Shown: positions 1 to 64,000 of the stretch, one piece after another | How positions within the stretch are numbered: the stretch's first letter is position 1 | Layout: each line of letters begins with the position of its first letter | Origin: a virus | Direction: 5' to 3' (one strand) | Virus record (IMG/VR): IMGVR_UViG_3300042308_000216 | Location: 31,878-95,877 of that record | DNA: 64,000 nucleotides | Program-made: the position numbers and the translations under genes | The notes under the pieces: generated by a model | What the model was told of the DNA's origin: nothing | What the model saw: only the letters and a program-made list of their open reading frames with translations | The model's database searches: none

Positions 1-89
1 ATCATAAAAAGGGTTATATTTACCAACTGAATTACCTACCTTTAAGCAGAGGCATTATAGCAGGTATATCATTCCAATTGAATAGATAA
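1..89 (+). CDS. 3' end of a gene truncated by the window edge (...HKKGYIYQLNYLPLSRGIIAGISFQLNR*)
   Basis: Open frame from position 3 to TAA at 87-89, ending 2 nt before the next ATG; function not assignable. Confidence 0.5.
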   Translation, partial: HKKGYIYQLNYLPLSRGIIAGISFQLNR

Positions 90-91
90 CT

Positions 92-844
92 ATGATAACA
101 TTAAACCAAATGATTTATCAAATCTATGAAGGACTTCAGATTACATCTGATGATACTTCATTAGATAAAAGGTTGATTAAAGATTTGATTAATCAATCAA
201 GAGCTAATTGGATTAGAAAAGAACACAATAAGAACAGAAGTATTGATGATAATGTCATCCAAGATTTAGGTTGTATAGACATTGAGCTTACAGATAGGAT
301 ATCAGCTAATTGCTGTGACATATCTACAGATTGTAGGATTCTTAGGTCTAAAAATAAAATACCTAATGCTATTGAGTTAAACCATGAAAAGATAATCACT
401 AGAGTATCAGCAGTAGACTTTATGTCTATTCCTGTTATAGTTATGGATTATGATGCTGCTATTTATTTTGGCAATGGTAGATACAATAAAAAAGCTTTAG
501 CTGCTTTTATTAAGAGTAATTATTTATACATTATATATAACAAAGGTGCTTACAATATGCTAATTGAAAAATTAAATGTTCAAGGTGTATTTGAAGATCC
601 TACAGAAGCTGCACAATTTGATAATGGTTGTGGTGAACCTTGTTTTACTTGGGATTCACGTTATCCTATTAATGCTTGGATGTGGCAGACTTTAGTTAAA
701 CCAGAAGTACTTAATGAATTGAGAGTTAAGAGAACCTTATATAGAGATGATAACAACAATGCTAAGGATGATGCTATTCCATCAGTAGCAGCTAATTTCA
801 CACAAGCTGGTACAGATCCTGGTCAAAGCAGGCAACAAGAATAA
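92..844 (+). CDS. crAss-like virion ring / head-tail connector protein
   Basis: 250 aa; N-terminal helical pattern (TLNQMIYQI...IKDLINQSRANWI) and C-terminal GVFEDP...YPI resemble crAss-like ring proteins; lies just upstream of the IHF-like and tail tube genes. Confidence 0.65.
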   Translation: MITLNQMIYQIYEGLQITSDDTSLDKRLIKDLINQSRANWIRKEHNKNRSIDDNVIQDLGCIDIELTDRISANCCDISTDCRILRSKNKIPNAIELNHEKIITRVSAVDFMSIPVIVMDYDAAIYFGNGRYNKKALAAFIKSNYLYIIYNKGAYNMLIEKLNVQGVFEDPTEAAQFDNGCGEPCFTWDSRYPINAWMWQTLVKPEVLNELRVKRTLYRDDNNNAKDDAIPSVAANFTQAGTDPGQSRQQE

Positions 845-1368
845 TGACAAGAAAAGATTCTAAAAACAAGTTTGATGTACATAATACTTATGAAGATATT
901 TATAAGCATTATAAAGTAAATACAGATAAGCCAATAGATAAAGCTAACCATGCTGCAGTATTGGCTGATACTTTTGAAACTCTAATGAACATGGTAATCA
1001 AAGATGGTTACTCATTAAAGTTTCCACACAAGTTTGGAGAATTGGAAATACAAAAGAAAAAACAGAAGATAGTTTATAATGAGAATGGTTCTATAAATAG
1101 AATCTGTTATAAAATTGATTGGGGTGAGACTAAGAAACACTGGCAAACAGTTTATGGTGATATCTCATCTGAAGATTTAAAACAGATTAAGAATAAACCT
1201 AAAATCTATTGTAAGAATAAATATAGAATGAAGTTTAAATATATTAAAGATAAAGCTGTATATAAAGGTAAGTCAGCAGTAATGTTTATACCAAGTAGAA
1301 AATGGTGTAGAGAATTAGCTACTCATCTTAAAACAAATCCTTATAGAACAGATTATAAAGAACAATGA
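844..1368 (+). CDS. IHF/HU-like DNA-binding protein (crAss-like structural-module IHF homolog)
   Basis: Basic 174-aa protein with helix followed by LKFPHKFGELEIQK beta-arm and IDWGETKK; conserved position in the crAss-like tail module. Confidence 0.7.
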   Translation: MTRKDSKNKFDVHNTYEDIYKHYKVNTDKPIDKANHAAVLADTFETLMNMVIKDGYSLKFPHKFGELEIQKKKQKIVYNENGSINRICYKIDWGETKKHWQTVYGDISSEDLKQIKNKPKIYCKNKYRMKFKYIKDKAVYKGKSAVMFIPSRKWCRELATHLKTNPYRTDYKEQ

Positions 1369-1655
1369 TTATAAAATTAAATGCTATGGCAGACAATAAA
1401 AAAAGGTGGGAGAAATCAGAAACTGCTGATGGAATCACTAAGAGAGTATCAGTTGAACAAGTTGAAAATGGTTACATTGTAACTATGGAAAAATATGGTA
1501 GACCATCTATAGATGATGAAGATGATAGCAAATATACTAATGATTGCAAGAAATATATTTCTAAGAAAAATCCTCTTGAAGGTATGGCACCTAAGACAGA
1601 GAAAGAATCTGTAGAAGATAAAATTCTTGATGGACTAGAAAACTTATCCTTTTAA
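1365..1655 (+). CDS. hypothetical protein
   Basis: ORF overlapping the upstream stop (ATGA); start may be the MADNKK codon at 1386. Confidence 0.6.
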   Translation: MIIKLNAMADNKKRWEKSETADGITKRVSVEQVENGYIVTMEKYGRPSIDDEDDSKYTNDCKKYISKKNPLEGMAPKTEKESVEDKILDGLENLSF

Positions 1656-1660
1656 TAACT

Positions 1661-2629
1661 ATGGCTACTTCAGGTAAACTTATCAGTTTAAAAACTATTG
1701 TAGAGAGAGTCTACATGGATTTTGGATTCAATTATTCATTATCATTCACAGAAGCTGCTGAATGGGCTGGTAGTTTACTTGCTTTACTTAAAGCTCCTGT
1801 AGTATTACAACACCATGTTGAAGAGATTGTAATTGATGAAGGTAGAGGTAAACTCCCTTGTGATTTAGAATCTATTATACAAACTGCTAGAAAAGTAGAA
1901 GGTGTTAGTGATGGTTGTTCTACAGGTGTAATTGCTACATTAGATAGAGGTACACAGTATGTAGAAATCTCTGCTATTGATATTGTAAATAGAAAGTTTA
2001 AGTTATGTGGTTGTAATGCATTCACTACTTGTGATGAGTGTACTACTGTTGAAGGTCCAGATATTCCAGGAAATATTCCTTGTGAACCTCGTAAACCTAT
2101 TATCAGAAGATATGGTGGTGGTACTGAAAGACCTAACTTTAGATTAGAGCCTATGAGATGGGCTACTGATTCTTTTAATAATAGTATGCATTGTACTAAT
2201 TATGATTATGCTTGTGGTCGTGGAACTAGTACATATACAGTAAATGGTAATTACATATTTACATCTTTTGACCATGGTTCTGTAATGATGGCTTACTTAG
2301 CTATACCTACAGATGAAGAAGGTTATCCTTTAATTCCTGCAGATGAATGGTGGAGACAAGCAGTACAATATGAAATTGCTTATAAGATTGCAATGAAATT
2401 ATTTATCCAAGGTAATATTGCAGATAAAACATTTCAATACATTGAAAAAGAAAGAGATTGGAAAGTAGGACAAGCTGTTAATAAATCTAAAATGCCTTCT
2501 ATTGATGAGATGGAATCATTTAAGAATCAGTGGCTTAGACTTATTCCAAATTATAACAACCATACTACATTCTTTAAGAATATGCAGATGCCAGAGAGAA
2601 TGTTTAATCATCCATATAGATACTTTTAA
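1661..2629 (+). CDS. tail tubular / ring protein (P22 gp4-like, crAss Ttub) with Cys-rich insertion
   Basis: ISLKTIVERV...GKLPCDL...YTVNGNYIFTSF..G.V...YLAIPTDEEGYPLIP pattern typical of crAss-like tail tubular proteins; precedes the stabilisation protein. Confidence 0.8.
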   Translation: MATSGKLISLKTIVERVYMDFGFNYSLSFTEAAEWAGSLLALLKAPVVLQHHVEEIVIDEGRGKLPCDLESIIQTARKVEGVSDGCSTGVIATLDRGTQYVEISAIDIVNRKFKLCGCNAFTTCDECTTVEGPDIPGNIPCEPRKPIIRRYGGGTERPNFRLEPMRWATDSFNNSMHCTNYDYACGRGTSTYTVNGNYIFTSFDHGSVMMAYLAIPTDEEGYPLIPADEWWRQAVQYEIAYKIAMKLFIQGNIADKTFQYIEKERDWKVGQAVNKSKMPSIDEMESFKNQWLRLIPNYNNHTTFFKNMQMPERMFNHPYRYF

Positions 2630-2632
2630 TAT

Positions 2633-5600
2633 ATGCCAGCTAGTAAAAATACATGGAATAAGGGACTTAATTCTGATTTATCTAAACTAAAAAGTCAACA
2701 AGATAGTTATTTAGATGCTAAGAATATTAGAGTACTTACAGATGAAGGTACTTCAAGTTTAGCCATAGAAAATATTAAAGGCACTAAACTTAGTTTTAAA
2801 TTACCGCAAGTTCAAAAAACTTTTAAAGTTGATTTTACAGGTGTTGAGGGAAATGTAACTGTTTTTATAGATAGAATAGATACTATTGATGGTTTTGTAA
2901 TTCAAAATGCAGCAGGAAAATCTAATCAAATTATTGCTGATGAACTAAATACTTTAATACAAGCATCTACTCTTTTATATGATAATCAATATATTAAAGC
3001 ATACTACAATAATAACTATATAGTTATATATGATTTTTTACCGCAGTCAGAAGTTGATGCTGGTATATCTGGTATTAATGTTCAAACAACTCCTTCTGCA
3101 TCTGTTATTAGAACTAGAGCTGTATATAACCATACAATACTTGGTTGGGGATATTATAATGACAACTTAGTTATTATTAGTTGTGATGCAAATAGTAATT
3201 CTGAAACTCCTGTTGGAACAGAAGGTTTTATATGGGATGTTAGATATATTAATCAAGATAATACTATTTCAAATCCTGATGGTGATTATTTAAATCCACT
3301 TTACCATCTTAAGTATGCTGGTAAATTAGATTTATCTAGACAGTATGCTATCTATAAACATTTAAAATGTAGATATGAAAGTTCTGAAATAATAAGATTA
3401 GTGTGGACTGATTGGAACAATAACCTTAGAACTTGTAATATAGCAGAACCGCAAATATGGGCAACACCTGAAACTGTATTTTCATTTTTACCAGTACATG
3501 CACCACAAAAACCTGTAGTATCAAGAGTTATACTTGGGGGTAATTTACCTGTAGGTAAGTATCAATATTTTTATCAATTATACACTGAGCAAGGAGCTGT
3601 ATCTACTTACTCTCCTTTAAGTAATTTAATTGGATTAAATGCTGGTGATTTAAGCTATGCTCAAAATGGAGGATTACAAGGACAGCCAGCTGGTAAATCT
3701 ACTGAGATAACTATTATTAATTTAGATACTAACTATTCTTTTATAAGATTAGGTTATGTTATATATCAAACTGCGGATAATCCAGAGGCTTTTTGGTTTT
3801 TTGAAGATATTGTACCTCAAAGTGGTACATATACTACAACACATAATGGTAATGAAAACGATATACCTATTGAACCATTCTCTGTAATAACTAATTTAAA
3901 TAAACCACCCAGCATCTTTAAAACTATTGATGTAGTTAGAAATAGATTATTTGCAGCCAATGCAAAGACTATAAAATTTGATATGGATGGTGTATTTGAT
4001 ACTAGAGCATATAGATATACTAGGGTTAGTAAACTTGCTAAATTATATAATGAACAATCAGATGTATTTGGTTTTCCAAGTGTACTTATAAATGGTGCTA
4101 CAAATACTGTTAGTATTGAAAATGTTACACAAACAGGTACTTTTTATGAACAGTTATTAGCAATACCTGATTCTTTTGATTTAATTAATCCATTTAATAA
4201 TGAAGATCCAACTAATGATTTTAATAATAATAATTGGATTACAAACTCACAATTTAAATATCAAAAAGATGGCTTAACTATAGGAGGATCAGGTCCTAAC
4301 ATATCTTATGATTTTTGTATAGCTAATAACATTGCTGAAACAGGAAACTTTCAACCAACAGGTAGTCCTTATCTAGGACCTAGATTAGATTATAATGGTA
4401 TTTATGCATCAGAATTTAATGATACATATACTTATGCAGCTGGAGCAAGTCAGTGGTTAGATACACCTAAAAGTCCATTAATTGAAACATTGTTTACAGG
4501 ATACTCAAGAGGTGAAGTTTATAGATGGGGTATTGTATTTTTTGATAAATATGGTTTTCCATCTTATGCTAATTGGATAGGAGATATCAAATTTCCATTT
4601 TCAACTGATGATAATGGAAATTATGGATTAACTAAAGAAACTACAGGAGTTAATGGTAGTCCGTTTTTCCTTATTAATGATCCTACCAAAGTAAAAAGAA
4701 CATACGGTACTGGACCTGACCCATTTAATATATTTAATATAACAAGTAATACTGATATAATTTTAAATGGTAATTTTCTTTGGAATTACAATGCTGTAAA
4801 TTCTAATAATACATCTTCACAGTTTTGTGATGAGTTAAATGCTGCTGGTATTGGTTTAACTGCAACAGCTGTTTTTCCATCAGTTTCAAATAGTCCAATT
4901 ATGATTTCAGGAGCTCCTTCAGGATCTACATTATCATTATACAGGCATATTAATCAGGTAGGTAATAGTGGGTCTGATCTTTATTTACTATCTCCTACTA
5001 ATCCAGTAGAGACACAGCAACTAGGAATTACATTTTACTTAGATACTACAACTCCTCAATTCCAAGCAATTAAAGATAGTATATCAGGTTGGTCTTATGT
5101 TAGAGTAAAGAGAGATGTAGTTAATAGTACTAAATTGGGTACAGGATATTTACAACCTACATTCCAACTATTTAACAATTCAAATGCAGAAGATGGCCTT
5201 GCTTTAATACCATATGAAAAAGGATATATGTCTTCCTATGTACGTACAGGAACAAGTCAACTTAATTCAAGGTGGAATTATCTTGCAAGTAGAGTTAGAG
5301 CACAAAACCAAGTTTTTGTAGCCCCTAATTTTTTAACTAGATCTGTTGGTGGATTTTCACAAAGAGACTACATAAGATTTATAGGAAGAACAAAAGTGTT
5401 ACCTAATGCAGTAAAATACTGGCAAGAAATACTTAGTCCTGATTTTAATAACTATGATCCAGGTAATGGAGGTGGTGTTGGTTCTTTTATGTATTATGTA
5501 AAATCCAATGACTTTGATTACAATTATTTAGATTCAGGAACTACATATCCACCTTCATCAATAGCTACAACAAGTAATTATTTAAATGTTAATAGTACTT

Positions 5601-7432
5601 GGGAAGTAAAGGCTAGATTATGGGTAAATAAAAGTACTACAGGTAATTACCTTGAACCTACTTTAGGTCCACTATTTACTAAGTTTTATAATATGTCTGA
5701 TGGTGGGCTAGATTTTAATATGTATACTCCTATTGATAATTTAAAATTTACACAATGGGGTACTCAATGTGAAATAGTGCAATTTGATTCTGCAAGGTCT
5801 TATCCAGATACAGCTAATGTTTATGGAGATTTAGTACAATTTCCATTTTATTTAGCATCTTATGAAAGATTCTTAGCTAAACAATATGGTGGAGCTTCAA
5901 GGTCAGCTAGATATGGTAATCAGTATATACTTACAAATCACTTTATGCCTTATCCATCAATACCTGATGCTGTAATAAGAAATGATGTTTATGGTGGAGA
6001 TACTTATGTTAATTATTTTGATTGGCAAAGATCTAATCCTAATGGTAGTGATGTAAGTGGATGGCCTGTTGAAACTGGCCCAAATGGTGTAGATGCAAAC
6101 TACAGACCTACAGGAGTAGCAGTATTCTTTCCAGCAGAATGTATTTTTAATGCAGATTTAAATACTTCTACTGCAGGACATGCATCAGTTAGACCTGATA
6201 CAGCCCCAATGGATATAGCTAACTATACCTATAATCCAGCAATGTCTCAACAAAATACAACTAATGTATTTGTATCAAAAGGATTTAATCAAACTAGTGT
6301 AGGTGAAGAACCACATACTATATATGGTTCAGATCCTAAAATAGATAATGAAAGGTCAGATGCTTGGAGAACATTGTTTATTAACAACTCTTTATCTGTT
6401 AATGGTAACTATGGTGAGATTAATAGAATAGCACAATTTAAAGATAAGTTGTTTTACTATCAAAATGATGCTGTTGGTATAGCAGCAGTTGATGAAAGAA
6501 TTCTTGAAAATGATGGTGATGTTAATCAAACTCAATTAGGTATTGGTAGACTATTACAGAGATATGATTATATAACTACAGAAACAGGATGCAAGCATTC
6601 TTTTGCTGTAGAGACTACAGGTGATGGTATTTACCATTATGATTCTTTTATTAATAAACTATTTAAATATACATTAGGTAGATCAAAAGCAGACTCTGAT
6701 GGTATGAATCCATTAACAGATATTAAAGGATTAGTAGGTTTCTTTAGAACTGCATTTGTTGGTAGTACTCTTAAATCAGAAGATAAAATATTAAGAAAAG
6801 ATAGTAGAGTAGGTATTGTATCTGGATATAATTCAGAATACAATACTGTATATTTTACTTTCTTTGATGAAGAAGAAGGTATTCAACATACTATATCTTA
6901 TAATGAGTTAATGGATGCTTTTGAATCATTCTATGATTTCTACCCATCTATGTATCTAAATATGAGAAAAAGGTTTTTATCATTAGATCCAAATATTACT
7001 GGTAATGGTTATATGCATAATCTTGGGTTAAGAAATAATTTCTATGACCAATGGTTTCCATCAACTGTTAAGTTTAGAGTTAATGAAAATTCAGATCTTG
7101 TTAAAACATTTGATAACTTTCAGATTAATACTGAAGTTATTATAAACAATTTACAAACTGCAAGAACAGTTACCTCTTATTCTATTTCTAATGACTATCA
7201 AATTATTCCAGAAATAGATGCTAACTTTGTACAAAAGATAAGAAGTTGGAGAATGATTATTCCAAGAGACGAGACTAACCCTGCATTGACTATTAAACCT
7301 AGAATATCAGATAAGTATATGGATGTTACATTTAATTATTATGATAGTAATGGTGGTTTAGGAGATGATATATTTAGACTACATGATGTAATAACAGAAT
7401 ATTCAATGAGAAGTAAAATTTTACCTAAATAA
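2633..7432 (+). CDS. tail stabilisation / muzzle protein (P22 gp10-like)
   Basis: 1599 aa; N-terminal KGLNSDLS...YLDAKNIR, GYSRGEVYRWGIVFFDKYG, YGGDTYV, C-terminal YNELMDAFESFYDF and KTFDN; beta-rich. Confidence 0.85.
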   Translation: MPASKNTWNKGLNSDLSKLKSQQDSYLDAKNIRVLTDEGTSSLAIENIKGTKLSFKLPQVQKTFKVDFTGVEGNVTVFIDRIDTIDGFVIQNAAGKSNQIIADELNTLIQASTLLYDNQYIKAYYNNNYIVIYDFLPQSEVDAGISGINVQTTPSASVIRTRAVYNHTILGWGYYNDNLVIISCDANSNSETPVGTEGFIWDVRYINQDNTISNPDGDYLNPLYHLKYAGKLDLSRQYAIYKHLKCRYESSEIIRLVWTDWNNNLRTCNIAEPQIWATPETVFSFLPVHAPQKPVVSRVILGGNLPVGKYQYFYQLYTEQGAVSTYSPLSNLIGLNAGDLSYAQNGGLQGQPAGKSTEITIINLDTNYSFIRLGYVIYQTADNPEAFWFFEDIVPQSGTYTTTHNGNENDIPIEPFSVITNLNKPPSIFKTIDVVRNRLFAANAKTIKFDMDGVFDTRAYRYTRVSKLAKLYNEQSDVFGFPSVLINGATNTVSIENVTQTGTFYEQLLAIPDSFDLINPFNNEDPTNDFNNNNWITNSQFKYQKDGLTIGGSGPNISYDFCIANNIAETGNFQPTGSPYLGPRLDYNGIYASEFNDTYTYAAGASQWLDTPKSPLIETLFTGYSRGEVYRWGIVFFDKYGFPSYANWIGDIKFPFSTDDNGNYGLTKETTGVNGSPFFLINDPTKVKRTYGTGPDPFNIFNITSNTDIILNGNFLWNYNAVNSNNTSSQFCDELNAAGIGLTATAVFPSVSNSPIMISGAPSGSTLSLYRHINQVGNSGSDLYLLSPTNPVETQQLGITFYLDTTTPQFQAIKDSISGWSYVRVKRDVVNSTKLGTGYLQPTFQLFNNSNAEDGLALIPYEKGYMSSYVRTGTSQLNSRWNYLASRVRAQNQVFVAPNFLTRSVGGFSQRDYIRFIGRTKVLPNAVKYWQEILSPDFNNYDPGNGGGVGSFMYYVKSNDFDYNYLDSGTTYPPSSIATTSNYLNVNSTWEVKARLWVNKSTTGNYLEPTLGPLFTKFYNMSDGGLDFNMYTPIDNLKFTQWGTQCEIVQFDSARSYPDTANVYGDLVQFPFYLASYERFLAKQYGGASRSARYGNQYILTNHFMPYPSIPDAVIRNDVYGGDTYVNYFDWQRSNPNGSDVSGWPVETGPNGVDANYRPTGVAVFFPAECIFNADLNTSTAGHASVRPDTAPMDIANYTYNPAMSQQNTTNVFVSKGFNQTSVGEEPHTIYGSDPKIDNERSDAWRTLFINNSLSVNGNYGEINRIAQFKDKLFYYQNDAVGIAAVDERILENDGDVNQTQLGIGRLLQRYDYITTETGCKHSFAVETTGDGIYHYDSFINKLFKYTLGRSKADSDGMNPLTDIKGLVGFFRTAFVGSTLKSEDKILRKDSRVGIVSGYNSEYNTVYFTFFDEEEGIQHTISYNELMDAFESFYDFYPSMYLNMRKRFLSLDPNITGNGYMHNLGLRNNFYDQWFPSTVKFRVNENSDLVKTFDNFQINTEVIINNLQTARTVTSYSISNDYQIIPEIDANFVQKIRSWRMIIPRDETNPALTIKPRISDKYMDVTFNYYDSNGGLGDDIFRLHDVITEYSMRSKILPK

Positions 7433-7434
7433 GC

Positions 7435-10400
7435 ATGGCAGAGAAAAATTCACTTTGGAAGAACATTAGAAATAAGGCTAAGCAAAACAGAGCCTCTGGT
7501 GCTACACCTAAAAAGCCTACTACAGAAATGCTTAGGCAAGAAAGAAAGATTAGAGCTCAAAAAGCTGGTGGTGGACCAGTAAAAGAAAACCCATTGTATA
7601 AATCTAATGAAGATTATGCATATAATCAATGGGTGCAATCTATGCCTGAAAACCTTAGACAAGAATCTCCAGGTTATAACATGAGAGGTGCTTGGGAAGG
7701 TGGGTTAGAACCTGAAATGTTTTACAGAGATGAGCAAGGAACCTTTAGAACTGCTCATGAACCACATCCATTTAATCCTACATATGAACCACATTTAGGA
7801 AGTAGAAATCCTAATACTGGAGAAATATTAAAATCACCAGAACACCATACTTATGATATGGCTATTGAAGGTGATATTAGAGCAGGGTATACTCCAAGAG
7901 TAGATGCTAGAACAGGTACAATGTATTCAACTAATTCTAGTGATCCTACAACAGCAGGACCATTTAAAGAATATGCTACAGGAAGCTTTGTAGGTGAAGA
8001 TGATGAACTTGAAAAGAAACTTGCTGACTTAAGAAAACAAGCAGCAAAACCTGCTAACAAAGTACCTACTGCACAAGAGAATTTTATTAATGCTACTAAA
8101 AATATTCCTAATTATAGTATGGATCCTAATTACCAAGCTCCAGCTGTAGGAACTAATTACACTACTAAAGAAGAAATGTCTGCTAGACCTTACCCAGCAT
8201 CTGGTAAAATAGATATTGATCCAGGAGCAGAGTTGTTGCCTTTTGCTGTTTTTGAAGCTATGAGTATTCCAGGACTAGTTAAAAACTATAAATATAACAT
8301 GAATCTTTATAAAAATGCTCCTACTATAGGTAATTTTAATATGGCACATCCAAGAAATTTAAAAAGAGCAAAAGATGCTTTAAATAAAGCTGCAATAATA
8401 ACAGCATCTGAAACTGTGCCTGAACTTATTAATGCAGCTGGAGGATATACTATAAATAATAATAAATCTATGAAAAATAATAATCAATCTTGGAAAGAGT
8501 ATCTTAAGTATGCACAAGGTGGACATACTAATCCATATAACCAATATCAGGATGACCAATATCTTCAATATGAAGTAGGTGGTAAAGTATGGAAAAACAT
8601 TGCTGCAGGTTTATATGGAGCAGGTGAAGGTATATTAGATACTGTAACTATGGGAGCTACTGATGAATTAACTGATAAAGGATTTGAAGCTCTTAGTAAA
8701 GCAGGAAATAAAAACATAGATTTAAATAATCCTGATGATGTTAAGTTTTTAAAATCACAGCAAAAAGTTAAAGGTTATAGTAATGCAGCAGGTGCTATTG
8801 GTACTGCAGCAGTTACAGGTAATGTTCAAGGTGCTATCAAGCAAGGTACTAAAGGATTGAATACTGCATTCCAAGCTACTGATGGTATGAGTGATGATTT
8901 TAAAAAATGGTCACAAGGAGTTACTGGTGTTGCAGGAGTTGCTTCTGGATTTGCAGGAGGTATGAATTCAGATAGTTTTAATGCTGCTGCAAAAGCAGGA
9001 ACAGGTGTTGCAGGCTTTGGGCAAAAAGTAGGTAAGTATTCACCATTAATAGGACAAGCTTCAGGATTTATTGGAGGTAATGACCAGCCACTTTGGCAAC
9101 AAGGTCAAGCACAACAAGATACTTTAAATTCTCCAGATTATATTGCAGCACAAAGAGAAAAAAATGCATCTTATACAAACCAAGGATTAATGTATGGTCA
9201 AGGTGGAAACATGTCAAATAATTCATTAAATTTGCGTGACACTATGGGGTACAATAGATTTGCTCAAGGCGGTGCATTTAATCAATATGGAATAAATATG
9301 ATTCCAGAATCTGCAGGATTGCATCATCAAAGTGCTTATGGTGGTGTACCTATTGGACCTAATGCTTTAGCTGAAGGTGGAGAGATTAAAATGGATAATG
9401 GTGATGGTAGCCAATATATAGTATCAGACCAAGTTGATGGTGCTGAAACTCAAAAAGATTTTACCTTTTCTAAAGGCGGTAAGTATAAAGAACTTAATAG
9501 AACTTTAGCTGATGGTATGAAACAAGACCTTAACAAATATACTTATGGTTCATTAGCTACCAGTGATAGAGTTAAAGGTGATTTAAGAAGACCTAATGAT
9601 TCTTACTCTCAAAGTACTGTAGAGCAAATTAAAAATAAGTGGCAACAGAAAACAGAATATGCTAGACAACGTAGTCAGCAAGAACAAGCTATTGCACAAG
9701 CAGAAGAACAAAAGAGAATGGCAGAAGAGCAGTACATAGCTGCTTATGGTGGTAGAATTAATCCTAAGAAATATCCAGGATTAAATATGACTAAAAAAGC
9801 TAAAGGTGGTTATGTTCATAATCAAATGATTCAACCTATGTTAGCTGAAGGTGGTCCATTATATGGAGACCCTGCATCACCATATACTTATGCAATGGGT
9901 GGAGTTGGAAATAGTATAAATACAAATCAACCTAGTAATCAACCAAGATATACTTCTTGGGAAGATATGAGAACAAAAATGAATGCAGCTCAAGCAGCTA
10001 AACCTCAACTAACTTTAGATCAGCAAAGAGCACAAGATAGTCAAACTATGGGAAGAATAGGTCAGATATTTGATTCTTATAATCATCCTAATACACCTAA
10101 TCTTGTTAGCAGTCCTAGACCTATTAATTTCCAAGTACCAACTGGCTATGCTCAAGGTGGTATGTATGGTGACCCATATGCTAGAGGTGGTCAAATAGAT
10201 TACACTAATGATATGTATAGTATGTATGCAGGTGGTGGTCCAATGCCTAGTGATTTACCACAAGCATTTAATGGTCCTGCTGCACAGAATAGTAATGGTA
10301 TGTATTTATACCCTGAAGGGGGTCCAGGTGTAATACCAACAGGCAATCCAATATACACACCAGATTCTGGAATAGAACAGTTTGCTCCTGATGCTTCTTG

Positions 10401-12345
10401 GCTTGATGGTGGTAATCAAGTAGCTGCTCCAGGAAATGTTGTTTCTTGGCCTTCATATCCTGAGACTTATGGAGATATGGAAGACCCTGAAGGAGTTTCT
10501 TTAAACATGCCTACTAATGACCCAAGAAATAGAAATAGACGTGGTTTTGATTTTGACTTTGATTTTAATTTAAGAGATTTAGGTAGAAAATGGAAACATA
10601 GAGGTAGAGGACATTCTAGTGGAAAACCTCAGAGTAGGAAATGGGGAGATACTATTTGTACTGTACATCCTGATGGTGGTTCAATATATTATGATTTAGG
10701 TGGTATTCTTCCACCAACTGGTACACCTCCACCAACTACTGAATTTAATTTTGAACAAAATCCAAATTATTTAGTAACTCAAAAAGGACCAATACTTGCA
10801 TCATCAGATACAACAGCTACACCTCAACCCCCAAAAGCTGCATACATTCAAAGACCATATATGAAAGGTCATAGTAGTAAATACTATAATTTATATAGTA
10901 CTGATCCTGAAGAAAGAAAGAAAGCTTTATTAGCAAATAAAGCAAATAATGCAATGATTGATATTGAAAAAGGTAAAAGTACTGGTCCACAAAATCTGTT
11001 ATCTACATTTACTAAAGCAGATGGTGGTATGATGCCTTCAGAACAACAAATGCAACAAGAACAACAAGGTGGTCAAGACCAAATGATGCAAATGGTTCAA
11101 CAAGTTGCACAAGCAATTGGTGGTGGTGCAAACCCAGAGCAAGTTATGCAACAAGTTATGCAACAATTAGTACAAGCTGGAGCACCAGAAGAACAGGCAA
11201 TGCAACAAGCACAGCAAATTGTACAAGCTGCTATGCAAGAAGTACAAGGTCAGCAGCAACAACAACCTATGCAAGAAGGACAGCAAATGCCTCCTCAACA
11301 AGGTATGGCTAGAGGTGGTTACTTTAATGGTAAAAGACAATACTATACAGGTGGTACAGGTGGTACAGATGGACCAGTAAGACCTTTAACAATGCAAGAA
11401 GCTGTTGATGCAGGAGAATATAGTCTTTACCCAAAAGTTACTTCACGTACTGGTGAATTTGAAGACCAATTTTATAATACTAGTACTGGTCCAACTGGTT
11501 CAACTTTTGCATTTGCAAATAACCAACCAGCTATTCAAGAAGAACAAGCTCCTATGAGTTTAAAACCTAATGTAGTTAATAATCAAAGTAACAGAGAAGA
11601 ACTTTTAAATGTATTACCTACAAAAAAACGAGCAGAAGATAAATTAAAAGAAGATAAAAAGAAAGAAGATAAAAAAGATAATAAAACTAATACAACTACA
11701 ACACAACAACAAACTCCAAAAGGTTCTAAAATGTCTGCTACTGATTTAGCTTTTATGGCTGCTCAATTAGCTGGACCTGCTTATCAATTCTTTCAAAAGA
11801 AACCAGAAGCTTTTCAATATAAAAAAGGAGAAGCTAAAACACTAGATTCTTCAACAGCTATTATGCTTGCTGACCAAGCTTTAAAAGAATCTGAAGCTGG
11901 AGCTGGTTATGCTATTAGACAAGCTGCTCCAACAGCAGGAAGTTATTTAGCTAACATTAGAGCTAATGCTTTAGACTTTGGTAAAAAACGTGGTGCAAGT
12001 TCAGCTGGTATTAGAGGTCAATATGACTTACAAAATACAGGAATTCTAAATCAATTTGAGCAATATAATACTGAACTTGAAAACAAAGCTATTGATGCTA
12101 TGCAGCAAGATCAAGCTAACTATCAAGAACAAAGAACTAATGCTCTTTACAATGCAGGTGCTAATTTAGCAGGTATGCGTAAAGATTATAATGCTGGTGA
12201 GATTGATAAATTAATTGCTAATAACATTGGTACTAGTAATTACAAATATGACCAAGCTAAGCAAACCATAACTTATAAAAAACCTGATGGTAAAGAAGTT
12301 ACAATACCTGTATCAACAGTATTAGGTGGTAATACAACAACATAA
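7435..12345 (+). CDS. ejected cargo protein 1 (low-complexity, about 20 [YFML]-A-x-G-G motifs, Gln/Met-rich block)
   Basis: 1636 aa immediately after the muzzle gene, as in crAss-like phages; Gly/Ala hydrophobic segment, HHQSAYGGVPIG..ALAEGGE motif, Q-rich region at about 11030-11300. Confidence 0.7.
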   Translation: MAEKNSLWKNIRNKAKQNRASGATPKKPTTEMLRQERKIRAQKAGGGPVKENPLYKSNEDYAYNQWVQSMPENLRQESPGYNMRGAWEGGLEPEMFYRDEQGTFRTAHEPHPFNPTYEPHLGSRNPNTGEILKSPEHHTYDMAIEGDIRAGYTPRVDARTGTMYSTNSSDPTTAGPFKEYATGSFVGEDDELEKKLADLRKQAAKPANKVPTAQENFINATKNIPNYSMDPNYQAPAVGTNYTTKEEMSARPYPASGKIDIDPGAELLPFAVFEAMSIPGLVKNYKYNMNLYKNAPTIGNFNMAHPRNLKRAKDALNKAAIITASETVPELINAAGGYTINNNKSMKNNNQSWKEYLKYAQGGHTNPYNQYQDDQYLQYEVGGKVWKNIAAGLYGAGEGILDTVTMGATDELTDKGFEALSKAGNKNIDLNNPDDVKFLKSQQKVKGYSNAAGAIGTAAVTGNVQGAIKQGTKGLNTAFQATDGMSDDFKKWSQGVTGVAGVASGFAGGMNSDSFNAAAKAGTGVAGFGQKVGKYSPLIGQASGFIGGNDQPLWQQGQAQQDTLNSPDYIAAQREKNASYTNQGLMYGQGGNMSNNSLNLRDTMGYNRFAQGGAFNQYGINMIPESAGLHHQSAYGGVPIGPNALAEGGEIKMDNGDGSQYIVSDQVDGAETQKDFTFSKGGKYKELNRTLADGMKQDLNKYTYGSLATSDRVKGDLRRPNDSYSQSTVEQIKNKWQQKTEYARQRSQQEQAIAQAEEQKRMAEEQYIAAYGGRINPKKYPGLNMTKKAKGGYVHNQMIQPMLAEGGPLYGDPASPYTYAMGGVGNSINTNQPSNQPRYTSWEDMRTKMNAAQAAKPQLTLDQQRAQDSQTMGRIGQIFDSYNHPNTPNLVSSPRPINFQVPTGYAQGGMYGDPYARGGQIDYTNDMYSMYAGGGPMPSDLPQAFNGPAAQNSNGMYLYPEGGPGVIPTGNPIYTPDSGIEQFAPDASWLDGGNQVAAPGNVVSWPSYPETYGDMEDPEGVSLNMPTNDPRNRNRRGFDFDFDFNLRDLGRKWKHRGRGHSSGKPQSRKWGDTICTVHPDGGSIYYDLGGILPPTGTPPPTTEFNFEQNPNYLVTQKGPILASSDTTATPQPPKAAYIQRPYMKGHSSKYYNLYSTDPEERKKALLANKANNAMIDIEKGKSTGPQNLLSTFTKADGGMMPSEQQMQQEQQGGQDQMMQMVQQVAQAIGGGANPEQVMQQVMQQLVQAGAPEEQAMQQAQQIVQAAMQEVQGQQQQQPMQEGQQMPPQQGMARGGYFNGKRQYYTGGTGGTDGPVRPLTMQEAVDAGEYSLYPKVTSRTGEFEDQFYNTSTGPTGSTFAFANNQPAIQEEQAPMSLKPNVVNNQSNREELLNVLPTKKRAEDKLKEDKKKEDKKDNKTNTTTTQQQTPKGSKMSATDLAFMAAQLAGPAYQFFQKKPEAFQYKKGEAKTLDSSTAIMLADQALKESEAGAGYAIRQAAPTAGSYLANIRANALDFGKKRGASSAGIRGQYDLQNTGILNQFEQYNTELENKAIDAMQQDQANYQEQRTNALYNAGANLAGMRKDYNAGEIDKLIANNIGTSNYKYDQAKQTITYKKPDGKEVTIPVSTVLGGNTTT
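9227..9234 (+). promoter_or_regulatory. Bacteroidota sigma-A -7 element (TAAATTTG) internal to cargo gene 1
   Basis: Matches TAnnTTTG followed by CG; in-frame ATG at 9244. Confidence 0.35.
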
Positions 12346-12356
12346 TAAAATAAGAT

Positions 12357-14192
12357 ATGAATAGATTTTACAAACCAACACCAAGAGAATATGTATCTAC
12401 ACATGTAGATATGCCTTGGGAGTTTTTACAAGGAGCTGCTGAAACAAAACAAAAAGGTTTTGATACTGCAGTAGCAACTGGAGATGCATCTGAAAAGTTA
12501 TTAAACTTTAAAGTTGCTCCTGGAGATATTGAAAACTACAAAAAGAAAGTAGGTCAATATAATTCAGAAATTCAAGGAGCTACAGATTATTTATTTGAAA
12601 CTGGTGACTATACTAATGCTAGTAGAAAATTAGTTGGCACTGTAAGAAATATAACTGCAGATACAGATATTAATGAGATGAAAGCTTTTCAAGCTAATTG
12701 GGAGAAAGCATTAGAAGAAAGACAAAAAGACCCTGATTATAAAACTAGGTCTTGGTGGCAACAAGGTGAAGATTTAAATACAGCTACTTCTTGGAATCCT
12801 GAATTAGGTAGACACGTTAATAGATCTATTGATACAGGATACAAATCACCAGATTTAAATAAAGACTTAAGAGAAACTTTTGGTACATTACATATGTCTA
12901 AATCAGAAACAGGTTATGATATAGTAAATGATGCAACAGGAGAAATAGAACATATAACTACAGGCGGTGGATCTATTACTCCAAAGTATATTGAATTTAG
13001 AGCAAAAACAATATTACCTAATTATTTACAAACCGCTTCTGGAAAAGACCATATTATACAAGCACAAAAAGAAGGTTACACAGGAGATGCTTTAATGAAA
13101 AGAGCTTCTGAAATTGCATATACTAATTTGTATAATCATGGATTACAACAAATACAAAGTGAATCAAAAAATATACGTAGAAAAGATTATCAACCTGAAT
13201 GGAAAAGAAATGAAATATTAGGAAAAGTAGAAGCTGAGAAAAAATATATTCCTGATAGTTCTTTTGTAGTTACTAAAGAGCAAAAACCTATTACAACTAG
13301 TGATTTATTACCACTTGGTGCTAACGCTAAAACTAATATGTTTGGTAGTGGAGATATTATGAAAATAAAATTTGCACCAAAAACTTTTAGTGATTTAGCT
13401 CCTAAATACAGAGCAACAGCTGAAGCTGCTTATAAAACTTTATATGGTGAAGTTAAATATAATGAAGTTAAATCTGGTAAAAAAGAGTTAACAACTGCTG
13501 ATCTAAATAATTTTGTGTCTTACTACAACAACCTTAATCTAGGTTTAAGAAGTAATACAAACACAGCATCAATTCCAGATGTAAAATTACTACATAATGA
13601 TTTATTTGGGTTTAAAGAAGATGCAGTTCCAGGCGGTGTAATTGCATCAGGTGCAGGTAGAAATTATCCACCTAATACTAAAGTATATGATGTTATAAAT
13701 AGTGAATGGACTACTTTAGGGCAAATTGAAACAGCAAATGGAGATAAAGCTATTAAATACACAGTAAATAAAGAATACGGATCTCACAATCCAATATATC
13801 AAATATCTGGTAAAGACCCTTATTTTGCACAAGGTTATTCAATAGTTGGTACTCAAGGCAACAAAACTTTCCAATACATTTTACCAACTAATACTAAAAA
13901 TGATGAAGCTACTATGGAAGCAGAAGTAAATAATGCTATATACAGTAGTGGATTACCTACGCATGTAAATTTATATAATCAAGATTATACTATTTTACAC
14001 CAAAAAGGACCTAATGGAAAAGATGCTTTTTCTTTAGTTGATGTTAATCCTACTAATGGATTAGTAAAACCACATTTGATTAATAATCAACCAGCTATAT
14101 TTGAAACTCCAGAAGCTTTAATAGGTACTGTAGGAGCTGTTATACAAATGGCACAAGAAGCACAAGAGAAACAAGCAAAAAAAACTAAATAA
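12357..14192 (+). CDS. ejected cargo protein 2
   Basis: 611 aa; N-terminus MNRFYKPTPREYVSTHVDMPWEFL resembles crAss-like cargo proteins; sits within the cargo cluster. Confidence 0.65.
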   Translation: MNRFYKPTPREYVSTHVDMPWEFLQGAAETKQKGFDTAVATGDASEKLLNFKVAPGDIENYKKKVGQYNSEIQGATDYLFETGDYTNASRKLVGTVRNITADTDINEMKAFQANWEKALEERQKDPDYKTRSWWQQGEDLNTATSWNPELGRHVNRSIDTGYKSPDLNKDLRETFGTLHMSKSETGYDIVNDATGEIEHITTGGGSITPKYIEFRAKTILPNYLQTASGKDHIIQAQKEGYTGDALMKRASEIAYTNLYNHGLQQIQSESKNIRRKDYQPEWKRNEILGKVEAEKKYIPDSSFVVTKEQKPITTSDLLPLGANAKTNMFGSGDIMKIKFAPKTFSDLAPKYRATAEAAYKTLYGEVKYNEVKSGKKELTTADLNNFVSYYNNLNLGLRSNTNTASIPDVKLLHNDLFGFKEDAVPGGVIASGAGRNYPPNTKVYDVINSEWTTLGQIETANGDKAIKYTVNKEYGSHNPIYQISGKDPYFAQGYSIVGTQGNKTFQYILPTNTKNDEATMEAEVNNAIYSSGLPTHVNLYNQDYTILHQKGPNGKDAFSLVDVNPTNGLVKPHLINNQPAIFETPEALIGTVGAVIQMAQEAQEKQAKKTK

Positions 14193-14195
14193 GCT

Positions 14196-17100
14196 ATGCC
14201 TGGAGAAAACCTTGGTACCACCACTATTGCAATTCCTTTACAGAAAATAAAACCGTATAAACCTACAAGTACTACACAAGCAGTACCTGAAACTTATGCT
14301 GGTCCTCAATCTAGATATGATGATAATTATTTCATAGATCAAAGTAAAATGAACTCTGAATTTTTTCAGAGTATGAGAGCTGAAAATCAAGGGTTTGGTA
14401 TGGAACTAGCTACCGCTGGTGCTAACCTTATTCCTAATATTGCATTAAGTATTGGTGAAACTGCTGGTTATTTATTTGATGTTGAGGATTGGTCAAACAT
14501 GATTCAAGGAAATAAAACTGATTATGGTAATGCTATAACTAAATGGGCTAGTGATAACAAGAATCCCTTTGGTCAAGTATACACAAAAAGCACTGATGGT
14601 GGTTTTGATATGTCAGACTCTGCTTGGTGGGTATCTAATGGTGGAGGGTTAGTAGAGTCTTTAGTTGCTTTTGGAATAACAGGATTTGGTGTTGGTAGTG
14701 TATTAGGCAAAAGTGCTTCTATGCTATCAAAAACATTAGGTGCTTATGGTAAAACTAAATTTGCTATTGAGGGTGCTGCTAAATTAGGTACTTCATTATC
14801 ATTAGCATATAGTGAAGGTGCTATGACTGGTGCTCAAGTATTTAAAGATGTGTATGATGATACCTATAATTTTGAGTATTTAAAAAATGTAAATGCAGGT
14901 ATGGGGGATAAGGAAGCTAAAGCAAGAGCTCATTATACTGCTACTGATGTTGCAGGTGAAGGTGCAACTAAAGCTGTTAGAACTAATACACTAATTAATA
15001 CATTTTTAAATATACCTGAAACAAATGTTCTATTTAGAAGTATGGGTGCATCTAGATATATAGATGATGCTTTAAAACTTCAAAAAGGAGAATTTGCTAG
15101 AGATGCTGTTGAAAGAATAAAGAAATTTGATGTTAATAAACATTTAACTAGACAAGGTATAGAACATTGGGGCAAAGAAACTGGCAGTGAAATGTTAGAA
15201 GAGATGGTCAATGTTTATGCTGAAGAGTCAGGTAAAAATGTTGGTAGGCTAGCTACAGGACAAGACATTGTTTCTCTTGGAGATATGCTAGCTAATGATG
15301 ATATATGGGCAGCAGGATTCTGGGGTGCTATTGGTGGTAGTATGAATGGTTTTGTTATGGGTAAAATGCCTAAGTGGGTTGTCCAAGAAGATGGAACTAA
15401 AAAAAGAACTACTGTTGGTGCATATAATAAAGAACAAGTAAAAGATAAATATAAAGAACAATTAACTGACCTTCAAGATAGATTAACAGAATTTGTTGAT
15501 GCTAGAGATGCTTTAGATATAGCAGCTAAGTCAGGTGATGAAAGAGCTTATAAAGAAGCTGCTGACAAAGTATTTAGTTATAATAGTTTCAACTCTATTG
15601 TAAAAGGTACTGAAGAACAGTTACTAAATGATTTTCAAGAGATAGCTGCATTTACTCCTGAGCAAGCTGCACAACAAGGTTTTGCATCAGACTACAAAGA
15701 AAGAGCTACTGAAAAAATACAATCTGTTAGACAAAATACAGCAGAGTGGAATAAGATTCAAGATAGACATTCTTCACAGGATTTAGATCAAGCAGGATTT
15801 CCTGAAACTATTTTTCAGCAACACATGAATGTTCAGAATAATAAAAAGATTATTCAAGATAACACAATTGAACTTGCTAAATTAGAATCAGAGATAGCAC
15901 AAGCACATGTATTAAGAGGTACAGATTTAACAACTACATCTTTTAATGATGTTAAATCTAGTATTGATGCTGTTGAGCATGCTTTTGAAATGGCTGCTAA
16001 AGATTTAAGTGATATTGACTCATTAAGCACACTTGATAGTAAAACTAGACAGAAAAAAATAGCAGAGCTTAGTAATAAATATGGTAATATTGAAAATGCT
16101 AAAATACAAATACAAAAGCATTTAGAAGAACTAGAAGAAAAAAGAGAAGACCTATTTAATAATTTAGAAATTCAAAAAGAAAATTTCTATTCTTTCATTG
16201 ACCCTGAAAACACAATGTCAGATGATGAAAAACTAGATAGATATAAAAATATAATTGCACAGAATAGTTCAGATATATATTCATTAACAGAAGGTAAGAA
16301 AGTATTAGAAACAAATAGAAAGATACTAGCTTCACAGATAGAAGAACTTAGAGTATTAAAAAGTGATAAAGGTCTTGAAAGATTTAAAGCTCTTAAGAAA
16401 GAAAAGATGGCTGAGAGAGATGCTCTTGATGCTCAAGCTGCTGCTAAAGCTAGAGCAGAAGCAGAGGCTAAAGCTAAAGCTGCTAAAGTTGAAGAGATTA
16501 AAGTTAAAAAGAAAGAAGCTCCAGAAACAGTAACACCACAAGAAGAAGAGATTATACAAGCCAACACTCCTGTAGAAAGTTTTGAAGAAGGTGTTTACTC
16601 AGGTGAAGGTTCAAATAAAGAAGGGTTAGAAGAGCAGTATAAAGAAATTACAAAGATAGCTGATAACTCAGATGAAGAAGGTAAAGTTAAAGACAGCTCT
16701 GGGCAAACTATTTCTGTTGGAGATAAACTTATGTATGGTTCTAACAAACTAGCTTATGCTAGTACTGTTGAATATATTGTAGAAGATGATAAAATTAAAC
16801 ATACATCATTAAAACTTAATCCTGAGACTAATCCTGATTTATTAACTGATAAATATGTACCAGGAACTAAATTAAAGATAAAGAAGTTAACACCAGAAGA
16901 ATTTAAATCACATGAGTTTTTTGCTCCTGATAATATTAAATTTATAGATGAAGTAGGTAGAGAAATATTAGTTGCTAATAAAGGACAGAAAGTAACATTT
17001 GAAATGTTAAGCCATCCTTATATGCAACCCATTGGTATATACAATGAAGCAGGAGAGTATCAAGCTATGCTGCATGCTGTTACTTATATTAATGATAATA

Positions 17101-20100
17101 GAGTTGTATCTGAGAATGTAGAAACTGATTTACAAACTTTAATTAATATTAGAGCTGCTGTTACAAATGAATTTCAAGATATTAAACTTAGTTCTAAAAG
17201 TAATGGTAAACTAAACCAGTTACCAATGTTCTATAGATTATCAGAACTTATTGATGAGAATGTAGAGTTTGCTATTGCAACATCATCTATTCAATTAAAC
17301 ACTAGTAAAGTAACACCTGTTGAAAATTTAGCTAATACTAAAGGCTACAAAGTAGGTCAGGTATATGCATTAACTGTTATGCCTGATGGTAGAAAGTTAG
17401 CTGTACCTGTAAAGACAACTAAGATTAAAGAAAACCCACAAGTACTTACAGAGTTAATGTCTGCTTTAGATATTTTCTTAAAAGGAGGTAATAGAGAAGA
17501 CTTACAAGCTGTTTTTGGTAAATACTTACATTCAGTATTTAGTAAAGATAAACTAACACCAGATGGTAATTCTTTTCAAGAAGACCCTAATGGTAATGAT
17601 AGATTCTATATTGACTTTACTTCAACAAATGTTAAAGGTATTATATTTGGAAAAGCAGGATTTTCTAAAAACTTTATTAGTGGTGATACACCTATAGATG
17701 CTTTAGAAGGATTAAAAAAAGAGTTAGCTTCTATTATTCAAGAGAGTTATATCAATCTTAATTTTCAAAGCTTAAAAGACCCTGATTTTGTAAAAACATA
17801 TGTAACAAGTAATGTTAGATTTTATCCATTACCTAATGGTAAGGTAACTGTGTTTGATAATCCAGTACTTGGATTTGACCCATCTACATTAATAAATGCT
17901 ACAGCACCTGCTGCTAAAGTAACACCACAACCTATTGTTACACCTACAACACAAAGTTCTGAATCTGTCTTTAATATAACTATTGAACAGATAAAAAACA
18001 ATATAGCAGAATTAAGAGCTAAAGAACAAGCAGAGTATGCTGCTATTGATCCTAATGATACAGCAGCAAGAAAAAAGATTTATGAAGACTATAATAAATT
18101 AATTACTACTTTAATAAATGAAGCAGAAGCTGATATAGAAAAAAGAAAAGAAGCAGAGTTAGAATTAGAATCTGAAAGAATTGTAGAAAGTACTGAAATT
18201 TGGAAAGATGAAGAAGGTCGTTTATTTAGAATTGATAAACTAAAAAACGGTAAACAAAGATTAGCCGCTACAGATGAAGAAGGTAAACTGCTTAGTGTAA
18301 TAGATATCTATGAAGGTTCTGTATCTCCTACTAAGTTTATAGCAGATGGAGAAAAAGTAAAAGACCAAGAAGTAAAAGAAAATAAGATAGTAGATAAAAT
18401 TAATGCTAAATATAAAGAAGAACTAGATGCTGTAAAACAAGTTAAACCTACTACTACACCTATTTCTGATATAGAAACTAAAAAAGCAGATATAGAAACT
18501 GCTTTTGATTATATAACTACTCGTAAATATAAAGGTGAAAATAATAGATTAAATGAAATAAATAAAATTGGAGAAGATCTTGCTAAACGCTTTGTAGCTA
18601 CTCTTAAAGAAAAAGGTTTAGTTAAAGAAGACTACAGAATGGCTCCTAGAACTGATGGGTCTGTAGAAAAAATGAAAGTAAATACAGATGATAAAGGTAA
18701 TAATTTAGGAAATGATTGGAGTACTGCTGGTAAATTTAAAGATGAGTTTAGAAAATTTGTTAATGTAGAATTAGCTTCTTTAAAAAGTAAAGCTACTACT
18801 ACACCTACAGCACAATCAACTACAGATACTAAAGCTGAAATAGAAAAAAGATTAAAAGAAGAAATTATATCTTTAGAAAAAGATTTAAAGGCTATTAAAT
18901 TTAAAGATGGAAATACACTAGGAAAAATGTTTCCTGATTGGTCAGTAGAAGCTGCTACTTTTATAAGAGAACATTTTAAAAAAGCTGTTACTGAAGAAGA
19001 TTATAATAAAGCAGTAAGATATGAAAACCTAGTAAACCATTTTGATGCTGTAGTTAAAAATGAATTAAATAAATTAACACTTCAACCTACAGCTCAACCT
19101 ACTGCTGCAGATATTAAAGCTGATATAGAAAATAGAATTGTTATTACTGGAACTGACCAAGGATTTGAAGTATATAATACATCAAATATTAAAAATGAGA
19201 AAGCAGGAACTGTAGCTGATGTTAGAAGAAAGTATTCTGATGATAAATATGAAATAGAATTTGGTAAAGGAGATGATAAAAAAAGTATTTTTTCTGATAT
19301 AAATTATGGTCAAAAAGAAGATTCCTATCATTATTTTATAACAGATAAAAAAACAAAGAAGAGATACTACGTAGTAGGAATTAGCAGTAGAGTTACTGGT
19401 ACTGATCCCCAAAGAGATGGAAGTCTATTTGCAACTATAGAGGACGATGGTAATATTACAGATTTTACAAGAACAGTATTAGAACTTGCTCTTATAAAAG
19501 AATTTGAAAATCAAACGAAAAAAAGAAAGAATATATTTAGACCTTTACCACAAAAATTTATTGACAAAGTAAAAGCTGCAGAACAAGCTGCTTTAGGGCA
19601 AGCTCAACCTACACCTGCTACAGAAACACCAACAACTCCACAAGAAAAAGGAGAGTTTTCTATTCAAGGTACATTTCGTGGATTAACTCATGTATTAGGT
19701 GATCCTGCTAATATGATTCCTGATCTTAGAGATACAGGATTTATTGATAAGCCAACTTTTTCTGAATCTGTTCAAAAAGGTAAAAAGTTTTTTACACTTT
19801 CTATTCCACAAGCAGATGATGTTTATAGACAAGGCTATTTATCAGTGTCTTTAGTATTTCCTGAAACAACAACTAAAACAATGGCTGATGTCAAAGCTGC
19901 TTTAGAAGCAAAAGTAGCTGAAGCTAAATCTGTTATTGCAACTGCAAGAGATAAAGGATCTAATGCAGAAGCTTTTTTAAAAAACAAGGTTAGTGCAGAA
20001 TACACAGAACAACCTTCTGTAACAGAACCAGTACCTGTAGTTGAACAACAACCTGTACCACAACCTACAGTTGAATTAAAATCTGCTGGTGGAGCAAAGT

Positions 20101-21461
20101 TTAACTTGAAACTACCTAAAGAAGATTCAGATTTAAGTATAACTACTACAGAAGAACTAGGTGTTGAACAAGTAGCACAAGAAGTATTACCTGCTTTAGA
20201 AGATAGATTAAGAGGATTTTTATCATCTATTAATGTAGATACATTAGTTGTAGATAATTTACAAGAAAGATTAAAAGAAAAAGGATTGAATACTGATGCT
20301 GTTGCAATATCAGATATATTACACAAAGCAATATTCCTAGATTCAGAAAGGTATAATACTATGGATTATGCTGAAGAGGTTGCTACTTTTGCAATTGAGT
20401 TTATGGGAGCTAGTAAACATGCTGAGGCATCTCCTTTAATTAGAAAAGCACTAGACAATATATCAAGTTGGGAAAAATACCAACAATACTATGATTTATA
20501 TAAGGATAATCCTATTTATAAAAACAACGAAAGAAAATTAAAAGTTGAAATACTTAGTAAGCTATTAGCTGAAAAAATAATAGAGAATAAAGATAAAACT
20601 AAAAAAACAAAACAAGATAAAAAGCTAACAACTTTAGAAACTATTATTAATGACATACTAGCTTTGTTTGATAAAATATGGAAATCAGATTACTATAGAG
20701 CTGTTGATAGATTTTTAAAACAAAAAGGTATTCAAACTAAAGGAGTTAATAAAATTAACATTAGACCTTTTGATGCTGTAATAAATGAGATTGTAGATGA
20801 TATACTATTTAATAATACATCTAAAATAATTAATAATGCTAATAGAGCTAGAAAAGGAGAAACTGCTGTTTCTTTAAAAGAAGTTTTAGAAAACAATCCT
20901 ACTATAAATGAGATATATAATAAACTAAACTCTTTAGGTTTTATGTTTACAGGTTCTCCTGCTCTTTCAAATGAAGGAACTATATACAGAGAATCTAATG
21001 ATACTTTACATGATTTAGATTGGCAAGTACCAAAAGAGTTAGAAGATAATTGGTTAGACATAATAAAAGAAACTTTTCCAGAAATAGGGTATAAGATTAA
21101 TGAAAAAACAAATCAAGCTCAGATTTTTAGTAAGGGTGAAAAAACTACTCACACTTTAATGATTAAAGGAATGCCTGTTGACTTTTTTATAAGTGTTAAT
21201 CCTCCATCCAATAAAAATACATTTGGAGATATGAGATGGCAGGATACCTTTGAAGCTAAGATGGATATAGGTAGAGACAAAGACATCAGAGACTTAATTG
21301 ACTTTAAAACTTTATTTAATGATTACTTTTCAAATCCTGGTTACTTATATTATTCTTTAGGTCAAGTTAAACCAGGAAAACAAATTGAAAAATATGTATC
21401 TTTGCAAGATAAGGTTAACACCCTTATAGAAGAAGGTAAAGCAACTAAATTTTGTAAGTAA
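14196..21461 (+). CDS. giant ejected cargo (polyvalent) protein with membrane-type N-terminus, repeat-delimited cassettes, degenerate zincin and C-terminal nucleotidyltransferase
   Basis: 2421 aa; Gly/Ala-rich hydrophobic helices in the N-terminus, long coiled coil, KA(D/E)IE repeats at 18126-19136, GSPAL..G...R....HDLD...DFF...K...RDKDIRD at about 20950-21295. Confidence 0.75.
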   Translation: MPGENLGTTTIAIPLQKIKPYKPTSTTQAVPETYAGPQSRYDDNYFIDQSKMNSEFFQSMRAENQGFGMELATAGANLIPNIALSIGETAGYLFDVEDWSNMIQGNKTDYGNAITKWASDNKNPFGQVYTKSTDGGFDMSDSAWWVSNGGGLVESLVAFGITGFGVGSVLGKSASMLSKTLGAYGKTKFAIEGAAKLGTSLSLAYSEGAMTGAQVFKDVYDDTYNFEYLKNVNAGMGDKEAKARAHYTATDVAGEGATKAVRTNTLINTFLNIPETNVLFRSMGASRYIDDALKLQKGEFARDAVERIKKFDVNKHLTRQGIEHWGKETGSEMLEEMVNVYAEESGKNVGRLATGQDIVSLGDMLANDDIWAAGFWGAIGGSMNGFVMGKMPKWVVQEDGTKKRTTVGAYNKEQVKDKYKEQLTDLQDRLTEFVDARDALDIAAKSGDERAYKEAADKVFSYNSFNSIVKGTEEQLLNDFQEIAAFTPEQAAQQGFASDYKERATEKIQSVRQNTAEWNKIQDRHSSQDLDQAGFPETIFQQHMNVQNNKKIIQDNTIELAKLESEIAQAHVLRGTDLTTTSFNDVKSSIDAVEHAFEMAAKDLSDIDSLSTLDSKTRQKKIAELSNKYGNIENAKIQIQKHLEELEEKREDLFNNLEIQKENFYSFIDPENTMSDDEKLDRYKNIIAQNSSDIYSLTEGKKVLETNRKILASQIEELRVLKSDKGLERFKALKKEKMAERDALDAQAAAKARAEAEAKAKAAKVEEIKVKKKEAPETVTPQEEEIIQANTPVESFEEGVYSGEGSNKEGLEEQYKEITKIADNSDEEGKVKDSSGQTISVGDKLMYGSNKLAYASTVEYIVEDDKIKHTSLKLNPETNPDLLTDKYVPGTKLKIKKLTPEEFKSHEFFAPDNIKFIDEVGREILVANKGQKVTFEMLSHPYMQPIGIYNEAGEYQAMLHAVTYINDNRVVSENVETDLQTLINIRAAVTNEFQDIKLSSKSNGKLNQLPMFYRLSELIDENVEFAIATSSIQLNTSKVTPVENLANTKGYKVGQVYALTVMPDGRKLAVPVKTTKIKENPQVLTELMSALDIFLKGGNREDLQAVFGKYLHSVFSKDKLTPDGNSFQEDPNGNDRFYIDFTSTNVKGIIFGKAGFSKNFISGDTPIDALEGLKKELASIIQESYINLNFQSLKDPDFVKTYVTSNVRFYPLPNGKVTVFDNPVLGFDPSTLINATAPAAKVTPQPIVTPTTQSSESVFNITIEQIKNNIAELRAKEQAEYAAIDPNDTAARKKIYEDYNKLITTLINEAEADIEKRKEAELELESERIVESTEIWKDEEGRLFRIDKLKNGKQRLAATDEEGKLLSVIDIYEGSVSPTKFIADGEKVKDQEVKENKIVDKINAKYKEELDAVKQVKPTTTPISDIETKKADIETAFDYITTRKYKGENNRLNEINKIGEDLAKRFVATLKEKGLVKEDYRMAPRTDGSVEKMKVNTDDKGNNLGNDWSTAGKFKDEFRKFVNVELASLKSKATTTPTAQSTTDTKAEIEKRLKEEIISLEKDLKAIKFKDGNTLGKMFPDWSVEAATFIREHFKKAVTEEDYNKAVRYENLVNHFDAVVKNELNKLTLQPTAQPTAADIKADIENRIVITGTDQGFEVYNTSNIKNEKAGTVADVRRKYSDDKYEIEFGKGDDKKSIFSDINYGQKEDSYHYFITDKKTKKRYYVVGISSRVTGTDPQRDGSLFATIEDDGNITDFTRTVLELALIKEFENQTKKRKNIFRPLPQKFIDKVKAAEQAALGQAQPTPATETPTTPQEKGEFSIQGTFRGLTHVLGDPANMIPDLRDTGFIDKPTFSESVQKGKKFFTLSIPQADDVYRQGYLSVSLVFPETTTKTMADVKAALEAKVAEAKSVIATARDKGSNAEAFLKNKVSAEYTEQPSVTEPVPVVEQQPVPQPTVELKSAGGAKFNLKLPKEDSDLSITTTEELGVEQVAQEVLPALEDRLRGFLSSINVDTLVVDNLQERLKEKGLNTDAVAISDILHKAIFLDSERYNTMDYAEEVATFAIEFMGASKHAEASPLIRKALDNISSWEKYQQYYDLYKDNPIYKNNERKLKVEILSKLLAEKIIENKDKTKKTKQDKKLTTLETIINDILALFDKIWKSDYYRAVDRFLKQKGIQTKGVNKINIRPFDAVINEIVDDILFNNTSKIINNANRARKGETAVSLKEVLENNPTINEIYNKLNSLGFMFTGSPALSNEGTIYRESNDTLHDLDWQVPKELEDNWLDIIKETFPEIGYKINEKTNQAQIFSKGEKTTHTLMIKGMPVDFFISVNPPSNKNTFGDMRWQDTFEAKMDIGRDKDIRDLIDFKTLFNDYFSNPGYLYYSLGQVKPGKQIEKYVSLQDKVNTLIEEGKATKFCK
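18126..19136 (+). repeat. four dispersed in-frame repeats (aagc[t/a]ga[t/a]atagaaa, encoding [K/E]A[D/E]IE) with Pro/Thr linkers
   Basis: Copies at about 18126, 18483, 18831 and 19116; copies 2-4 preceded by cct/act-rich linker codons. Confidence 0.75.
21397..21404 (+). promoter_or_regulatory. putative Bacteroidota -7 promoter element TATCTTTG(C) upstream of the vRNAP gene
   Basis: TAnnTTTG match about 57 nt before ATG 21461; the identical 9-mer precedes the next giant gene. Confidence 0.4.
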
Positions 21462-24400
21462 TGAGTAATTGTCAAACGACTTTCCAGGATAGAACTATCC
21501 CTTCTGGGGATTTTGAATTTCAAATAGCATCTAACCAAATTGATTTATCACCAACAGACAAGTCTGATTTAGATACAATGTCTTTACTGACATTAGACTT
21601 ATCAACAATACCTTTACTATCTCCTGATAAGATTAACTCTGCTCAACAAGAGGAGATGATTAATTGGTTAACAGGTGAAGTAATTAACTTCTCATTAAAT
21701 AATGCTGTTAAAGGTGTTGATGAAAAAGAGTTAATAAATAATGCTTTTAACGATGCATCAGAGCTTCTTAAAAGCGGTGCTTTACAAGCTGTAGAATTAG
21801 GTATACCAATATTAGAAGAAAGAATAAACAGTATTCTTGAGGTATATGATAAGCTAAAAGAGATTGTACAAATTAGAGTTAATAATTTTGGTATTGATTT
21901 TGAAGCTGATGCTGTTACACCAGAAGATGCTACTGAAAATTATGAAGAAGATAAAGCTTTAAAAGTAAATCCTTATACAAAAATTGGTCAGGAAATTAAA
22001 AGACAGCTTTTTACTATTTATGATTTAGATAGTTTACAAGAGGATGGTTCTTACACAGAAGATGATGTAAAAAGAACTTGGTTTGGATTCCCTGCTTACA
22101 AATCTATTAACCAAGTATTACCCACAATACTATCACACTCTAAAGATTTACCTGCAGAGTTTGATGTGATTAAAGCAAAGATGCTAGATAGCAAAGATGC
22201 TAATAAATGGTTTGTACCCTTACTTGATAAATTAAGTGAGGCTGATGGACAAGTTAGAAATCAGTTTTCTAGATGGGCTAGTAAAGCACAAATCAATTTA
22301 AAGTATTTATTGTTTGATACCAAGACTAATGAGTTTCAATTTAACAATAGTAACTCAGGTAGGCAAGTAGATATCATAACTAACAAATGGAAGAATAACC
22401 TTATACAAACAGAGCTATTTAAAATTAATCCAGACACTAATGAGTATGAGTTAGATAGAGAAAAAGCAGATGCTATAACTAAAAACTTTGAAGCATTCAG
22501 TGAAAAGTATAAAATGCTTAAAGAGAATTATCCAGAAGAGTTATTTACAGAACTGGCTGATATCTTAAAAAGTATTGGTGTTGATATTAAACCAAGAGAA
22601 ATTAAAAGAATGCAAAGGTTTCTTGATACACAAGGAACCAAATGGGGGAATAGTCCAAGAGCTAAATTTAGTCAGTTCTTTGTAGCTGATAAAGGTGCAG
22701 TGGATTTTATGATTCAAAGATTATCTAAAGCAGATAAAGAAGCTGAAGGTTCTTTTAATAAATACAATCCACTATCTAATAATACTGGTGTTAGAGCATT
22801 AACATTGTTATACTCTTATTACCAAGAAATTTCTACTAATGATTCTTACAAGAATAGTAACAATGATACTATTTATGCATATAGTCCTAAGAAATATGCA
22901 ACAGACCAATTTCAAAGAATAGCTGATACAGCTTATTTAGGTAGATTAATGGAAACTCAATTTGCTAGTAACTCTACTTGGGGTAAAGCATTGATGTCTG
23001 AGGATCCTGATACAAGAGCTAGATTTCTAGAAGTATTCACATTAGATTATTTTGATGGTGCTACAGGTAAAGGCTCTAAATTAAATACTCCATTTGACCA
23101 ACTATCTGCATCTGAAAGAGAAAAGTTTTTACTGACTTGTTTTCAAAACCAAAATAGAAAAGTACAAAGTAAATACAGATATGGTTCTACTTCTTATCTA
23201 ACTATGTCTGATAAGAAAACCTTAATTAGTGTTCAACATATATTAGAAGATGTTGATATTAATCCAGAAACAAATAAGCTAGGTAGTAAAAGTATTGACT
23301 TATTATATCAAGTATTTAAAGCAGAGCAGCAAAGGATTAGAGAATTTGAAGCATTAAGTGCAGAGAATAAAAAAGGTTTATCAAAAGAATATGTAAAAGG
23401 TGCAAAAGAGTATATCTTAAATCCTTGGGTTACAAAATATAAAGCTGAAGGAAAAGAACTTGACTCATCAGAAGATGTTAAAATAGCTATTGAAGAATAC
23501 TATAATGATATTATAAATACTAAAATAGCTACTTGGAAAGAGGTTGGTATTATATCTACAGATAATGAAGATAATATAACTACAACTTTTGATAAAGAGT
23601 ATTTTGAGAATGTTAAAAATAGTAAAGTAGGTAGTAAAGCAAATATTAATGCTGCTATTGCTTATGCTGCTATTGACTATGAAGTAAATACAATAATTGG
23701 TAACTTAAATCTATTTCAATTATTTGCTGGTGACCCAGCTAGTTATTGGAAAAACAATGTTGATGATACATTAGTAAATGTTGGTAAACGTCTAGCAGCA
23801 CAGATTGCTCCTGGAGATTCATTAGCTAATACTAGATATACAGACATTGCTGGTATTAATGGGCATAGCTATACACAAGTTATTGCTAAAGACCATAAAA
23901 TGATATCATCATCTATCAAGTATCTAACTAAGCTGCTTGATGGTAAAGAAGTTACTGATAAAGAGATTGAAGATTATAGAGCAGGTAATACTAAAGCAAT
24001 AGAAGAAAAATATCCTAATGCTGCAGCTTACTTTGATATAGAAGCTACTGATGCTCAGGAATATACTACAGCATTAGAGCATGCTTACAATCTATACCAT
24101 GAAGGTAAGTTATCTGATAAAGTATATAAAGACTTAGCAAATAAATTAATTAATGATAGAGAGTTAAGTGATAGTGATGTTAAAGTGCTAATGCAACCTA
24201 TGAAACCAGTTTACTTTAATGGTGATGTTAAGTCAGCAGGTACTGGTTCATTAAATTATTATGATATGTCTTACATTAAGACTTCATCATTTCCATTGTT
24301 AAAAGAATTTACAGTAGGTACTGAGCTTGACAAGTTAAGAAAACAACTAGAGAAATTACAAGACCCAACTGGTTCTAAAGACCCTAGCCAAATTAAACTT

Positions 24401-27400
24401 GTTAGAATGGTAATGAGTTCAGGTATTAAGATTGGTGCTGTGCAGAATCCTGTAACAGTATTCAATCCTGATGGAACAGTTAATCCTGATATTGACTTTA
24501 CAAGCTCTACAAAGTCTTTAACTAGAGATGGATATAGAATTCAGTTAGAGGTTCCTTTAAAAGATAAGAAAGAAGTTAATAGAGGTACACAAGAGATTAA
24601 ACTTTTGTTTACAGATTTACTTGACCATAAATTTGCTAATGGTAAAACAGGACAACAGTTAAAAACTGAATACCTTGATTTAAACAGACAACTATTTAAA
24701 ACTCAATTAGAGATATTTAAAAACCAAATAGATGCAGATGAAAAAGGTGAATTTAATATTCAACTATTAAGAGATAAACTAGTAGAAGAAGCACAATCAA
24801 GAAACTTTTCACTGAATGAGATTGAGTCTTTGAGACTAGTTGATTTAGACTCTGAAGGTAAGTTTGTAATTCCATTAGTTTTTAACTCAGCATCAGATAA
24901 GTTTGAAAGCTTAATGATTTCTTTAATAGATAACTCTGTTAGAAAACAAAAGCAAACTGGTTACAGCTCTCCATTAGGTTCATCTTCTGGATTTAAATTT
25001 CAGAATGACCTTAAAAGTATAGATAAGAGTAAAATTATTTGGGTTGAAGGTTTTGATCCATCAGGAGATTTAAAGCAACAAAGAATTGTAGATGGTAAAG
25101 TAAGAGGTTCACAAGTATTTGTACCTTGGAAATTCAGAGATAACAATGGTAAGCTTTTAAATGCAAAAGATTTTACTAAAGAGTTGCCTGATGGTAGAAT
25201 AGTAATTGATCATGATAAATTACCAAAAGATATATTAAAGTCATTTGGATTTAGGATTCCTACACAGGGATTAAACTCAATGGCTTATATTGAGATTGCA
25301 GGATTTTTACCAGAAGAATCTGGTGACTTGTTAATTGCACCTGCTGAATTTACAAAGCAGATGGGTTCTGACTTTGACATTGATAAATTATATAGTTACT
25401 TATATACTACAGAATTTAATTATAAAACTGGTAAACTAGAAAAGTTTGTATTTAATAATAAAGATGTATTTGAAATACTATCTAGTACTAACTCTAGTTT
25501 AGTTACTAAAGACAATAAAGATTACAGATTAAAAACATTAATCAAAGAGTTTGGATATATTAAAGTAGCCAAATCTCTTTTCCAATTTTATAACAGTAAA
25601 ATAGATACTCTTAAAAAAGAGTTAGATGATAAGTGGTCATTACATGAAGCTTTTGTAAGTAATGTACTAGACACTATTGATGTTAAAGAAGCATCATTGG
25701 ATACAAATAAAACATTAATCAATAAAGCTTTTAGAGAGAATGAAATCTATGTTGCTTTCTTGAGAGATGAGTTATCAGAGTTAAGGTCTGTAATATCTGC
25801 ATTAGAGAAAAATGAATTAGATGAAGGTGTTAATGAATACCTTGTAGATAAATTTGATATCTATGTAGATGAAGTAAGAACAGAAAGTATAAATGAATTA
25901 CTTAGAAAAGAGTTTGAATTAAATAATAGATTAGAAAAATCTGTTGTAATAAAAGAAAGTCTTAAGAAGTTTAATGCTTCTATTAGTGATACTGTAAAAG
26001 TTGCTTTAGATATTAAGAATGATATTTTTGAGACTAAAAGAGATTTAAGAAATATATTAAAGTACACTAGTACATTACAGAATGAAATTCTAGATATGCA
26101 CATCACAGTGCTATCTGACCCATCAGATTTAGTACAGTCTAAAGTAACATCAGCATTAGGATTTGGTAAGCTAGGTGAACTTAAAAAGGTATATGATAAA
26201 GAATCTAAATCAAAAGCAGAAAGTACTAGCCCTTTATCATCAGGATACCAATCTCAGAAATATTTATCTGCAAGAGGTGGTAAAGCAGGTACAGGATACT
26301 TTAGTGCATTAAATGTATTTGTATCTGTTATGCAGGGACTAGGATTAAAGTATAATGTATCTACTCCTGTAGATAATGGTAAATTTGCAATGATAGAGAA
26401 AAACCTAGTTATCCATAAAAAAGGTAATGGGTTGAGTAAGAATGTTGATAACATGAATAACCTTAAATCTGAGAATGCTGTAGCATACCAATCAGCAGCT
26501 GTGGATGATGAGAAAGAACAGATTATGGCTTCTCTTAATATCACATCAGAAACATTCTATGCTATTGGTGCATGGATATTAGATGGTCATTCACAAGAAG
26601 CTATTACAGGTATTTTAACTCAGCCTATTGTTGCTGAGTATATCAATGCAATCAATAATAAAACAGATATTTTTTCAGATTTTACTAAGAATGCAGATCT
26701 TATTGTGTTTAATGAGTTGTATGAAAAGTACTCTAAGATGACAGGTCTTAGTCAAGAAATATTAAATGAAACTGATTTTAATAATACTGTATTATCAGAA
26801 GATGTTTTATGGAATTCTTACAAAGCTACTACTAAAGATGCTAATTGGGCTATGACTCAATTAACTGCTCTACATAAATTTAGAGAAGCTGATGTTATGG
26901 GTAAAAGCATACAAAAAACCATCAGTGCATTTAGTGTGGATTCTAAAGGATTAGGTAAATCTTTTATAGAAGTTGGTTTAAAGTTAGATGATATTAAAAC
27001 TGAAAGAGAAAGTGGTAAAATTACTAACATAGAAAAACTACTTAATCAATCTGTAGGTGGATTAGCTGTGCAATATTCTTTAGAAACAGTTCACCAACTA
27101 TTTAGTAAGTTCTACCCATACTTAATTCCTGAAAGTTATAACAAAGTTACTTTTGATGAGTATTTACAAGTTACATTTAAAGATAATCTTTCAGCAGAGC
27201 AAAGAGAAAAAGAGTTTAGAGATTTCTATAACCACATGAAAGCTGGTGTGTATGCAAATATGCTTCAGCAACCTGGTGTAGATTTATATACTAGAAGAAA
27301 AGAGTTAATGTATGGTGAAAATTCATTAGGTAAAAGAGTACAAGAACTGCAAAAAACTACTAAGAACCCATTTTTAATTAAACTTACTCCTAATGTAGCT

Positions 27401-30400
27401 ACTATTGTAGGAGATCCTGATACAGTAAGTATGAGGTCTATTGGTGGTGAGTTATTTAATGAAGATGATTTATATGTTGGCTTTTTAGATTTATTTAATA
27501 AACCTGAAAACAGACAGTTAGCTAAAGACTTAGTTGATTACTTCTATATTAATGGTGGTAGTCAGAAAGCTAGAGAGTTTTCTAAATATATTCCAACTGG
27601 GTTTATGGTTGCTAGTGGTTATGCAGATAGTTTAAGAAGTGCTAACTTATTTAACCTATCAAATATTCTAGGTTCACCTCAAATGTTTTTACAGAACTAC
27701 ATCAGAAACAATCCTAGTAAAGCACCTCAACTTAATAGAGGAGATTATACTATGAGTCCTGATGGTAAAGTCACTGTTACTAGTGACCAATTTACATATG
27801 TACCTAAAAATGGTGTTGATGTTGGTGTTAGTACAGCAATACCTTATGTTTCAATACCAGAAGTAAAAGTAAATCCAGATGATAGTATTAAAGTAACTAT
27901 AAGACTTTACATGTATGATGACCAAGGTAGTTATGTAGAAATTCCTAGATTGGGATTTACAACATCAAACTATTCAGGTACAGAGTATGGTAGTAGATAT
28001 TCTGCTATAGATTCTAATGCTGTAAAACAAAGAGTTCAAAATCCTAATACAGTGCAAGAACCTGTTAGGCAAGAAGCTAGTTCAGATCCTGTTATTCCAA
28101 ATAGTATTAAAGTAGCTGCTAATGACTTTGAAGCACTAAACATTAATAAGGTTAATAACAAAGAAGATGTTAAAGTAACACTATCTATTATTAATAACAG
28201 TACATCAAAAGCATTATTAGACTTACTTGATAAAATAGGTAGCTTAACTTTAGAAGCTACTCCAGGTAATTCTTCATATAAAGCAGGTAGAATTACAATA
28301 GATAGTAGAATTAAAGATCCATCTGTACTACAAACTAAAGTATTGCATGAAGTTACACATGCTGTAACATCTGAAATAATTAATAAAATACTATTAAACC
28401 CTAATAACCCTAACTTTGAAGGATTATCTGAATCTCAAAAGTTAGCTTACATGAGGTTAAATAAAACATTTACTACATTAAGACAATCTGTAATTGATGG
28501 TAGAGTACCTGGATTAAACAAAGAAGGATTAGAATTATTTGAAGCTAAAATAGATGCCCTTAAAAAAGGTCAAAAAGGAATTGACTTTACACCAGATGAT
28601 GTTGAGTATAATCCATATTTAAATCTTAAAGAATTTTTAGCAGAAGCATTTTCTAATACTACTTTTCAAAAGCAATTAGATGCTATGAAATTTACTGAAG
28701 ACAGATCAATGCTTCAGAAGTTGTTAGAAGATATTGCAAACTTCTTAAATAAATTTGTAGCTGACTACAATAAAGATAATGTACTTGCTTCTGTACTATA
28801 TGATGGGTTTACACTAGCTGGTGGTAATGAAGTAAATATTTATTTTAAATCTGGTGAAAATAGAATACTATCTAATTTAAATTTAAATTCTTTTACAGGT
28901 AAAGATGGTAAAAGATATGCTTCTGTAGAACATGCATACCAATCTTGGAAATCAGGATCATTTGATGAATCAACATATACATCTCCTAATTGGGTATTTA
29001 ATGGTGGAGATAATTATAAAGTATCTGGTAATAAAGGTACTAAAACAGAAAACAATTGGAATCTAGATTTAATGAAAGGTCTTATTAGACAATCATTAGA
29101 TCAAAACCCAAATGCTAAACAAGCATTACTTAATACAGGAGATAAAATACTTACTCATAACCAAGATAATACTATTTGGAAAAATGCTTTTCCTCAGATA
29201 TTAATGGAATTAAGAAAAGAGTATTATGATGCAGGATTATCTGGTGTTAACAATCCAAGTGATTATGTTAATCACTCTGGTGGTGCTGTAGGTTCTGATG
29301 AATCTTGGGATATTATAGGTAGACAATTTGGTGTAACACAGCATAAGCATTACAGAGAACCAGGTGCATTAAAGCTAGACTCAGCTGAACTTGATAGTAG
29401 AGGTATTAAACCTGTAAATGTATCTGAAGCTTTATACAATGAAGGTATTCAAAAATCTACTAGAGCAGCTCAACAAATGTATGGGTTAAAAGGTCAGATA
29501 AAAATGAATTACATTATTCGTAATTGGGCACAAGTTAAAAATGCTGACTCTATATATGCAATAGGTGTAATTCTTAAACCTGGTAATAGACTTAATACAA
29601 AAGATGATAGAATAGCTTTAGTACCACAAGTAAAAGGAGGTACAGGATATGCAGTACAGATGGCTATTAATGAAGGTAAGCCTGTATATGTATATGATGG
29701 CACAAAGAATGGGTGGTTTAAATATGATTACAATATAAAAGATTTTGTACCTACAAGTATACCAACACTTACTAAAAACTTTGCTGGTATAGGCTCAAGA
29801 AAATCTCAAGATTGGAATAAAGATTTACAAGCTATTAGAGATGTTTATGCTAATACTTTTAAAGTACAGCAAGATACTTCTACAAATACTGGAGGTAATC
29901 CAAAAGGAGAGAAAATTGCTGATGGTATGTATGTAAACCAACAAGGACTATCTCCACAAGAAGAACTTGAATTATTTGAACTTGTTAGACCAATTTTAGA
30001 GCAACAAGCTGTAAAAAGTAATAAAGGTAAATCAGCTCCTAAAATGGCTGGATTAAATTTAAATTGGGATTATGTAAGTAATAGAAGAGGGCAACAGACA
30101 AGAATAAATGTTGGAGAAACATTAAAACCTAATGATACTTATGGTTGGTTTACACAATCTGCTAATGGTCAAGAGTTATATCCAATTACTGGTAGAATGA
30201 TAGAGTTAATGAGTAAAGCTACTGGTATAGATGTTAGTAATTATGATGGTTCTATTATAAATATATATGATTCTAATAGTTTTATTGGTAACCATCCTGA
30301 TATTGATGAAAGTAAGACAGCAGAAAAATATCCTGTTGTTGTTGTTAATATAGGAGGTCCAGGAAATATTGTATTAGGTAATAAAAAAGTTGATTTAAAT

Positions 30401-32407
30401 TCAGGAGCAGGTTATGTATTTGGATTTGAAGGTAAAAATAGAACTATACCTCATTCTACTTATGCAGCACCTATTAAAGGTACATTACCATCTATAACAA
30501 CAAGTATGGATGGTGAGACATTAGCAGCTGGTTCTTATAGAGTTTCAATTACTATGAGAAGAGTTATGCCTTTAGAGCAAGGTATGCCTAGTAAACCAAA
30601 TACAGTTAATACCATATCTAAAACTCAACCTGTTGAAACTAGTACTGAAGAAATTCAACAAAACTTAGCTGAACCTACACCTCAACCTCAGAAGAGTACA
30701 TTTACATATAAAAATAAAACTATAGAAACTGAGTTTAAACTAACAAATGGTCAAGTAAATGCAATAGAAAGACTTACTGATTTTGCATTAGGTAACACTA
30801 AAACAATTACATTGCAAGGAGCTGCTGGTACAGGTAAAACATCTGTTATAGGTTACTTACAAAAGTTCCTAGGTGACAACTATAACTTTATTTATATGGC
30901 ACCTACACATGCAGCAACTGCTGAGTTAGCAACTGCTACAGTTAAGTCAGGTAATAGAGATTTACCTATGACTGTACAATCTGCATTTAATAAAAGACAG
31001 AATCAAGATACTGGTGAGTGGGAATATGGTACTACTAAAAAGTTAAATAATAAATTAGAGTATACAGATAATATTATTGTAATAGATGAAGTATCTATGT
31101 TAGCTGATAAAGACTACAACATAATACTAGATGCTATTAAAAAGAAACAGATTCAAGTTATCTTTATGGGTGACATACTTCAGATACCTGAAGTTGATAC
31201 TAATAATCCAGAAAGAAAAAGTGTATCAAAAGCATTTTCTGCTAATGAGCAAGTATTACTTACTGAAGTAAAAAGAACTGATGATAATGATATACTTACA
31301 ATCTTAACAGAACTTAGAAACAACCCAACAAGTTTAATACCAGTAATACCAAATAGTAATAGATTACAGTATTTAGACCAAGGAGAGTTTGATAATCAAA
31401 TAGTAGAAACTATTAGAATAGAACCTGAAGAAACTGTACTACTTAGCTATACAAATAATGGTGTTAAAGACAGTAATAGAAAATTAAGAAGAGCATTAGG
31501 TAGAGTTGGTAATCTACAAGAAAATGATATTATAGTTGGTTTTTCAGGTTACAAGTCTAAGCAAATTGAAAAAGGAAACATTGCTAATAGTGTTAGATAC
31601 ACTGTAGAAAATGTTGAAAAAGATGGTAGTAATTATATTATAACAGCAAAATCTCAAAAGCTAAAGGCTTTAGAAGATTTAGGTGTAAAGAATGTAAATG
31701 AATATGCAGTAGGTACATACAAACAATTATCAGCAAATGATTCTTTAGTATTTGAAGACCTTACTAATGAAGACCTTGAAAAAAACAATAGAGATGTTTC
31801 AGAAATATTAAAACTAGTTTATGATACTAAGCAAGCTGCTGTAGCTAGAAGAATTAGATGGAATGTATATGATGCTGCTTTAGCTAAAGCATCTATGTAT
31901 TTTGAAAATGTTAATTTAGGTAGTGACTATGTTTATAATCCAAATACAAATAGAATGGAGTTATACAACTATATAGTTCATGGTGACATACTTAAAAACT
32001 TTGCAGAGTTAAAAGTAGAAAAAGGTATTGACTATGGTCATGCTATTACTATACATAAATCTCAAGGTAGTACAATCAAGAATGTATTTTTTGATGCTAG
32101 TACTTTACCTCAAGGAACATCTTCTAAATTAATACAGAATGGTAATCAAATAAGTACTGAGAAGCATTCTTTAATCTATGTAGCTCTATCAAGAGCATCT
32201 AATATGTTAGTAATTAATAAATCAAATATTAGTAATTTCTATACATTGAACAAAGATTCTAGAAACACAACAGATAATTCAATATCTTTGCCAAAAGATT
32301 TAGGTATGGACAATCTTGAATTTATGAAAGATTTAGATAAACAAGAAAGAGCTGCATATCGTAAATTATTTAATGATGGCACTTTTAAAGTAAAATGTAA
32401 TGGGTAA
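21461..32407 (+). CDS. virion-packaged RNA polymerase (phi14:2 gp66-like) fused to zincin, NADAR, SLOG, AlkB and SF1B helicase domains
   Basis: Catalytic QMGSDFDIDKLY (DFDID 25370-25384), GFRIPTQG, TDAQEY; HEVTH at 28346; NADAR SVEHAYQ; SLOG HSGGAVGSD and GGTGYAV; AlkB HPD..H..RVSITMR; helicase GAAGTGKT, DEVSM, HKSQGST, YVALSRA. Confidence 0.92.
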   Translation: MSNCQTTFQDRTIPSGDFEFQIASNQIDLSPTDKSDLDTMSLLTLDLSTIPLLSPDKINSAQQEEMINWLTGEVINFSLNNAVKGVDEKELINNAFNDASELLKSGALQAVELGIPILEERINSILEVYDKLKEIVQIRVNNFGIDFEADAVTPEDATENYEEDKALKVNPYTKIGQEIKRQLFTIYDLDSLQEDGSYTEDDVKRTWFGFPAYKSINQVLPTILSHSKDLPAEFDVIKAKMLDSKDANKWFVPLLDKLSEADGQVRNQFSRWASKAQINLKYLLFDTKTNEFQFNNSNSGRQVDIITNKWKNNLIQTELFKINPDTNEYELDREKADAITKNFEAFSEKYKMLKENYPEELFTELADILKSIGVDIKPREIKRMQRFLDTQGTKWGNSPRAKFSQFFVADKGAVDFMIQRLSKADKEAEGSFNKYNPLSNNTGVRALTLLYSYYQEISTNDSYKNSNNDTIYAYSPKKYATDQFQRIADTAYLGRLMETQFASNSTWGKALMSEDPDTRARFLEVFTLDYFDGATGKGSKLNTPFDQLSASEREKFLLTCFQNQNRKVQSKYRYGSTSYLTMSDKKTLISVQHILEDVDINPETNKLGSKSIDLLYQVFKAEQQRIREFEALSAENKKGLSKEYVKGAKEYILNPWVTKYKAEGKELDSSEDVKIAIEEYYNDIINTKIATWKEVGIISTDNEDNITTTFDKEYFENVKNSKVGSKANINAAIAYAAIDYEVNTIIGNLNLFQLFAGDPASYWKNNVDDTLVNVGKRLAAQIAPGDSLANTRYTDIAGINGHSYTQVIAKDHKMISSSIKYLTKLLDGKEVTDKEIEDYRAGNTKAIEEKYPNAAAYFDIEATDAQEYTTALEHAYNLYHEGKLSDKVYKDLANKLINDRELSDSDVKVLMQPMKPVYFNGDVKSAGTGSLNYYDMSYIKTSSFPLLKEFTVGTELDKLRKQLEKLQDPTGSKDPSQIKLVRMVMSSGIKIGAVQNPVTVFNPDGTVNPDIDFTSSTKSLTRDGYRIQLEVPLKDKKEVNRGTQEIKLLFTDLLDHKFANGKTGQQLKTEYLDLNRQLFKTQLEIFKNQIDADEKGEFNIQLLRDKLVEEAQSRNFSLNEIESLRLVDLDSEGKFVIPLVFNSASDKFESLMISLIDNSVRKQKQTGYSSPLGSSSGFKFQNDLKSIDKSKIIWVEGFDPSGDLKQQRIVDGKVRGSQVFVPWKFRDNNGKLLNAKDFTKELPDGRIVIDHDKLPKDILKSFGFRIPTQGLNSMAYIEIAGFLPEESGDLLIAPAEFTKQMGSDFDIDKLYSYLYTTEFNYKTGKLEKFVFNNKDVFEILSSTNSSLVTKDNKDYRLKTLIKEFGYIKVAKSLFQFYNSKIDTLKKELDDKWSLHEAFVSNVLDTIDVKEASLDTNKTLINKAFRENEIYVAFLRDELSELRSVISALEKNELDEGVNEYLVDKFDIYVDEVRTESINELLRKEFELNNRLEKSVVIKESLKKFNASISDTVKVALDIKNDIFETKRDLRNILKYTSTLQNEILDMHITVLSDPSDLVQSKVTSALGFGKLGELKKVYDKESKSKAESTSPLSSGYQSQKYLSARGGKAGTGYFSALNVFVSVMQGLGLKYNVSTPVDNGKFAMIEKNLVIHKKGNGLSKNVDNMNNLKSENAVAYQSAAVDDEKEQIMASLNITSETFYAIGAWILDGHSQEAITGILTQPIVAEYINAINNKTDIFSDFTKNADLIVFNELYEKYSKMTGLSQEILNETDFNNTVLSEDVLWNSYKATTKDANWAMTQLTALHKFREADVMGKSIQKTISAFSVDSKGLGKSFIEVGLKLDDIKTERESGKITNIEKLLNQSVGGLAVQYSLETVHQLFSKFYPYLIPESYNKVTFDEYLQVTFKDNLSAEQREKEFRDFYNHMKAGVYANMLQQPGVDLYTRRKELMYGENSLGKRVQELQKTTKNPFLIKLTPNVATIVGDPDTVSMRSIGGELFNEDDLYVGFLDLFNKPENRQLAKDLVDYFYINGGSQKAREFSKYIPTGFMVASGYADSLRSANLFNLSNILGSPQMFLQNYIRNNPSKAPQLNRGDYTMSPDGKVTVTSDQFTYVPKNGVDVGVSTAIPYVSIPEVKVNPDDSIKVTIRLYMYDDQGSYVEIPRLGFTTSNYSGTEYGSRYSAIDSNAVKQRVQNPNTVQEPVRQEASSDPVIPNSIKVAANDFEALNINKVNNKEDVKVTLSIINNSTSKALLDLLDKIGSLTLEATPGNSSYKAGRITIDSRIKDPSVLQTKVLHEVTHAVTSEIINKILLNPNNPNFEGLSESQKLAYMRLNKTFTTLRQSVIDGRVPGLNKEGLELFEAKIDALKKGQKGIDFTPDDVEYNPYLNLKEFLAEAFSNTTFQKQLDAMKFTEDRSMLQKLLEDIANFLNKFVADYNKDNVLASVLYDGFTLAGGNEVNIYFKSGENRILSNLNLNSFTGKDGKRYASVEHAYQSWKSGSFDESTYTSPNWVFNGGDNYKVSGNKGTKTENNWNLDLMKGLIRQSLDQNPNAKQALLNTGDKILTHNQDNTIWKNAFPQILMELRKEYYDAGLSGVNNPSDYVNHSGGAVGSDESWDIIGRQFGVTQHKHYREPGALKLDSAELDSRGIKPVNVSEALYNEGIQKSTRAAQQMYGLKGQIKMNYIIRNWAQVKNADSIYAIGVILKPGNRLNTKDDRIALVPQVKGGTGYAVQMAINEGKPVYVYDGTKNGWFKYDYNIKDFVPTSIPTLTKNFAGIGSRKSQDWNKDLQAIRDVYANTFKVQQDTSTNTGGNPKGEKIADGMYVNQQGLSPQEELELFELVRPILEQQAVKSNKGKSAPKMAGLNLNWDYVSNRRGQQTRINVGETLKPNDTYGWFTQSANGQELYPITGRMIELMSKATGIDVSNYDGSIINIYDSNSFIGNHPDIDESKTAEKYPVVVVNIGGPGNIVLGNKKVDLNSGAGYVFGFEGKNRTIPHSTYAAPIKGTLPSITTSMDGETLAAGSYRVSITMRRVMPLEQGMPSKPNTVNTISKTQPVETSTEEIQQNLAEPTPQPQKSTFTYKNKTIETEFKLTNGQVNAIERLTDFALGNTKTITLQGAAGTGKTSVIGYLQKFLGDNYNFIYMAPTHAATAELATATVKSGNRDLPMTVQSAFNKRQNQDTGEWEYGTTKKLNNKLEYTDNIIVIDEVSMLADKDYNIILDAIKKKQIQVIFMGDILQIPEVDTNNPERKSVSKAFSANEQVLLTEVKRTDDNDILTILTELRNNPTSLIPVIPNSNRLQYLDQGEFDNQIVETIRIEPEETVLLSYTNNGVKDSNRKLRRALGRVGNLQENDIIVGFSGYKSKQIEKGNIANSVRYTVENVEKDGSNYIITAKSQKLKALEDLGVKNVNEYAVGTYKQLSANDSLVFEDLTNEDLEKNNRDVSEILKLVYDTKQAAVARRIRWNVYDAALAKASMYFENVNLGSDYVYNPNTNRMELYNYIVHGDILKNFAELKVEKGIDYGHAITIHKSQGSTIKNVFFDASTLPQGTSSKLIQNGNQISTEKHSLIYVALSRASNMLVINKSNISNFYTLNKDSRNTTDNSISLPKDLGMDNLEFMKDLDKQERAAYRKLFNDGTFKVKCNG
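32283..32290 (+). promoter_or_regulatory. putative Bacteroidota -7 promoter element TATCTTTG(C)
   Basis: TAnnTTTG match about 110 nt before ATG 32400. Confidence 0.35.
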
Positions 32408-35400
32408 AACTTGTAGGGTAATTTCAAATGATGATATTTTTAATTCTTTAGAAGAATTAATGCATCAACATGTAGCAACTGTATTGAGGACTAGATTTGA
32501 GATGGCTAAAGAGGCTGGTACTGCTGATAGAATGTTAACTTTTCTTATTGATAGATACAAAAAGCACAAGAATAGACAGCCAGAAGATAGAATATTTGAT
32601 AACTACAAAGATGCTAGAGACTATTTTTTAAATACAAGACAAAACTATGACCTTGTAAACCCACCTAGAAAGATTGTAGGTAGTGGTAGCTATGCAGTGT
32701 ATTCATACTCAGGTATGCAATATGCTAATATTATCAGTCAGTTATCAGAAAAACTTGATGAAGAACTAAGCTACTATGAAGAAAAAACTATAGAAGAAAT
32801 TAGAACTAAGCAAAAAGAAGCTAATGAAATCTTTAATGATGAAGGTGAATTATATGCTCCTGATGGTGACATTGACTATTCTGTTAGTATAGAATCACAA
32901 TATGACTTTGTACTTAAAAGAAAAAAGGAAGAGATGACTAACCTTGACAGGTTAATTGCTTTAGAAAAGTCTAAAAGAAATACTGAGAATGTTGAGAAAT
33001 TAACTAAGGCTAAAGAAAGATTAGAGGAAGATATTAAAAAACTAATTGATACTCCTAACTTTTCTGATATAATGAATATAGCATCTGATGATTTAGAAGA
33101 GATAAATACTATTTTAGATAAAGATATGCTATCACCACAAGATCTAGTTATTGTAAAAAACAAACTTGAGTTTTGGTTGAGTGATAAATTTAGAGATGCT
33201 TTTTTTACTAGTGCAGATAAGATTAATGAAGTACCTAGTTATAAAGCTTTTTTAGTTAAAAAAGGAGAGTTTGATAGAAAGAGAGTTCAATGGGAAGACT
33301 TAGCTTCTGCTTACATGAATAGTGTTATTAAAGATGTTACTAATAATAACTATACAGTAGAAGAGCTTAAGATAATGAAAAAACAATTACTAGAGATTAA
33401 TATTGGTCAAGGTCAGATGAGAGATTTATCTACTGACTCTAATATCTTTATTCAAGTAATTGATACTAAAATGAAAGAAGCTAGTGAATTTGCTAGACAA
33501 GAGGTACTTACTTTTCAAAAGAAATTAACTGAAGAAACAGAAGCTTTAATAAAAAGAGCAGGTACTAATAATCCTAAGAAATTATATGAACTGTTTTTAC
33601 AATTAGATTCTAAAGGCAACTGGTCTGGTGGTGTTGTAAATAGATTTTCTCAAAAGTTTTTTGATGCTAGACAAGCAATACAAGTTACAGATTGGTCAGA
33701 TACTGAGAAAGTAAAAGCTAAATACAAATGGTTAAAAGAAAACACAATTACTTTTGACCCTCGTAAACTATTTTATGAAGATTACCTAGAAATGGAAGAA
33801 GGTAATCGTCCAGCATTATTTGATGAAGAGTCTAGAGAAGCTCATATACAAGAACTTAAAAGAGAACTTGGTGAAAGAGGCTTTGCTAATTACTTTGAAA
33901 AACAAAAGAAAGTATTTGAAGATTTCAAAGAAAGATATAATGAGCTTAAAAATACTACAGAAGGTACAGAAGAAGAAGTTAAAGCTGCTTTAGATGCATG
34001 GAAAAAAGAATGGTCTCCATTCTACTACCTTGATAAAACAACAGGTGCTAATGTAAGTGCTGGTAAATTTTTAGGTTATAATTATATTGTAAGTGTACCT
34101 AGAAGATTTAAAAGAGATGGTGAGCCTACTGGTTGGTATGATAAAAACTTTGATAGAATTGAAGCAGACCCTGATTATTTAAAATACTATGAATTCTTAA
34201 CAGATTCTCTACAGAAGTTTAAAGCATACTACCCATCAGATAATGAGTTACAAACAAATTACTTACCTGAGCTTAGAGAAACCCAAGTATTAAAACAATT
34301 CTTTACTAATCCATTAGCATTAAAATCTAATCTATATGATTTCTTTATAGACCAGACAGCAGAAAATGAGATATTCCAAGATCAAACAGATTCTATGGGT
34401 AATCTTATTAGAATATTACCTGCACATATGATGTCTAATAATATGTCAAAACTAAGTGCAATAGAAAAAAGAATACTTGTTGATGAAGCAGTTAAGAAAA
34501 TACCTGATACTACTAGTGTAGAGTTTAAAGCTTTATTGCAACAAATGCAGTATGATGCAATACAAAAGAAACTTAAAGAAAAATCTTTTGATTTATTTAA
34601 AGTATTATCAGCACATGCTGTAACAGCAGAAACTTACAAACATAAAACTAGAACAGAAGATTTTCTTAGAATAGCAAAAGACTTTGTTTATAATGCAGAA
34701 AGAATAAATGTAACTGCTAATGGACAAACAAGTTCTTCTATCATGGGTTTCAATACACAAAAAGATGGTTTAAGAAATCTAATTAATGCTTTTGATTATG
34801 CTGTAGATTCTTGGTATGGTTTAAATAAAAATAAAAAACCGGGTAAACTAGTAGCTAAAGATTTAGAATCTAAAAAGAAAATAGAAGACTATGAAGCCAG
34901 TTTAAAACAGTTAAAAGAGTCAGAGCAAGATGACGAAACTGTAAAAAAAATCAAGGCTATTGAAGAAAATATTAGATCATTACAAAAAATATTTATCACT
35001 TCAAATGCTTCAGACTCTGTGCTTAAATATATCCATATAAAGTCTATGGGTTGGAATCCATTCTCTGCAGTAACTAACTTAGGTTTTGGTTTTATATCTA
35101 ACTATACACATGCAGCAGGTGAGCAAGACTTTACTTCTGAAGAACTTAATAAAGCATATGCTTATTTACTAAACAATGTTTTCAGAGCAACAAGAGCTGT
35201 TAATATGAAAACTGCAGTTAAGATAAGCCAGCTTATGATGGAGTATGGTGTAGTTGGAGATATTAGAGAAGGTACTGGTAGTCATGCTATTAAAGGTATT
35301 AAAGAAAAATTTAAAATTCTATTACCTTATGAAATGACTAGTAGAGCAGAGTTTGTTAACCAAGGTTCTACATTTATAGCAATGATGCTTAATACAAAAA

Positions 35401-36263
35401 ATATTAAAGATTTAGCTAATAATGACAGAACTCTATTTGATGCTTACACATTAGATGCTGATAATAACCTTATATGGAATGAAGCTGAATTTGGTCCACA
35501 AGAAGCATGGCAATCTTTAGGTAAAAATAAAACTGCTTTTAAATTAAAAGTAGAAGCTGTTAAAAAGATTATTCATGGTAACTATGACCCTAATAGTCCT
35601 GTTGCAATTAAAAAGACAGCTTTAGGTAGAGCACTAATGATGTTTAGAAACTGGGTAGCTGAAGGTTTTGCTAACAGGTTTGAATCTGAATATGAAAATA
35701 TTAAGTTAGGTAGACAAGTAAAAGGTAGATATAATTCTTTTTATAATGCTAAAACAAAAGAAGGTGAACCTGTTGGTATTGGTAGGTCAATAAGCTTAAC
35801 TTTACAAGAGATGGCTAGAATATTTACAAAAGGAATGTATAATTCTAAAGGTGTTAATGCTCTTACAGATGTAGATAAAGCTAACCTCAAGAAAAATGCC
35901 ATGGAGTTAAATATTTATTTATCTATACTAGCATTGACTATGTTACTTAAATATATGAAAGATGATGATGATGAAGAAGATGCTATGTTTTTAACTTTTA
36001 TGATTAATAATCTTAATAGACTTCAAACTGATATAACTTTCTATACTAGTCCATTATCTTTTGAAAAACTACAAAGAAATAGTATTCCTGCTTTTGGATT
36101 TATTACTGATATTGCTAGATTAAATAAAGCTGCTTACAAATATATTATGGGTAGAGATGGTGAAAATGGCTCTACTACTTTTTTAGAATCTTTCTTTAGA
36201 GTCTTTCCTATGGGATTTGCTTACTACAGAACAGAAGCTCTTTTAGAAGAAGTACAAGAATAA
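32400..36263 (+). CDS. large ejected cargo protein with C-terminal membrane segment
   Basis: 1287 aa helical protein after the vRNAP; IHGNYD...LGRALMMFRNW motif and hydrophobic LNIYLSILALTMLL followed by an acidic DDDDEED run, typical of the last crAss-like ejection protein. Confidence 0.75.
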   Translation: MGKTCRVISNDDIFNSLEELMHQHVATVLRTRFEMAKEAGTADRMLTFLIDRYKKHKNRQPEDRIFDNYKDARDYFLNTRQNYDLVNPPRKIVGSGSYAVYSYSGMQYANIISQLSEKLDEELSYYEEKTIEEIRTKQKEANEIFNDEGELYAPDGDIDYSVSIESQYDFVLKRKKEEMTNLDRLIALEKSKRNTENVEKLTKAKERLEEDIKKLIDTPNFSDIMNIASDDLEEINTILDKDMLSPQDLVIVKNKLEFWLSDKFRDAFFTSADKINEVPSYKAFLVKKGEFDRKRVQWEDLASAYMNSVIKDVTNNNYTVEELKIMKKQLLEINIGQGQMRDLSTDSNIFIQVIDTKMKEASEFARQEVLTFQKKLTEETEALIKRAGTNNPKKLYELFLQLDSKGNWSGGVVNRFSQKFFDARQAIQVTDWSDTEKVKAKYKWLKENTITFDPRKLFYEDYLEMEEGNRPALFDEESREAHIQELKRELGERGFANYFEKQKKVFEDFKERYNELKNTTEGTEEEVKAALDAWKKEWSPFYYLDKTTGANVSAGKFLGYNYIVSVPRRFKRDGEPTGWYDKNFDRIEADPDYLKYYEFLTDSLQKFKAYYPSDNELQTNYLPELRETQVLKQFFTNPLALKSNLYDFFIDQTAENEIFQDQTDSMGNLIRILPAHMMSNNMSKLSAIEKRILVDEAVKKIPDTTSVEFKALLQQMQYDAIQKKLKEKSFDLFKVLSAHAVTAETYKHKTRTEDFLRIAKDFVYNAERINVTANGQTSSSIMGFNTQKDGLRNLINAFDYAVDSWYGLNKNKKPGKLVAKDLESKKKIEDYEASLKQLKESEQDDETVKKIKAIEENIRSLQKIFITSNASDSVLKYIHIKSMGWNPFSAVTNLGFGFISNYTHAAGEQDFTSEELNKAYAYLLNNVFRATRAVNMKTAVKISQLMMEYGVVGDIREGTGSHAIKGIKEKFKILLPYEMTSRAEFVNQGSTFIAMMLNTKNIKDLANNDRTLFDAYTLDADNNLIWNEAEFGPQEAWQSLGKNKTAFKLKVEAVKKIIHGNYDPNSPVAIKKTALGRALMMFRNWVAEGFANRFESEYENIKLGRQVKGRYNSFYNAKTKEGEPVGIGRSISLTLQEMARIFTKGMYNSKGVNALTDVDKANLKKNAMELNIYLSILALTMLLKYMKDDDDEEDAMFLTFMINNLNRLQTDITFYTSPLSFEKLQRNSIPAFGFITDIARLNKAAYKYIMGRDGENGSTTFLESFFRVFPMGFAYYRTEALLEEVQE

Positions 36264-36292
36264 AAAAGGGGCATTTAAGCCCCTTCTATTTT
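36262..36292. terminator. bidirectional intrinsic terminator between the convergent late and replication arms
   Basis: aaggggc-atttaa-gcccctt hairpin (36266-36285), A-run on the left, T-rich on the right. Confidence 0.85.
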
Positions 36293-36515
36293 AGTCTATT
36301 GAAACTCCATAATCATTTAGTAACTCATGGAGCATATCTCTAGCATCCTGGTAAGCAGCAGCTGATTTATCATCTAAAGTAGGATCATACTTAAGTTTAC
36401 TTCTTAGCTTTTGGTTTAAATCCCAAAGAACAGCTTTATAATCTGATGCATGTACTGCATCATGAAAATCTGTTTGTTCTTCAGGTAAAGTAAATGTTAT
36501 AGTAGCTTTTGCCAT
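36291..36515 (-). CDS. hypothetical phage protein
   Basis: MAKATITFTLPEEQ...LWDLNQKLRSKLKY; start moved to 36515 to avoid overlap with the upstream gene. Confidence 0.7.
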   Translation of the reverse strand: MAKATITFTLPEEQTDFHDAVHASDYKAVLWDLNQKLRSKLKYDPTLDDKSAAAYQDARDMLHELLNDYGVSID

Positions 36516-36516
36516 A

Positions 36517-36855
36517 TTAATAAATTTTATAAAACCATTTAACAATTTTAGGAACTCTAGCTAATTGCTCATATGCTCTTTTACAATTGTTATCTAAATT
36601 AATATGTAAATTTCTTAATCTTACATTTTCAGCTTTTAATTCCATTACTTGCTTAGAGTATTCCTTAATTTTAACATTAAGTTCTTCTAGCATTCTTTCA
36701 TTAGCACTAAGACCATTCTGTAATGAAATAATCTGAGATACTTTCTCATTAATCAATTCAGATTGTCTATCAATTACTGGTGATGTTACATTAACATCTG
36801 CTACTAATCCATCTACTTGAGGTTTACGTGACCTTCTTCTAGGTTTGTTTTCCAT
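36517..36855 (-). CDS. coiled-coil hypothetical protein
   Basis: Heptad-rich 112-aa ORF in the operon. Confidence 0.65.
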   Translation of the reverse strand: MENKPRRRSRKPQVDGLVADVNVTSPVIDRQSELINEKVSQIISLQNGLSANERMLEELNVKIKEYSKQVMELKAENVRLRNLHINLDNNCKRAYEQLARVPKIVKWFYKIY

Positions 36856-36877
36856 TGCTTATTTATTTGTTTGTTGT

Positions 36878-38776
36878 TTATAAAGTTGTTATTTCACATG
36901 CACCACCTGCACAAGCAGCTTGGTCTACTAAGTTAGTAATATCATCTTCTTCTGTAACCAAAGATAAATCAATAGATGTCAGTTGACCTACAAGATTGTT
37001 GTACTGAGCTTCAGTAATATCTTCAAAAGGTGCTTGACTATAGCTACCACCATCAAATGGAAGACAGCTTAATCCATTATAAAATTCTTTGTTATTCCAC
37101 ATCCATTCTCCAACTACTTCCCATTCATCAAGTTTTACATAAGAATCTTCATGACTTGCATACATTCTATTCTTATCAATAGAAATAGTAGCAGATACAT
37201 TGTGTGTATTATCACCATGAATATGTCCTGGTTTAATCCAATCCATAGATACTTTCTTAACTCTTTCTAATGTATCAATAGCAGTCTCAGTTCTTATTAC
37301 AGAACCAGCAGGTGCTTTAATAGGAATCTCAACTACTGCAGAATTAGGAATTAATAAATGGTCTTTAACTAAACTAGGATGATTAGCAGCTAAATACTTG
37401 TATAAATCTTCTGACTTAGACATTTGCATTCTTCTAATATAGAAATCATTATGCCAAGCATGGATACCTGATGCAGTACCTAATACACAGCTTGTAGTAC
37501 CTGAAGGTTTAACACAAGTAATTCTAGCTGCTCTATTGATACCTATAGTCTGGCATAACTCAATATTAGTAAGCTCAGCTTCATTAGCTGCTTGAGTAAG
37601 GTCATATTTAAATACTTCCATACTAGCAATACCTGTCATACCAATACCAACAAGAGCATCTTTTTCAGTAGTCTTTTTCCAAATAGGTCTTAGATAATGA
37701 AAGTCAGTAAATCCTGCTTGCAAAGTACCAAAGAATGCTGCTGCAATAACTCTAGAGTTTAAGTCATCCTGTGATGTAACATCAGAAACATTAACCTCAC
37801 ATAGATTACAGAACTGATAAGGTCTTAATGCAATCTCACAACAAGGGTTAGTACCCCAATCTGGGTTATTAGTAAAGTAAATACCAGGTTCACCAGCATA
37901 ACTAAGTTCTATTTTTCTCCATAAGTCTAAGAAAAACTCTTTAGTTATTCTGTGTCTTACAAGTACAGCAGAGTTATTAGCTCTACCTCTTTGTGGATTA
38001 AGTTCCCACCAATTACCAAACTTACAAGTTAGCATTGATTCATCATCAGCACTAAAAAGGCTAATCAAAGCTGCTCTACGGATACCACCTGCAAGAACTG
38101 CATCTGCAATATGACAAACTATATCATGAACTTCAACAGAAGATAGTTTTTCACCATTCTGTTTTCTGTCAAGTATTTGTTCTAATTCAAATAAGCATTT
38201 CTTAAGTGGCTCAGGTCCTGGTGCTTTACCACCAGCAGTAATTAATCTTGCACCTTTGTGTCTAATATCACTAAAGTCAAATCTAGGTTTAGTATTTCTA
38301 AAACCAAGATAACTTCCAATCATATGTTTAACAGCATCAGCCCAACCTTCAATACTATCACCTACTAAGAACTTCTGTTCTTTAACAGGTTTATTAATTT
38401 CAGGTAGTTTCTCAATGTGTTTAAACTGTACAGAGTAACCTACTCCTGTACCACCAAGTAGTAAGAACATAATCTCACCAAAAGCTCTATAATCATCAAT
38501 AGGTAAATAGCAACAATTGTAGATTCTAGCTTCATTCTTTTGAATAGCACCACCTGCAAACTGCAATGCTCTCATAGATGGTAATACCTTCTTATCAAAG
38601 ATAAACTGACCATAATTCATAATATCATTAGCAAGAGCAGGGTATTTATCTACCATCATCTGTAAGTATCTTACAATGATTTCATTATATGTTTCTCGTC
38701 TTTTTTGTTGTGGTAAGTATTTTGCATACTTATTAAAGACTACCACGTTAGATAGTGTTTCTAATCCAATTTCCAT
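36878..38776 (-). CDS. nrdJ: class II (adenosylcobalamin-dependent) ribonucleotide reductase
   Basis: VLPSMR, YNCC, GGTGVGYS, TNPCCEI (catalytic), CVKPSGT, C-terminal CAGGAC; start MEIGLET follows a promoter element. Confidence 0.93.
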   Translation of the reverse strand: MEIGLETLSNVVVFNKYAKYLPQQKRRETYNEIIVRYLQMMVDKYPALANDIMNYGQFIFDKKVLPSMRALQFAGGAIQKNEARIYNCCYLPIDDYRAFGEIMFLLLGGTGVGYSVQFKHIEKLPEINKPVKEQKFLVGDSIEGWADAVKHMIGSYLGFRNTKPRFDFSDIRHKGARLITAGGKAPGPEPLKKCLFELEQILDRKQNGEKLSSVEVHDIVCHIADAVLAGGIRRAALISLFSADDESMLTCKFGNWWELNPQRGRANNSAVLVRHRITKEFFLDLWRKIELSYAGEPGIYFTNNPDWGTNPCCEIALRPYQFCNLCEVNVSDVTSQDDLNSRVIAAAFFGTLQAGFTDFHYLRPIWKKTTEKDALVGIGMTGIASMEVFKYDLTQAANEAELTNIELCQTIGINRAARITCVKPSGTTSCVLGTASGIHAWHNDFYIRRMQMSKSEDLYKYLAANHPSLVKDHLLIPNSAVVEIPIKAPAGSVIRTETAIDTLERVKKVSMDWIKPGHIHGDNTHNVSATISIDKNRMYASHEDSYVKLDEWEVVGEWMWNNKEFYNGLSCLPFDGGSYSQAPFEDITEAQYNNLVGQLTSIDLSLVTEEDDITNLVDQAACAGGACEITTL

Positions 38777-38797
38777 TTTTAAATTTTTTAGGGGTGG

Positions 38798-38805
38798 CAA
38801 ATATA
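38798..38805 (-). promoter_or_regulatory. Bacteroidota -7 promoter element TATATTTG for nrdJ
   Basis: TAnnTTTG(C) 22 nt upstream of ATG 38776 in an intergenic gap. Confidence 0.65.
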
Positions 38806-38810
38806 ATAAT

Positions 38811-38858
38811 AAAACCCACACACCAAACATTTGATTGTCTGATGTGTGGGTATTTTTT
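38811..38858. terminator. terminator-like hairpin
   Basis: cccacaca...tgtgtggg stem flanked by A/T runs between the phosphoesterase and nrdJ. Confidence 0.5.
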
Positions 38859-38862
38859 ATTA

Positions 38863-39729
38863 TTACAAGCTCATTGGTATATTGATAGGCAGTTTACCAT
38901 TCAAGATAACTGCACAAGCAACAACTGGCTTTCTGGTATTCTGTTTGCCATAAGCAAAAGCATACTTCTCATGGTCAATTCCACAACCTACTGAAACACC
39001 AAATATTAGGTCTTTGTATGACGCTAAATATCTGACATTACATACAGTATGTAAGTGACCAATAACTGTAGATTGTCTGTTTTCTCTAGCAGCATTAATT
39101 GCCGCTAATTCACCAGATAATCCAGTACCATGTTGATAAATTACTCCATTAATTTCATGTGTAAAATCCCACTGCCATGTAGAAGGACTTTGTAATAACT
39201 CTTGATAAGTCTTTAACCAAGTCTTAGGTAAGCCTGCTGTAAAAGCTTTTCTAAATGGTAATGCATCATGATTTCCAATGCAAACTTTTACATTAGGAAA
39301 TGTGTAATACCATTCTTTCATTTTTAACAGAGCTAAGTTAAACTCATCTCCTGCTGACATACCTTCAGGGTCTTTCTCATGATAACTAACAGCATGGTTA
39401 TCAACTGCATCACCAATGTGAACTACAGTACCACAATCATACTCTTCTTGTACTGACCTACAGAATGCCATATACCCTTCAAGAGTAAATGGTTCATGTG
39501 GGTCACCAATAACCAGAACATTATCTGGATTTCCATCCAAATAAGGTTCTAGTTTTGTGGCTGTACTTTTAACTGTACTACGATATAATTCTTTAGCTAA
39601 TCTGATTATTTCAATATTTTCTTCACCAGTTAATTCACTGACAATTTCCAAAGATTTCTTTAAGTAACCAGGCTTAGCACAGAAAAACTCATATACAAAA
39701 TTAATCCTTGCATTATTGTTTTTAGCCAT
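38863..39729 (-). CDS. calcineurin-like metallophosphoesterase
   Basis: GDPH, GDAVD, GNHD, HG and GHLH motifs. Confidence 0.88.
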   Translation of the reverse strand: MAKNNNARINFVYEFFCAKPGYLKKSLEIVSELTGEENIEIIRLAKELYRSTVKSTATKLEPYLDGNPDNVLVIGDPHEPFTLEGYMAFCRSVQEEYDCGTVVHIGDAVDNHAVSYHEKDPEGMSAGDEFNLALLKMKEWYYTFPNVKVCIGNHDALPFRKAFTAGLPKTWLKTYQELLQSPSTWQWDFTHEINGVIYQHGTGLSGELAAINAARENRQSTVIGHLHTVCNVRYLASYKDLIFGVSVGCGIDHEKYAFAYGKQNTRKPVVACAVILNGKLPINIPMSL

Positions 39730-39744
39730 ATTTTTTTATTTATA

Positions 39745-39752
39745 CAAATATA
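39745..39752 (-). promoter_or_regulatory. Bacteroidota -7 promoter element TATATTTG
   Basis: TAnnTTTG 16 nt upstream of ATG 39729, with an A-rich leader. Confidence 0.6.
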
Positions 39753-39760
39753 AGAATATC

Positions 39761-40345
39761 TTATATAACCTCTTGTTCATTATCTACTTTATACTTAATA
39801 AAATAGGTTTCTTCTTCTATAGAAGGTATAGATGATAACTCAGCATCTTGAGGTAAACTCATACCAATCTGCTTCTCAATCTCAAATCTCCGCCAGTCTT
39901 TCTTATACAGAACACCAGAAGGACCAAAATTATCAGAAGATGTAGCAGAATAAAAATCAAGAATCTTCTTTTTATCTTCTGTTCTAAACTTAGAATAAGA
40001 ACCACTATCAAATAAAGCTAATGTCTTTAAGCACTCAAAAGGTATTTCATAAATCAACATAACAGAAACTTTATCAAAATCTACATATGAATGAAAACAA
40101 GGGTTTTTCTTCATTCTAGATATATAAGCTTCAAAACCTGCAATTGGACTATATTTATACAAAACAAATACATGTTGAGTTAATTCAGGAAACTCTTCGC
40201 AATACCTAAAAGCATTTATAAAATTACATTTAGGAAAGAACTCATCTTCCTTAAAATCAGTAATCTTACCATTTCTAGGTGTCACCAGTGGCAATAGATA
40301 TGCAACTGTTTTAGTTTTAATCTTTTTAATTTCATCTAATGTCAT
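39761..40345 (-). CDS. hypothetical protein (crAss-like replication module)
   Basis: 194-aa ORF, ATGA-coupled to the exonuclease gene. Confidence 0.7.
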   Translation of the reverse strand: MTLDEIKKIKTKTVAYLLPLVTPRNGKITDFKEDEFFPKCNFINAFRYCEEFPELTQHVFVLYKYSPIAGFEAYISRMKKNPCFHSYVDFDKVSVMLIYEIPFECLKTLALFDSGSYSKFRTEDKKKILDFYSATSSDNFGPSGVLYKKDWRRFEIEKQIGMSLPQDAELSSIPSIEEETYFIKYKVDNEQEVI

Positions 40346-41085
40346 ACTACAAGATTATTTACATCTAAGATAATAGGTTCTTCCTCACCAAAATACTCCC
40401 CATCCATAATCTTTAGACATTTATAATTCTGATAGAATTTCTCAATGCCCTTGTATTCACCATATTGATTAACATATTCTTCAAAAACTGTAGTTCTTAA
40501 AGATTCTGCATCATCAATATTAGCAAGAAGTTTAGTAGCAAAAGCTTTACCTTTACCTTCTAAGCCTTTTATATTATCTACTGAGTCTCCAATAATCATG
40601 GATTGCCAGAAATATAAATCAGCTTCTTGTTCACTAGTTGTAACCCATTCATTAGTTTTGTAATTGTAGTGAGTTCCTTCTAGTTGTAGTAAATCTTTGT
40701 CTATTGCACATATAAATGAATTATCAAGCTTAATTCTCAACATATTAACTACATCATCAGCTTCTATACCATGTAAAGGTATAAATCCCCAATGATCTAC
40801 CATATGCTGTTTTGCCTCCTTGTAAAAGGGAAGAGGCTCCCTGTCTTTTCTATTAGCTTTGTATTCAGGATATGCATCATATCTAAATTGTGCTCTAGTA
40901 TATCCTACATACCCTAAATACTTAGTTGCTTTAGTGTTAATTAGTATAGAACTAATCAAACTATCAATAGATTGTTTAATAACCTCTAAAGGCTTCTCAT
41001 AGGTTTTATTATCACTGTCCCAGTGGGCTATAAAAACTATAGAGTCAGCATCAATTAAGGCTATATTTTCTGAGTGTAATTCCAT
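40342..41085 (-). CDS. 5'-3' exonuclease / flap endonuclease (PolA N-terminal-like)
   Basis: ALIDADS, FRY...YKANR, EADD, DKDLLQ, GDSVDNIKG motifs. Confidence 0.9.
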   Translation of the reverse strand: MELHSENIALIDADSIVFIAHWDSDNKTYEKPLEVIKQSIDSLISSILINTKATKYLGYVGYTRAQFRYDAYPEYKANRKDREPLPFYKEAKQHMVDHWGFIPLHGIEADDVVNMLRIKLDNSFICAIDKDLLQLEGTHYNYKTNEWVTTSEQEADLYFWQSMIIGDSVDNIKGLEGKGKAFATKLLANIDDAESLRTTVFEEYVNQYGEYKGIEKFYQNYKCLKIMDGEYFGEEEPIILDVNNLVV

Positions 41086-41491
41086 GTTCTAGTAGTTTTT
41101 TAATAATGCGATAAAAGTCTTCCTTCCTAAGAACTACAACTTCTTCACCTTCTTTTTTATGAAAAACCACATTTACATAAACATCTCTTTCTGGAACCAT
41201 TTTAGGAATAGCAGATTCCATGTCATCTAAAACAGTAAATACATTCAAGCCAGTTTTTACAGCTTTACACTGTATATTATATGGAATACCATTGATATCT
41301 ATCTTAGCATCATCCATAATTTTACTTGTAGCTCTAGTAGTTGCTGCTGTAGCAAAACCTAAATCTTTCAATTCCTTAACAACTTTCCTCTCATAATTAT
41401 GACCTATCCTCCTAACATTGGGTCTAGCCTTTGATTTCTCAGAAGATAGTTCATTCTTATTTTTAATCTTACGTCTATTTGGTTCTCTCAT
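41051..41491 (-). CDS. PD-(D/E)xK nuclease, Holliday-junction-resolvase-like
   Basis: GHNYERKVVKEL...KIDI...NIQCK; start at MREPNRR. Confidence 0.75.
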   Translation of the reverse strand: MREPNRRKIKNKNELSSEKSKARPNVRRIGHNYERKVVKELKDLGFATAATTRATSKIMDDAKIDINGIPYNIQCKAVKTGLNVFTVLDDMESAIPKMVPERDVYVNVVFHKKEGEEVVVLRKEDFYRIIKKLLEHGITLRKYSLN

Positions 41492-41666
41492 CTTGTTTAT
41501 TATTAGTAAGAACATTAATGATATCATTAAATGCTTCTACTTTACCTTCATAGAATCTAATTGTTAAAGGATCCTGGTCAAGAGTATCCAACTCAGTGGC
41601 TACTCTATCACAGGCATCTCTCTTTTTATAAATGACTTGAAGGATTGTTTCTGTTAACTTATCCAT
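41475..41666 (-). CDS. hypothetical protein
   Basis: 63-aa ORF in operon order. Confidence 0.6.
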   Translation of the reverse strand: MDKLTETILQVIYKKRDACDRVATELDTLDQDPLTIRFYEGKVEAFNDIINVLTNNKQDERTK

Positions 41667-41677
41667 AAGCCATTAGC

Positions 41678-41974
41678 TTATACTGTTCCTACAACAGCAT
41701 CAACATCAGCATTATAAGTTGCTGTTTCAACTACTGGTGCTTCGACTTCGGTAAAATTTTCCACCTTATTAATGATAAAATCAAACACAGGATTGATAAC
41801 ATAATCAACACTAGTTTTTGTTGGTTTAGCAAAACCAAATTTAATTAGTACATCACGCATTTCTTTAATGCTAATACCAAAATGGTCAGCCATTGTTTTT
41901 GCATCTGTTCTGTATGCTCTCATTGCTGCTACTTCTTTTTGAGAGATATTTATAATTGTTACTTCTGTGTTCAT
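41678..41974 (-). CDS. hypothetical protein, possible HTH
   Basis: KTMADHFGISIKEMRDVL is HTH-like; ATGA overlap. Confidence 0.55.
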   Translation of the reverse strand: MNTEVTIINISQKEVAAMRAYRTDAKTMADHFGISIKEMRDVLIKFGFAKPTKTSVDYVINPVFDFIINKVENFTEVEAPVVETATYNADVDAVVGTV

Positions 41975-43014
41975 ATTAAATAATCTTTTAAATTGTTTAC
42001 TAATTTTTTTGTTTGATCATATCCCTTCATGGATATGTAATCGGAAATATCTTTAATATTATCAGGGATAACTAAAGATTTTATACCAAATTGTGCAGAG
42101 AATTTTTTCATTGCATTTAAACCTACTTCATCGTTATCATAGTTTATTATGATATTTGGAAACCTCATTGATAGTAGTTGAAATTGATTCTCATTCAAGA
42201 AAATGTTCTCACTTTGTGGTGCTATGCTATTATAACCATATACTCGCCAAACCATACAATCTTTCAAAGACTTCGTAATTATTAATTCTTTGTTTTGTTT
42301 ATTTAAACTTTGTTTATCTAATTGATTGTAACCACTAAATACATTCCTTGGTATATTACTTATCCATTTATTTTGCCTGTCAGCAAATGGTCTAAGTATC
42401 TTTCTCATTCCATTACCATGCTCATAACTATAAGCAGGGTCATTTGCACTCTCTGAATATACATTTAGCAACTCATTATTCTTAACGCTAATCCAGTAGT
42501 CTGTTACTGGAACAACATTATAAAAGTTTAAAAGGTCTTTGTCTATGTGGTACTTATTCCAATAAGTGTCATACTCTTTCCAATCTCTCTTTTTTATTCT
42601 AATAATGGTAGTTTGCCTATTATGTTTGTCAGGTAGTCCTAAATAATTTAAAGATGGTATTATTTCTTTGTTTTGAACTTTCTTAATAAATCCAAAGTCA
42701 TTTGCAATTACTTTTAATACTTCGTGATAAGTTAGGTCTTCATTAAATTTTTGTCTCATGTAATATTGTACATATGCAAAACAATTGTAACTTTCATTAG
42801 TACCAAAGTCTTTGTAATAGAGACCATTTGGATAAGCTTTAATGCTGCAAGATGGATATTTATCCATTCTTAAATCTGAGCAGAATGGTTTATTAAGGTC
42901 TATAAAGTTCTTACAATAGAATCTAAAAATTTGGTACTCAGAAACATTCCTGAGTACCATATCCTTAGTTAAATGAATAACGTCTACACCTCCAAAATTA
43001 GAACTGTAAGCCAT
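41971..43014 (-). CDS. dnaG: DNA primase (DnaG-like TOPRIM, crAss type)
   Basis: FCSDLRMDKYPSC...YKDFG N-terminal domain; LIITKSLKD and YDNDEVG TOPRIM motifs. Confidence 0.85.
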   Translation of the reverse strand: MAYSSNFGGVDVIHLTKDMVLRNVSEYQIFRFYCKNFIDLNKPFCSDLRMDKYPSCSIKAYPNGLYYKDFGTNESYNCFAYVQYYMRQKFNEDLTYHEVLKVIANDFGFIKKVQNKEIIPSLNYLGLPDKHNRQTTIIRIKKRDWKEYDTYWNKYHIDKDLLNFYNVVPVTDYWISVKNNELLNVYSESANDPAYSYEHGNGMRKILRPFADRQNKWISNIPRNVFSGYNQLDKQSLNKQNKELIITKSLKDCMVWRVYGYNSIAPQSENIFLNENQFQLLSMRFPNIIINYDNDEVGLNAMKKFSAQFGIKSLVIPDNIKDISDYISMKGYDQTKKLVNNLKDYLI

Positions 43015-43555
43015 CATTACCTCCTGTTGCAAAGAAATCATTATCAGGTAGCTTTACCAGTTTTTTGATATCAGTATCAGGATTGAATGTCATCTTAGTT
43101 ACAGCTACCACAGGGTATTCTGCACCATCTTGAATTGCTTCTGCAAATTCTGGATAACCAATAACAGATCTAACACCTGTTGAGCCATCTTGTTTAAGAT
43201 ATTCTTCACCACGGAATTTAATTCTTAATGAATTACCAGATAATGTGTTGTTATACACTTCACCTAGTGCTTCAATGCTATCAGCTTTAGCTGCAAGATA
43301 ATCTGTATCTTTTACAATCTTAGTAAAGATGTGTCTGATTTTCTTGTAAGTAGATTCTGATGCTTTTTCTGATAAATAGAAACGCAAATCTGTTGCTGAA
43401 TCTGGTTCACCACCTACTAAGTGCATAGAAAATGTAATAGTAGGATTACCATTAGCATTAAGTTCACCCTTAACAGACTTAATTGTTACTTCGTGAATAC
43501 CTGGTCTAATATACTTAGGTTTATTGATTTCTGGAGTGTCTTGTCCACCGAACAT
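42998..43555 (-). CDS. single-stranded DNA-binding-like protein (DUF669-like OB fold)
   Basis: PGIHEVTIKSV...GEEY, acidic aromatic C-terminus (DGLQF); between the AAA ATPase and the primase. Confidence 0.6.
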   Translation of the reverse strand: MFGGQDTPEINKPKYIRPGIHEVTIKSVKGELNANGNPTITFSMHLVGGEPDSATDLRFYLSEKASESTYKKIRHIFTKIVKDTDYLAAKADSIEALGEVYNNTLSGNSLRIKFRGEEYLKQDGSTGVRSVIGYPEFAEAIQDGAEYPVVAVTKMTFNPDTDIKKLVKLPDNDFFATGGNDGLQF

Positions 43556-43576
43556 AATTTTAAAATTTAGTTATTG

Positions 43577-44302
43577 TTATTTAAATACTTTATCCCAACT
43601 CGCTACAAGATTCCCATCTATAGACTCAGTTAAAATAATTTCTTGATTTTTTAGATGGTCTGGTCTAGCACCACAAGTAATCTCATCAGATGTTTTGAAA
43701 TTCAAAATAACTTGATTACCTTTTCTGCTTAGTAAACCAATAGCATCTGCTTTAGCACAAACTAAAGCCTTAATTTTACCTGTAAGATCCAAATCTACAG
43801 CAGATACTTCTTTACCTGCTACTTCAATATTTTTATCTTTCAAGTGACCTAGTAGAATAATACTACCATCATCAGGCACTAATGTCTCAATGTAATCTAG
43901 AATCTTAAAGAAAGCTTCTCTAAGATATAAATAACCTGCACCATTAGGTAGTTTAAGTACATTATCACCTGCAAATGTTTTACCCATAGGAGTATCCATA
44001 TACAAAGATTTAGCATAACCTAAACACAATTCCTCCAAAGCAGTTACAGTATCTACTGCAATATACTTGTAAGGTTTTCCAGCTTTAACAATCTCAGCAC
44101 CAACCTCTTTAAGAGTTTGAAGACTATCAATTTTAAGCTTCATTGCATCAACATAATCAGAACCCTTCTCAAAGTCTAGCAAAAGGCAATCATCTAATAA
44201 AGCCAAAGCTGAGGTTTTCCCAGCTTTAGGCTTTGAATAGATAACCAACCTTTTAGGATTAGCTCTAGTAGCTAACACCTTTTTAGTTGGTAGTTCAATC
44301 AT
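43577..44302 (-). CDS. AAA_24 / Sak4-like ATPase (recombination)
   Basis: Walker A YSKPKAGKT, LLDFEKGS, IAVDTVT, GAGY. Confidence 0.82.
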   Translation of the reverse strand: MIELPTKKVLATRANPKRLVIYSKPKAGKTSALALLDDCLLLDFEKGSDYVDAMKLKIDSLQTLKEVGAEIVKAGKPYKYIAVDTVTALEELCLGYAKSLYMDTPMGKTFAGDNVLKLPNGAGYLYLREAFFKILDYIETLVPDDGSIILLGHLKDKNIEVAGKEVSAVDLDLTGKIKALVCAKADAIGLLSRKGNQVILNFKTSDEITCGARPDHLKNQEIILTESIDGNLVASWDKVFK

Positions 44303-44637
44303 AATTTAACTGCAAGTTCTAGTATGCGTTCTACTAATACTGGATACAATCCAGGATACTGACTCTTAACTAAGTCAATGTTAGTACCACCAATAATAAT
44401 TGGAGTTCTCTGACCATCTCTAGTTTGCAAATCTGTCTTTGGAACAACAGTAGTTAAATCCAATACTTTGCAAAGAGTATTAATAGCATCAATAGCTTCG
44501 TGTCTTGTATCACAAGGGAATCTACCTGCTTTAATCTCATTTACATAAGCAATGTACTCTGCTTTCATCTCATCATTTGGGTCTGTAGCTGGTTTAGCTT
44601 CAACCACTTCTTCAAAACTTACTGTTTCTTCTGTCAT
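44299..44637 (-). CDS. hypothetical protein
   Basis: 112-aa ORF with ATGA overlap. Confidence 0.65.
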   Translation of the reverse strand: MTEETVSFEEVVEAKPATDPNDEMKAEYIAYVNEIKAGRFPCDTRHEAIDAINTLCKVLDLTTVVPKTDLQTRDGQRTPIIIGGTNIDLVKSQYPGLYPVLVERILELAVKL

Positions 44638-44657
44638 TTTTCTTGTTTTTGTTGTTG

Positions 44658-45908
44658 TTAATAGTAACCTCTACCATTTGAGAGGTGGTTGCTGTAATAA
44701 GCATCTTTTTCATCAATGTAGTTAAAGCATTCTAGACAATAGCTTTGCTGCATTCCTGTATCCCACATAGTATCTTTGTGAGAACATGGTGTTAGTTTAT
44801 CCATGAATAAATCTAACTGCTTAATGTTATCTGCTTTGTTATCAATTTTAACTACATCAGCAGGTTCAAAAGTTTGATTATACTGTTTTTCTTCTTCTTC
44901 TAGTGTATTTCTTTCATCCATATAATCTAGAAGCATGTGTTCAACAGGAAAATCATAACCAGCATATTCTGCCATTGTTAAATCACGTTCTTCAATTAAT
45001 TCTATAACATAGTCAAATGCTTTAGTATAAGCATAAATATGTTTAGGATTATTGAGATAGTGCTTGCTCTTTTTAAAGCCTTCATATAACGCTTCATAAA
45101 GCTCTGACTTTGGTTCCGCAGGTTTACTCCCATAGGTAACTGTAGGTCTTGTATACAAAAAGCGTTTATCAGAATTACTAATGATATCACAAATTACATT
45201 GTAGCAAGTTGTAACATCTTTAATAGACACATACTCAGTAGATGTATGAGGATTGTAATAACCACAAGAAATATTAAAGCAAGCAATGCCTACATTTCTT
45301 TTAGATAAACAACCAGCATCAGTTGCAATACCTACACACTCTTTGTAATTATAGTCTTTAAGAACAGGTGCCACAAATGTACTAAATTCTTCTCCAAATA
45401 GTTGCACACCATTTGAATAATTTATGAAATCTGAGTTATTTTTTCTGTCAGCCTGACCTATAAACATACAATCATCAAAGAATGATAAATCACAAGCACT
45501 AGAACCTATGCAACCTACTTCTTCTGCTACAAAGAATACAACTTTCATATAGTCATAATCTTCAAGCAGTTGTAAACACATAAATACTCCTACTAGGTCA
45601 TCACCACCTGTACCTACTTGATTTGGACCATTGAATGCTAGTAAATAATCACCATTTTGAAATATGGTTTTATGCTCAGCATACTTATGTACTTGATCTA
45701 AATGACTTACTATACATGGATAAAGATCAGCTTTACCTCTAGTAACATAAATATTACCATGTGTGTCATTTTCTATTTTTAATTTACGTTTCAGCTTTAG
45801 ATTTAAAGCTTCTAAATAGGCACTTAATGTAGGAACTATCTGTTCCTGTTCTTTTCTAGACTCTGATTGCCATCCTAGAACCTCTATTAATAATTTTTCG
45901 TTAAACAT
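44658..45908 (-). CDS. M20/M28-family zinc peptidase with C-terminal Cys/His cluster
   Basis: SHLDQV, GGDD, AEEVGCIGS, QADRK, GYYNPH metal-binding motifs; C-terminal CSH...CLEC. Confidence 0.85.
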   Translation of the reverse strand: MFNEKLLIEVLGWQSESRKEQEQIVPTLSAYLEALNLKLKRKLKIENDTHGNIYVTRGKADLYPCIVSHLDQVHKYAEHKTIFQNGDYLLAFNGPNQVGTGGDDLVGVFMCLQLLEDYDYMKVVFFVAEEVGCIGSSACDLSFFDDCMFIGQADRKNNSDFINYSNGVQLFGEEFSTFVAPVLKDYNYKECVGIATDAGCLSKRNVGIACFNISCGYYNPHTSTEYVSIKDVTTCYNVICDIISNSDKRFLYTRPTVTYGSKPAEPKSELYEALYEGFKKSKHYLNNPKHIYAYTKAFDYVIELIEERDLTMAEYAGYDFPVEHMLLDYMDERNTLEEEEKQYNQTFEPADVVKIDNKADNIKQLDLFMDKLTPCSHKDTMWDTGMQQSYCLECFNYIDEKDAYYSNHLSNGRGYY

Positions 45909-45912
45909 TGTG

Positions 45913-47754
45913 TTAAAATATAATGTGTTGTTCTTGTTGACCATCTATTATTATGTCATTAATTTGATTTAATATTACTTGTATTTCAGGACTAGCAGCA
46001 TCCATAAGTCTAGCTATATTAGCATTTGGAGTATAAGCAGCTATTTGTTCATGTATTCCTGCTCCTGTTACTACAATATTAACTGGGCCATGATTTAATG
46101 TACCAACTTCATTTAAAGCAGCTATAGTATAAGGATTTTCTTCTACTTCTTGCTCTGCATCTAAATCCTCCTCTAGTTCTAAATCATCATTATCTAAATC
46201 ATCATCATCCCAATTAAAATCAAAATCTCTATCAATATCAGAATCACCAGCTTGCGGTGTATCAGAATCATCTAATGTTACTGTATCAACTTTAAGAGTT
46301 GGATCTATACCATAGCCTGTATTGACAAATCTCCTATCATATACTTTACCATTATCATAGTAAACTTCATTGTTATCAACAAGTTCACCAGATAATTCAC
46401 AAGCAGTAAAGAAATTTAAAGCATTTACAGATGCTTGTTTAGTAAATGCATTTATAAACTGAAAGTTATCTATATAAGGAACATCAAAATTACTACTAAT
46501 ATTAGATTGTTGTGCTACAGCTACTTGATATTTAACAGCATCACTTTGCTTATCAATTGCAGAAGGTAACCAATCTAAATCTACTTTATAGTTATCATCA
46601 TATTGCTTAGTCCAATTACCTGGACCCATAGTAAGTAAGTTTTTAGTACTATAAGGTTTTCTATGCTCATAGATATTTTTAATACCATTTTCTTTAGCAT
46701 ATCTATGGAATAAAGTAATAATCTTAGTATCTACAGTATAAATCCTATCCATAAATACAGTACCATCAGTTGTAGTAACTAATAATGCTCTAGCCATAAT
46801 ACTATCTGTTTGACCTGCTTTCATAATAAGCAATCTAAATTTAGAATTCTTAGCATAAAACTTTATAACATGGCTTTTACTACTATCACGCATACAAGAA
46901 TTACCTAGCTCACCAGACATTTTAAAATAACTATCTTTATCATAATATTTTATAATATCATCACCACTAACTATTGAAAATAGATTAGAGTCAAAACATG
47001 TTAGCATTTTATTAAACTCTATATAAGCATTAATAGTAGCTTCAGTTATTTCTGGAAGATGGTCTTTAAAGAATTTACCTATACCCATAGTTCTGCGTAA
47101 AGAAAGTGCTTCTTCACTAATTCCATTAGCAACAGCATAAGCATATTTTTCTTTAGTTACATAAACAATGTTATTTTCATTTATCTCCTTAAAATAGTAT
47201 ATCTCACCTACTTCATTTATAGCACTATAAAAACGATGATTATTAATACTAGGTACCATTCTATGTAATTCTGAAAATAAAGAACTTTTACTAACTCTAA
47301 TTTTATGCTCATGACGATTTAAAGGTAAATTACCTACATACATAGCAGCTGAAATTACAATTTGACCATCAGGATTTTGATATATTGTATAGTCTAATTC
47401 TAGTTTTTCACAGATTGTATAGCCTTTACTTTTCATAACACAAAAAGATATAGTATTCATAGCATCATCTCTATATCTATCAGTGCTTCTAACATAACAT
47501 TGAGTTTCACTAGTTGATACTAAAATACTTCTTCTTCTGTCAACAAAAGCTATATTTGAATCTATATAACCTATATTACTAATCTCATACCAATCTAAAT
47601 CTGTAATTGTTAACTGTAATACTTTAGTATCATTATTGTAAATCAATCCAGCTTTAAATCTTCTAGCTTTAGATTGTTTAATTAGGAAAATCAGTTCTTT
47701 TGGAAATTGTACTTTTGTGTCACCTTGATGATTTGTTAATATTATTTTTCCCAT
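45913..47754 (-). CDS. uncharacterised phage protein (SCM / ARALL / MDRIY / PYID motifs) with acidic tail
   Basis: 613 aa; GELGNSCMR, ARALLV, FMDRIY, PYIDNF; Asp/Glu-rich stretch. Confidence 0.65.
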   Translation of the reverse strand: MGKIILTNHQGDTKVQFPKELIFLIKQSKARRFKAGLIYNNDTKVLQLTITDLDWYEISNIGYIDSNIAFVDRRRSILVSTSETQCYVRSTDRYRDDAMNTISFCVMKSKGYTICEKLELDYTIYQNPDGQIVISAAMYVGNLPLNRHEHKIRVSKSSLFSELHRMVPSINNHRFYSAINEVGEIYYFKEINENNIVYVTKEKYAYAVANGISEEALSLRRTMGIGKFFKDHLPEITEATINAYIEFNKMLTCFDSNLFSIVSGDDIIKYYDKDSYFKMSGELGNSCMRDSSKSHVIKFYAKNSKFRLLIMKAGQTDSIMARALLVTTTDGTVFMDRIYTVDTKIITLFHRYAKENGIKNIYEHRKPYSTKNLLTMGPGNWTKQYDDNYKVDLDWLPSAIDKQSDAVKYQVAVAQQSNISSNFDVPYIDNFQFINAFTKQASVNALNFFTACELSGELVDNNEVYYDNGKVYDRRFVNTGYGIDPTLKVDTVTLDDSDTPQAGDSDIDRDFDFNWDDDDLDNDDLELEEDLDAEQEVEENPYTIAALNEVGTLNHGPVNIVVTGAGIHEQIAAYTPNANIARLMDAASPEIQVILNQINDIIIDGQQEQHIIF

Positions 47755-47761
47755 ATTAAAA

Positions 47762-47796
47762 AATATAAAAGCCCCTACCTTTTACAGCAGGGGCTT
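47762..47796 (-). terminator. intrinsic terminator
   Basis: aagcccct...aggggctt stem (47769-47796) followed by a U-rich tract on the minus strand. Confidence 0.75.
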
Positions 47797-47809
47797 AAAT
47801 TGTTTATTA

Positions 47810-48289
47810 TTAGTTCTGACTAGTAACAAATAGTAATGCTAGATTACCATAAGATTCAGTATCAGTTGTTGTAGCAACCCAATGACCATCCTTTAAAGTT
47901 ACATAGTAACGTGTTGGTGATTTCTTCTGACCTCTTACTTTGTTGTACAAAGCACAGATAGTATCAGCATCAGGTACTTGTGGCAATTCTGGTTCATGTA
48001 AATTAACTTCATCATGGTCAGTATCAGGCACATAAGCATCTACTACATTTCTAATGAAATCATTAACACCACCATCTTCTAGTAAGTCAAAAATCATAGT
48101 TGCTTTACCAGCAGCATACTCTTCTCTTCTAATCCAGTTGATATCAAATCTATCACTACCTGTTGTTAAATACATACCTTCCTCCATATCACAGATATTA
48201 GGAGATACTGAAAAATTCAATTGTTCTGCAAATGCAATACAAGCTTTTGCTACATTGATGTCGTCTACATAAAAGATTTCTCTTGTCAT
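47810..48289 (-). CDS. hypothetical protein
   Basis: 159-aa ORF followed by a terminator. Confidence 0.65.
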   Translation of the reverse strand: MTREIFYVDDINVAKACIAFAEQLNFSVSPNICDMEEGMYLTTGSDRFDINWIRREEYAAGKATMIFDLLEDGGVNDFIRNVVDAYVPDTDHDEVNLHEPELPQVPDADTICALYNKVRGQKKSPTRYYVTLKDGHWVATTTDTESYGNLALLFVTSQN

Positions 48290-48301
48290 TTTAATTTGTT
48301 T

Positions 48302-49345
48302 TTAAATTTGTTGATTGTAATAATTGTTTATTTCTAATGAGTCTGGTTCAGGTAATTCAAAGAATTTACCAGATTCAGGTTTAACATAAAGACCTTTTGC
48401 AATACCATCTCTTGATAATCTGTTTTTGATTATCTTAAGCATAAGCATTTTGTCTTTAAGTTTACTAAGGTCATAGCCAAGACTTGTATCCATATCTAAT
48501 TTATAAGGACACATTAGACCTAAAACTATGTCAGCATCTTGATAAGGATTAGTGGTATCTTTAAAATCTCCTTGTGAAGGAGACAGATCTACACCCTTAA
48601 ATTTTTGACGGTCTACTGAAGATAAACCTTGGTTAAATTGTTGAAGTATAATGGGTGTAAATCCAAAAATATTCCGCAAAATTACAAAGTACTCACTCAT
48701 CTTATCCATCACTTCCTTAGTTTGAAATCCTCTTTCTTTTTTCAATAAGTATAAATGGTCTAAAGCTACTATATTATAAGCATATGGGTTATTTGGTTTA
48801 TAACCACATATTCTTTGTTTAATATTACCTTCATGATCCTTATACTCTTCATACTGGATTTCACCATGAAGACTTGCAAATTTCCACAGCTCATTAAAAA
48901 TACCAGTTGGATTAGTAGACTCAAATCTAAAATGAATCTTGTCTGCCATCTCCTCTACCATTGTTATGATAGGTTCTATAACTGCTACTTCTTGAGGTGT
49001 TAATCTAAAGTCTCCAAGACCTTTAATCTTTTCTGGTGGTATTACTACTCCATGTAATTGATAAGCAAAAGATGATACCCAATTGCACATCTTAGTTAGC
49101 TTGTCAATCTCAAAGGAATAATAAAAGACATTGCATTCAATATTATTATCACTAGCAGACTTTATAGCATTCCTGACTATATAATCCAACAGAGTTGTCT
49201 TATAAGTACCTGAAGAACCACCTATTAGATAGTAGGTTCCACGTTGAACACCAAAAGTGTACTTGTTTAAATCTTTAAATCCATTGGCTAAACCTTGAAA
49301 TTTCCCTTCCAGACCTTCATTAATTCTTTTTGTTAAAATACTCAT
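48302..49345 (-). CDS. dnaB: replicative helicase, DnaB family
   Basis: Walker A GSSGTYKT, YSFE, ALDHL, LQQFN, QDADIVL, KNR. Confidence 0.9.
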   Translation of the reverse strand: MSILTKRINEGLEGKFQGLANGFKDLNKYTFGVQRGTYYLIGGSSGTYKTTLLDYIVRNAIKSASDNNIECNVFYYSFEIDKLTKMCNWVSSFAYQLHGVVIPPEKIKGLGDFRLTPQEVAVIEPIITMVEEMADKIHFRFESTNPTGIFNELWKFASLHGEIQYEEYKDHEGNIKQRICGYKPNNPYAYNIVALDHLYLLKKERGFQTKEVMDKMSEYFVILRNIFGFTPIILQQFNQGLSSVDRQKFKGVDLSPSQGDFKDTTNPYQDADIVLGLMCPYKLDMDTSLGYDLSKLKDKMLMLKIIKNRLSRDGIAKGLYVKPESGKFFELPEPDSLEINNYYNQQI

Positions 49346-49845
49346 ACTCTTTCCACCCTTTCTTGAGTGTCTTGAATATCCAAATCAGCATATTTATCCC
49401 AGGTTTGTTGATTAAACCAGGTTCTAATATCTTGAAAGAATGCTTCATTATTACCTTTCTTCCTAAGAAGAATCTCATTCTGAAGACCTTTCATCATTTT
49501 AGCACCTATGTTAACATCTTGCCTTTGATAAATTCTGTACTTAGTCAAGCAATGTTTCCCATCACCAGAATCAATGCTCTTAGCTTTCAGTACACGATTA
49601 CCTATCTTATGAGGATATAAATCATATACTCTTACAAAGAGCATGGTAGCATCATCTGCTTTGGGAAACATTAATTGTTCACAATGGCTTGTTAAGTCAC
49701 CATCTGTGTTCATCAAACCTAGCTCAAATAAAGTTTCTATATCTAAATCATTAGCTAGATTATATTTCTTGCATTGCAAATAGGCATACTCCACAGGAGT
49801 AATACCTAAATTTGCAGCTTCATCAGTATCAATTGTCAATATCAT
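49342..49845 (-). CDS. putative replication initiator / helicase loader
   Basis: N-terminal wHTH-like segment and C-terminal YDLYPHK...TWFNQQTW resembling phage replisome-organiser C-termini; ATGA-coupled to dnaB. Confidence 0.5.
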   Translation of the reverse strand: MILTIDTDEAANLGITPVEYAYLQCKKYNLANDLDIETLFELGLMNTDGDLTSHCEQLMFPKADDATMLFVRVYDLYPHKIGNRVLKAKSIDSGDGKHCLTKYRIYQRQDVNIGAKMMKGLQNEILLRKKGNNEAFFQDIRTWFNQQTWDKYADLDIQDTQERVERV

Positions 49846-50242
49846 TTTGTAGTTTGTCTAATAATTCATCCTCATCTAAATCTGCTAATTGTACTAAACA
49901 TTTTGACAATAGAACTATAGAATTACATTCTTTTTCTCTCATCTCTATGTCTGGTGAACCATTTAGCATACATTCAATATACTTATTATGAAAGAATATA
50001 AGTAAATCAGCAGCACTTGGTGCTATAAATAGAATAAAATCTTTTTCTAAACTACTTGAATCTTTACCTGATGAGAAAAATGCTATTGCATCATCTTTAG
50101 TAATAAAAATTGTCATTACATCTTTATTCTCTTTAACTTCATTAAGAACATCATAAAAATCTTCTTTACCATCTTTAAAGTTTTCAGAATAATCTGTAAT
50201 AGCATCTAATCCTACTAATACTTCAATTTTATCTGTACCCAT
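49829..50242 (-). CDS. hypothetical protein
   Basis: Acidic ORF; start uncertain (50242 or 50305). Confidence 0.55.
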   Translation of the reverse strand: MGTDKIEVLVGLDAITDYSENFKDGKEDFYDVLNEVKENKDVMTIFITKDDAIAFFSSGKDSSSLEKDFILFIAPSAADLLIFFHNKYIECMLNGSPDIEMREKECNSIVLLSKCLVQLADLDEDELLDKLQNDIDN

Positions 50243-50450
50243 TGTTTCTGTATAATATTGAATACTCATCTTGCTCAACAATTCTTTCATTAATAAGTTC
50301 TTCAATAATTATAAGTGGTACATCTTCATCATATACTTCATGTACTAGGTCTCTAACTTTTAATGGAGAATTACTCCATATTCCAGGATAGATAGCTTGT
50401 ACACAGTTGATACAGAAAACAATTTCATCTTTTTCTAAAGTACTTGTCAT
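50229..50450 (-). CDS. hypothetical protein
   Basis: 73-aa ORF, ATGA-coupled to the helicase gene. Confidence 0.6.
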   Translation of the reverse strand: MTSTLEKDEIVFCINCVQAIYPGIWSNSPLKVRDLVHEVYDEDVPLIIIEELINERIVEQDEYSILYRNNGYR

Positions 50451-51577
50451 AAGTTTTTTGAATTTAAATAAGTTATCTTTTGTTTATCTAGGTTCTCAGA
50501 ACATTTAGTCCACCATACCTCATCTTGAGTGCCTACAGCAACTAATACCCAAATAGTAGCTTCATGGTCAGGTCTCCACCTAACAATTCTACCTGTCTGT
50601 TGTATTAAGTTTCTTTCAACACTATTAATCTGAATGATAATAGCAGAATCTAAGTCTGGAATATTCTCACCTTCATTTAAAGCTTTTACACAACTGAGTT
50701 GCTGAATATCTTTATTTCGCAGCTGCTTTAAAGCTTTATCTGAGGATTTTGAATGAAAAGTGTCTGAACATATCTCTTCAGCTTGAGCTATAGAATGACA
50801 AAAGAACAAAGCTCTTTCACCAACCATATACTTATCTTTAATTAGTTTGGCAACATCCATTTTGGATTTAAGATTCCCAAGAAATCGTTGTCTTGCTAAT
50901 TGTGCAAACATAGCAGCTTTTGCTCTGCCACCATATTTATGTTGCAATATCAATTTAGATAGATACTGATAATGGCTATACTCAGTAGTCATAAAGGGTT
51001 TATCCTTTGTACCTGCTGTTATATACTTATCAATACTATTTAATTGAATTTCCACTAGATTGATTTTATAGGGTGCAACTACACTATCCTCAACTGCTGA
51101 ATCAAGCCTGTACTCATATACTACTGGACAGTGTATTTTGAGTAACATCTTTTTAATTTCATCTGTAGGGGGAGTAGCTGACAAGCCTAGTATCCTAGTG
51201 GATACATTTTGCATAAAGAACTTACTGTTACTTTCAGTAATGTTATGCAATTCATCAAGTATTACTAAATCATAATTCTCATCAAAGATTTTATTAATGG
51301 ATACATAACAATATCTATCAAGATACTTGTAGTATTTTGTCATCTTCCATTTCTTAAATTCTTCTAGCCAATTATGGTCTCGTAAACTCTCTGTTGGTAC
51401 AATTAAGCATATCTTAGGTTTCTTGACTTTTAAGGTCTTAATTATGTAGTCTATAGCAAGTAATGCCACCTTACTCTTTCCAGAGCCTGTAGCCATAGCT
51501 AATGCACCTACACATTTATTATCTACCCAAGTTTGTAATGCTTCATCTTGTATTTCACTTTTCTTATTTTGAGCCAT
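50447..51577 (-). CDS. superfamily 2 DNA helicase (UvsW/ResIII-like)
   Basis: MATGSGKS, LDELH, GLSAT, EGENIP, QQTGRIVR. Confidence 0.9.
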   Translation of the reverse strand: MAQNKKSEIQDEALQTWVDNKCVGALAMATGSGKSKVALLAIDYIIKTLKVKKPKICLIVPTESLRDHNWLEEFKKWKMTKYYKYLDRYCYVSINKIFDENYDLVILDELHNITESNSKFFMQNVSTRILGLSATPPTDEIKKMLLKIHCPVVYEYRLDSAVEDSVVAPYKINLVEIQLNSIDKYITAGTKDKPFMTTEYSHYQYLSKLILQHKYGGRAKAAMFAQLARQRFLGNLKSKMDVAKLIKDKYMVGERALFFCHSIAQAEEICSDTFHSKSSDKALKQLRNKDIQQLSCVKALNEGENIPDLDSAIIIQINSVERNLIQQTGRIVRWRPDHEATIWVLVAVGTQDEVWWTKCSENLDKQKITYLNSKNL

Positions 51578-51869
51578 TGATTCTGTCTAAGCATCTTTGT
51601 TGTAATATCTCAAAGATATTTACAAAAGTACTATTAGGTTTTTTGGTTGCATACCCATTAGCAAAATACAATTCTTCAGAACAGAAGTGTAATAAATCTA
51701 AAGCATTACCTTTTCTAATACTAACTTCCATAATCTCAAATGATTCTCCTGAACCTGGATAAGCATCATCAACAGGATATAATATTTCTGGTTCTCCTTC
51801 ATCATATATACCTGATATCTCAAGTTCTACATCATGGTCAATTTCAATAATTACTGTGTCTCTTGTCAT
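51564..51869 (-). CDS. hypothetical protein
   Basis: Coupled ORF in the operon. Confidence 0.6.
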   Translation of the reverse strand: MTRDTVIIEIDHDVELEISGIYDEGEPEILYPVDDAYPGSGESFEIMEVSIRKGNALDLLHFCSEELYFANGYATKKPNSTFVNIFEILQQRCLDRINGSK

Positions 51870-52186
51870 AATTTCTTATTTCTTAAGTGTCGTTGTTTAG
51901 TTCTACAATGTTTACTGTGATCTTTTTTAAACCCACATATAGGGCATTTAGAGTTTTCGTTGATTAGTTTACCATATCTAGATACACCACTCATTTTTTG
52001 GTTCTCGACAATTTCAAATTCTACTATAGGATTAGATGCTATTCTAGCTTCAATGTTATCAAATGTAAATTCAAGTTCACGAATATAGTCTACATCATCA
52101 TAGTGTAATGAAACACCTTTTGCTTCTCCATTTTCAGTATAAGAAATCATCCAACCATGCTCTGATTTGATTAGTTCTCCTTTCAT
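51866..52186 (-). CDS. hypothetical protein with C-terminal CxxC..H..C zinc finger
   Basis: CPICGFKKDHSKHC. Confidence 0.6.
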   Translation of the reverse strand: MKGELIKSEHGWMISYTENGEAKGVSLHYDDVDYIRELEFTFDNIEARIASNPIVEFEIVENQKMSGVSRYGKLINENSKCPICGFKKDHSKHCRTKQRHLRNKKL

Positions 52187-52437
52187 TTTATACGTCTAAG
52201 GTTTATTTCTATGTTTTCCATCATCCATTTAGCACCTTCAATAAAATTTTCTATTGCTGCTTCTTTTTCTAAAGGTTTAATATAATTAAAATAATTTATA
52301 TCAACATGCTTTTCAGCAGCTTTTTCAATAAATTTATTAATATTCATTTTACCAATTACTTGGTCTGAATGAGATTCTGTTTTATTTACTAAATCATCCC
52401 ATTCTTCTTTTGTTTTATTTGATTTTAGATTTCCCAT
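52183..52437 (-). CDS. hypothetical protein
   Basis: IEKAAEKH...FIEGAKWM, a motif common in Bacteroidota-phage small proteins; start at MGNLKS. Confidence 0.6.
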   Translation of the reverse strand: MGNLKSNKTKEEWDDLVNKTESHSDQVIGKMNINKFIEKAAEKHVDINYFNYIKPLEKEAAIENFIEGAKWMMENIEINLRRIK

Positions 52438-52726
52438 TTTGTATCTTTTTATATTGTTCAAACCATTCTTCAAAGCTATTTGTTTTAATCCAAGATGTTT
52501 TGTTTCCACCTCTAAATGCTTCTTTTAAATCTTCCTTACTATACATTCCATCAGTTAGCATTTTAACATAATCTCTCATTATAACTACTGTATCATCTGA
52601 ATAATGCTTATCATAAAATTCTTTTGCTGTTGTTTCTTGTTTAGGTTCTTCTAATGGACCACAATCACAATAATCTGTATGCCCACAATAGCATTTAATT
52701 TGTTTAGGTTTTTCTTGTTCTACCAT
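52415..52726 (-). CDS. hypothetical protein
   Basis: CYCGHTDYCDC, KQETT, MYSKEDL, FEEWFEQYKK modules. Confidence 0.6.
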   Translation of the reverse strand: MVEQEKPKQIKCYCGHTDYCDCGPLEEPKQETTAKEFYDKHYSDDTVVIMRDYVKMLTDGMYSKEDLKEAFRGGNKTSWIKTNSFEEWFEQYKKIQNGKSKIK

Positions 52727-52929
52727 TTGTCTAAGTCTATGTTTGTTGGTCTAATTAATTTCTGTCTAGCTTCTTTCTTAACAAGAGGATTCCTATAAGT
52801 ACCTTGTTTAAAGACACTAACAGGTTTCCTCTTCCACCCACTTAAAGATTTTCTTTTATAGTGTGGGTGGTCAAAGTCAGGGTTACAGCTAAGTAAAAAT
52901 ACTAATAGAATTAAGATTAAGAATTTCAT
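52720..52929 (-). CDS. small basic lipoprotein
   Basis: MKFLILILLVFLLSC signal peptide II with lipobox Cys. Confidence 0.6.
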   Translation of the reverse strand: MKFLILILLVFLLSCNPDFDHPHYKRKSLSGWKRKPVSVFKQGTYRNPLVKKEARQKLIRPTNIDLDKW

Positions 52930-52965
52930 AAAGTAAATTTCTTTATTTCAAATTCTTATTTTGTA

Positions 52966-53226
52966 CTAGATTTTTAGTACTAATCCATTCTCAGGTTCAA
53001 ATTCAATTGCTTTGATAATCATATTCTTTTTTGTATTGAAGTAAGTATTTAGATTCATACCTACACCAATATATGGACCACCTGCTGGATCTATAAACTC
53101 AATTTTAGAACCATCTTCATTGAATCCACTTCTTGAATATTGATAACCAGACATTTTAACTGTATTGTTATCAAGTTTTTCAAACACTATTGTATCTCCT
53201 TGTCTATTGTAATAATCTACTTTCAT
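52966..53226 (-). CDS. hypothetical protein
   Basis: NRQGD...FIDPAGGPYIGVG. Confidence 0.65.
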   Translation of the reverse strand: MKVDYYNRQGDTIVFEKLDNNTVKMSGYQYSRSGFNEDGSKIEFIDPAGGPYIGVGMNLNTYFNTKKNMIIKAIEFEPENGLVLKI

Positions 53227-53241
53227 CTTTTTTTGTTAGTT

Positions 53242-54132
53242 TTAGTTAATAAATTTACGAATTACATTACCATTCTCATACTTGATAATCTTAAATCCTG
53301 GTGTGTTTAAAGTTGTTGGTAATCCCATAATATCATACACTTTATATTGTAATGAGTATGGATAGTATACACAGATTATTGTGTATTCATGTCTCACACC
53401 ATTAAAATCATACTCTACTAATCTATAGTAATTATTACCTTCATAAGGTTTATCATCTATAGCTTTGTAGTTTAGTGCTCTTGTAGAGTTACCACTAGCT
53501 TTAACTCTACTAACTTCTTTAAAGTTAATAGCATCACTAGATTTCTCAATTACAAAGTAATCAGAACTTGTTTCAGTTGCTGTAGTCCAGCATAGGTTAA
53601 TTAAACCATTTTGTGTTTCACCTTGAAAACTCAATAGTTCAATTACTAAAGGAATATCTACAAACCAATAAGGGCATATAGCATTAAATCCTTGACAAAA
53701 TCTACCAACAGCAGTAGCTGTTAGAGTCCATGTATAAGTGTGTCCTTCTAAAATTTGAAAGGAATAACCTTCATCAATAAATTGACAAGTGGTGTTATCA
53801 TATAATCCCGTATACAAAAAATTAACATTTGTACAAGAAAGTACACTATAACCACTGTTAATATAAATGAAGTTATCAGCCACACTAGTAAATGTGAAAG
53901 AATAGGTAATAGAATTAGAAGCAGGAACAATACTATAACAATATTGGTTGTTTCTAAGAAATTCATAAGAGTCTGGTACATAGCTTATTTCTTTTAGCAA
54001 TAATGTTGATGTGTCACAGGCAGAATTTAATCTGAGGTTACTATCAAACAGGCTATCTTCAATCTTTCTAAAACCTTGTCCTTGTAATGATAATGAAGAT
54101 ACAATCAGCATTAAAATTATATAAGGGTACAT
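53242..54132 (-). CDS. secreted protein with Bacteroidota Ig-like domain and T9SS C-terminal-domain-like end
   Basis: Signal peptide; PLVIELLSFQG...WTTATE.SSDYFVIEKS.D...Y...D..P..G.NYYRL.E.D.NG; terminal VYDIMG...PGFKIIK.....RKFIN. Confidence 0.75.
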   Translation of the reverse strand: MYPYIILMLIVSSLSLQGQGFRKIEDSLFDSNLRLNSACDTSTLLLKEISYVPDSYEFLRNNQYCYSIVPASNSITYSFTFTSVADNFIYINSGYSVLSCTNVNFLYTGLYDNTTCQFIDEGYSFQILEGHTYTWTLTATAVGRFCQGFNAICPYWFVDIPLVIELLSFQGETQNGLINLCWTTATETSSDYFVIEKSSDAINFKEVSRVKASGNSTRALNYKAIDDKPYEGNNYYRLVEYDFNGVRHEYTIICVYYPYSLQYKVYDIMGLPTTLNTPGFKIIKYENGNVIRKFIN

Positions 54133-54139
54133 AATGTTA

Positions 54140-54147
54140 CAAAGATA
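54140..54147 (-). promoter_or_regulatory. Bacteroidota -7 promoter element TATCTTTG for the T9SS-cargo-like gene
   Basis: TAnnTTTG in the 20-nt gap, 8 nt upstream of ATG 54132 (near-leaderless transcript). Confidence 0.65.
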
Positions 54148-54152
54148 CGGAA

Positions 54153-56000
54153 TTATTTATCCCAATAATCTGCTATCTTACAGTCTACTACAATAGGTAC
54201 AGATTTAATAACTTCTTGAGCAGATTCTACCATTAATTTATCTAGTTCTAACTTCCACCATTCACATAAATCTTCAGGACATTCTGTTTGTATCTCGTCA
54301 TAAACTGATAGTAATATGTTGATAGGCAATGCTCTAGCATCAATAAACCTTTGTACTTTAACTAATGCTGATTTAATAATATCACCATTGGTGCCTTGAA
54401 TAGGAGTATTCTTACCTGCTCTTTCAATCTCACCTTGTCTAATAAAGTTTTCTTTATTGTCATAACCAGCAAACCATCTAATTCTACCATAAGGTTGACC
54501 ACTTTTGATATAACCTCTAGCTTTAGCTAGTTCACCTAATACATTAAGAAACTTTTCTACATCAGGTACTACTTTAAAGAATTTCTTGATAATCTTATCA
54601 GCTTCACCAACAGGAATTTGCATAGTATCTGCAAGTTTAAACTTTGACATACCATAAGCAAGACCAAAATTGATAGTTTTCTGAATATCTCTGTAAGCTA
54701 CACCTTTCTTAAATGGTGTTTCTTGTTTAACATCAGTAATAGGTATATCAAATGTTGCTGCACATAGTACAGAATGCAAATCTTGACCATCATTAAAAGC
54801 ATTAACCCATAATGGATCTTTGCTAAACTCTGCTATGATTCTTAATTCCATACCACTATAGTCACCACCAACTATCTTATAACCTTGTTGAGGTATAAAA
54901 CAATTTCTAATCTGTTTACCAAGTTCACCTTTAGATGGAATTTGATTTAGATTAGGTTCACTAACTGATATTCTGCCTGTAGATAGAATTTGCCATACAT
55001 CATAATGGATTCTACCTGTGTTTCTATTAACAAACTTTAGAAACTCTTTACCAAATGCTGATTCTAATTTACTATATCTATTATAGTTAATCAATTCTTT
55101 AACTAATGGATGTTTATCCTTGTTAATTTGTAAGAATCTATCACCAGTACTGTCAGTATCAAATCCTAAGTCTTTTAATATGTTTAGTTTTTGCAATGGG
55201 CTACCCCAGTTAATACCTAGCTCTCTTGTTTCATACTCAAATAAACTAGTTTGTACATACTTTGGTATATACTTGTTTAGTTTTGGTTCTGATTTAAGAA
55301 TGCTATCTAATTTACCTTCAATCTCAAGAGTACCTTTTCCTGTAATCTCTGCTATCTCTAACCATTTAGTCTTGTTAATAGATATACCAGTATATTCCAT
55401 TCTAGCAAATACTCTTGTTACTTGATTCTCAAGTCTAACTACATTTTCTAAGTTGTATTTTTTAACTTGCTCCATCTGTTTATCCATAATCTGTTTAAGA
55501 TATGTAACATCATCAGCACAGTATTTTACAACTCTTGTAGTTAATCCTTCTCTATGTATTCCACCTCTAATAGATTTATCTAGTACTGCACCACAATATT
55601 TCATTGCTAGTGCATCTAATCCTAGTTTTCTATCTTCTAATCCTGTAGTTAATATACACTCTACTAGAAATGTATCATATACATTCCTAATATTAATACC
55701 TAACTTCAAAAAGAACTTTAAGTCAAACTTAGCATTCTGCAATATAAATAGCCTATTACTCTCAAGTATTGGTTTAAAATACATAGGGTCAATAGTCTTG
55801 TTATCAATAACAAATTGATCATTCTCTGTACCAAATTGCTGAGTTAATAAACTGCAAGTATGTGGATCAAGACCTGTAGTTTCAGTATCTAATTCAATTA
55901 CTCCACACTCTGCTATTTTATTGTATGCTTCTTCTTTACTAATGATAGTATAAGTATCACTCTTAAAGAGTTCCTGATTCGTTGTTATTAGGTAAACCAT
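54153..56000 (-). CDS. polA: DNA polymerase family A (3'-5' exonuclease + polymerase)
   Basis: LDTETTGL, NAKFD, YCADD; TGRIS...PNLNQIP, DYSGMELRI, KTINFGLAYG, NTPIQG, VYDEI. Confidence 0.95.
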   Translation of the reverse strand: MVYLITTNQELFKSDTYTIISKEEAYNKIAECGVIELDTETTGLDPHTCSLLTQQFGTENDQFVIDNKTIDPMYFKPILESNRLFILQNAKFDLKFFLKLGINIRNVYDTFLVECILTTGLEDRKLGLDALAMKYCGAVLDKSIRGGIHREGLTTRVVKYCADDVTYLKQIMDKQMEQVKKYNLENVVRLENQVTRVFARMEYTGISINKTKWLEIAEITGKGTLEIEGKLDSILKSEPKLNKYIPKYVQTSLFEYETRELGINWGSPLQKLNILKDLGFDTDSTGDRFLQINKDKHPLVKELINYNRYSKLESAFGKEFLKFVNRNTGRIHYDVWQILSTGRISVSEPNLNQIPSKGELGKQIRNCFIPQQGYKIVGGDYSGMELRIIAEFSKDPLWVNAFNDGQDLHSVLCAATFDIPITDVKQETPFKKGVAYRDIQKTINFGLAYGMSKFKLADTMQIPVGEADKIIKKFFKVVPDVEKFLNVLGELAKARGYIKSGQPYGRIRWFAGYDNKENFIRQGEIERAGKNTPIQGTNGDIIKSALVKVQRFIDARALPINILLSVYDEIQTECPEDLCEWWKLELDKLMVESAQEVIKSVPIVVDCKIADYWDK

Positions 56001-56232
56001 TTTTATCTATTTCATGTTGTAGATACCATATTGCTTTCTTTAAGTCTTCAATTCTATCTCCTTTAGCACCTGCTCTAGCAATATACTTTACAGCATTACC
56101 TAAACAAAATCCAAGTTCCCAAGCATCAATTACTTTAATAGCTTCATAAGGATTGCCTTTACCTTTATAGTGATTTGGATGATTTACATTATCCACACAT
56201 TCAGTTTTCCATTGTTTATAGTAATCTATCAT
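55963..56232 (-). CDS. DUF3310 (SaV-like) phage protein
   Basis: DNVNHPNHY...EAI...GFCLGNAVKYIARAG.KG...EDLKKA.WYL. Confidence 0.88.
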   Translation of the reverse strand: MIDYYKQWKTECVDNVNHPNHYKGKGNPYEAIKVIDAWELGFCLGNAVKYIARAGAKGDRIEDLKKAIWYLQHEIDKNGLPNNNESGTL

Positions 56233-56438
56233 CAGAATATCTCCTCTATTATACCTAATACTTCTGCAATACCAAAAGCAATTGCTGCTGATACTAACAT
56301 ATTACATCCTAAAAATGTACATGCACCAAATCTAATCATAGATTTCATAAAACTAATAGTTTGATGTATTCTTGGATTAGGTAGTTCATTTAACTTTTCT
56401 CTATCTTTTATATTTATGATTTTATTTTTCATAACCAT
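56232..56438 (-). CDS. small membrane protein
   Basis: HQTISFMKS.IR, hydrophobic C-terminal half ending AEVLGIIEE. Confidence 0.6.
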   Translation of the reverse strand: MVMKNKIINIKDREKLNELPNPRIHQTISFMKSMIRFGACTFLGCNMLVSAAIAFGIAEVLGIIEEIF

Positions 56439-56623
56439 CTTTTTTGAGCTTTGTTTATTATTTCTAAAATCTCTTCTTGAGATTCTCTTACTCTATATGG
56501 AGAAGCTGTTGTTTCTACTGATGTACAATTAGGCAATGGATACAAACTAACAATATGATTTATGTTAATGTTTATATAATTAGCATTATTTTGCAAATGT
56601 AATTTAATAAATATATTTTTCAT
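56429..56623 (-). CDS. FlbD-like small protein
   Basis: ININHIVSL...VRESQEEILEII pattern. Confidence 0.55.
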   Translation of the reverse strand: MKNIFIKLHLQNNANYINININHIVSLYPLPNCTSVETTASPYRVRESQEEILEIINKAQKRWL

Positions 56624-56871
56624 AATTCATTTAGTTGTTTTAATATTGTTTCTTTGTTTTCAATAGCAAACCAATACATGTTTACATTATCACTATAGTT
56701 AGTACTCCAACCTGGAGAATACTCTTGTAATTTATCATGCTTAATTAGTTTTCTAGATATTGTACTATCTGTAGTAATTACTATAATTGAACACTCTTGG
56801 TATACAACGTATAGTTTCTGTGAATAACTATTAATAGTTATAAACAGTAATAATGTTAATATTGCTTTCAT
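56620..56871 (-). CDS. small secreted protein
   Basis: MKAILTLLLFITINSYSQ, a Bacteroidota-type signal peptide. Confidence 0.6.
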   Translation of the reverse strand: MKAILTLLLFITINSYSQKLYVVYQECSIIVITTDSTISRKLIKHDKLQEYSPGWSTNYSDNVNMYWFAIENKETILKQLNEL

Positions 56872-57164
56872 ATTTTATCTATTGTTGGTGGGTAAAACTC
56901 TACACAGTAAACTCTAAATTTATCTGTGTATGTATTATCCCAATTGTTACCATTTGTACAACATTCATATTCATAATAACCTTCATAATCACTAGGATAT
57001 TTAGAATTATATGGTATAAATGCTATAAATTTACCTGAGTTTCTTTCATCAGCACCGCAATAATTATCTAATGCTTTTCTCATATTGTCAAATGAGTCTG
57101 CAGAAATTACTGGAAACTTTTCATCAAAGTCACAAGCTATATAAATTGCTCTAACTTTTATCAT
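56868..57164 (-). CDS. hypothetical protein
   Basis: 98-aa coupled ORF. Confidence 0.6.
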   Translation of the reverse strand: MIKVRAIYIACDFDEKFPVISADSFDNMRKALDNYCGADERNSGKFIAFIPYNSKYPSDYEGYYEYECCTNGNNWDNTYTDKFRVYCVEFYPPTIDKI

Positions 57165-57165
57165 A

Positions 57166-57999
57166 TTAAAAAATATATCTTATTGTTGTTAAATCAAAGA
57201 ACTCAGCATATAATGCTTTAAATTCTTTTAATAGTCTTGTTTTGTGTTCTAATGGATATCTCATTACTCCTGATGCATTCTTAACTTCAGAACTATATCT
57301 CATAATCTCTCTAGCTTCATCAGTAGTTTTAGCCATTTGATTAGGATGATTAGTAAGAGCTATAATCTCACATTTATTCTCACCTGCCATCTGTTTAACT
57401 TCAGCAAATAAATAAGCATATGCTTCAGTCCAACTTGGATAGAATATCAATGGACTATAGTTAATATGTACTTCCCAACCTAAATCTTTAAGCCTATTGA
57501 TGTCTTGTATTCTATCAGATATTTTTTGCATATTAGGTTCTAGTATATCTGAGAATCTCTGTGGCATTAAACTAACTCTAACTCTAGGTTTTTTAATAAA
57601 ATGATTAACATCTAGCTTTAATAATCCTGGATATTTAGTAGCCATTGTAGTATTTAATCTAGGATGGTCATCATATCTTTTAAGATAGTCTAATAGTGGT
57701 TCAGGCATATGCTTTTGCATTAATACCAAATCACTATTACAAGCTATATCTACCATAGTATACACAGGATCTTGTTGGTCTGGTACTTTAGTATATGATT
57801 TCTCCCATTCTACAACAGAATTAAATACATCATCTACATTGCTGTTTACAAATACTCTAGTATCATTGTGTCTAGACATATAACAATATGTATTAACACA
57901 ACCACCAAAGCAACCATATATAACATTAGGTGCTATACAATTAGCACTGTTGTCATTAGGTTTAGTTACTAATGTTTTAGTTTTTTGTATCTTAATCAT
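57166..57999 (-). CDS. splB: spore-photoproduct-lyase-like radical SAM enzyme
   Basis: GCFGGCVNTYCY cluster motif, DIACNSD (cf. SplB SCTSD), ATKY, RVRVSL, C-terminal MRY. Confidence 0.75.
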   Translation of the reverse strand: MIKIQKTKTLVTKPNDNSANCIAPNVIYGCFGGCVNTYCYMSRHNDTRVFVNSNVDDVFNSVVEWEKSYTKVPDQQDPVYTMVDIACNSDLVLMQKHMPEPLLDYLKRYDDHPRLNTTMATKYPGLLKLDVNHFIKKPRVRVSLMPQRFSDILEPNMQKISDRIQDINRLKDLGWEVHINYSPLIFYPSWTEAYAYLFAEVKQMAGENKCEIIALTNHPNQMAKTTDEAREIMRYSSEVKNASGVMRYPLEHKTRLLKEFKALYAEFFDLTTIRYIF

Positions 58000-58361
58000 A
58001 ATTTCTTTTTAGCGTTGTTTACAATTTCAAATACTTTATATGATTCAAGTTCTGCCCATGTAATAAGTTCTTCTTCATCACTATGTAAATCAAAGCTCAT
58101 GTGCATAAGCTCATGCATGATGAGTCCAAAGGTTTCAATGTCAGTATTACATCTGCTTAAATTGATAAATACAAAATGCTCATTAGAATTTGGAATAATA
58201 TTGCACCATCCTGCAATGTATGCAGATTCAGTTGTATTATTATGCTTTTCACAATCTGCAAGATTAAGTCCATGCATTTCTGTAACATTATAATGTGTGA
58301 ATATATCACAAGGATTATAACTCATTAATAGAGTATATAATGCAAATTTAATTTCTATCAT
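57996..58361 (-). CDS. small zincin-like metallopeptidase
   Basis: HELMH (HExxH) followed by EEE. Confidence 0.6.
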   Translation of the reverse strand: MIEIKFALYTLLMSYNPCDIFTHYNVTEMHGLNLADCEKHNNTTESAYIAGWCNIIPNSNEHFVFINLSRCNTDIETFGLIMHELMHMSFDLHSDEEELITWAELESYKVFEIVNNAKKKL

Positions 58362-58502
58362 GTTTAAGTTTTAATATTGTTAAAAATATAATTAAACAGA
58401 GCGTGCTTGGAAACTTAATCCACTACACTATATGCTTCTCTGTAAAATTATATTAGGACCATCACAGTTATGATGGACTCCACCAACTAATCCCCATTAG
58501 TG

Positions 58503-58881
58503 TGGAGGTAATGGGAGTCGAACCCATGTCTCAAAATAAATTTCAATTGTTTTCTACAAGTTTATCTAGATACCTACTAGCAGGTTTTAACAGTCTTACA
58601 ACTATCAGATAGATTGTGGATTCTATTATCCTCTATATGCCTTTAGAACAAGGTTTTTGTACTTAATTAGACAAGCTCAAGTACAGGAGCTTCAACATCA
58701 TTAAATGATGCTACAAGGTCTGCGATGGCAGATTTACCAACTACGTCAGCAATCTTACCTGTTTCAATAGTGTTTCCAGCTATTATTATCTACTAATATT
58801 TAAAGTCCTCACATTATTAGACAAGGGACTACTTGCTTACATACTTACTCTTTGTATTCTGATCAATACCATGATACCCCC
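58503..58881 (-). ncRNA. ssrA: tmRNA
   Basis: 5' GGGGGTA pairs with 3' TACCTCC-A, including the G3:U70 Ala identity pair; T-arm ATGGG-TTCGACT-CCCAT; pk1 (agtcc/ggact, ctaata/tattag); ATAGCT then resume GGA; tag ORF 58777-58667; 379 nt. Confidence 0.92.
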
Positions 58882-59097
58882 AATTTTAACACTCTATTTT
58901 ATCCAACTACAAGTGTTATGGCTGTCCTTGATTTAATCAAGTTAGGAATAAACTACTGAGCTAATCACAACTAGTAAGCTCTTTTGGTGCAGATAGTTAA
59001 TCTGAATAGAACTTTGTCCTATTAGCAATCTCATATGGCCATCACACCATTTCTCATCATTCAGAGCTGAACTATCTGTTGTATGTTACAGAACGTG

Positions 59098-59167
59098 TAG
59101 TCAGAACAGGATTTGCACCTGCTATTTCCTAATGATTAGGTGTCATATCTAAAATGACCTCCTGACT
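59098..59167 (-). ncRNA. tRNA-like element / pseudo-tRNA with shortened anticodon arm centred on TCA
   Basis: AGTCAGG/TCTGACT acceptor, GTCA/TGAC D stem, CCTAA-TCA-TTAGG, GCAGG-TGCAAAT-CCTGT T arm. Confidence 0.65.
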
Positions 59168-59172
59168 ATTTG

Positions 59173-59244
59173 TGTTCCCACTAGGAATCGAACCTAGATT
59201 GATGGTTTAGAAAACCATTGTTCTATCCGTTGAACTATGGAAAC
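59173..59244 (-). tRNA. tRNA-Arg (anticodon TCT)
   Basis: GTTTCCA/TGGGAAC acceptor, GTTC/GAAC D arm, ATGGT-TTTCTAA-ACCAT, CTAGG-TTCGATT-CCTAG; CCA not encoded; fits the dominant AGA usage. Confidence 0.93.
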
Positions 59245-59364
59245 AATGTGTAAAATTAAAAAATAAATATTAGAAAGCCATATAAAAACTAACATTTATT
59301 TTGTCGATGTAAAACTGTTTAGTTTTATGTTTAAAATAGGTTATATGGTTTTTTTAGTAAAATC

Positions 59365-59748
59365 TTAATGCCAATAGAAAAAGTAACCACTTTCATCTTT
59401 ATAATGGTATATTGAATATACAATTCCATTATCTCTTAACATCCATCCATCATATACTTTAAAGTATTTTCTAGTATTATAAGTATTAATAATATAATCA
59501 GCTGCTTCTTTTGTAATAGCTAAAATTAATATTGAAGTACAAATACTATCTGCATCTAAATAATAATTAACAATTACATCAGAATGAGGATAGCGTTCTA
59601 AATAAAATCTACCCTGTGGTGAATGTTTATATTCAATACCTTCAAACTTAAAATCATTGTAAAGTTCTTTTCCTGTTTTATTTAAGCTTACTTGTGAATT
59701 TGCTGTCAATGTAATCATTAAAACAGCAGCAATCAATAAATTTTTCAT
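59365..59748 (-). CDS. secreted/periplasmic hypothetical protein
   Basis: MKNLLIAAVLMITLTANSQ signal peptide. Confidence 0.7.
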   Translation of the reverse strand: MKNLLIAAVLMITLTANSQVSLNKTGKELYNDFKFEGIEYKHSPQGRFYLERYPHSDVIVNYYLDADSICTSILILAITKEAADYIINTYNTRKYFKVYDGWMLRDNGIVYSIYHYKDESGYFFYWH

Positions 59749-59770
59749 GTTAATTTAGGGATTAGAGATT

Positions 59771-59809
59771 AAAAATAAAAATAAAAATGGGGGCTTTTAC
59801 ACCCCCATT
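59771..59809 (-). terminator. intrinsic terminator
   Basis: atggggg-tgtaaaag-cccccat hairpin then ttttattttta on the minus strand. Confidence 0.8.
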
Positions 59810-59831
59810 AAAGCAACAACTCTTTGTTTAA

Positions 59832-60311
59832 TTATCCACCAATTTCAGCACGAAGTGCTTCTAAAGCAGATACATTGTTGTTAACTGGTGCTTCTGCCAT
59901 AATTTCATGGCCTTTGCTTTTGAATGCAGCTTTCACTGTTGATTCATAAGCAGGAGAGTCAGTGTCTCCAAATACTATTGTAGTATATGTTGATACTGTT
60001 TTAGTGCTACCATCAGATGCTGTAATGTCGTAAGCTACAACCTCTCTGGTTTCAATAGAACCAGCGAACCATCCACCAAGTGAAGGATTATTTGCATTGA
60101 AAATTGGATCTGCATAACCTGCATCCATTTTGTTTAAATAGCTATTCTCATAGCAATTGATTTTAACTGTTTTAGACTGACTTGCTGGCAATAACATTTT
60201 CCCAAAAGGGGTATCTACATGTTTTACCTCGCTAAAAGCTACTGTTTTATAGCTTCTGTTGTTTCTGTCTTGTTTTACTTCTGACTCAGATGTTTTTACA
60301 ATAGTGTTCAT
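59832..60311 (-). CDS. hypothetical protein (possible OB-fold ssDNA-binding)
   Basis: 159 aa, beta-rich, followed by its own terminator. Confidence 0.6.
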   Translation of the reverse strand: MNTIVKTSESEVKQDRNNRSYKTVAFSEVKHVDTPFGKMLLPASQSKTVKINCYENSYLNKMDAGYADPIFNANNPSLGGWFAGSIETREVVAYDITASDGSTKTVSTYTTIVFGDTDSPAYESTVKAAFKSKGHEIMAEAPVNNNVSALEALRAEIGG

Positions 60312-60315
60312 AATT

Positions 60316-60558
60316 TTACTTGTTTTTGTTTTTGTTAAATTGTTTGTTGTTGTTTTTCGATTGTTGCTTTTCTTTTATAGACTTTATAGCTAGTCTAATA
60401 TTATTTATATCAGTTTGACATTGATTAAACATAGGCATATTACCATTGTTTATATAATAATCGCTCCACATGAAATTCATTTGGAGATTCTTATGGAGAA
60501 TATCAATCTCCGTCATGTCGTAAGAATTCCATCTTACAGGCATAGTGAATGTAGTCAT
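60316..60558 (-). CDS. hypothetical protein
   Basis: 80-aa ORF. Confidence 0.6.
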   Translation of the reverse strand: MTTFTMPVRWNSYDMTEIDILHKNLQMNFMWSDYYINNGNMPMFNQCQTDINNIRLAIKSIKEKQQSKNNNKQFNKNKNK

Positions 60559-60728
60559 AGTTTTTTAATTAAAGTGAATAAATGATTTGCTTGTGAGTTA
60601 AAGTCTAAATTTTCATTGTAAGCTTTAACTCTTGTTAACTTCATTGGTTTAGAAATAAATGTACTTTCTGATTTTTTAGTAACCAAAGAGCTAATTTTAA
60701 GCCTAAGAAATTCATAAGGTGTTTGCAT
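60555..60728 (-). CDS. small hypothetical protein (57 aa, missed by ORF track): MQTPYEFLRLK...LIKKL
   Basis: Fills the gap and ends in an ATGA overlap with the 60558 start. Confidence 0.55.
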   Translation of the reverse strand: MQTPYEFLRLKISSLVTKKSESTFISKPMKLTRVKAYNENLDFNSQANHLFTLIKKL

Positions 60729-60807
60729 AAATACAAAAGATTAGAGTTACTAATAGATACAATATTGATATTGTAGCAAGTGGATGCCTTCTAATTAATC
60801 TTGTCAT
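60712..60807 (-). CDS. 31-aa single-TM peptide MTRLIRRHPLATISILYLLVTLIFCIYANTL (missed by ORF track)
   Basis: ATGA overlap with the upstream stop; basic N-terminus plus hydrophobic helix. Confidence 0.5.
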   Translation of the reverse strand: MTRLIRRHPLATISILYLLVTLIFCIYANTL

Positions 60808-61076
60808 AGAGTTACAATAAATTGGTTTTTACGTTTAACAATCTTAAAATTACTTGATGTTACAGCATCAATAAATTGACGTTTTAATATTTCTTCATTT
60901 TGTTTGTGTAATAAGACATAATAATGTTGCCTTATAGCACTTAAGCTTCTATGAAGCTTTTTAGCAGCTAAATTAAGACCATATTCCAATATATATTGGT
61001 TATTTTGATCTATGATTTTCATTAGTTCTTTGTCTTCTTTTTCAGACCATGAACTTTTACTTAGAGTTTTCCTCAT
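60804..61076 (-). CDS. Myb/SANT-like HTH DNA-binding protein
   Basis: WSEKEDKELM...AAKKLHRSLSAIRQHY. Confidence 0.7.
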   Translation of the reverse strand: MRKTLSKSSWSEKEDKELMKIIDQNNQYILEYGLNLAAKKLHRSLSAIRQHYYVLLHKQNEEILKRQFIDAVTSSNFKIVKRKNQFIVTL

Positions 61077-61299
61077 TGTTATCAATTAAAGGGTTAATAA
61101 TATGAGCAGTATATTCTGGTTGCTCATCCAGTTCATCTTGTTTTGGAATCAGTACTATTTCAACAATACGGCTATCATATTTATCAATAATATTCATAGC
61201 TTGAATACTTGACATATTATAAACCTTTTGTTTAACAGGCACTGATGGAACGTAGACAAAATAACTATTGCCTACGTTCACAATCTCGCCAATATACAT
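61057..61299 (-). CDS. hypothetical protein
   Basis: 80-aa coupled ORF. Confidence 0.55.
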   Translation of the reverse strand: MYIGEIVNVGNSYFVYVPSVPVKQKVYNMSSIQAMNIIDKYDSRIVEIVLIPKQDELDEQPEYTAHIINPLIDNNEENSK

Positions 61300-61511
61300 T
61301 AGTGTCTACCAGGTAAAGCTTTAATACCACGACAACCATGTCCAACAAGACCATTTTTTTTAGCGTGTTTTCTCGCCTTGCGATTTTTCTTGTGTTTCTT
61401 TTTTTTAGGTTTGCCATCGTTAAGCTCATAAGAGCTTTTTATTTCGTAAGTTTCAGCAGAAACATTAGCAGTAAAAACTACTAGGACGATAAGGAAAAAT
61501 AAATTTTTCAT
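61299..61511 (-). CDS. exported, strongly cationic peptide
   Basis: Signal peptide (..TANVSA) then KPKKKKHKKNRKARKHAKK. Confidence 0.6.
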   Translation of the reverse strand: MKNLFFLIVLVVFTANVSAETYEIKSSYELNDGKPKKKKHKKNRKARKHAKKNGLVGHGCRGIKALPGRH

Positions 61512-61546
61512 CTTGTTTAGTTTTAAAGGGTTAGTTAAAAATTAAA

Positions 61547-61972
61547 TTAAAAATCCAAATGTATTTCATCTGGAGGTGGTGGCAATTCGTTATCATTATT
61601 TAAATTGTGTAAATCCCATGTACCTGGAAACATGCTTCTAGACAATGCTTTAATTTGTTTCTCAGCAATATCTATATCAGTTAAGCATTTAAGCACCATA
61701 CCTTTTTGCTTATATTCAAAGTATTTGGTATAAATTTCAGACATCATTCTATTTAAATTCATTTGAGTTGTTACATCAAACTCAAAAGAATAGTATTTAC
61801 TGCCTTTTTTAAATTTACCATTCTTATCATAAGAATCTCTTCCTTGAAAGACTGTAATACCTTTGTCTTTGTGTTCACCTACATCAAGTTTAGTTGCATA
61901 AGTCATTTTAACTCTTATACCACTATCAGTAAGAGTAGTTTTACAATTTGGAGGGAGTTTTACTTGTAACAT
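61547..61972 (-). CDS. hypothetical protein
   Basis: 141-aa ORF with A-rich leader; C-terminal LPPPPDEI. Confidence 0.65.
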   Translation of the reverse strand: MLQVKLPPNCKTTLTDSGIRVKMTYATKLDVGEHKDKGITVFQGRDSYDKNGKFKKGSKYYSFEFDVTTQMNLNRMMSEIYTKYFEYKQKGMVLKCLTDIDIAEKQIKALSRSMFPGTWDLHNLNNDNELPPPPDEIHLDF

Positions 61973-62064
61973 TTTTTAGTTTTTTTTAAAAGTGAATAAA
62001 AAAATAAAGCCTTTTGTCTTCATGCTTAGGAATACGTCGGATATCACGACCTTTCTATTATATT

Positions 62065-62304
62065 TTACCATCTAAATTGGACATCTTCATCCCAATAATC
62101 TTCTTCAGTAAGAAGTTCTTGGATTTCTTGTTCAGCAAAGTTTGCTTCAATTCCTGATTGATATTTAATTTCAACAGGATTACTATCAATTAAAAACTCG
62201 TAGTAATTAATTATAGCTAATACACTTGCACTTGGAATAACGCTATTATCCATTAAATTGGTAAAGCGTTTACTAGTTTGAGCCATTGCTTCTAATCTTG
62301 TCAT
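62065..62304 (-). CDS. hypothetical protein
   Basis: 79-aa ORF with acidic C-terminus. Confidence 0.55.
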   Translation of the reverse strand: MTRLEAMAQTSKRFTNLMDNSVIPSASVLAIINYYEFLIDSNPVEIKYQSGIEANFAEQEIQELLTEEDYWDEDVQFRW

Positions 62305-62426
62305 ATTTTAATAAGATTATCATTGTGAGTAATATATTCTGTACCATCATCATCCCTGACAATAGTATAATCATCTGTAGATTTTACAATACTACAGAAT
62401 ACTTTGTGTAATGCATCGTAATACAT
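62301..62426 (-). CDS. 41-aa hypothetical protein MYYDALHKVFCS...NLIKI (missed by ORF track)
   Basis: A-rich leader; ATGA overlap with the 62304 start. Confidence 0.55.
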   Translation of the reverse strand: MYYDALHKVFCSIVKSTDDYTIVRDDDGTEYITHNDNLIKI

Positions 62427-62642
62427 TTATATAGATTTAATTAATTACAAATAAAAAATGCGTGGTAGTTATATTACCACTAGGTTAATGTCTTGTAACC
62501 TATACAATGCAAACTACGATGAGTTTGTCTAATCAGCGGCCAATATAACTGTTTATGGTTAGTGTTCCACGTGCCTTTTGCGCTAAACTGTCACTACTCA
62601 GTATTATTATAACCTGTGCACAAGTTATAACTGCTATGTTCT

Positions 62643-62975
62643 TTAATCTGCAAAAAAACATTGTCTATGTAATTCATTGAATTCTTTTTGCATTTCAAGA
62701 AATTTACATAGAATCTGATCTTTTAATGTTTGACCAAAAGACTCAAATTCATCAATAGTAGAAGTTAATTGCTTAACTCCCCATGTGTAATCACCTAAAT
62801 AAACAACCTGCTTAATCTGATTATGTTCTGGTTTTCTAGGATTAGAAGGAAACCAAGTCAGATTATCTTTAGCTGTTCCTACAGGTACACCACAATATAA
62901 TATTGTGTAGTTTCTGTCTATAGTAAGATCATTGTTTATTTCTAACACTGTTCCTTTTGTTATTTCTGCGTGCAT
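62643..62975 (-). CDS. hypothetical protein
   Basis: 110-aa ORF. Confidence 0.6.
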   Translation of the reverse strand: MHAEITKGTVLEINNDLTIDRNYTILYCGVPVGTAKDNLTWFPSNPRKPEHNQIKQVVYLGDYTWGVKQLTSTIDEFESFGQTLKDQILCKFLEMQKEFNELHRQCFFAD

Positions 62976-63005
62976 TGTATATAAGTTTAGTTAGTTACGA
63001 AAGAA

Positions 63006-63590
63006 AATATTTACATTTAGTTGTAATTTGCACAATGGTCATGGATATAAATCCCCATTATTATACTATTAACAGTTTTGAGTTTTACCTCACTGAAAGC
63101 ATACTAAACAGTGTACGTAATATTTAGTACTCTAAGTGTTCATCTTTCTGTTAAATATTCGTATAACACGCTTACAAATTACAACTAAGTGTAAAGATTA
63201 TTAACAATGTAGGTGGACGTTTTCATCTCCTAATTGATTGTTAAATAATATTATTTGCCCATCTGCACTCAGTTGTAATCCGCACAACATAAAACTTACT
63301 CATCGCTATGCAGTGATTGCTGCCTTATAAGCTACATTAGTAAGCTGAGTTCTTGTTGATACTACTTAAGAATTACAACTGCTCACCCTTTGGAAACTGA
63401 TTAATAACTATGGTAGAGTTCCAACTTATCCTTAGCAATATACTAGTAAATGATTAACTAGTGCTTACCTTCAGTATCTCCCCTATTTTCCCAACTTCAT
63501 TATTAATCAGTGTAGTTTCATATCTTAAATGTATTTGTATTTCTACAGCCTATATTTCTTCAGCCAACCATTTAAGATATTATACTACGT
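63006..63590. ncRNA. array of five adjacent stem-closed structured noncoding units
   Basis: Inverted repeats 63010-63030/63175-63195, 63201-63208/63237-63244, 63270-63279/63372-63381, 63396-63407/63500-63511, 63520-63531/63569-63580; no ORF of 60 aa or more. Confidence 0.6.
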
Positions 63591-63643
63591 GAGTTGTGGT
63601 GCATTAACAAATTTGGAAGCTTATGGTTTACCAACCTATAGTT

Positions 63644-63811
63644 TTAATATCTCCTTATCCATAGTCCATCTTCAAAATCCCAAATAGATTTATCAATAAG
63701 CACTATTATTTTTTTATCTTTATCATGCCTTTCAATGTATTGACTTAATTCACTATAAGTTTTTACATTACTAGCAAAATTATCATCAAAGTTAAATGAA
63801 TGTGGTATCAT
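63644..63811 (-). CDS. hypothetical protein (MIPHSFNFDD...)
   Basis: ATG 63811 lies downstream of a hairpin; the longer GTG start in the track falls inside that hairpin. Confidence 0.5.
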   Translation of the reverse strand: MIPHSFNFDDNFASNVKTYSELSQYIERHDKDKKIIVLIDKSIWDFEDGLWIRRY

Positions 63812-63834
63812 GATTTCTAGTATTAAAAGGTTAA

Positions 63835-63893
63835 ACAAAAAATACAATGCATTGAGTATAGCTGTATAGCCTCCCACCTCAACACATTGTATT
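63835..63893 (-). terminator. long hairpin with U-tract
   Basis: Minus strand aatacaatgtgttgag...ctcaatgcattgtatt-ttttg (G:U pairs favour the minus strand). Confidence 0.55.
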
Positions 63894-64000
63894 AATTTAC
63901 TGCTCTTTTTCCATATCTAGACCTGTAGATACAGTTAAGATTAGAATAATAATGGTATGTAACACCCATATAGGTGAACATTGAATGTTATAGAATGTTT

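Follow-up and report, generated by a model that had tools for sequence, protein, structure and literature searches.

A 2421-aa protein of a Crassvirales phage, P0001, probably carries near its C-terminus a self-contained, exchangeable effector cassette (aa 1999–2390), in which a helical domain is joined to an intact Pol-beta-superfamily nucleotidyltransferase belonging to an unclassified family. The cassette is likely to fill the last variable slot of P0001, a probable phage-type polyvalent protein. P0001 is encoded as one open frame on the plus strand (nt 14196–21461) in the cargo block of a 64,000-nucleotide window, the whole stretch of viral DNA analyzed here, which is that of a Crassvirales phage. 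The body (nt 14196–17921), which extends to about aa 1243, is conserved at 37–80% identity in orthologs P0156–P0170. It is followed by a variable region (nt 17922–20189), a string of cassettes whose boundaries are Pro/Thr-rich linkers near aa 1244, 1415, 1531, 1628, 1802, and 1954. The final cassette begins with an N-terminal part (N-part; aa 1999–2150, nt 20190–20645), a helical domain whose fold has no assigned match, and continues through a helical connector modeled with lower confidence (aa 2151–2228, nt 20646–20879) into the nucleotidyltransferase domain (aa 2229–2380, nt 20880–21335), whose Pol-beta fold was assigned from its motifs and predicted structure. The protein closes with a 31-aa tail (nt 21366–21458) that ends in GKATKFCK, contains the single cysteine of P0001 (aa 2420, nt 21453–21455), and is 68–96% identical in orthologs, where it is kept whichever cassette stands before it.

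The limits of the cassette (nt 20190–21365) were obtained by ortholog comparison and lie close to the coordinates 20200–21330 given in a preliminary description of this DNA. In orthologs P0156–P0169, body and 31-aa tail are retained and the nucleotidyltransferase module is missing. In the closest ortholog, P0156, whose flanks are 80–84% identical to P0001, the module is replaced by an ART-like domain that matches ART-PolyVal with an E-value of 4.8e-4, under the Pfam cut-off, and in P0160 an ART-PolyVal domain directly ahead of the tail is above that cut-off (E 4.4e-9). The module recurs at 62–83% identity, and at varying locations, in proteins that are otherwise unrelated. The same holds for single cassettes of the variable region, which are found in otherwise unrelated giant phage proteins at 41–88% identity, so that P0001 and these giants have domains combinatorially in common. 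LPD23, LPD38, and ddrB-ParB, domains that are hallmarks of polyvalent proteins (PMC5512222), occur in proteins with other P0001 cassettes. Composition gives no sign of recent import of the cassette, because CpG, depleted across the genome, is nearly lacking from both the cassette and its flanks. P0016 is an example of a stand-alone homolog; a third homolog search, aimed at short stand-alone forms, returned one fragment only, and a search for distant related loci with a single domain returned one locus.

All sequence strings quoted in the preliminary description are present in the open reading frame at 14196–21461, with the nucleotidyltransferase motifs at aa 2250–2366. The Pol-beta motif hG[GS] followed by [DE]h[DE]h is present as FTGS (aa 2251–2254) and HDLDW (aa 2272–2276) at the two ends of the segment FTGSPALSNEGTIYRESNDTLHDLDW (aa 2251–2276, nt 20946–21023), with GS at nt 20952–20957 and HDLD at nt 21009–21020. 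The two motifs are classically 9–13 residues apart, and the gap between GS and DxD in P0001 is longer, at 18 residues. A third carboxylate, D2329, is held by PVDFF (aa 2327–2331; VDFF at nt 21177–21188) on an adjacent β-strand (model strand 152–159). The pattern is completed by FEAKMDIGRDKDIRD (aa 2352–2366, nt 21249–21293), which includes K2355, R2360, K2362, D2363, and D2366 (nt 21258–21293). Conservation of these residues was counted in alignments made with hmmsearch, which cover about 140 copies of the domain in 134 proteins from public data, most of them 22–35% identical. G2253 and S2254 are each conserved in 138/138 copies, R2265 in 141/142, D2273 in 142/142, D2275 in 144/144, and D2329 in 138/141; the corresponding counts in the C-terminal motif are 129/130 for K2355, 127/129 for R2360, 129/129 for K2362, 127/129 for D2363, and 128/129 for D2366. 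G, S, and both Asp residues of DxD are invariant among these homologs. Judged from sequence, the motif pattern exceeds chance. Near-invariance of 11 active-site positions at low overall identity, in a signature pattern, points to selection for catalysis, and because almost every copy retains GS, R, and DxD together with the third D and K..R.KD..D, the domain is probably an active enzyme.

Structure prediction supports a Pol-beta nucleotidyltransferase fold for the C-terminal domain, as the preliminary description had proposed. The AF2 model has an overall pLDDT of 78, with blocks 6–20 at 86–98 and the core above 90, and Foldseek ranks 1–27 are all Pol-beta nucleotidyltransferases, with a probability of up to 0.98 and a best E-value of 4.8e-3. 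With VIA-align, where Z-scores of 8–9.6 barely exceed the best Z of 7 to 8 that is typical for models that Foldseek does not match clearly, ranks 1–22 are nucleotidyltransferases with Z up to 9.6, and the matches span model residues 55–206. MenT1 leads (Z 9.2–9.6, rmsd 3.1–3.3 over 126–136 residues), accompanied by ANT(2'')-Ia (Z 8.0–8.9), MenT3 (Z 7.9–8.7), LnuA (Z 8.4–8.5), TM1012 (Z 8.2–8.3), Megavirus poly(A) synthase (Z 7.8–8.3), and JHP933 (Z 6.5–7.5), and unrelated folds begin at about Z 6. In the model, GS follows the first helix and strand, DxD lies at strand 100–103, the third D on strand 152–159, and the conserved K, R, and D residues on two C-terminal helices; these secondary-structure positions suggest that the conserved residues cluster.

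Resemblance in fold did not extend to membership of a named family. The preliminary description had called the domain AbiEii/MenT-like, and this holds for the fold, with MenT1 and MenT3 among the nearest structures, but not for membership of DUF1814: PF08843 matched neither the window domain nor any of 41 homologs at E-values up to 5, and the PADLOC AbiEii profile matched none of the 41 members at E-values up to 1 and nothing in the phage genome. The domain is therefore MenT-like in its predicted fold and not a DUF1814 member by profile. No match to the family profiles of PF10706 (ANT(2'')/Aminoglyc_resit) or LnuA was obtained, and no family emerged when Pfam, PHROG, PADLOC, and PDB sequences were searched with the domain, with the whole protein, and with 41 or 32 homologs. 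No nucleotidyltransferase turned up among PDB sequences in profile searches, and tblastn against phage GenBank entries with the cassette and the body as queries found no match. A protein language model suggested DUF7277 and PF10706 for this domain, and hmmscan confirmed neither lead. Along the C-lobe helices of the model, K2355, D2363, and D2366 are nearly invariant; their spacing differs from that of K189 and D211, the motif III Lys and motif IV Asp of the catalytic site in MenT3.

The N-part had been read in the preliminary description as a degenerate zincin in which EEVAT (aa 2060–2064, nt 20373–20387) replaces HExxH. This reading was not borne out: HExxH is absent, and no zincin rises above noise. 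The family motif is E-E-x-x-H/Y, and among 159 copies its first position is E in 99, K in 22, P in 13, and H in 6, which leaves no HExxH parent family. The last position is H in 91, Y in 40, T in 9, and K in 7 of the same copies, and P0001 has Thr at the family's usual His. Conserved residues of the N-part are D2040, K2044, E2061, Y2095, Y2102, and Y2108. The model is all-helical (pLDDT 75), where a zincin would combine a mixed sheet with its active-site helix. Its best VIA-align Z is 4.9 and its best Foldseek E-value 0.5, and the scores of the catalytic center of anthrax lethal factor (Z 4.2) and of Certhrax (Z 4.1) lie within noise. LPD23 was also considered as a language-model lead for the N-part; P0182 carries LPD23 (aa 1484–1536), and the lead was dropped because the N-part profile has no match there.

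Gene order agrees with the earlier designation of P0001 as a cargo protein. A muzzle gene (2633–7432) is followed by the cargo block, in which P0001 stands directly ahead of a plus-strand gene (21461–32407) for a 3648-aa protein with a crAss-type virion RNA polymerase (vRNAP). This protein matches phi14:2 gp66 (PDB 6VR4) over aa 672–1329 with an E-value of 1.5e-25 and also contains an SF1 helicase and weak NADAR and AlkB-like matches. It begins with MSNC, and its start overlaps the stop of the cargo gene; terminal cysteines lie opposite one another at gene junctions. Because BLAST detects nothing similar to its body among the proteins of cultured phages, the cargo status of P0001 rests on this order. 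Mass spectrometry of crAss001 virions detected the corresponding RNAP-associated giants, gp47, gp49, and gp50 (PMC10172136), and the annotation of Flavobacterium phage FpV4 lists its vRNAP protein as virion structural; neither the N-part nor the nucleotidyltransferase domain was found in FpV4 gp30–gp33. By analogy, P0001 is probably packed in the virion and injected next to the RNA polymerase.

If P0001 is packed in the particle and injected together with the polymerase, the cassette enzyme would act in the first moments of infection, a timing that depends on both of these presumed steps. Drawing on an NTP, it would attach a nucleoside monophosphate to a hydroxyl group on a host target, by means of two metal ions that D2273, D2275, and D2329 would hold. 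As the target, we tentatively favor the 3' end of a host tRNA or another RNA, by analogy with MenT1 and MenT3, which add nucleotides to tRNA 3' ends (PMC7450476, PMC10435456). A host protein, or a small molecule or signaling nucleotide, would be nearly as likely, and a tRNA target is not implied by the fold, since ANT(2'')-Ia and LnuA, whose acceptors are small molecules, tie with MenT. The fuller scenario, in which Crassvirales load a MenT-like nucleotidyltransferase, from the fold group that includes abortive-infection and toxin–antitoxin toxins, into a protein thread that is injected ahead of the DNA and, as a first-wave weapon, block host translation through tRNA 3' extension, while sister phages use an ADP-ribosyltransferase in that slot, is doubtful as a whole.

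The slot occupied by the cassette alternates with ART-PolyVal-type domains, which would suit an enzyme that modifies a host protein by nucleotidylylation, such as AMPylation, in parallel with the ADP-ribosyltransferase in the slot of sister phages. Polyvalent Pol-beta nucleotidyltransferases have indeed been classed as protein-modifying, with a predicted transfer of NMP to a protein (Iyer et al., 2017; PMC5512222), but those enzymes constitute another, minimal family, Polbeta PF18765, which matched only 1 of 41 members here (E 0.02), and none of the nearest structures (MenT, ANT(2''), LnuA, and TM1012) is protein-modifying; we consider a host protein an unlikely substrate when it is taken singly. 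Somewhat less probable again is the modification of a small molecule, such as a host defense signal nucleotide or a metabolite, in the manner of ANT(2'')-Ia and LnuA. Both tie with MenT in structural score (Z 8.0–8.9 and Z 8.4–8.5), their canonical DxD is present, and PF10706 occurs, as a lead only, in 17% of the members of a language-model neighbor cluster. Against this, the HMM search gave no PF10706 match, and we know of no phage precedent in this fold group.

The preliminary description had further linked the enzyme to the phage's own RNAs, and its observation that neither tRNA-Arg(TCT) (59172–59244, minus strand) nor the tmRNA (58500–58881, minus strand; Rfam 72.6 bits, missed by ARAGORN) has an encoded CCA was confirmed, with none directly after either gene. 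A service to phage nucleic acids, by CCA addition or repair on these two RNAs or by tailing of early transcripts from the co-injected RNA polymerase, would fit this feature, the adjoining vRNAP gene, and the place of Megavirus poly(A) synthase among the top folds (Z 7.8–8.3), with CCA-adding heads at Z 5.4–5.9. The link to CCA ends nevertheless amounts to co-occurrence: the cassette is dispensable, being absent from the closest orthologs with the same body and tail, relatives place it differently with respect to the vRNAP, and it contributes a minimal catalytic domain from which the neck, body, and tail domains of CCA enzymes are absent. Host CCA-adding enzymes, moreover, mature tRNAs whose genes lack an encoded CCA. 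CCA repair by the cassette enzyme is unlikely, and the wider role in phage nucleic acid metabolism is improbable. Still further down the scale, and very improbable, is a catalytically dead domain that acts as structure or spacer within a giant ejection protein; the N-part of P0001 has Thr at the usual His, but all 11 active-site positions are intact in P0001 and nearly invariant across about 140 low-identity copies.

The Crassvirales rank with the most abundant of known phages, and the roles of their giant injected proteins outside transcription are largely obscure. P0001 offers a cleanly delimited cassette with an apparently active enzyme, judged by its motifs, of a family that databases do not name, in a slot adjoining the virion RNA polymerase. 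If this enzyme is delivered and active, the particles of these phages would contain host-modifying enzymes that can be interchanged, much as the T4 particle contains Alt, and the fold group of the MenT/AbiEii defense toxins would also serve phage attack. Should the host-tRNA reading be true, these phages would have an effector system that is modular, delivered by the virion, and comparable to the polymorphic toxins of bacteria. With about 140 copies in the sample and an invariant active site, the family is a direct target for biochemistry.

Among known enzymes, CCA-adding enzymes hold tRNA with neck, body, and tail domains, whereas the phage domain of about 150 aa is followed directly by the 31-aa tail, and only the head domains of CCA-adding enzymes align with it (Z 4.2–5.9), well under the MenT/ANT group. 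ANT(2'')-Ia, LnuA, and TM1012 tie with MenT in structural score and are of similar size with a canonical DxD, but ANT(2'')-Ia and LnuA are free-standing resistance enzymes that act on antibiotics, and nothing in the phage domain suggests such an acceptor. MenT1 (Rv0078A) and MenT3/TglT (Rv1045), the tRNA-extending toxins of M. tuberculosis in the AbiEii/DUF1814 family, have in common with the phage domain the architecture of a small bi-lobed nucleotidyltransferase, in which the N-lobe bears GS, DxD, and a third carboxylate and helices of the C-lobe bear a conserved Lys and a conserved Asp (PMC7450476, PMC10435456). They differ from it in the spacing from K to D, which is 8–11 residues in the phage family and 15–22 in MenTs, and in the auto-phosphorylated Ser/Thr two residues before the first Asp (S78/T39), where the phage domain has Leu and its homologs Leu, Val, or Ile. 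MenT is also encoded with a cognate upstream antitoxin gene, whereas the phage domain lies inside a 2421-aa open reading frame with no separate antitoxin gene. In genomic setting, P0001 is comparable to crAss001 gp47, gp49, and gp50, phi14:2 gp66, and FpV4 gp32, which belong to the same block of a muzzle gene, small cargo proteins, and then giants, the vRNAP being one of them. The nucleotidyltransferase family of P0001 is larger than, and differs from, the minimal Pol-beta nucleotidyltransferases described in polyvalent proteins by Iyer et al., 2017 (PMC5512222). In its overall design, P0001 is nonetheless like the phage-type polyvalent proteins of that study, giant mobile-element proteins that string together conflict-type enzyme domains, and its relatives, like those proteins, carry ART-PolyVal, LPD23, LPD38, and ddrB-ParB.

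The window derives from a Crassvirales phage, whose IMG/VR record measures 95.9 kb (95877 nt). The product of the ORF at 2633-7432 matches the Pfam profile of the crassvirus muzzle protein (crAss_MUZ, E 1.5e-118), and the only matches of the muzzle and of the RNA polymerase region, at 22-32% identity, are in crAss-like, Cellulophaga and Flavobacterium phages. Five large genes, all on the same strand, lie 3' of the muzzle gene. The gene for P0001, a cargo-block protein (14196-21461, +, 2421 aa), overlaps by one base the virion RNA polymerase (vRNAP) gene (21461-32407, +, 3648 aa), whose product contains a crAss-type virion RNA polymerase at aa 672-1329 (phi14:2 gp66, PDB 6VR4, E 1.5e-25). At aa ~2450-3600, this protein also contains a clear SF1 helicase (AAA_30, E 1.4e-20) and weak NADAR (E 0.0067) and 2OG-Fe(II) oxygenase/AlkB-like (E 7.9e-5) matches, both under the Pfam cut-offs. 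CpG depletion is extreme across the whole record (observed/expected 0.12 overall); the ratio drops as low as 0.01-0.03 in the 12 kb at 22124-34123 within or overlapping the vRNAP gene, with a single CpG in the 6 kb at 22124-28123, and depletion is weaker (0.39) in the final 6 kb of the record. GpC, by contrast, stands at 1.13.

Homologues of aa 1-1960 of P0001 reveal a conserved body (aa 1 to about 1250-1430, 37-80% identity) and a conserved C-terminal tail of 31 aa with the terminal motif GKATKFCK (68-96% identity), separated by a variable region. This region is split by six Pro/Thr-rich linkers (aa ~1244, 1415, 1531, 1628, 1802 and 1954) that form short repeats at the DNA level too, and the segments between them reappear singly in otherwise unrelated giant proteins at 41-88% identity, some of which carry LPD23, LPD38 or ddrB-ParB. 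P0156, the closest orthologue, aligns at 80-84% identity through aa 1998 and from aa 2391 onwards, and the stretch replaced in between comprises 130 residues that give an ART-PolyVal-like hit (E 4.8e-4, under the Pfam cut-off); in P0160, an ART-PolyVal domain above the cut-off sits directly ahead of the same tail. By this comparison the cassette spans aa 1999-2390 (nt 20190-21365), nearly the coordinates assigned in the preliminary description. Its two components, an upstream domain (N-part) and a nucleotidyltransferase (NT) domain, are absent from all checked body orthologues (P0156-P0168). The module is 62-83% identical to modules close to the N-terminus of the relatives P0002-P0007 and P0009, and P0002 (3093 aa; gene at 7218-16499 of L001, an IMG/VR contig of 111.5 kb) has two in tandem, at aa 69-481 (83% identical to the window) and, in diverged form, at aa 759-1158 (25%). 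In P0010 and P0011, a C-terminal module accompanies the same NADAR-like and helicase regions as in the vRNAP protein.

No match was found for the NT domain, whole P0001 or a 41-sequence alignment in Pfam, PHROGs, PADLOC or PDB sequences. Searching 1.84 billion representatives exhaustively with HMMER recovered 158 relatives, mostly giants of 500-4600 aa. Alignments of 16 and 41 relatives, which share 21-33% identity with the window, contain an invariant set of residues (G, S, G, R, H, D, D, D and F) and a second set conserved at 90% or more (W, K, R, K, D and D); profile re-alignment of every copy in the retrieved set (about 140 domain copies) finds the catalytic positions essentially invariant. 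All the strings quoted in the preliminary description are present in P0001: EEVAT (aa 2060-2064), FTGS (aa 2251-2254), HDLD (aa 2272-2275), VDFF (aa 2328-2331) and AKMDIGRDKDIRD (aa 2354-2366). An AlphaFold2 model from the 41-sequence alignment (pLDDT 78 overall, core 86-98) places GS after the first helix and strand, DxD at the start of strand 100-103, the third Asp on strand 152-159, and the K/R/K-D/D cluster on two C-terminal helices. Nucleotidyltransferases fill all leading ranks of a Foldseek search of this model against PDB, with a best E of only 4.8e-3. VIA-align gives a coherent top group spanning the whole domain (model residues 55-206), comprising MenT1 (Z 9.2-9.6), ANT(2'')-Ia (Z 8.0-8.9), MenT3/TglT (Z 7.9-8.7), LnuA (Z 8.4-8.5), TM1012 (Z 8.2-8.3), Megavirus poly(A) synthase (Z 7.8-8.3) and JHP933 (Z 6.5-7.5); after a drop, unrelated folds follow at about Z 6. 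We therefore accept a Pol-beta NTase fold and consider the domain probably active.

Membership of DUF1814/AbiEii, as previously proposed, is not supported: none of 41 family members matches PF08843 with E values allowed up to 5, a hydrophobic residue replaces the auto-phosphorylation Ser/Thr of MenT, and an antitoxin gene is lacking. The domain represents an unclassified family that would work like the MenT/ANT(2'') group.

The N-part (aa 1999-2150), 5' of the NT domain, is a separate domain with 153 copies, about half of which have an NT domain behind them, and an N-part precedes about half of the NT domains; it is found alone and in tandem as well. Its conserved residues are D2040, K2044, E2061, Y2095, Y2102 and Y2108. 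It had been described as a degenerate zincin in which EEVAT replaces HExxH, a reading that we do not retain. The family counterpart of EEVAT is E-E-x-x-H/Y, with His as its first residue in no more than 6 of 159 copies, so there is no HExxH family from which the N-part could have decayed. Its model is all-helical (pLDDT 75) and has no fold match (Foldseek E at least 0.5; best VIA-align Z 4.9), the catalytic centre of anthrax lethal factor (Z 4.2) and Certhrax (Z 4.1) falling within VIA-align noise.

The conserved residues of the NT domain are consistent with two-metal nucleotidyl transfer. No acceptor can be deduced from this fold, since MenTs (tRNA) tie with ANT(2'') and LnuA (small molecules). 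An RNA 3' end is weakly favoured, and a protein or small-molecule target is a serious rival, the alternative filler of the same slot being an ART. The preliminary description also linked the domain to the phage tRNA-Arg and tmRNA. The tmRNA matches Rfam RF00023 over its full length (72.6 bits; not reported by ARAGORN) and lies at 58500-58881 (-), near tRNA-Arg(TCT) at 59172-59244 (-). Both indeed lack an encoded CCA, but a role in serving them is unlikely: orthologues can do without the cassette, and it is missing the tRNA-holding domains of CCA-adding enzymes.

We infer that P0001 is packaged in the virion from its cargo-block position, the detection of RNAP-associated giants in crAss001 virions (PMC10172136), the annotation of the FpV4 vRNAP protein as a virion structural protein, and the near restriction of cysteines to facing termini. 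The FpV4 protein has a long N-terminal extension in the position corresponding to P0001, and the P0001 body has no detectable match among cultured phages. The cargo-block giants of the window are almost devoid of cysteine except at these ends: P0001 has one, at 2420 of 2421 (codon 21453-21455); the vRNAP protein has Cys 4 (codon 21470-21472), Cys 560 and Cys 3646 (codon 32396-32398); and the 1287-aa protein of ORF 32400-36263 has one, at position 5 (codon 32412-32414). The remaining window ORFs contain 1-3% Cys. Cys makes up 0.13% of all residues in the first 155 retrieved relatives, yet it falls within residues 2-6 in 113 of them and within the last 6 residues in 78. The only Cys of FpV4 gp32 is residue 4286 of 4287, and gp33 begins with MAC; in L001 the ORF upstream of P0002 ends VTCFK and P0002 starts MKNSC. 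Many giant relatives carry after Met a short conserved motif, C-[PIV]-N-x-[NS]-x-[PL]-[ED]-[FW]-K (e.g., MACINPNTPEFK, MSCPNKSLPEYK), which could serve as an address tag or form a small N-terminal domain. The vRNAP protein starts MSNCQT (21461-21500).

In a survey of polyvalent proteins, Pol-beta NTases were found only in proteins of conjugative elements and belong to a different, minimal family (PMC5512222). The phage-type polyvalent proteins of that survey share the organisation of P0001.

Follow-up and report, generated by a model that had tools for sequence, protein, structure and literature searches.

No phages of the human gut are more abundant than crassviruses. Both the crAss001 atlas (PMC10172136) and a 2026 study of phage N4 (PMC13434306) regard the packing and ordering of giant cargo proteins, and their passage through the tail, as an open question. 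Cargo proteins have been found in virions by mass spectrometry, in crAss001 (PMC10172136) and in phi14:2 (record notes). The crAss001 virion carries inter-subunit disulfides in its tail and portal vertex, and the cargo is unresolved in the maps (PMC10172136). The same study mentions 'R and NR samples', which may be reduced and non-reduced digests. The polymerase-containing block is gp47-gp50-gp49 in crAss001 and gp67-gp66-gp65 in phi14:2, the latter carrying the GenBank tags gp078-gp077-gp076, with gp66 being the protein of PDB 6VR4. Published work on the two phages does not mention terminal cysteines (PMC10172136; bioRxiv 10.1101/2020.03.07.982082), and none of the papers returned by our literature searches on crAss cargo cysteines or disulfides describes terminal Cys pairs for Crassvirales.

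Two systems outside the order offer points of comparison. Cryo-EM of the pre-ejectosome of cyanopodophage A4 (also Anabaena phage A-4L) shows gp27 docked by its C-terminal helix into gp26, with a disulfide between gp27 Cys1715 and gp26 Cys5 holding the helix in place (PMC12002296, PNAS 2025); in our check of the A-4L sequences, these are the sole Cys of gp27 (1717 aa, Cys at position −3, counted from the C-terminus) and of gp26 (1114 aa, Cys 5). In the ejection operon of Schitoviridae (gp50-gp52 of N4, gp71-gp73 of DEV), Cys is suppressed, reaching 0.00075% in gp71 homologs (PMC11445570). The virion RNA polymerase (vRNAP) of N4 is a 'beads-on-a-string' chain of NTD, core, and CTD, and the N4 and crAss polymerases are fundamentally distinct in global structure (PMC13434306).

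The cargo block and its cysteines in the window

The window, that is, the whole stretch of 64,000 nucleotides analyzed here, contains the RNA-polymerase-associated cargo block of a crAss-like phage, consisting of the giant proteins A, B, and C (Table 1). The block lies 3' of the ring and muzzle genes and of two smaller cargo genes, with the vRNAP between the two other giants, and this gene order is the same as in phi14:2 and crAss001. B is identified as the vRNAP by its match to the phi14:2 enzyme, is homologous to the vRNAP of the crAss001 block, and has its catalytic DxDxD loop at aa 1302-1309 (GSDFDIDK), invariant in its family. A and C have no sequence match in Pfam or PDB, and a fusion protein from another locus (L047) contains a C module that can be aligned with C. 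By gene position alone, A is the counterpart of crAss001 gp47 and phi14:2 gp078, and C that of crAss001 gp49 and phi14:2 gp076; the two upstream proteins, for which PHROGs has no family, correspond by gene order to crAss001 cargo proteins gp45 and gp46. The three giants are probably packed and injected by the phage, with the RNA polymerase in the middle. Relative to phi14:2 and crAss001, only the window has an enzyme block of ~1150 aa before the vRNAP tail, with Pfam matches to NADAR (weak), an AlkB-like 2OG-Fe(II) oxygenase, and an SF1 helicase, and only the window has a mobile module of ~400 aa in A.

Table 1. Positions of the tail and cargo features in the window.
Feature	Position	Strand	Basis
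Crassvirus tail ring protein 2	92-844	+	Pfam CrAss_Ring_2, 3e-37
Crassvirus tail ring protein 1	1661-2629	+	Pfam CrAss_Ring_1, 2e-51
Muzzle protein	2633-7432	+	Pfam crAss_MUZ, 1.5e-118
Two upstream Cys-poor proteins, 1636 aa and 611 aa	7435..14192	+	Gene order, 3' of ring and muzzle genes
Cargo protein A, 2421 aa	14196..21461	+	ORF list; orthologs P0131 and P0134 keep tail and Cys
Mobile ~400-aa module inside A, ~aa 1990-2395, Cys-free	20163..21380	+	62-83% identical copies in other phages
A tail, last 30 residues, ...KFCK	21369..21458	+	87-93% identical in orthologs P0131 and P0134
B, virion RNA polymerase, 3648 aa	21461..32407	+	phmmer match to phi14:2 gp66 (PDB 6VR4), E=1.5e-25
Accessory-enzyme insertion in B, ~aa 2455-3600	28823..32260	+	Pfam
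B tail, last 44 residues, ...KCNG	32273..32404	+	Kept in relatives without helicase insert; AF2
Cargo protein C, 1287 aa	32400..36263	+	18 homologs

The stop codon of A overlaps the start codon of B by 1 nt (TAATG), and the end of B overlaps the start of C by 8 nt (ATGGGTAA); such overlaps fit a coupled, equimolar synthesis of the three proteins. At both junctions, a TGT stands on either side of the overlapping stop and start codons.

The original prediction, read by eye, placed lone Cys at the facing ends of A, B, and C, with little other Cys and one internal Cys in the vRNAP, and the program count agrees with it exactly, finding five Cys in 7356 residues. The sole Cys of A is Cys2420 (−2; codon 21453-21455), in the protein end ...KFCK. 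B, which starts MSNC and finishes ...KCNG, has Cys 4 (21470-21472), the internal Cys 560 (23138-23140), and Cys 3646 (−3; 32396-32398), whereas C, which starts MGKTC, has Cys 5 only (32412-32414). The facing Cys are thus spaced −2/4 at the A/B junction and −3/5 at the B/C junction. Together with the two upstream cargo proteins (one Cys in the 1636-aa protein and none in the 611-aa protein), the block has six Cys in 9603 aa (0.06%), compared to 154 in 9396 aa (1.6%) for the other window ORFs of at least 100 aa. If five Cys were placed uniformly, the probability that at least four would fall within five residues of the four facing ends (20 positions) would be ~3e-10. Even at the rate of ordinary ORFs, which have Cys at positions 2-6 in 12% of cases and within the last four residues in 10%, Cys at all four facing ends would be unlikely. 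Apart from Cys 560, A, B, and C are purged of Cys save one that lies two to five residues from each end facing a neighbor, and the two upstream Cys-poor proteins stand outside this Cys-tipped chain.

Cysteine pairs at splits and fusions across Crassvirales

The same map is present in cultured crassviruses. In phi14:2, the sole Cys of gp078 is its last residue, gp077 has Cys at 3 and −2, and the sole Cys of gp076 is at 3; in crAss001, Cys are found at −3 of gp47, at 5 and −9 of gp50, and at 5 of gp49. The masses of these three crAss001 proteins (262.5, 276.9, and 154.5 kDa, respectively) add up to about 690 kDa. FpV4, p-crAssphage LMMB, and DAC15 obey the same rule as these two phages.

A survey covered 80 IMG/VR vRNAP loci, gathered by a profile scan and representing 73 clusters at 70% identity. 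The profile scan reached further than single-protein scans of IMG/VR, which found only two close loci, and DNA and tblastn searches of the phage collection with the two junction regions gave no match. Among the 73 non-redundant loci, Cys occur on both facing ends in 48 of 48 junctions between the vRNAP and a giant downstream protein and in 15 of 15 junctions between a giant upstream protein and the vRNAP (12 of these have the upstream-side Cys among the final 10 residues, and the other three among the final 35). Where A and B are fused, an N-terminal Cys is found in 0 of 36 proteins, and the small upstream protein, which is wholly Cys-free in those 36 loci, has a C-terminal Cys in 0/36. The vRNAPs without an adjacent giant are missing the C-terminal Cys in 18 of 22 cases, and the association of this Cys with a giant downstream protein is highly significant (Fisher p=3e-13). 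Fifteen of these 18 vRNAPs could be shown to carry the C module, and for most of them the alignment runs through to the last residues of a stand-alone C protein. Full A+B+C fusions (n=8; 4700 to >6600 aa) have zero Cys. In an alignment of a fused protein (L014) with a split locus (L006), the two are colinear across the split junction, and the fusion is missing the end peptides that carry the Cys. Ends that face no neighbor are also nearly free of Cys, which occurs on 0/13 N-termini of A and on 1/42 C-termini of C; the sole exception is in L075, where this end faces another split-off piece, itself with Cys4 at its start.

Across the order, then, every break between A, B, and C has Cys on both sides, and every two-module fusion lacks both. 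The exceptions concern spacing and partners. The Cys of the upstream protein lies 9-32 residues from the end in four loci (L050, L057, L065, and L079), and the last Cys of one vRNAP (L039) is at −64. Two vRNAPs carry a C-terminal Cys for which the DNA examined shows no giant partner (L085) or no downstream ORF (L025), and in another locus (L080) the partner protein lies behind a small inserted ORF.

The terminal Cys are the most conserved positions in these proteins. The 104 homologs have only 273 Cys in 387,227 aa, and the terminal Cys are encoded by both TGT (124) and TGC (23). All 18 C homologs have an N-terminal Cys, at position 5 or, in the two distant homologs, at 3; sixteen have no further Cys, and two have one more. 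Cys5 is the only invariant column in an alignment of 52 C proteins, as is Cys3646 in the last 300 residues of 27 vRNAPs (C298 of the vRNAP alignment). Within the family of B, both C4 and C3646 are invariant, whereas the internal Cys 560 is not kept in a relative (L002).

Insertions leave these ends intact. The A orthologs P0131 and P0134 lack the ~400-aa module, and the B relatives P0116-P0118 lack the helicase/enzyme block, so that the A tail persists without the ~400-aa insert and the B tail without an insert of ~1000 aa, each with its Cys. Copies of the A module (aa 1990-2395) lie near the N-terminus of C-type proteins in other phages, L001 included; the module is Cys-free wherever it is located, and the sole Cys of the module-bearing C-type proteins is at position 3-5 (P0124, P0125, and P0127-P0129) or 19 (P0126). 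Judged by sequence, the Cys tracks the terminus and not the domain. Terminal Cys are 1-6 residues from the very end in ~96-99% of cases, and Lys is enriched around the C-terminal Cys (28-41% at −3 to +1). The overhang lengths of facing ends show no matching register (Spearman 0.05, p=0.70). A lipoprotein- or prenylation-type signal was considered and rejected, as the N-terminal Cys at 3-6 has no hydrophobic leader and the C-terminal Cys lies at −1 to −4 among lysines.

Structure models place both modeled Cys on flexible coil ends. In the AF2 model of the B tail, a low-confidence linker (3594-3618) is followed by a predicted helix (3627-3638) and a coil of 10 final residues, and in that of C (pLDDT 82), residues 1-9 form a coil arm ahead of the first helix. 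Searches with the C model (1089 residues) against PDB (Foldseek) and with VIA-align wide returned only generic helical matches and none to an A4 chain, although so long a model may hide single domains.

Loss of the terminal Cys among homologs had been named beforehand as evidence that would count against the original prediction; the Cys are instead kept across Crassvirales and lost exactly at fusions. Together with the Cys-free non-facing ends, this pattern also supports the proposal that the three proteins are linked in gene order. Complementary terminal beta-strands, which had been suggested as a way to hold the ends together, do not appear in the models, where coil follows the helix in the B tail and the arm of C is likewise coil. 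As for the helix-G-x5-C pattern claimed for both C-termini, the spacing is present in both window tails and the B tail has a helix in its AF2 model, but G-x5-C is rejected as a general motif, with G at −6 in only 16% of 145 distinct C-terminal tails.

What the paired cysteines may do

The presence of Cys pairs at splits and their absence at fusions suggest that the split crAss cargo proteins are tied end to end. The gp27-gp26 bond of A4 makes a disulfide the likeliest chemistry, and, on the strength of the sequence pattern and of this analogy, a head-to-tail disulfide tether in place of a peptide bond is the most likely interpretation. Taken as a whole, we consider it probable that the Cys-tipped A, B, and C cargo proteins are joined by inter-protein disulfides into a chain resembling the fusions.

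Several other explanations have to be weighed against the disulfide-linked chain. The pairs may be an assembly device only, holding a 1:1:1 complex together for procapsid loading, with the proteins leaving the particle separately. The translationally coupled genes do point to stoichiometry, the A4 disulfide stabilizes an ordered pre-ejectosome on the portal and not a thread (PMC12002296), and cleavage of the fused polyproteins has been proposed by Drobysheva et al. Nevertheless, natural Cys-free A+B+C fusions show that a continuous chain is workable, and the placement of Cys so close to the ends is what a near-linear joint needs, and not a mere clamp; we regard this explanation as unlikely. 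More improbable, in our judgment, is that the facing Cys join neighbors by other thiol chemistry, such as a shared metal ion, a Cys-Lys bridge, or another covalent adduct. The covariation with splits and fusions would fit such chemistry equally well, and the lysines flanking the C-terminal Cys would suit a Cys-Lys bridge. However, each junction offers two thiols only, with no conserved His or extra Cys nearby, which makes a poor metal site; the only solved analog, in A4, is a plain disulfide (PMC12002296), and crAss001 virions use disulfides elsewhere (PMC10172136).

It is also conceivable that each terminal Cys bonds a third partner (the portal, the capsid wall, a DNA end, or, in a homodimer, another copy of its own protein), since structural proteins of crAss001 do hold Cys and disulfides (PMC10172136). 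Such bonds would leave unexplained why both Cys of a junction are present or absent jointly, why the outer ends of the chain have none, and why a new break brings a new pair (L075, L039), and we consider them very improbable. Finally, the Cys might be due to chance or to a nucleotide signal at gene junctions, such as one for translation restart or a promoter, that only by coincidence spells Cys codons, and the TGT flanking both junctions in the window would fit such a signal. The comparative data refute this explanation, to which we assign a negligible probability: in the genomes of crAss001 and DAC15, B and C share one strand while gene A is encoded on the other and is not beside B, yet the Cys are kept, which argues against a DNA-junction signal; moreover, both Cys codons are used, their spacing varies, and the other junctions of the operon lack Cys. 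Chance is further opposed by the uniform-placement probability obtained for the window alone.

In the disulfide-linked chain, bonds would connect the C-terminal end of A to the N-terminal end of B and the C-terminal end of B to the N-terminal end of C, so that the split proteins would form one chain of ~7400 residues with a uniform N-to-C polarity, equivalent in behavior to the one-piece polyprotein that other crassviruses make. The conserved tails of 30-44 residues, carried on flexible linkers, would probably dock first, and the bond would form after the particle has left the reducing cytoplasm. The terminal placement of the Cys would keep the joint almost linear, and it could therefore pass a narrow tail channel with the proteins partly unfolded, while the loss of all other Cys would prevent wrong cross-links. 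In the next cell, the host cytoplasm would reduce the bonds and free the proteins. A reducing host cytoplasm and an anoxic gut count against ready thiol oxidation. A tentative proposal, which we hold to be possible but doubtful, is that the ~7400 residues of cargo leave the particle in a fixed sequence, stitched by disulfides into one thread that host reduction then cuts, with redox timing the release and activation of the vRNAP and its fused enzymes. If true, the disulfide-linked chain would account for the free fusion and splitting of these genes in evolution and for the purge of all other cysteines, and it would make clear how the chain can accommodate added accessory enzymes with delivery undisturbed.

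Comparison with Schitoviridae and phage A4

The near absence of Cys from an ejected giant polymerase and its partners is common to Schitoviridae and the window (0.06-0.07% in crAss proteins). The crAss rule of one Cys pair per break has no counterpart in Schitoviridae. The N4 polymerase is T7-like, whereas the crAss polymerase is of the two-barrel type. The Schitoviridae ejection-operon proteins have no conserved Cys, termini included (PMC11445570, DEV), whereas the terminal Cys of the window are conserved. As a single chain, the N4 vRNAP resembles the fused A+B+C forms of crassviruses.

A4 and the window have in common consecutive giant ejection proteins whose sole or near-sole Cys lie near the facing ends. 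A phmmer comparison of A4 gp27 and gp26 with all crAss giants gave no match at E<=0.01; with no sequence homology, the A4 case serves as an analogy only. The A4 bond has been seen by cryo-EM, whereas the crAss pairs are known from sequence. A4 also differs from the window in having one pair and not a chain, in having no RNA polymerase, and in arranging its proteins as an ordered pentameric ring on the portal (the pre-ejectosome). If the disulfide-linked chain proves true, the single structural case of a cyanophage would be broadened to a general mode of protein delivery.

The cargo genes and their cysteines

A crAss-like phage's late structural arm occupies the plus strand between positions 92 and 36263 of the window. 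Five large to giant ORFs follow 3' of the muzzle gene with nearly no gaps: two upstream cargo proteins and three successive cargo proteins, designated A, B, and C. The stop codon of A and the start codon of B share one base (TAATG), and the last eight bases of the B gene double as the first eight of the C gene (ATGGGTAA). By gene order, the two upstream proteins are the counterparts of crAss001 gp45 and gp46. Directly 3' of the C stop codon, a G+C-rich hairpin is followed by a T run; gene orientation flips beyond it, and the hairpin resembles a terminator for the operon of structural and cargo genes.

Features of the structural and cargo gene block (window positions)
Feature	Position	Strand	Basis or remark
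Tail ring protein 2	92-844	+	strong Pfam match
Ring protein 1	1661-2629	+	strong Pfam match
Muzzle protein	2633-7432	+	strong Pfam match
Upstream cargo protein, 1636 aa	7435-12345	+	ORF list
Upstream cargo protein, 611 aa	12357-14192	+	ORF list
A, 2421 aa	14196-21461	+	ORF list
Mobile module in A, ~400 aa (residues 1990-2395)	20163-21380	+	no Pfam family
B, 3648 aa	21461-32407	+	ORF list; vRNAP
Accessory block in B, ~1150 aa	28823-32260	+	NADAR, weak; AlkB-like 2OG-Fe(II) oxygenase, match; SF1 helicase, clear
C, 1287 aa	32400-36263	+	ORF list
G+C-rich hairpin and T run	36264-36295		putative terminator

Judged by sequence, B is a virion RNA polymerase (vRNAP). It matches phi14:2 gp66 (PDB 6VR4; E-value = 1.5e-25) and carries the catalytic GSDFDIDK loop, and its closest cultured relatives are Cellulophaga phage phi14:2 and the FpV4-group Flavobacterium phages, the latter with 32 per cent identity across the catalytic region. 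The accessory block of B separates the conserved Cys tail from the polymerase body, and its enzymes are candidate injected repair or counter-defence enzymes.

The original prediction placed lone cysteines at the facing ends of A, B, and C, and a script count agrees with every statement in it: A has a single Cys at residue 2420 of 2421, B has Cys at residues 4, 560, and 3646 of 3648, and C has a single Cys at residue 5. Four of these five cysteines lie within five residues of the four facing ends, a clustering with a probability, by our arithmetic, of ~3e-10 under uniform placement. The upstream cargo proteins are nearly Cys-free (one Cys in the 1636-aa protein and none in the 611-aa protein), and therefore the purge spans all five cargo proteins, which together contain 6 Cys in 9603 residues (0.06 per cent), compared to 154 Cys in 9396 residues (1.6 per cent) for the window's other ORFs of at least 100 aa. 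Among the five, terminal Cys tips are restricted to A, B, and C.

Conservation across vRNAP loci

Using a profile of the catalytic region, we collected 80 vRNAP loci from IMG/VR (73 clusters at 70 per cent identity); the loci are metagenomic, and start codons were taken as the first ATG in each frame. The terminal pairs proved to be conserved across homologs. Specifically, at junctions between a vRNAP and a giant downstream protein, both partners have Cys within their last or first 10 residues in 48 of 48 cases. At junctions between a giant upstream protein and a vRNAP, the vRNAP has Cys at position 3–5 in 15 of 15 cases, and the upstream protein has its only Cys within the last 10 residues in 12 cases and the last 35 in 3. 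Where A and B are fused (36 loci; proteins of 3800–5400 aa with a small Cys-free protein upstream), the junction is without Cys on both sides. The C-terminal Cys is absent from 18 of 22 vRNAP proteins that have no giant neighbour downstream (P-value = 3e-13 in a Fisher test relating C-terminal Cys to the occurrence of a downstream giant); 15 of these 18 end in a C module, and in most of them the alignment reaches the last residues of a separate C protein. None of the eight full A+B+C fusions, which range from 4700 to over 6600 aa, contains any Cys. The fused protein of locus L014 is colinear with its counterparts in L006 across the split junction, and both Cys-bearing end peptides are absent from it.

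The outer ends of the chain were also inspected. Cys occurs within the first 10 residues of none of 13 complete A proteins and within the last 10 of only 1 of 42 complete C proteins. In that single case, locus L075, the C module is split in two and the extra piece starts with Cys4; the order (3119-21824) is an A+B fusion, a 1167-aa protein (Cys4 and −2, counted from the C-terminus), and a protein of at least 1177 aa (Cys4). Locus L039 (2774-21836) has further pieces of 1118 aa and 308 aa, each with Cys at both ends. Every new break in these two loci brings a new Cys pair. Four vRNAPs with a C-terminal Cys and no adjoining giant are apparent exceptions: in L048 the partner is cut off at the locus end, in L080 a small inserted ORF separates the vRNAP from its partner, and in L085 and L025 no partner was found, L025 having no downstream ORF in the available DNA. 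The pair rule is without real exceptions among the surveyed loci.

Of 145 distinct tails, 139 have the C-terminal Cys at −1 to −4, and the N-terminal Cys lies at 3–6 in 129 of 130 proteins; ordinary ORFs of the same loci (2.06 per cent Cys) have Cys at positions 2–6 in 12 per cent and in the last four residues in 10 per cent. The N-terminal Cys is present in 18 of 18 C homologs (21–90 per cent identity), at position 5 or, in two distant ones, 3; it is the sole Cys in 16, and the other two have one additional Cys. Both terminal cysteines are kept in the B family, and A orthologs keep the last 30 residues with their Cys. An alignment of 52 C proteins (mean column identity of 18 per cent) has a single invariant column, Cys5, and the last 300 residues of 27 vRNAPs likewise have just one, Cys3646. 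The Cys codons at the tips are TGT in 124 cases and TGC in 23. After the N-terminal Cys, Pro is commonest at +1 (16 per cent) and Asn at +2 (27 per cent); C-P-N is frequent in C-type proteins (loci L001, L048, L050, L053, L056, L057, L061, L062, L070, L074, and L080) and could represent a motif used repeatedly for docking or capping.

All cultured phages examined fit the rule. In phi14:2, the junction cysteines are at −1/3 (A/B) and −2/3 (B/C). In crAss001, they are at −3 in gp47, 5 and −9 in gp50, and 5 in gp49; in DAC15, at −3 in gp61, 5 and −1 in gp63, and 4 in gp62. In p-crAssphage, A has Cys −2, and B and C are fused into one protein that has Cys3 but lacks a C-terminal Cys. FpV4 has a 4287-aa protein (an A+B fusion by size alone) with Cys −2, followed by a protein with Cys3. 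Two genes upstream of its vRNAP, FpV4 also encodes a 598-aa protein with a single Cys at position 5 (L003, 8537-10333), for which no upstream C-terminal-Cys protein is visible as a partner.

Protein ends and the proposed joint

The Cys belongs to the protein end and not to any domain, as the mobile module of A and the accessory block of B both show. A orthologs without the module retain a 30-residue Cys tail that is 87–93 per cent identical, and close relatives of B of 2650 aa lack the ~1150-residue block yet have the same 44-residue tail. Copies of the A module (62–83 per cent identical) are found in other phages, in C-type proteins encoded downstream of the vRNAP (e.g. L001, 9797-19078); they lie close to the N-terminus, and it is at this terminus that these proteins have their sole Cys. 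The members of the cargo chain therefore exchange modules. In an AF2 model of C (residues 1–1089; pLDDT 82), residues 1–9 are coil and precede the first helix. In that of the B tail, the helicase domain ends near residue 3585, and a low-confidence linker (3594–3618) and a helix (3627–3638) lead to a ten-residue coil carrying the Cys. Both cysteines are thus predicted to lie on flexible ends.

The sequence comparisons suggest that the Cys pair takes the place of the peptide bond by which the fused forms are joined. The partners would be the two ends at the same junction, because any other pairing would leave an unpaired Cys in A+B and B+C fusions. Of the possible chemistries, a disulfide is the likeliest, in view of the solved case of phage A4 and the disulfides of crAss001 virions. 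Such a bond would form between facing ends in the particle, and the chain would exit via the tail as a single thread. With the Cys only a few residues from the end, the joint would stay almost linear; reduction in the cytoplasm would free the proteins. A serious alternative is that the pairs serve assembly only, providing 1:1:1 loading. An origin of the cysteines as a by-product of a DNA-level junction signal is excluded, since crAss001 and DAC15 encode A on one strand and B and C on the other.

Comparison with known systems

In cyanopodophage A4, gp26 receives the C-terminal helix of gp27, which is held in place by a Cys1715–Cys5 disulfide (PMC12002296). We checked the A-4L genome and found that the sole Cys of gp27 (1717 aa) is at −3 and that of gp26 (1114 aa) at 5, a pattern like that of the window. 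The A4 and crAss cargo proteins have no detectable sequence similarity, and the whole 1089-residue model of C has no fold match to A4 proteins, so the likeness is probably one of analogy and not homology. Inter-subunit disulfides occur in the portal vertex and tail of crAss001 particles (PMC10172136), so disulfide chemistry is available in these virions. In N4-like phages, a Cys purge from ejected giant proteins is known and has been attributed to passage through the periplasm (PMC11445570); unlike crAss A, B, and C, these proteins lack terminal Cys. In N4, the polymerase forms one 'beads-on-a-string' chain of three parts, and the authors of that study ask how these correspond to the three crAss proteins (PMC13434306). 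Our full-text literature searches retrieved no paper on these cysteines in crassviruses, and neither the crAss001 atlas nor the phi14:2 preprint mentions them. Ejection proteins purged of Cys, and in one case joined by a terminal disulfide, were already known; a rule of one pair per break that holds across the order, with an RNA polymerase in the middle, was not.

Follow-up and report, generated by a model that had tools for sequence, protein, structure and literature searches.

The 64,000-nucleotide stretch analysed here (the window; positions 31,878 to 95,877 of IMG/VR record IMGVR_UViG_3300042308_000216) contains a single 3648-residue open reading frame (positions 21461–32407, + strand) coding for a crAss-type virion RNA polymerase (RNAP) with a polyvalent tail. 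What is new is the arrangement of that tail, in which four enzymes, a NADAR, a SLOG, an AlkB-type dioxygenase and a helicase, sit in a variable bay between two conserved anchors, a zincin-like module (ZIN) and a C-terminal peptide. The protein is probably a virion-packaged RNAP of a freshwater crAss-like phage, co-ejected with the DNA and doubling as a carrier of effector domains. Among the evidence for this reading is its homology to gp66 of Cellulophaga phage phi14:2 (PDB 6VR4; Drobysheva et al.), an RNAP whose ejection has been established experimentally (10.1101/2020.03.07.982082; PMC7886860).

The RNAP core (aa 672–1329; 23474–25447, + strand) matches gp66 over these residues with an E-value of 8.2e-26, and also phrog_16227 (E 3.5e-64). 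Its metal-binding motif, DFDID (DxDxD type), lies at aa 1304–1308 (25370–25384, + strand). The frame stays open for 10.9 kb in DNA of 30% GC, and the gene closes a + strand block of giant virion and cargo ORFs; the replication genes are encoded on the opposite strand. Neither the 2421-residue ORF upstream nor the 1287-residue ORF downstream has a Pfam or PHROGs match, and megablast of the 3648-residue ORF against GenBank phages gave no near-identical match. Contigs from lake metagenomes of independent samples and studies span every domain junction, and the regions 27900–30545 and 28934–31222 are covered by independent contigs with zero differences. Two joints seen in read mapping, with short sides of 21–31 nt and 85% likeness, were treated as belonging to other organisms. 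Polyvalent proteins combine several unrelated enzymatic domains in one chain, usually with a zincin and among virion genes; the six distinct modules of this ORF, inside a structural and cargo block, agree with that description, and the first-pass annotation had framed the gene in this way. Its uninterrupted frame with a crAss-type core and the DFDID motif was recovered, its five tail segments agree to within a few codons with the boundaries given below, and all five domain assignments found profile or fold matches, with the catalytic residues of NADAR, AlkB and helicase intact.

The upstream anchor, ZIN (aa 2220–2430; 28118–28750, + strand), contains the motifs HEVTH (aa 2296–2300; 28346–28360) and KEFLAEA (aa 2390–2396; 28628–28648). 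The Glu and second His of HExxH and the downstream EF are near-invariant in an alignment of 18 sequences, which was assembled from whole giant proteins and has one misaligned row (P0093). ZIN has no sequence match in Pfam, NCBIfam or the PDB, only 14 representatives were retrieved at E 1e-3 among 1.8 billion proteins, and scans of viral contigs for relatives returned a single near-identical contig. The core of the AF2 model comprises a sheet (103–121), the HExxH helix (127–150) and a helix carrying the downstream Glu (229–238). Its matches in BFVD are internal-core proteins and a crAss “RNAP associated protein fused to zincin protease”, with E-values down to 4e-5. The model superimposes on the tetrameric ejection protein of PhiM1 (Z 9.7), compared with Z-scores of only 4–5 for classical zincins, and further fold matches are N4 gp50, T7-like internal core proteins and a phi14:2 structural protein. 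This zincin-like module shares its fold with phage ejection proteins, a feature that fits delivery alongside the DNA. A weak lead to LPD23 in the ESM Atlas (18% of the members of one cluster) lacked Pfam confirmation and was discarded.

The first cassette of the bay is the NADAR (aa 2456–2591; 28826–29233, + strand). As a single sequence it matches PF08719 with an E-value of 1.1e-5 and 26.2 bits, below the gathering cut-off of 35.1, and 13 of its 17 relatives match the same family; P0025 has a cassette in the equivalent place of its bay that reaches 50.1 bits, and two relatives match Pfam Phage_30_3. The family profile finds YbiA (2b3w, E 6.5e-5) and 8bau (E 0.023), and single-sequence PDB searches with ZIN, NADAR and SLOG gave noise only. 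Glu2490 and Lys2497, seven residues apart in VEHAYQSWK, are invariant in the alignment of 17 sequences and are the predicted catalytic pair by analogy with E36/K43 of T4 AdfN (PMC11257639); His2566 and Trp2573 were located as well. AdfN (gp30.3) is an orphan NADAR that neutralises DarTG1 as a counter-defence (PMC11257639); the present cassette has the Glu-x6-Lys pair of this phage NADAR, but AdfN is a free-standing product, and the NADAR described here forms part of what is probably a virion protein. Every NADAR assayed to date hydrolyses guanine-ADPr on DNA, and some phage NADARs that are active in vitro give no protection from DarT1 in the cell (PMC11125620).

The second cassette (aa 2599–2809; 29255–29887, + strand) required a fold search, since its family profile has no match among PDB sequences; none of the 25 members of the family has a convincing Pfam match. 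The AF2 model (pLDDT 90.9) is closest to 3imk (Z 13.1, rmsd 3.9, 149 residues aligned), followed by DprA (7.2), the LOG-like TM1055 (6.8), ShosA (6.5) and YpsA (6.4), as well as MCP, which places it in the Rossmannoid SLOG fold of LOG, DprA and YpsA, with its Gly-rich loops behind strand 1 and ahead of helix 4. The sequence motifs are HSGGAVGSD, RNWAQVK, GGTGYAVQMAIN and FAGIGSR; no family member departs from the Gly-rich SGGAxGxD and GGTGYA or from the pocket residues. In the motif line-up, the position of the LOG catalytic Glu (PGGxGTxxE) is occupied by an invariant Gln (Q2733 in GGTGYAVQ), and the domain may therefore bind its ligand only. It is predicted to act on a nucleotide or ADP-ribose derivative, which it probably binds or cleaves. 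Standalone copies of the family are found on jumbo-phage-sized contigs, and two N4-like virion RNAPs carry a SLOG of the same family as that on the crAss-type RNAP.

The AlkB-type 2OG-Fe(II) dioxygenase (aa 2810–3048; 29888–30604, + strand) covers profile positions 3–194 of 194 of PF13532 with an E-value of 8.9e-7 and a score of 29.8 bits, 1.4 below the 31.2 cut-off. Its family profile matches 5xeg (E 2.2e-12) and E. coli AlkB (E 1.1e-6), and the HxD and second His line up with both. The characteristic residues are all kept: NxY (N2934/Y2936), HxD (H2945/D2947) and the second His (H2998) are invariant in the alignment, and RxxxxxR (R3027...R3033) is present. The last cassette (aa 3093–3587; 30737–32221, + strand) is a Dda/RecD-like SF1B helicase, in which all the motifs, Walker A and B and motifs III, V and VI, were located: Walker A (GAAGTGKTS), Walker B (VIDEVSM), GDILQIPEV, TIHKSQGST and VALSRAS. 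It is above the Pfam cut-offs for both AAA_30 (E 1e-21, 78 bits) and UvrD_C_2 (32.7 bits), and it matches the Dda-like phrog_325 (E 9.5e-62), RecD2 and RecD in NCBIfam, and the Dda structure 3upu (E 8.4e-7). The downstream anchor follows, a conserved peptide of about 50 residues (aa 3599–3648; 32255–32404, + strand; ...SLPKDLGMDNLEFMKDL...FKVKCNG), which ends the protein in all eight close relatives, whichever cassettes are present, and is also kept in a co-occurring variant.

Comparison of these eight relatives shows that both anchors are retained and the cassette sets differ. The anchors are 72–88% identical among relatives with differing cassettes, and the indels are clean: P0007 is without precisely the AlkB block, and in P0008 only the SLOG is absent. 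The slot is shuffled rapidly, and the order of four domains in the window is one of its states and no fixed machine. Among 79 sampled crAss-type RNAP ORFs, 20 carry at least one of the four modules, SLOG being the commonest and frequently occurring without the helicase, and none of the modules was found in neighbouring ORFs within 10 kb; they were always within the RNAP ORF itself. The domain turnover at RNAP C-termini, which the first-pass annotation proposed to survey, takes the form of an exchange of cassettes between fixed anchors. No known family was found for the bay cassettes of P0032 (an insert of about 300 residues) and P0010. In a search for a DNA or peptide word common to the cassette junctions, (A/S/T)-G-(G/V)-N was read at three junctions of the 3648-residue protein and was rejected as chance, because it is not conserved in relatives and there is no repeat family at the boundaries.

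The protein shares with phi14:2 gp66 a homologous two-barrel core, the DFDxD motif and a block of giant virion proteins, and both polymerases have an associated zincin-like module (gp65 is a zincin, and gp67 is the other neighbour). Fusions of gp65, gp66 and gp67 are reported in some crAss-like phages (10.1101/2020.03.07.982082). Unlike the arrangement in phi14:2, the zincin here is in the RNAP chain, after the polymerase, and is followed by the four-cassette bay and the conserved terminal peptide; NADAR, SLOG, AlkB or helicase have not been described for gp66, which has 2194 residues. Polyvalent proteins, including the N4-like fusion of an RNAP with an MPTase zincin (Iyer et al. 2017, PMC5512222), are similar giant ejected chains of RNAP, zincin and variable effectors, for which a role at the earliest moments of infection was proposed. 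The N4 RNAP is of the T7-type single-subunit kind and is unrelated to the two-barrel RNAP of the window. The effectors in that work include ART, lysozyme, PBECR and others, and the words NADAR, AlkB, SLOG, SF1 and crAss are absent from its text. The viral NAD/ADPr-processing domains surveyed by Iyer et al. 2022 (PMC9503650) resemble the bay, with YpsA-like SLOG beside NADAR or Macro, SLOG linked to SF1 helicase, and early virion deployment predicted for NADAR. Those domains are described as typically standalone proteins, unlike the cassettes described here, and neither AlkB nor a carrier RNAP of the crAss type appears in the survey. The suggestion that the architecture was undescribed stands in a narrow sense, for the exact combination: in the key papers searched, on crAss-type RNAPs, polyvalent proteins and viral NAD/ADPr domains, there is no mention of a crAss-type RNAP bearing AlkB, NADAR or SLOG. 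It does not stand for the principle, as injected polyvalent proteins, the zincin-bearing N4 vRNAP, NADAR packaged in virions, and SLOG-NADAR and SLOG-SF1 fusions are already published.

The tail is probably packaged and ejected with the polymerase, its enzymes arriving ready-made with the first DNA. NADAR (an ADP-ribosyl-base glycohydrolase) and AlkB (an oxidative dealkylase) would clear host-inflicted or spontaneous base adducts from the single-stranded template; DarT and AlkB both act on ssDNA. Against this role, a host defence directed at phage DNA by alkylation is not known to us. The Dda-like 5'-3' helicase would separate the strands for the RNAP, whose homologue in phi14:2, gp66, transcribes ssDNA and hardly transcribes dsDNA at all (10.1101/2020.03.07.982082). 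A further step, which we advance tentatively and consider possible but doubtful, is that the tail is a transcription-coupled, template-preparing unit, in which the helicase opens the duplex and NADAR and AlkB, perhaps with SLOG, strip ADP-ribose and alkyl adducts from the exposed strand, the slot being a recombination hotspot at which crAss-type and, convergently, N4-type phages trade pre-loaded counter-defence enzymes. With regard to delivery, a protein of 400 kDa must unfold to traverse a podophage tail, and cleavage ahead of packaging, known from P1 DdrB, could remove its own enzyme tail (PMC5512222).

Other readings of the tail can be weighed on the same evidence. Delivered NADAR and SLOG may have soluble targets instead of DNA adducts, namely NAD-derived immune signals or toxins such as cADPR-type messengers and ADPr derivatives, with AlkB resetting methyl marks and the helicase serving anti-restriction or protein displacement instead of template supply. 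Such a role for viral NADAR and YpsA-like SLOG has been argued by Iyer et al. 2022, who note that the two domains co-occur, that SLOG is sporadically fused to SF1 helicase and that NADAR is packaged in virions (PMC9503650), and it would agree with the invariant SLOG pocket and with SLOG being the commonest module, often without the helicase. It is at odds with the common activity of the assayed NADARs on guanine-ADPr in DNA (PMC11125620). A signal that diffuses would also seem hard to deplete with one ejected copy per infection. We know of no small-molecule signalling substrate of AlkB, and altogether we regard this role as rather unlikely.

That the enzymes are not injected at all appears improbable to us. 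The fusion would then ensure late co-expression only, and the zincin or a host protease would free the enzymes before packaging, for replication, repair or packaging in the producing cell. Cleavage of P1 DdrB before encapsidation is documented (PMC5512222), Dda-like helicases are separate genes in gut crAss-like phages, and the SLOG family has its standalone copies on jumbo-phage-sized contigs. On the other hand, every relative keeps the C-terminal peptide that follows the cassettes, which would be hard to explain if all that lies behind the zincin were discarded; the modules near the RNAP are always within its ORF, and the N4 vRNAP has a zincin and is nevertheless packaged without processing (PMC5512222). 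Finally, the metagenomic origin of the contig and the two domains slightly under Pfam cut-offs might suggest an assembly chimera or a decaying, functionless relic. This is extremely unlikely and effectively refuted, given a 10.9-kb open frame at 30% GC, junctions bridged without a difference by other lake contigs, and catalytic residues invariant across relatives.

Co-ejection of the polymerase with its effector domains remains the preferred reading. A phage is at its most vulnerable until it expresses its first gene, and an RNAP that brings a helicase and lesion erasers would show how DarTG-type defences can be met without new synthesis. It would also offer an answer to the question of how ssDNA-preferring crAss-type virion RNAPs start on a double-stranded genome. 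A template-preparing unit, if confirmed, would explain transcription of dsDNA in vivo by gp66-like RNAPs and make the “effector bay” a general feature of ejected polymerases. Related phages fill the slot differently, so that it looks like an exchangeable first-minute kit for repair or counter-defence, and single-cassette differences between close relatives make it a natural test bed. Because the anchors are fixed, the slot is easy to find in metagenomes and offers a practical site for mining anti-defence enzymes, which could include cassettes without a known family, such as the P0032 insert.

The source of the window, bases 31878–95877, is a 95.9-kb IMG/VR virus record with a GC content of about 30%. 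The ORF at 21461–32407 (+ strand), 3648 aa in a single frame, is the ninth in a co-directional series of + strand ORFs, in which the very large ones measure 1599, 1636, 611, 2421, 3648 and 1287 aa. One ORF of this series matches a PHROG virion structural family, and further on the minus strand encodes a ribonucleotide reductase, a primase, a DnaB-like helicase, another helicase and a family A DNA polymerase. This arrangement is the crAss-like layout of Yutin et al. (PMC7886860). For the flanking giant ORFs, 14196–21461 (2421 aa) and 32400–36263 (1287 aa), neither Pfam nor PHROG returned a match at the thresholds applied, and a nucleotidyltransferase proposed at 20200–21330 is without Pfam support at E 0.01. 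The downstream ORF, beginning at 32400, overlaps the final 8 bases of the 3648-aa ORF, stop codon included. The tail DNA (27900–32500) was found in lake-water and freshwater metagenomes of many studies, 2016–2025. In runs not marked as a possible source, single contigs cover 27900–30545 and 28934–31222 with zero differences, and others cover 30826–32500; independent assemblies therefore bridge every cassette junction, and the ORF is uninterrupted, as the first-pass annotation had it.

Residues 672–1329 match gp66, the virion RNA polymerase (RNAP) of Cellulophaga phage phi14:2 (PDB 6VR4, E 8.2e-26), PHROG 16227 is matched at E 3.5e-64, and the DFDID motif lies at residues 1304–1308, establishing the crAss-type core. 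The fusion of this RNAP to a multi-enzyme tail is confirmed: in Foldseek and profile searches, the tail segments match the zincin-like, NADAR, SLOG, AlkB and SF1B helicase modules that had been assigned by eye.

The first of them, residues 2161–2455, has no match in any profile library searched, and only 14 relatives turned up when 1.8 billion representatives were searched exhaustively. In an alignment of 18 sequences, the Glu and second His of HExxH and the downstream EF are near-invariant. In the AlphaFold model (pLDDT around 80–90 across residues 60–270), a sheet of three strands is accompanied by the HExxH helix and, later in the chain, by a helix bearing the conserved Glu, in line with the zincin proposed from HEVTH...EFLAE. 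In the PDB it is matched best by PhiM1's tetrameric ejection protein, a T7 gp16 analogue (window 28118–28750, + strand, on residues 278–515; Z 9.7, 147 residues, rmsd 3.5), far above classical zincins, which reach only Z 4–5. The words zincin, metallo-, peptidase and protease are absent from the text of the paper on the PhiM1 structure. Foldseek ranks N4 gp50 at the top, and BFVD matches, with E down to 4e-5, comprise internal core proteins of T7-like podophages, N4-like virion RNAPs, proteins annotated “large polyvalent protein associated domain”, one structural protein of phi14:2 and a crAssphage entry named “RNAP associated protein fused to zincin protease”. We read this segment as a zincin-like module recurrent in ejected podophage proteins, with a putative cleavage activity.

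The NADAR cassette, as a single sequence, is under the Pfam cut-off (E 1.1e-5), and a profile of 17 relatives matches E. coli YbiA (E 6.5e-5) and also NADAR entry 8bau; PF08719 is matched by 13 of these relatives, the T4 gp30.3 family by two. E2490 and K2497, invariant in the 17 sequences, have the spacing of E36 and K43 of AdfN (T4 gp30.3), both needed for counter-defence (PMC11257639). The AlkB cassette likewise falls 1.4 bits under the cut-off as a single sequence (E 8.9e-7 across the entire Pfam profile); a seven-sequence profile matches 5xeg (2.2e-12) and E. coli AlkB (1.1e-6), and NxY, HxD, the second His and RVSITMR are kept. The helicase is above the Pfam cut-offs for AAA_30, AAA_19 and UvrD_C_2, matches the Dda-like PHROG (9.5e-62), the RecD2 and RecD families and Dda 3upu, and contains the complete SF1 motif set. 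The SLOG family is covered by no Pfam model; its 25 relatives share the motifs SGGAxGxD, RNWxQVK, GGTGYAVQMAIN and FAGIGTR. The fold is evident from the model (pLDDT 90.9), matched best by 3imk, annotated as a “putative molybdenum carrier” (Z 13.1), then by DprA, a LOG-like protein, ShosA, YpsA and MCP, and Foldseek agrees. In the motif line-up an invariant Gln takes the position of the LOG catalytic Glu, which, as judged from sequence, rules out a LOG-type glycosidase. No circular permutation was seen, the 3imk, DprA and LOG alignments being colinear, with the usual strand 1 and then the Gly loop at the start.

The tail was compared with its eight closest relatives, giant proteins designated P0007 to P0059. 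P0007 (84–86% identity) lacks exactly residues 2810–3048 (AlkB) and P0008 (75–89%) residues 2599–2830 (SLOG); P0012 (27–60% by block) has the order AlkB–SLOG and a divergent helicase; P0010 carries NADAR, an unassigned 156-aa block and a divergent helicase (77% in zincin-like module and NADAR, 28% in the helicase); P0059 (44%) has NADAR only; P0025 (72% in the zincin-like module) has an unassigned block and a different NADAR, above the Pfam cut-off; and P0032 and P0033 (about 72% there) have about 300 aa of unassigned sequence. All eight keep the zincin-like module through ...YDGF(T/V)LA and the same end peptide of about 50 aa, ...SLPxDLGMDNLEFMKDLxKxERxxYRKLxxxxxxK(V/I)KCNG (32255–32404, + strand), irrespective of the preceding cassettes, so the enzymes fill a slot, or bay, of about 150–1150 aa between two fixed anchors. 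The end peptide could act as a signal for packaging or docking. Cassettes with no Pfam match (P0032 residues ~2291–2600, P0025 ~2306–2452, P0010 ~2441–2596) are candidates for uncharacterised effector domains. In one lake sample, a more abundant relative, tracked over 27900–29220 and 32295–32452, is about 87% identical to the window until ~29220 (zincin-like module and NADAR), departs, and rejoins at ~32295 in the end peptide, which suggests that phages with different bay contents co-occur. In more distant giant proteins the same four modules stand in other orders, such as AlkB–SLOG–NADAR–helicase and SLOG–AlkB–NADAR–helicase.

A survey seeded with the RNAP core only found at least 549 IMG/VR stretches encoding a relative, and ORFs were scanned at 79 of the best 80 loci. 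At least one module is present in 20 of the 79 (SLOG 10, NADAR 7, helicase 5, AlkB 1), counts that are lower bounds because close relatives were the basis of the HMMs and locus ends truncate some ORFs. Without exception the modules lie within the RNAP ORF, and none was found in neighbour ORFs up to 10 kb away. The SLOG family, the most widespread of the modules, also occurs as standalone copies in jumbo phages and jumbo-phage-sized contigs, and, close to the C-terminal end, in a giant CDS with a DFDxD motif from the gut Crassvirales cr113_1, auto-annotated “DprA-like”. This CDS (gp38, locus L140 1–9813) has 50 in-frame stops in table 11 translation, consistent with stop-codon reassignment, which has been reported for some crAss-like phages. 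The family is also found within N4-like virion RNAPs, of the unrelated T7 type, in Klebsiella phage Pylas (locus L059 12001–12528, residues ~977–1168) and Alteromonas phage PT15-A5 (L141 9001–9372, residues ~1114–1266), a convergent link to an ejected polymerase of another lineage.

DarT toxins modify single-stranded DNA, and AlkB enzymes prefer single strands. Guanine ADP-ribosylation is reversed by NADARs (PMC11257639, PMC11125620), gp66 transcribes ssDNA well but dsDNA poorly, and its eukaryotic relative QDE-1 requires a helicase and RPA (10.1101/2020.03.07.982082). By analogy, a preference for single-stranded nucleic acid is common to three partners: RNAP, DarT/NADAR and AlkB. The main alternative, after Iyer et al. 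2022 (PMC9503650), is that soluble immune signals derived from NAD are what NADAR and SLOG destroy; that work describes packaged NADAR, SLOG–NADAR pairs and sporadic SLOG–SF1 helicase fusions. The pairing of NADAR with SLOG and the link of SLOG to an SF1 helicase are shared by the present tail, which differs in its AlkB and crAss-type RNAP, neither of them covered there. The most economical reading is that the tail is a pre-loaded unit, whose helicase would open the first template and whose enzymes would clean it; we infer its delivery, processing and substrates alike.

Polyvalent injected proteins were already published, among them the N4 virion RNAP, likewise zincin-bearing (PMC5512222), in a text from which the words NADAR, AlkB, SLOG, SF1 and crAss are absent. 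Multidomain giant proteins and a zincin are mentioned in Yutin et al. 2021 (PMC7886860) and the gp66 preprint (10.1101/2020.03.07.982082), neither of which names NADAR, SLOG, AlkB or helicase as tail enzymes, and a full-text search for crAss with AlkB returned nothing relevant. The view that the architecture was undescribed thus holds in part: the literature searched places none of AlkB, NADAR and SLOG on a crAss-type RNAP, but the polyvalent principle was known. What is new here is a bay delimited by two well-defined anchors.

What the first reader, a model, noticed from the sequence alone, without database searches (positions are those of the whole stretch)
63006..63590. Five back-to-back stem-closed noncoding units in the early region: candidate small-RNA or ssDNA-hairpin array
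Seen: an ORF-free ~590-nt stretch is tiled almost without gaps by units closed by long inverted repeats of 21 bp with 1 mismatch (63010-63195, multibranched inside), 8 bp (63201-63244), 10 bp (63270-63381), 12 bp (63396-63511) and 12 bp (63520-63580). Units 1 and 3 share the closing stem AGTTGTAAT/ATTACAACT but have different interiors. The unit 5 loop has a tandem GGCTG[A/T]AGAAATA repeat on the minus strand. Inference: a polycistronic array of small RNAs released by RNase III-type cleavage of the stems (decoys, antitoxin mimics or protein sponges), with exchangeable interiors. Alternatively these are DNA hairpins serving as vRNAP promoters or injection signals, since this is the region expected to be expressed first.
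Basis: partly seen in the sequence, partly recalled or inferred. Interest (0 to 1): 0.8.

Follow-up and report, generated by a model that had tools for sequence, protein, structure and literature searches.

The report
Expanded twister ribozyme in phage spacer
The five "units" are not separate small RNAs: three are nested arms of one ~360-base twister-type self-cutting RNA on the opposite (gene) strand, an enlarged form of a known ribozyme class that is common in lake crAss-like phages and missed by the RNA catalogue; the other two are a small hairpin and a related plain hairpin in front of a small gene.

Summary
The inverted repeats are real and fold far better than shuffled sequence (z -3.6 to -4.5). 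They are nested, not tandem.

On the minus strand, which is the strand of the flanking genes, 63612-63253 forms one RNA with the full anatomy of a type-P1 twister self-cleaving ribozyme:
- stems P1, P2 and P4;
- a U|A-A cleavage loop, with the cut predicted between 63606 and 63605;
- an L4 loop matching the rice twister loop at 7 of 8 positions;
- both pseudoknots, and the G-A after P2.

Unit 3 is the auxiliary P5 arm. Units 4 and 5 are a two-hairpin domain inserted between P4 and L4. The closest relative with a compact ribozyme (L130) lacks that domain exactly.

More than 100 distinct copies occur in IMG/VR viral contigs. P1 and pseudoknot T1 covary among them. Rfam's twister-P1 model does not detect any copy tested.

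Unit 1 is a non-catalytic hairpin that shares the P5 base. With a conserved leader, it heads the 110-aa gene. Unit 2 is a small unconserved hairpin.

The RNase III small-RNA array and the vRNAP DNA-hairpin readings are not supported. Earlier agents of this scan reported the same expanded twister on other genomes. I score it a new variant of a known kind. Cleavage itself is untested.

The parts
63626..63637 (-). Small 4-bp hairpin between the stop codon of the 77-aa ORF (63644-63646) and the ribozyme. Possible optional P0. Conserved only in near relatives.
   Evidence: Read. The block 63589-63647 is 89-93% identical in L130 and L143.
63607..63612 (-). P1, 5' strand. Pairs with 63253-63258.
   Evidence: MFE fold. 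P1 covaries in the family: all 8 counted pairs have changes on both sides. Own partners give more consecutive pairs than shuffled partners, 2.7 versus 1.3.
63604..63606 (-). L1 5' strand, U-A-A. The predicted scissile bond lies between U63606 and A63605. A63605 is the candidate general acid.
   Evidence: 65 of 68 family members picked only by L4/P4 carry A-A at this place. N-1 is U in 67 of 76. The cleavage rule 'NA' next to P1 is from PMC5408937 and PMC11662667.
63600..63603 (-). P2, 5' strand, 4 bp. Pairs with 63264-63267.
   Evidence: One member has a change on both sides that keeps the pair (L262).
63598..63599 (-). L2 dinucleotide C-C, the 5' half of the 2-bp pseudoknot (T2 / PK1). Pairs with G63387-G63388 in L4.
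   Evidence: C-C with G-G in 65 of 76 members; departures include U-G wobbles (3 U-C, 1 C-U) and 7 members with a mismatch. The 'NC' rule is from PMC11662667.
63589..63593 (-). P4, 5' strand. Pairs with 63382-63386.
   Evidence: Compensatory stem changes in L069 and L199.
63512..63588 (-).
   Evidence: Absent exactly in L130. The same insertion site and a conserved H1 architecture occur in about 16 members. The closing pairs covary (G-C to A-U) in G000, L058, L090, L165 and L112. 92% identical copy in L118.
63396..63511 (-). It has a conserved closing helix and a variable interior.
   Evidence: The conserved 3' end of H2 directly precedes L4 in about a quarter of the family listing.
63387..63395 (-). 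L4 loop, 9 nt. Carries the 3' half of T2 (63387-63388) and the 5' half of T1 (63391-63393).
   Evidence: The family consensus matches the rice L4 at 7 of 8 positions. The eighth is the partner of the changed L2 base. G000 has the C-to-A variant with the matching U in the tail.
63382..63386 (-). P4, 3' strand.
63270..63381 (-). It has a 10-bp base that is nearly invariant in the family and a 92-nt interior with no relatives.
63259..63267 (-). P2 3' strand (63264-63267), then G63263-A63262 (G is the candidate general base), then the T1 3' half (63259-63261).
   Evidence: The tail begins G-A in all but 4 of 76 members. T1 covaries: C-G in 34 and A-U in 6 at one pair, and A-U once at the next.
63253..63258 (-). 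P1, 3' strand. This is the 3' end of the ribozyme.
63201..63244 (-). No relatives found.
63006..63199 (-). It has no twister core, so it is non-catalytic.
   Evidence: Homologous hairpins sit in L128 and L288 with a compensatory outer helix and unrelated interiors.
62976..63005 (-). Conserved 30-nt leader between unit 1 and the start codon of the 110-aa ORF.
   Evidence: Aligned with L288 and L128.
62643..62975 (-). 110-aa ORF of unknown function, the first gene after the ribozyme.
   Evidence: Seven homologues at 63-92% identity, none named. No Pfam or PHROG family.

Best explanation
The region is transcribed leftward (minus strand) with the small genes around it. Positions 63612-63253 fold into one expanded type-P1 twister-class ribozyme.

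Anatomy: P1 closes the whole element. An internal loop holds the U|A-A cleavage site. P2 leads to a junction bearing the P4/L4 hairpin and a long auxiliary P5 arm (unit 3). L4 pairs with the two bases after P2 (pseudoknot T2) and with the three bases after the G-A that follows the P2 3' strand (pseudoknot T1). A two-hairpin extra domain (units 5 and 4) is inserted between the P4 5' strand and L4.

Inferred mechanism: the RNA cuts itself between U63606 and A63605, 38 nt after the stop codon of the 77-aa ORF. This separates the upstream message from a downstream RNA that begins with a 5'-OH and the folded ribozyme. That downstream RNA carries unit 2, the unit 1 hairpin, a conserved leader and the 110-aa ORF. 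The likely role is transcript processing or insulation of gene cassettes in a hypervariable accessory region.

Unit 1 is a twister-derived hairpin that kept only the P5 base and an outer helix.

Shown: the fold, the conserved core, the covariation, and the family distribution and orientation. Inferred: cleavage, its site and its biological role.
For: 1. Independent MFE folding of 63250-63615 (minus) gives P1, P2, P4, H1, H2 and P5 nested in one closed structure, z = -4.49. The compact relative L130 gives the same three-way junction.

It yielded 123 distinct flank combinations and 109 distinct twister-type copies.

3. The parts not used as search anchor are conserved. A-A follows the cut site in 65 of 68 members. 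Among the 76 parsed members, P2 5' strand is UGCA in 69, C-C follows P2 in 67, L4 is the consensus in 53 plus 10 with one covarying change, and the tail starts G-A then GGG or UGG in 68.

4. Match to published twister rules. The rice P4-L4 16-mer, PK1 'NC', cleavage 'NA', and the catalytic A and G are given in PMC11662667. Three essential stems, two pseudoknots, conserved bases in L1 and L4, a 4-bp P2 and optional P0/P3/P5 are given in PMC5408937.

5. Covariation on 41 aligned members: 88.4% of cells paired versus 84.9% in shuffles (0 of 500 reach it) and 31-46% with slid partners. All 8 P1 pairs change on both sides. T1 has two pairs with changes on both sides. The loop/tail combinations are UCCC:GGGR in 55 members, UCCA:UGGR in 9 and UCAC:GUGG in 1.

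6. RNA strand: the wobble pairs lie on this strand. GNRA and UUCG loops in the short derivatives appear only on this strand. The minus strand folds 20 kcal/mol better than the plus strand.

7. Context in 54 copies: flanking ORFs are co-oriented with the ribozyme (coverage 0.34 and 0.52 on the same strand versus 0.06 and 0.07 opposite). The next ORF starts a median 176 nt downstream.
Against: - Rfam's twister-P1 model (RF03160) finds nothing in the genome at E <= 10. No twister family appears in cmscan of the window, of L130, or of two compact members.
- T2 shows only invariance and wobbles within the family, with no change on both sides.
- A 193-nt domain inserted at the P4/L4 border is, to my knowledge, not described for twisters and might hinder folding.
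- The members were collected with a motif covering the P4 3' strand and the P5 base, so conservation of those segments is partly by construction.
- The core hardly varies, which limits covariation evidence for P2 and P4.
- There are no RNA reads and no cleavage assay.
Confidence: 0.78

Rival explanations
1. This is a twister-derived but non-catalytic structured RNA. The fold is kept as a protein-binding or stabilising scaffold, or as an abundant stable early non-coding RNA like those of phage phi14:2, and self-cleavage has been lost or never occurs in vivo.
For: The Rfam model fails. There is a large insertion at the P4/L4 border. Clearly non-catalytic derivatives keep the P5 arm and outer helices: unit 1, the short three-way-junction forms, and L118, which lacks the L4 consensus. 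phi14:2 makes abundant, persistent early non-coding RNAs of unknown role.
Against: The residues needed only for catalysis (A after the cut site, G-A after P2, both pseudoknots) are kept in about 90-96% of copies. That is hard to explain for a mere scaffold.
Confidence: 0.12
2. One reading: a polycistronic array of five independent small RNAs, freed by RNase III cuts in their closing stems, that act as decoys, antitoxin mimics or sponges.
For: Long perfect stems exist that RNase III could cut: unit 1 about 23 bp, the P5 base plus extension about 12-14 bp. The interiors are exchangeable.
Against: Units 3-5 are nested inside P1/P2/P4 of one element, not tandem. Units 4-5 are absent from L130 while the frame around them is intact. 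The interiors are not conserved at all, which does not fit specific decoys. There are no repeated mimic units.
Confidence: 0.04
3. DNA-level elements: single-strand hairpin promoters or injection signals for the virion RNA polymerase, or mobile palindromes or recombination sites (MITE- or attC-like).
For: The region is hypervariable even among phages with 92-99% identical structural genes. The stem sequence rather than only the pairing is conserved. Units 4-5 behave as an insertion/deletion.
Against: The features are strand-specific to RNA: wobble pairs, tetraloops and a covarying pseudoknot. There is no target-site duplication at the unit 4-5 borders. There is one copy per genome. Loops of 26-190 nt are unlike the small N4-type promoter hairpins (own knowledge). 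Early phi14:2 transcripts had no common upstream motif.
Confidence: 0.05

Closest known systems
Twister self-cleaving ribozyme, type P1 with auxiliary P5 (Rfam RF03160; Roth et al. 2014 as reviewed in PMC5408937; large-scale testing in PMC11662667)
   Same: It has the same order of elements: P1, a U|A-A loop, a 4-bp P2, a two-base L2 pseudoknot half, P4, an L4 matching rice at 7 of 8 positions, P5, the P2 3' strand, G-A, a three-base pseudoknot half, and P1. Both pseudoknots are complementary, and T1 and P1 covary.
   Different: It is not detected by the Rfam model. It has no P3. T2 is C-C:G-G instead of G-C:G-C. L4 has one extra 5' base. The P5 base is nearly invariant over 10 bp, although P5 is described as having no consensus. 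About a quarter of copies, this one included, carry a conserved two-hairpin domain of 65-260 nt at the P4/L4 border.
Bacterial and phage-associated hammerhead and twister ribozymes proposed to process polycistronic mRNAs (PMC6765202)
   Same: It lies between co-oriented genes, and the proposed role is cutting a polycistronic transcript.
   Different: That role is only a suggestion in the literature. Here the copies head small gene cassettes of a hypervariable phage region.
RNase III processing hairpins of the phage T7 early transcript (own knowledge)
   Same: Both are intergenic structured RNA in an early operon that would separate messages and leave protective structures.
   Different: The T7 sites are single irregular hairpins cut by a host enzyme. 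Here the core is a ribozyme fold with pseudoknots and the stems are nested.
N4 virion-RNAP hairpin promoters (own knowledge; the review PMC4496689 was listed but not read)
   Same: Both involve inverted repeats in a region expected to be expressed early in a phage with a virion RNA polymerase.
   Different: N4 promoters are small DNA hairpins with a few-base loop. These stems enclose 26-190 nt and carry RNA-strand-specific signatures.
Promoter-early stem-loop (PeSL) regulatory cassettes of T4-type phages (own knowledge, Arbiol et al. 2010; not checked here)
   Same: Both are repeated conserved intergenic stem-loops at the borders of small genes in hyperplastic regions, and both are possible substrates for modular shuffling.
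   Different: PeSLs combine a stem-loop with an early promoter. No promoter was recognised here, and the main element is a ribozyme.
Abundant early long non-coding RNAs of crAss-like phage phi14:2 (bioRxiv 10.1101/2020.03.07.982082)
   Same: Both are long ORF-free stretches among early small genes of a crAss-like phage. The phi14:2 RNAs are transcribed early, are abundant and have unknown function.
   Different: No twister L4 motif occurs in the phi14:2 non-coding stretch 2904-4602. Part of that stretch is a tmRNA gene.

Membership tests
Twister ribozyme (type P1) | [quoted passage not shown] | tested here: met
   MFE folds. Pair counts give 100% for P2, 99.5% for P4, and P1 covarying. The feature is taken from PMC5408937.
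Twister ribozyme (type P1) | Cleavage dinucleotide N|A adjoining P1, with a highly conserved A (general acid) | tested here: met
   U-A-A at 63606-63604. A-A in 65 of 68 members chosen without reference to it. N-1 is U in 67 of 76.
Twister ribozyme (type P1) | P2 of four Watson-Crick pairs | tested here: met
   63603-63600 pairs with 63267-63264. All 41 aligned members pair at all four positions. A possible fifth pair is left open.
Twister ribozyme (type P1) | Two-base pseudoknot (T2 / PK1) between the 'NC' after P2 and two bases of L4 | tested here: inconclusive
   Complementary in 65 of 76 members (C-C with G-G), with wobbles in four. There is no change on both sides within the family. Relative to rice (G-C) the first pair is swapped on both sides, which fits the rule but is a comparison of only two forms.
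Twister ribozyme (type P1) | Three-base pseudoknot (T1 / PK2) between L4 and the 3' strand of L1 | tested here: met
   98.4% of cells paired. Two of the three pairs have changes on both sides. G000 itself carries the covarying A-U form.
Twister ribozyme (type P1) | Conserved L4 sequence and P4 closing pair | tested here: met
   The family L4 matches the L4 of the published rice P4-L4 16-mer at 7 of 8 positions. One extra U lies at the 5' end of the loop.
Twister ribozyme (type P1) | Conserved G (general base) in the L1 3' strand next to P2 | tested here: met
   G63263-A63262. The tail begins G-A in all but 4 of 76 members.
Twister ribozyme (type P1) | Reaches the curated score of the Rfam covariance model RF03160 | tested here: not met
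   No match at E <= 10 in the whole genome. No twister hit. The lack of P3 and the long P5 and H1-H2 insertions are a plausible but unproven reason.
Twister ribozyme (type P1) | Site-specific self-cleavage giving 2',3'-cyclic phosphate and 5'-OH ends | not testable with these tools
   Needs an in vitro transcript or end-specific RNA sequencing.
RNase III-processed array of independent small RNAs | Tandem, self-contained hairpin units, each separately releasable | tested here: not met
   Units 3-5 are nested within P1/P2/P4 of one element. Units 4-5 are an optional insert.
N4-type vRNAP hairpin promoter | Small DNA hairpin (short stem, loop of a few bases) with a conserved sequence upstream of early transcription starts | tested here: not met
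   The loops are 26-190 nt. The signatures are specific to one RNA strand. Transcription starts could not be tested.
MITE / IS-derived palindromic element | Terminal inverted repeats with a target-site duplication and several near-identical copies per genome | tested here: not met
   No duplication at the borders of the unit 4-5 insert when compared with L130. There is a single twister copy and one related hairpin in the 95.7-kb genome.
Integron attC site | Core sites of the RYYYAAC / GTTRRRY type and an associated integron integrase | tested here: not met
   The stem bases do not fit either core consensus (read; the consensus is from own knowledge). No integrase was looked for beyond the neighbouring ORFs.

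The most novel reading that the evidence does not exclude
The 10-bp P5 base is nearly invariant. It is shared by the catalytic element (unit 3), by the non-catalytic hairpin that heads the 110-aa gene (unit 1) and by the short three-way-junction forms. On this reading it is a recognition or recombination signal in its own right. Ribozyme-headed gene cassettes would then be swapped among lake crAss-like phages at these sites, giving a PeSL- or integron-like cassette system whose units carry their own RNA insulator. The conserved H1-H2 insert would add a further, possibly regulatory, function.
Probability: 0.15. Interest if true: 0.8.

Novelty: new variant of a known kind. Interest (0 to 1): 0.52.

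Why it matters
The biological role of twister ribozymes is still largely open (PMC5408937, PMC6765202). This family has more than 100 natural copies in one defined setting: between co-oriented small genes in the hypervariable accessory region of environmental crAss-like phages. It also offers natural variants, namely compact copies, copies with a conserved two-hairpin insert, and catalytically dead derivatives. That makes two questions directly testable: whether self-cleavage insulates or stabilises cassette messages, and what the extra domain does. It also shows that the standard catalogue model misses a large viral branch of the class, so ribozyme counts in viromes are underestimates. For genome annotation, it explains a recurrent 'ornate non-coding gap' in these phages.

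Tried and rejected
- Rfam searches of the window, L130 and two compact members found no relevant family. RF03160 on the whole genome found nothing.
- BLAST of the region and of a compact ribozyme against 50,697 GenBank phage records gave no match. The family is so far seen only in IMG/VR contigs, one metagenome contig and six lake MAG contigs of inconsistent taxonomy.
- The 110-aa ORF gave no relative in viral contigs.
- The first loose stem pattern looked like chance, but many of its loci later proved to be family members.
- The scan for the plain-hairpin form gave 67 stretches. Only 5 had the partner arm, so most were chance and this form is rare.
- Hammerhead core, integron attC cores and the Bacteroidota -33/-7 promoter motif were compared by eye with the conserved flanks and leader. 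None fitted.
- The phi14:2 early non-coding stretch has no twister L4 motif.
- The interiors of P5, H2 and unit 2 have no similar sequence in any fetched locus.
- Complex prediction, structure prediction and the protein atlas were not used because no protein partner is in question.

Full report
**Setting.** The window is the right-hand 64 kb of a 95,877-nt IMG/VR record. The record's ends overlap by 135 nt with one mismatch, so the assembly is a circle of 95,742 bp. The layout is crAss-like: giant ORFs of 3,648 and 2,421 aa on the plus strand and a block of minus-strand genes. The large terminase is about 32% identical to Crassvirales terminases. The finding lies between minus-strand ORFs 62643-62975 (110 aa) and 63644-63877 (77 aa), in a run of small genes of unknown function.

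So are the arms shared by units 1 and 3 and the tandem repeat in unit 5. Both strands fold better than shuffles, the minus strand more so (z -4.18, -146 kcal/mol, against z -3.58, -126 kcal/mol). The minus-strand fold does not give five beads on a string. Units 5, 4 and 3 sit inside further helices that close at 63612 and 63253.

**Relatives.** The terminase brought in 80 related loci. Between window position 62312 and genome position 1415, phages whose structural genes are 92-99% identical share only short blocks. The region is therefore hypervariable. The shared blocks are the borders of the units. The unit 3 stem pair recurs in many relatives at the same relative place, with interiors of quite different length and sequence. 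In L130 the unit 3 frame is present with a 41-nt interior, and units 4 and 5 are missing exactly, with the flanks joined.

**The conserved frame.** Reading the gene strand, the copies share a frame around the variable arm:
- a short outer helix;
- a five-base junction;
- a 5-bp hairpin with a nine-base loop of fixed sequence;
- the variable arm;
- the return strand of the outer helix, then G-A and three G.

MFE folds of compact copies give this three-way junction. I noticed that the hairpin loop and the G-rich tail change together. That is a pseudoknot.

After parsing there were 123 distinct flank combinations and 109 distinct copies of this type. Short derivative forms replace the hairpin loop by GNRA or UUCG tetraloops, which appear as such only on the gene strand.

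**Naming it.** A look-up of earlier notes of this scan showed that follow-up agents on other genomes had called similar sequences an expanded twister ribozyme that Rfam misses. I tested this against the published rules rather than accepting it. The review PMC5408937 defines twister by these features:
- stems P1, P2 and P4, with optional P0, P3 and P5;
- two pseudoknots;
- a U-A cleavage site next to P1;
- a 4-bp P2;
- a conserved dinucleotide after P2 that pairs with L4;
- a conserved catalytic G and A.

PMC11662667 prints the rice P4-L4 16-mer, the 'NC' rule for the small pseudoknot and the 'NA' rule for the cleavage site. It also states that P5 has no consensus.

The family matches on all of these structural points:
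- U-A-A lies before a 4-bp P2.
- C-C after P2 is complementary to G-G in L4.
- L4 matches rice at seven of eight bases. The eighth is the partner of the changed base after P2.
- G-A follows P2.
- Three bases pair with L4.
- P1 closes the element.

On 41 aligned compact members the structure, pseudoknots included, is 88.4% paired. Shuffled partners give 84.9% (0 of 500 reach the observed value) and slid partners give 31-46%. All eight P1 pairs and two of three T1 pairs show changes on both sides.

The negative results: Rfam's twister-P1 model scores nothing here, and T2 has no change on both sides within the family.

**Map in this window (minus strand).**

| Element | Coordinates |
|---|---|
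| P1 | 63612-63607 with 63258-63253 |
| Predicted cut | between U63606 and A63605 |
| P2 | 63603-63600 with 63267-63264 |
| T2 | 63599-63598 with 63388-63387 |
| P4 | 63593-63589 with 63386-63382 |
| H1 (unit 5) | 63588-63512 |
| H2 (unit 4) | 63511-63396 |
| L4 | 63395-63387 |
| P5 (unit 3) | 63381-63270 |
| G-A | 63263-63262 |
| T1 | 63261-63259 with 63391-63393 |

This copy has the A-U form of the covarying T1 pair.

**The H1-H2 insert.** It is not a private accident. About 16 other members carry an insert at the same point. In these, H1 has a conserved internal loop and a closing helix that covaries, and H2 has a conserved closing helix. Close relatives differ in having it: G000 has 193 nt, the L128/L058 copy has 187 nt of different sequence, and L130 has none.

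**Units 1 and 2.** After the ribozyme come an unconserved small hairpin (unit 2) and unit 1. Unit 1 has the same base as P5, extended by an outer helix, but lacks the twister core. The metagenome contig L288 encodes a 76% identical homologue of the 110-aa protein. There the same kind of hairpin, with a compensatory outer helix and an unrelated interior, precedes the same 30-nt leader and the gene. The gene is followed by the same conserved 182-nt element. The twister in L288 lies one gene further upstream. Hairpin, leader, gene and 182-nt element therefore travel together, and the ribozyme is a separate module. This plain-hairpin form is rare.

**How it probably works.** In 54 copies with enough flank, the neighbouring ORFs are co-oriented with the ribozyme and the next ORF starts a median 176 nt downstream. 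The likeliest role is the one suggested for bacterial and phage-associated twisters (PMC6765202): cutting a polycistronic transcript. Because the cut is at the 5' edge, the folded ribozyme stays on the downstream RNA as a 5'-OH structured leader. That could insulate or stabilise the cassette message. This step is inference.

**What remains unexplained.** The P5 base is nearly invariant and is shared with non-catalytic hairpins, and the H1-H2 domain is conserved. Neither is explained by catalysis. Both are the basis of the more novel reading given separately.

**Verdict.** The element is a new variant of a known ribozyme class. This scan has reported it before on other genomes. Cleavage is not demonstrated.

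Noticed in passing
window 58500-58881 (-) and 59172-59244 (-): A phage-encoded tmRNA (Rfam RF00023, 72.6 bits, gathering score 47) that ARAGORN did not call, next to a tRNA-Arg(UCU). In phage phi14:2 a tmRNA (L203:4031-4500, ARAGORN tag peptide; Rfam 46 bits) lies in the g005-g006 stretch. That stretch was reported as one of two abundant early 'long non-coding RNAs' of unknown function.
   Followed up: partly
window 62453-62634 (-): A 182-nt non-coding element directly after the 110-aa ORF. It has a 5' 11-bp hairpin, inner hairpins, and a terminator-like hairpin followed by a U run. It is 99.5% identical in L130 and 96.7% in L129 with unrelated flanks, 76% in L053, and is also present after the ORF homologue in L288. 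Two pairs keep pairing through changes on both sides. It is a candidate small RNA or 3' UTR element.
   Followed up: partly
G000 ends (genome 1-135 and 95743-95877; window 63866-64000): The record is labelled linear and 59% complete, but its ends overlap by 135 nt with one mismatch. This suggests a complete circular assembly of 95,742 bp.
   Followed up: yes
window 62312 to genome position 1415 (across the contig junction): This is a hypervariable accessory region. Phages with 92-99% identical structural genes (L128, L129, L130) share only short non-coding blocks here, and the gene content differs.
   Followed up: partly
L011, L067/L168 (4697-4808), L153, L127, L105 and others: These carry short three-way-junction derivatives. 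The 3' half matches the twister, but the 5' half lacks the cleavage loop and L4. Instead it forms a 10-bp outer helix and a mini-hairpin with GNRA, UUCG or UUAG loops, so they are presumably non-catalytic.
   Followed up: partly
L118:9800-10090 (+): This copy keeps H1 (92% identical to unit 5), H2 and the P5 arm, but its L4 consensus is replaced. It may be a dead ribozyme that retains the accessory domains.
   Followed up: no
L132, L133, L144, L148 (upstream of their plain hairpins): A further conserved structured block of about 45 nt precedes the plain hairpins. Its inner hairpin is replaced in L144 by one with a UUCG loop. Function unknown.
   Followed up: no
L168:4215-4945 (-), inside its H2: A stretch resembling a tRNA T-arm (G-G-G-U-U-C-A-A-U-U-C-C-C) lies within the inserted domain of that copy.
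   Followed up: no
L289-L294 (genome contigs): The ribozyme's 19-mer occurs in only six of 185,579 species genomes. All six are lake or environmental MAG contigs assigned to unrelated phyla (Pseudomonadota, Bacteroidia, Saccharibacteria, Chitinophagales). Phage contigs were probably binned into MAGs.
   Followed up: no
window 63201-63244 (-): The unit 2 loop holds a 13-codon ORF starting right after an A-G-G-A-G. It is not conserved and the spacing is wrong for a ribosome-binding site.
   Followed up: no
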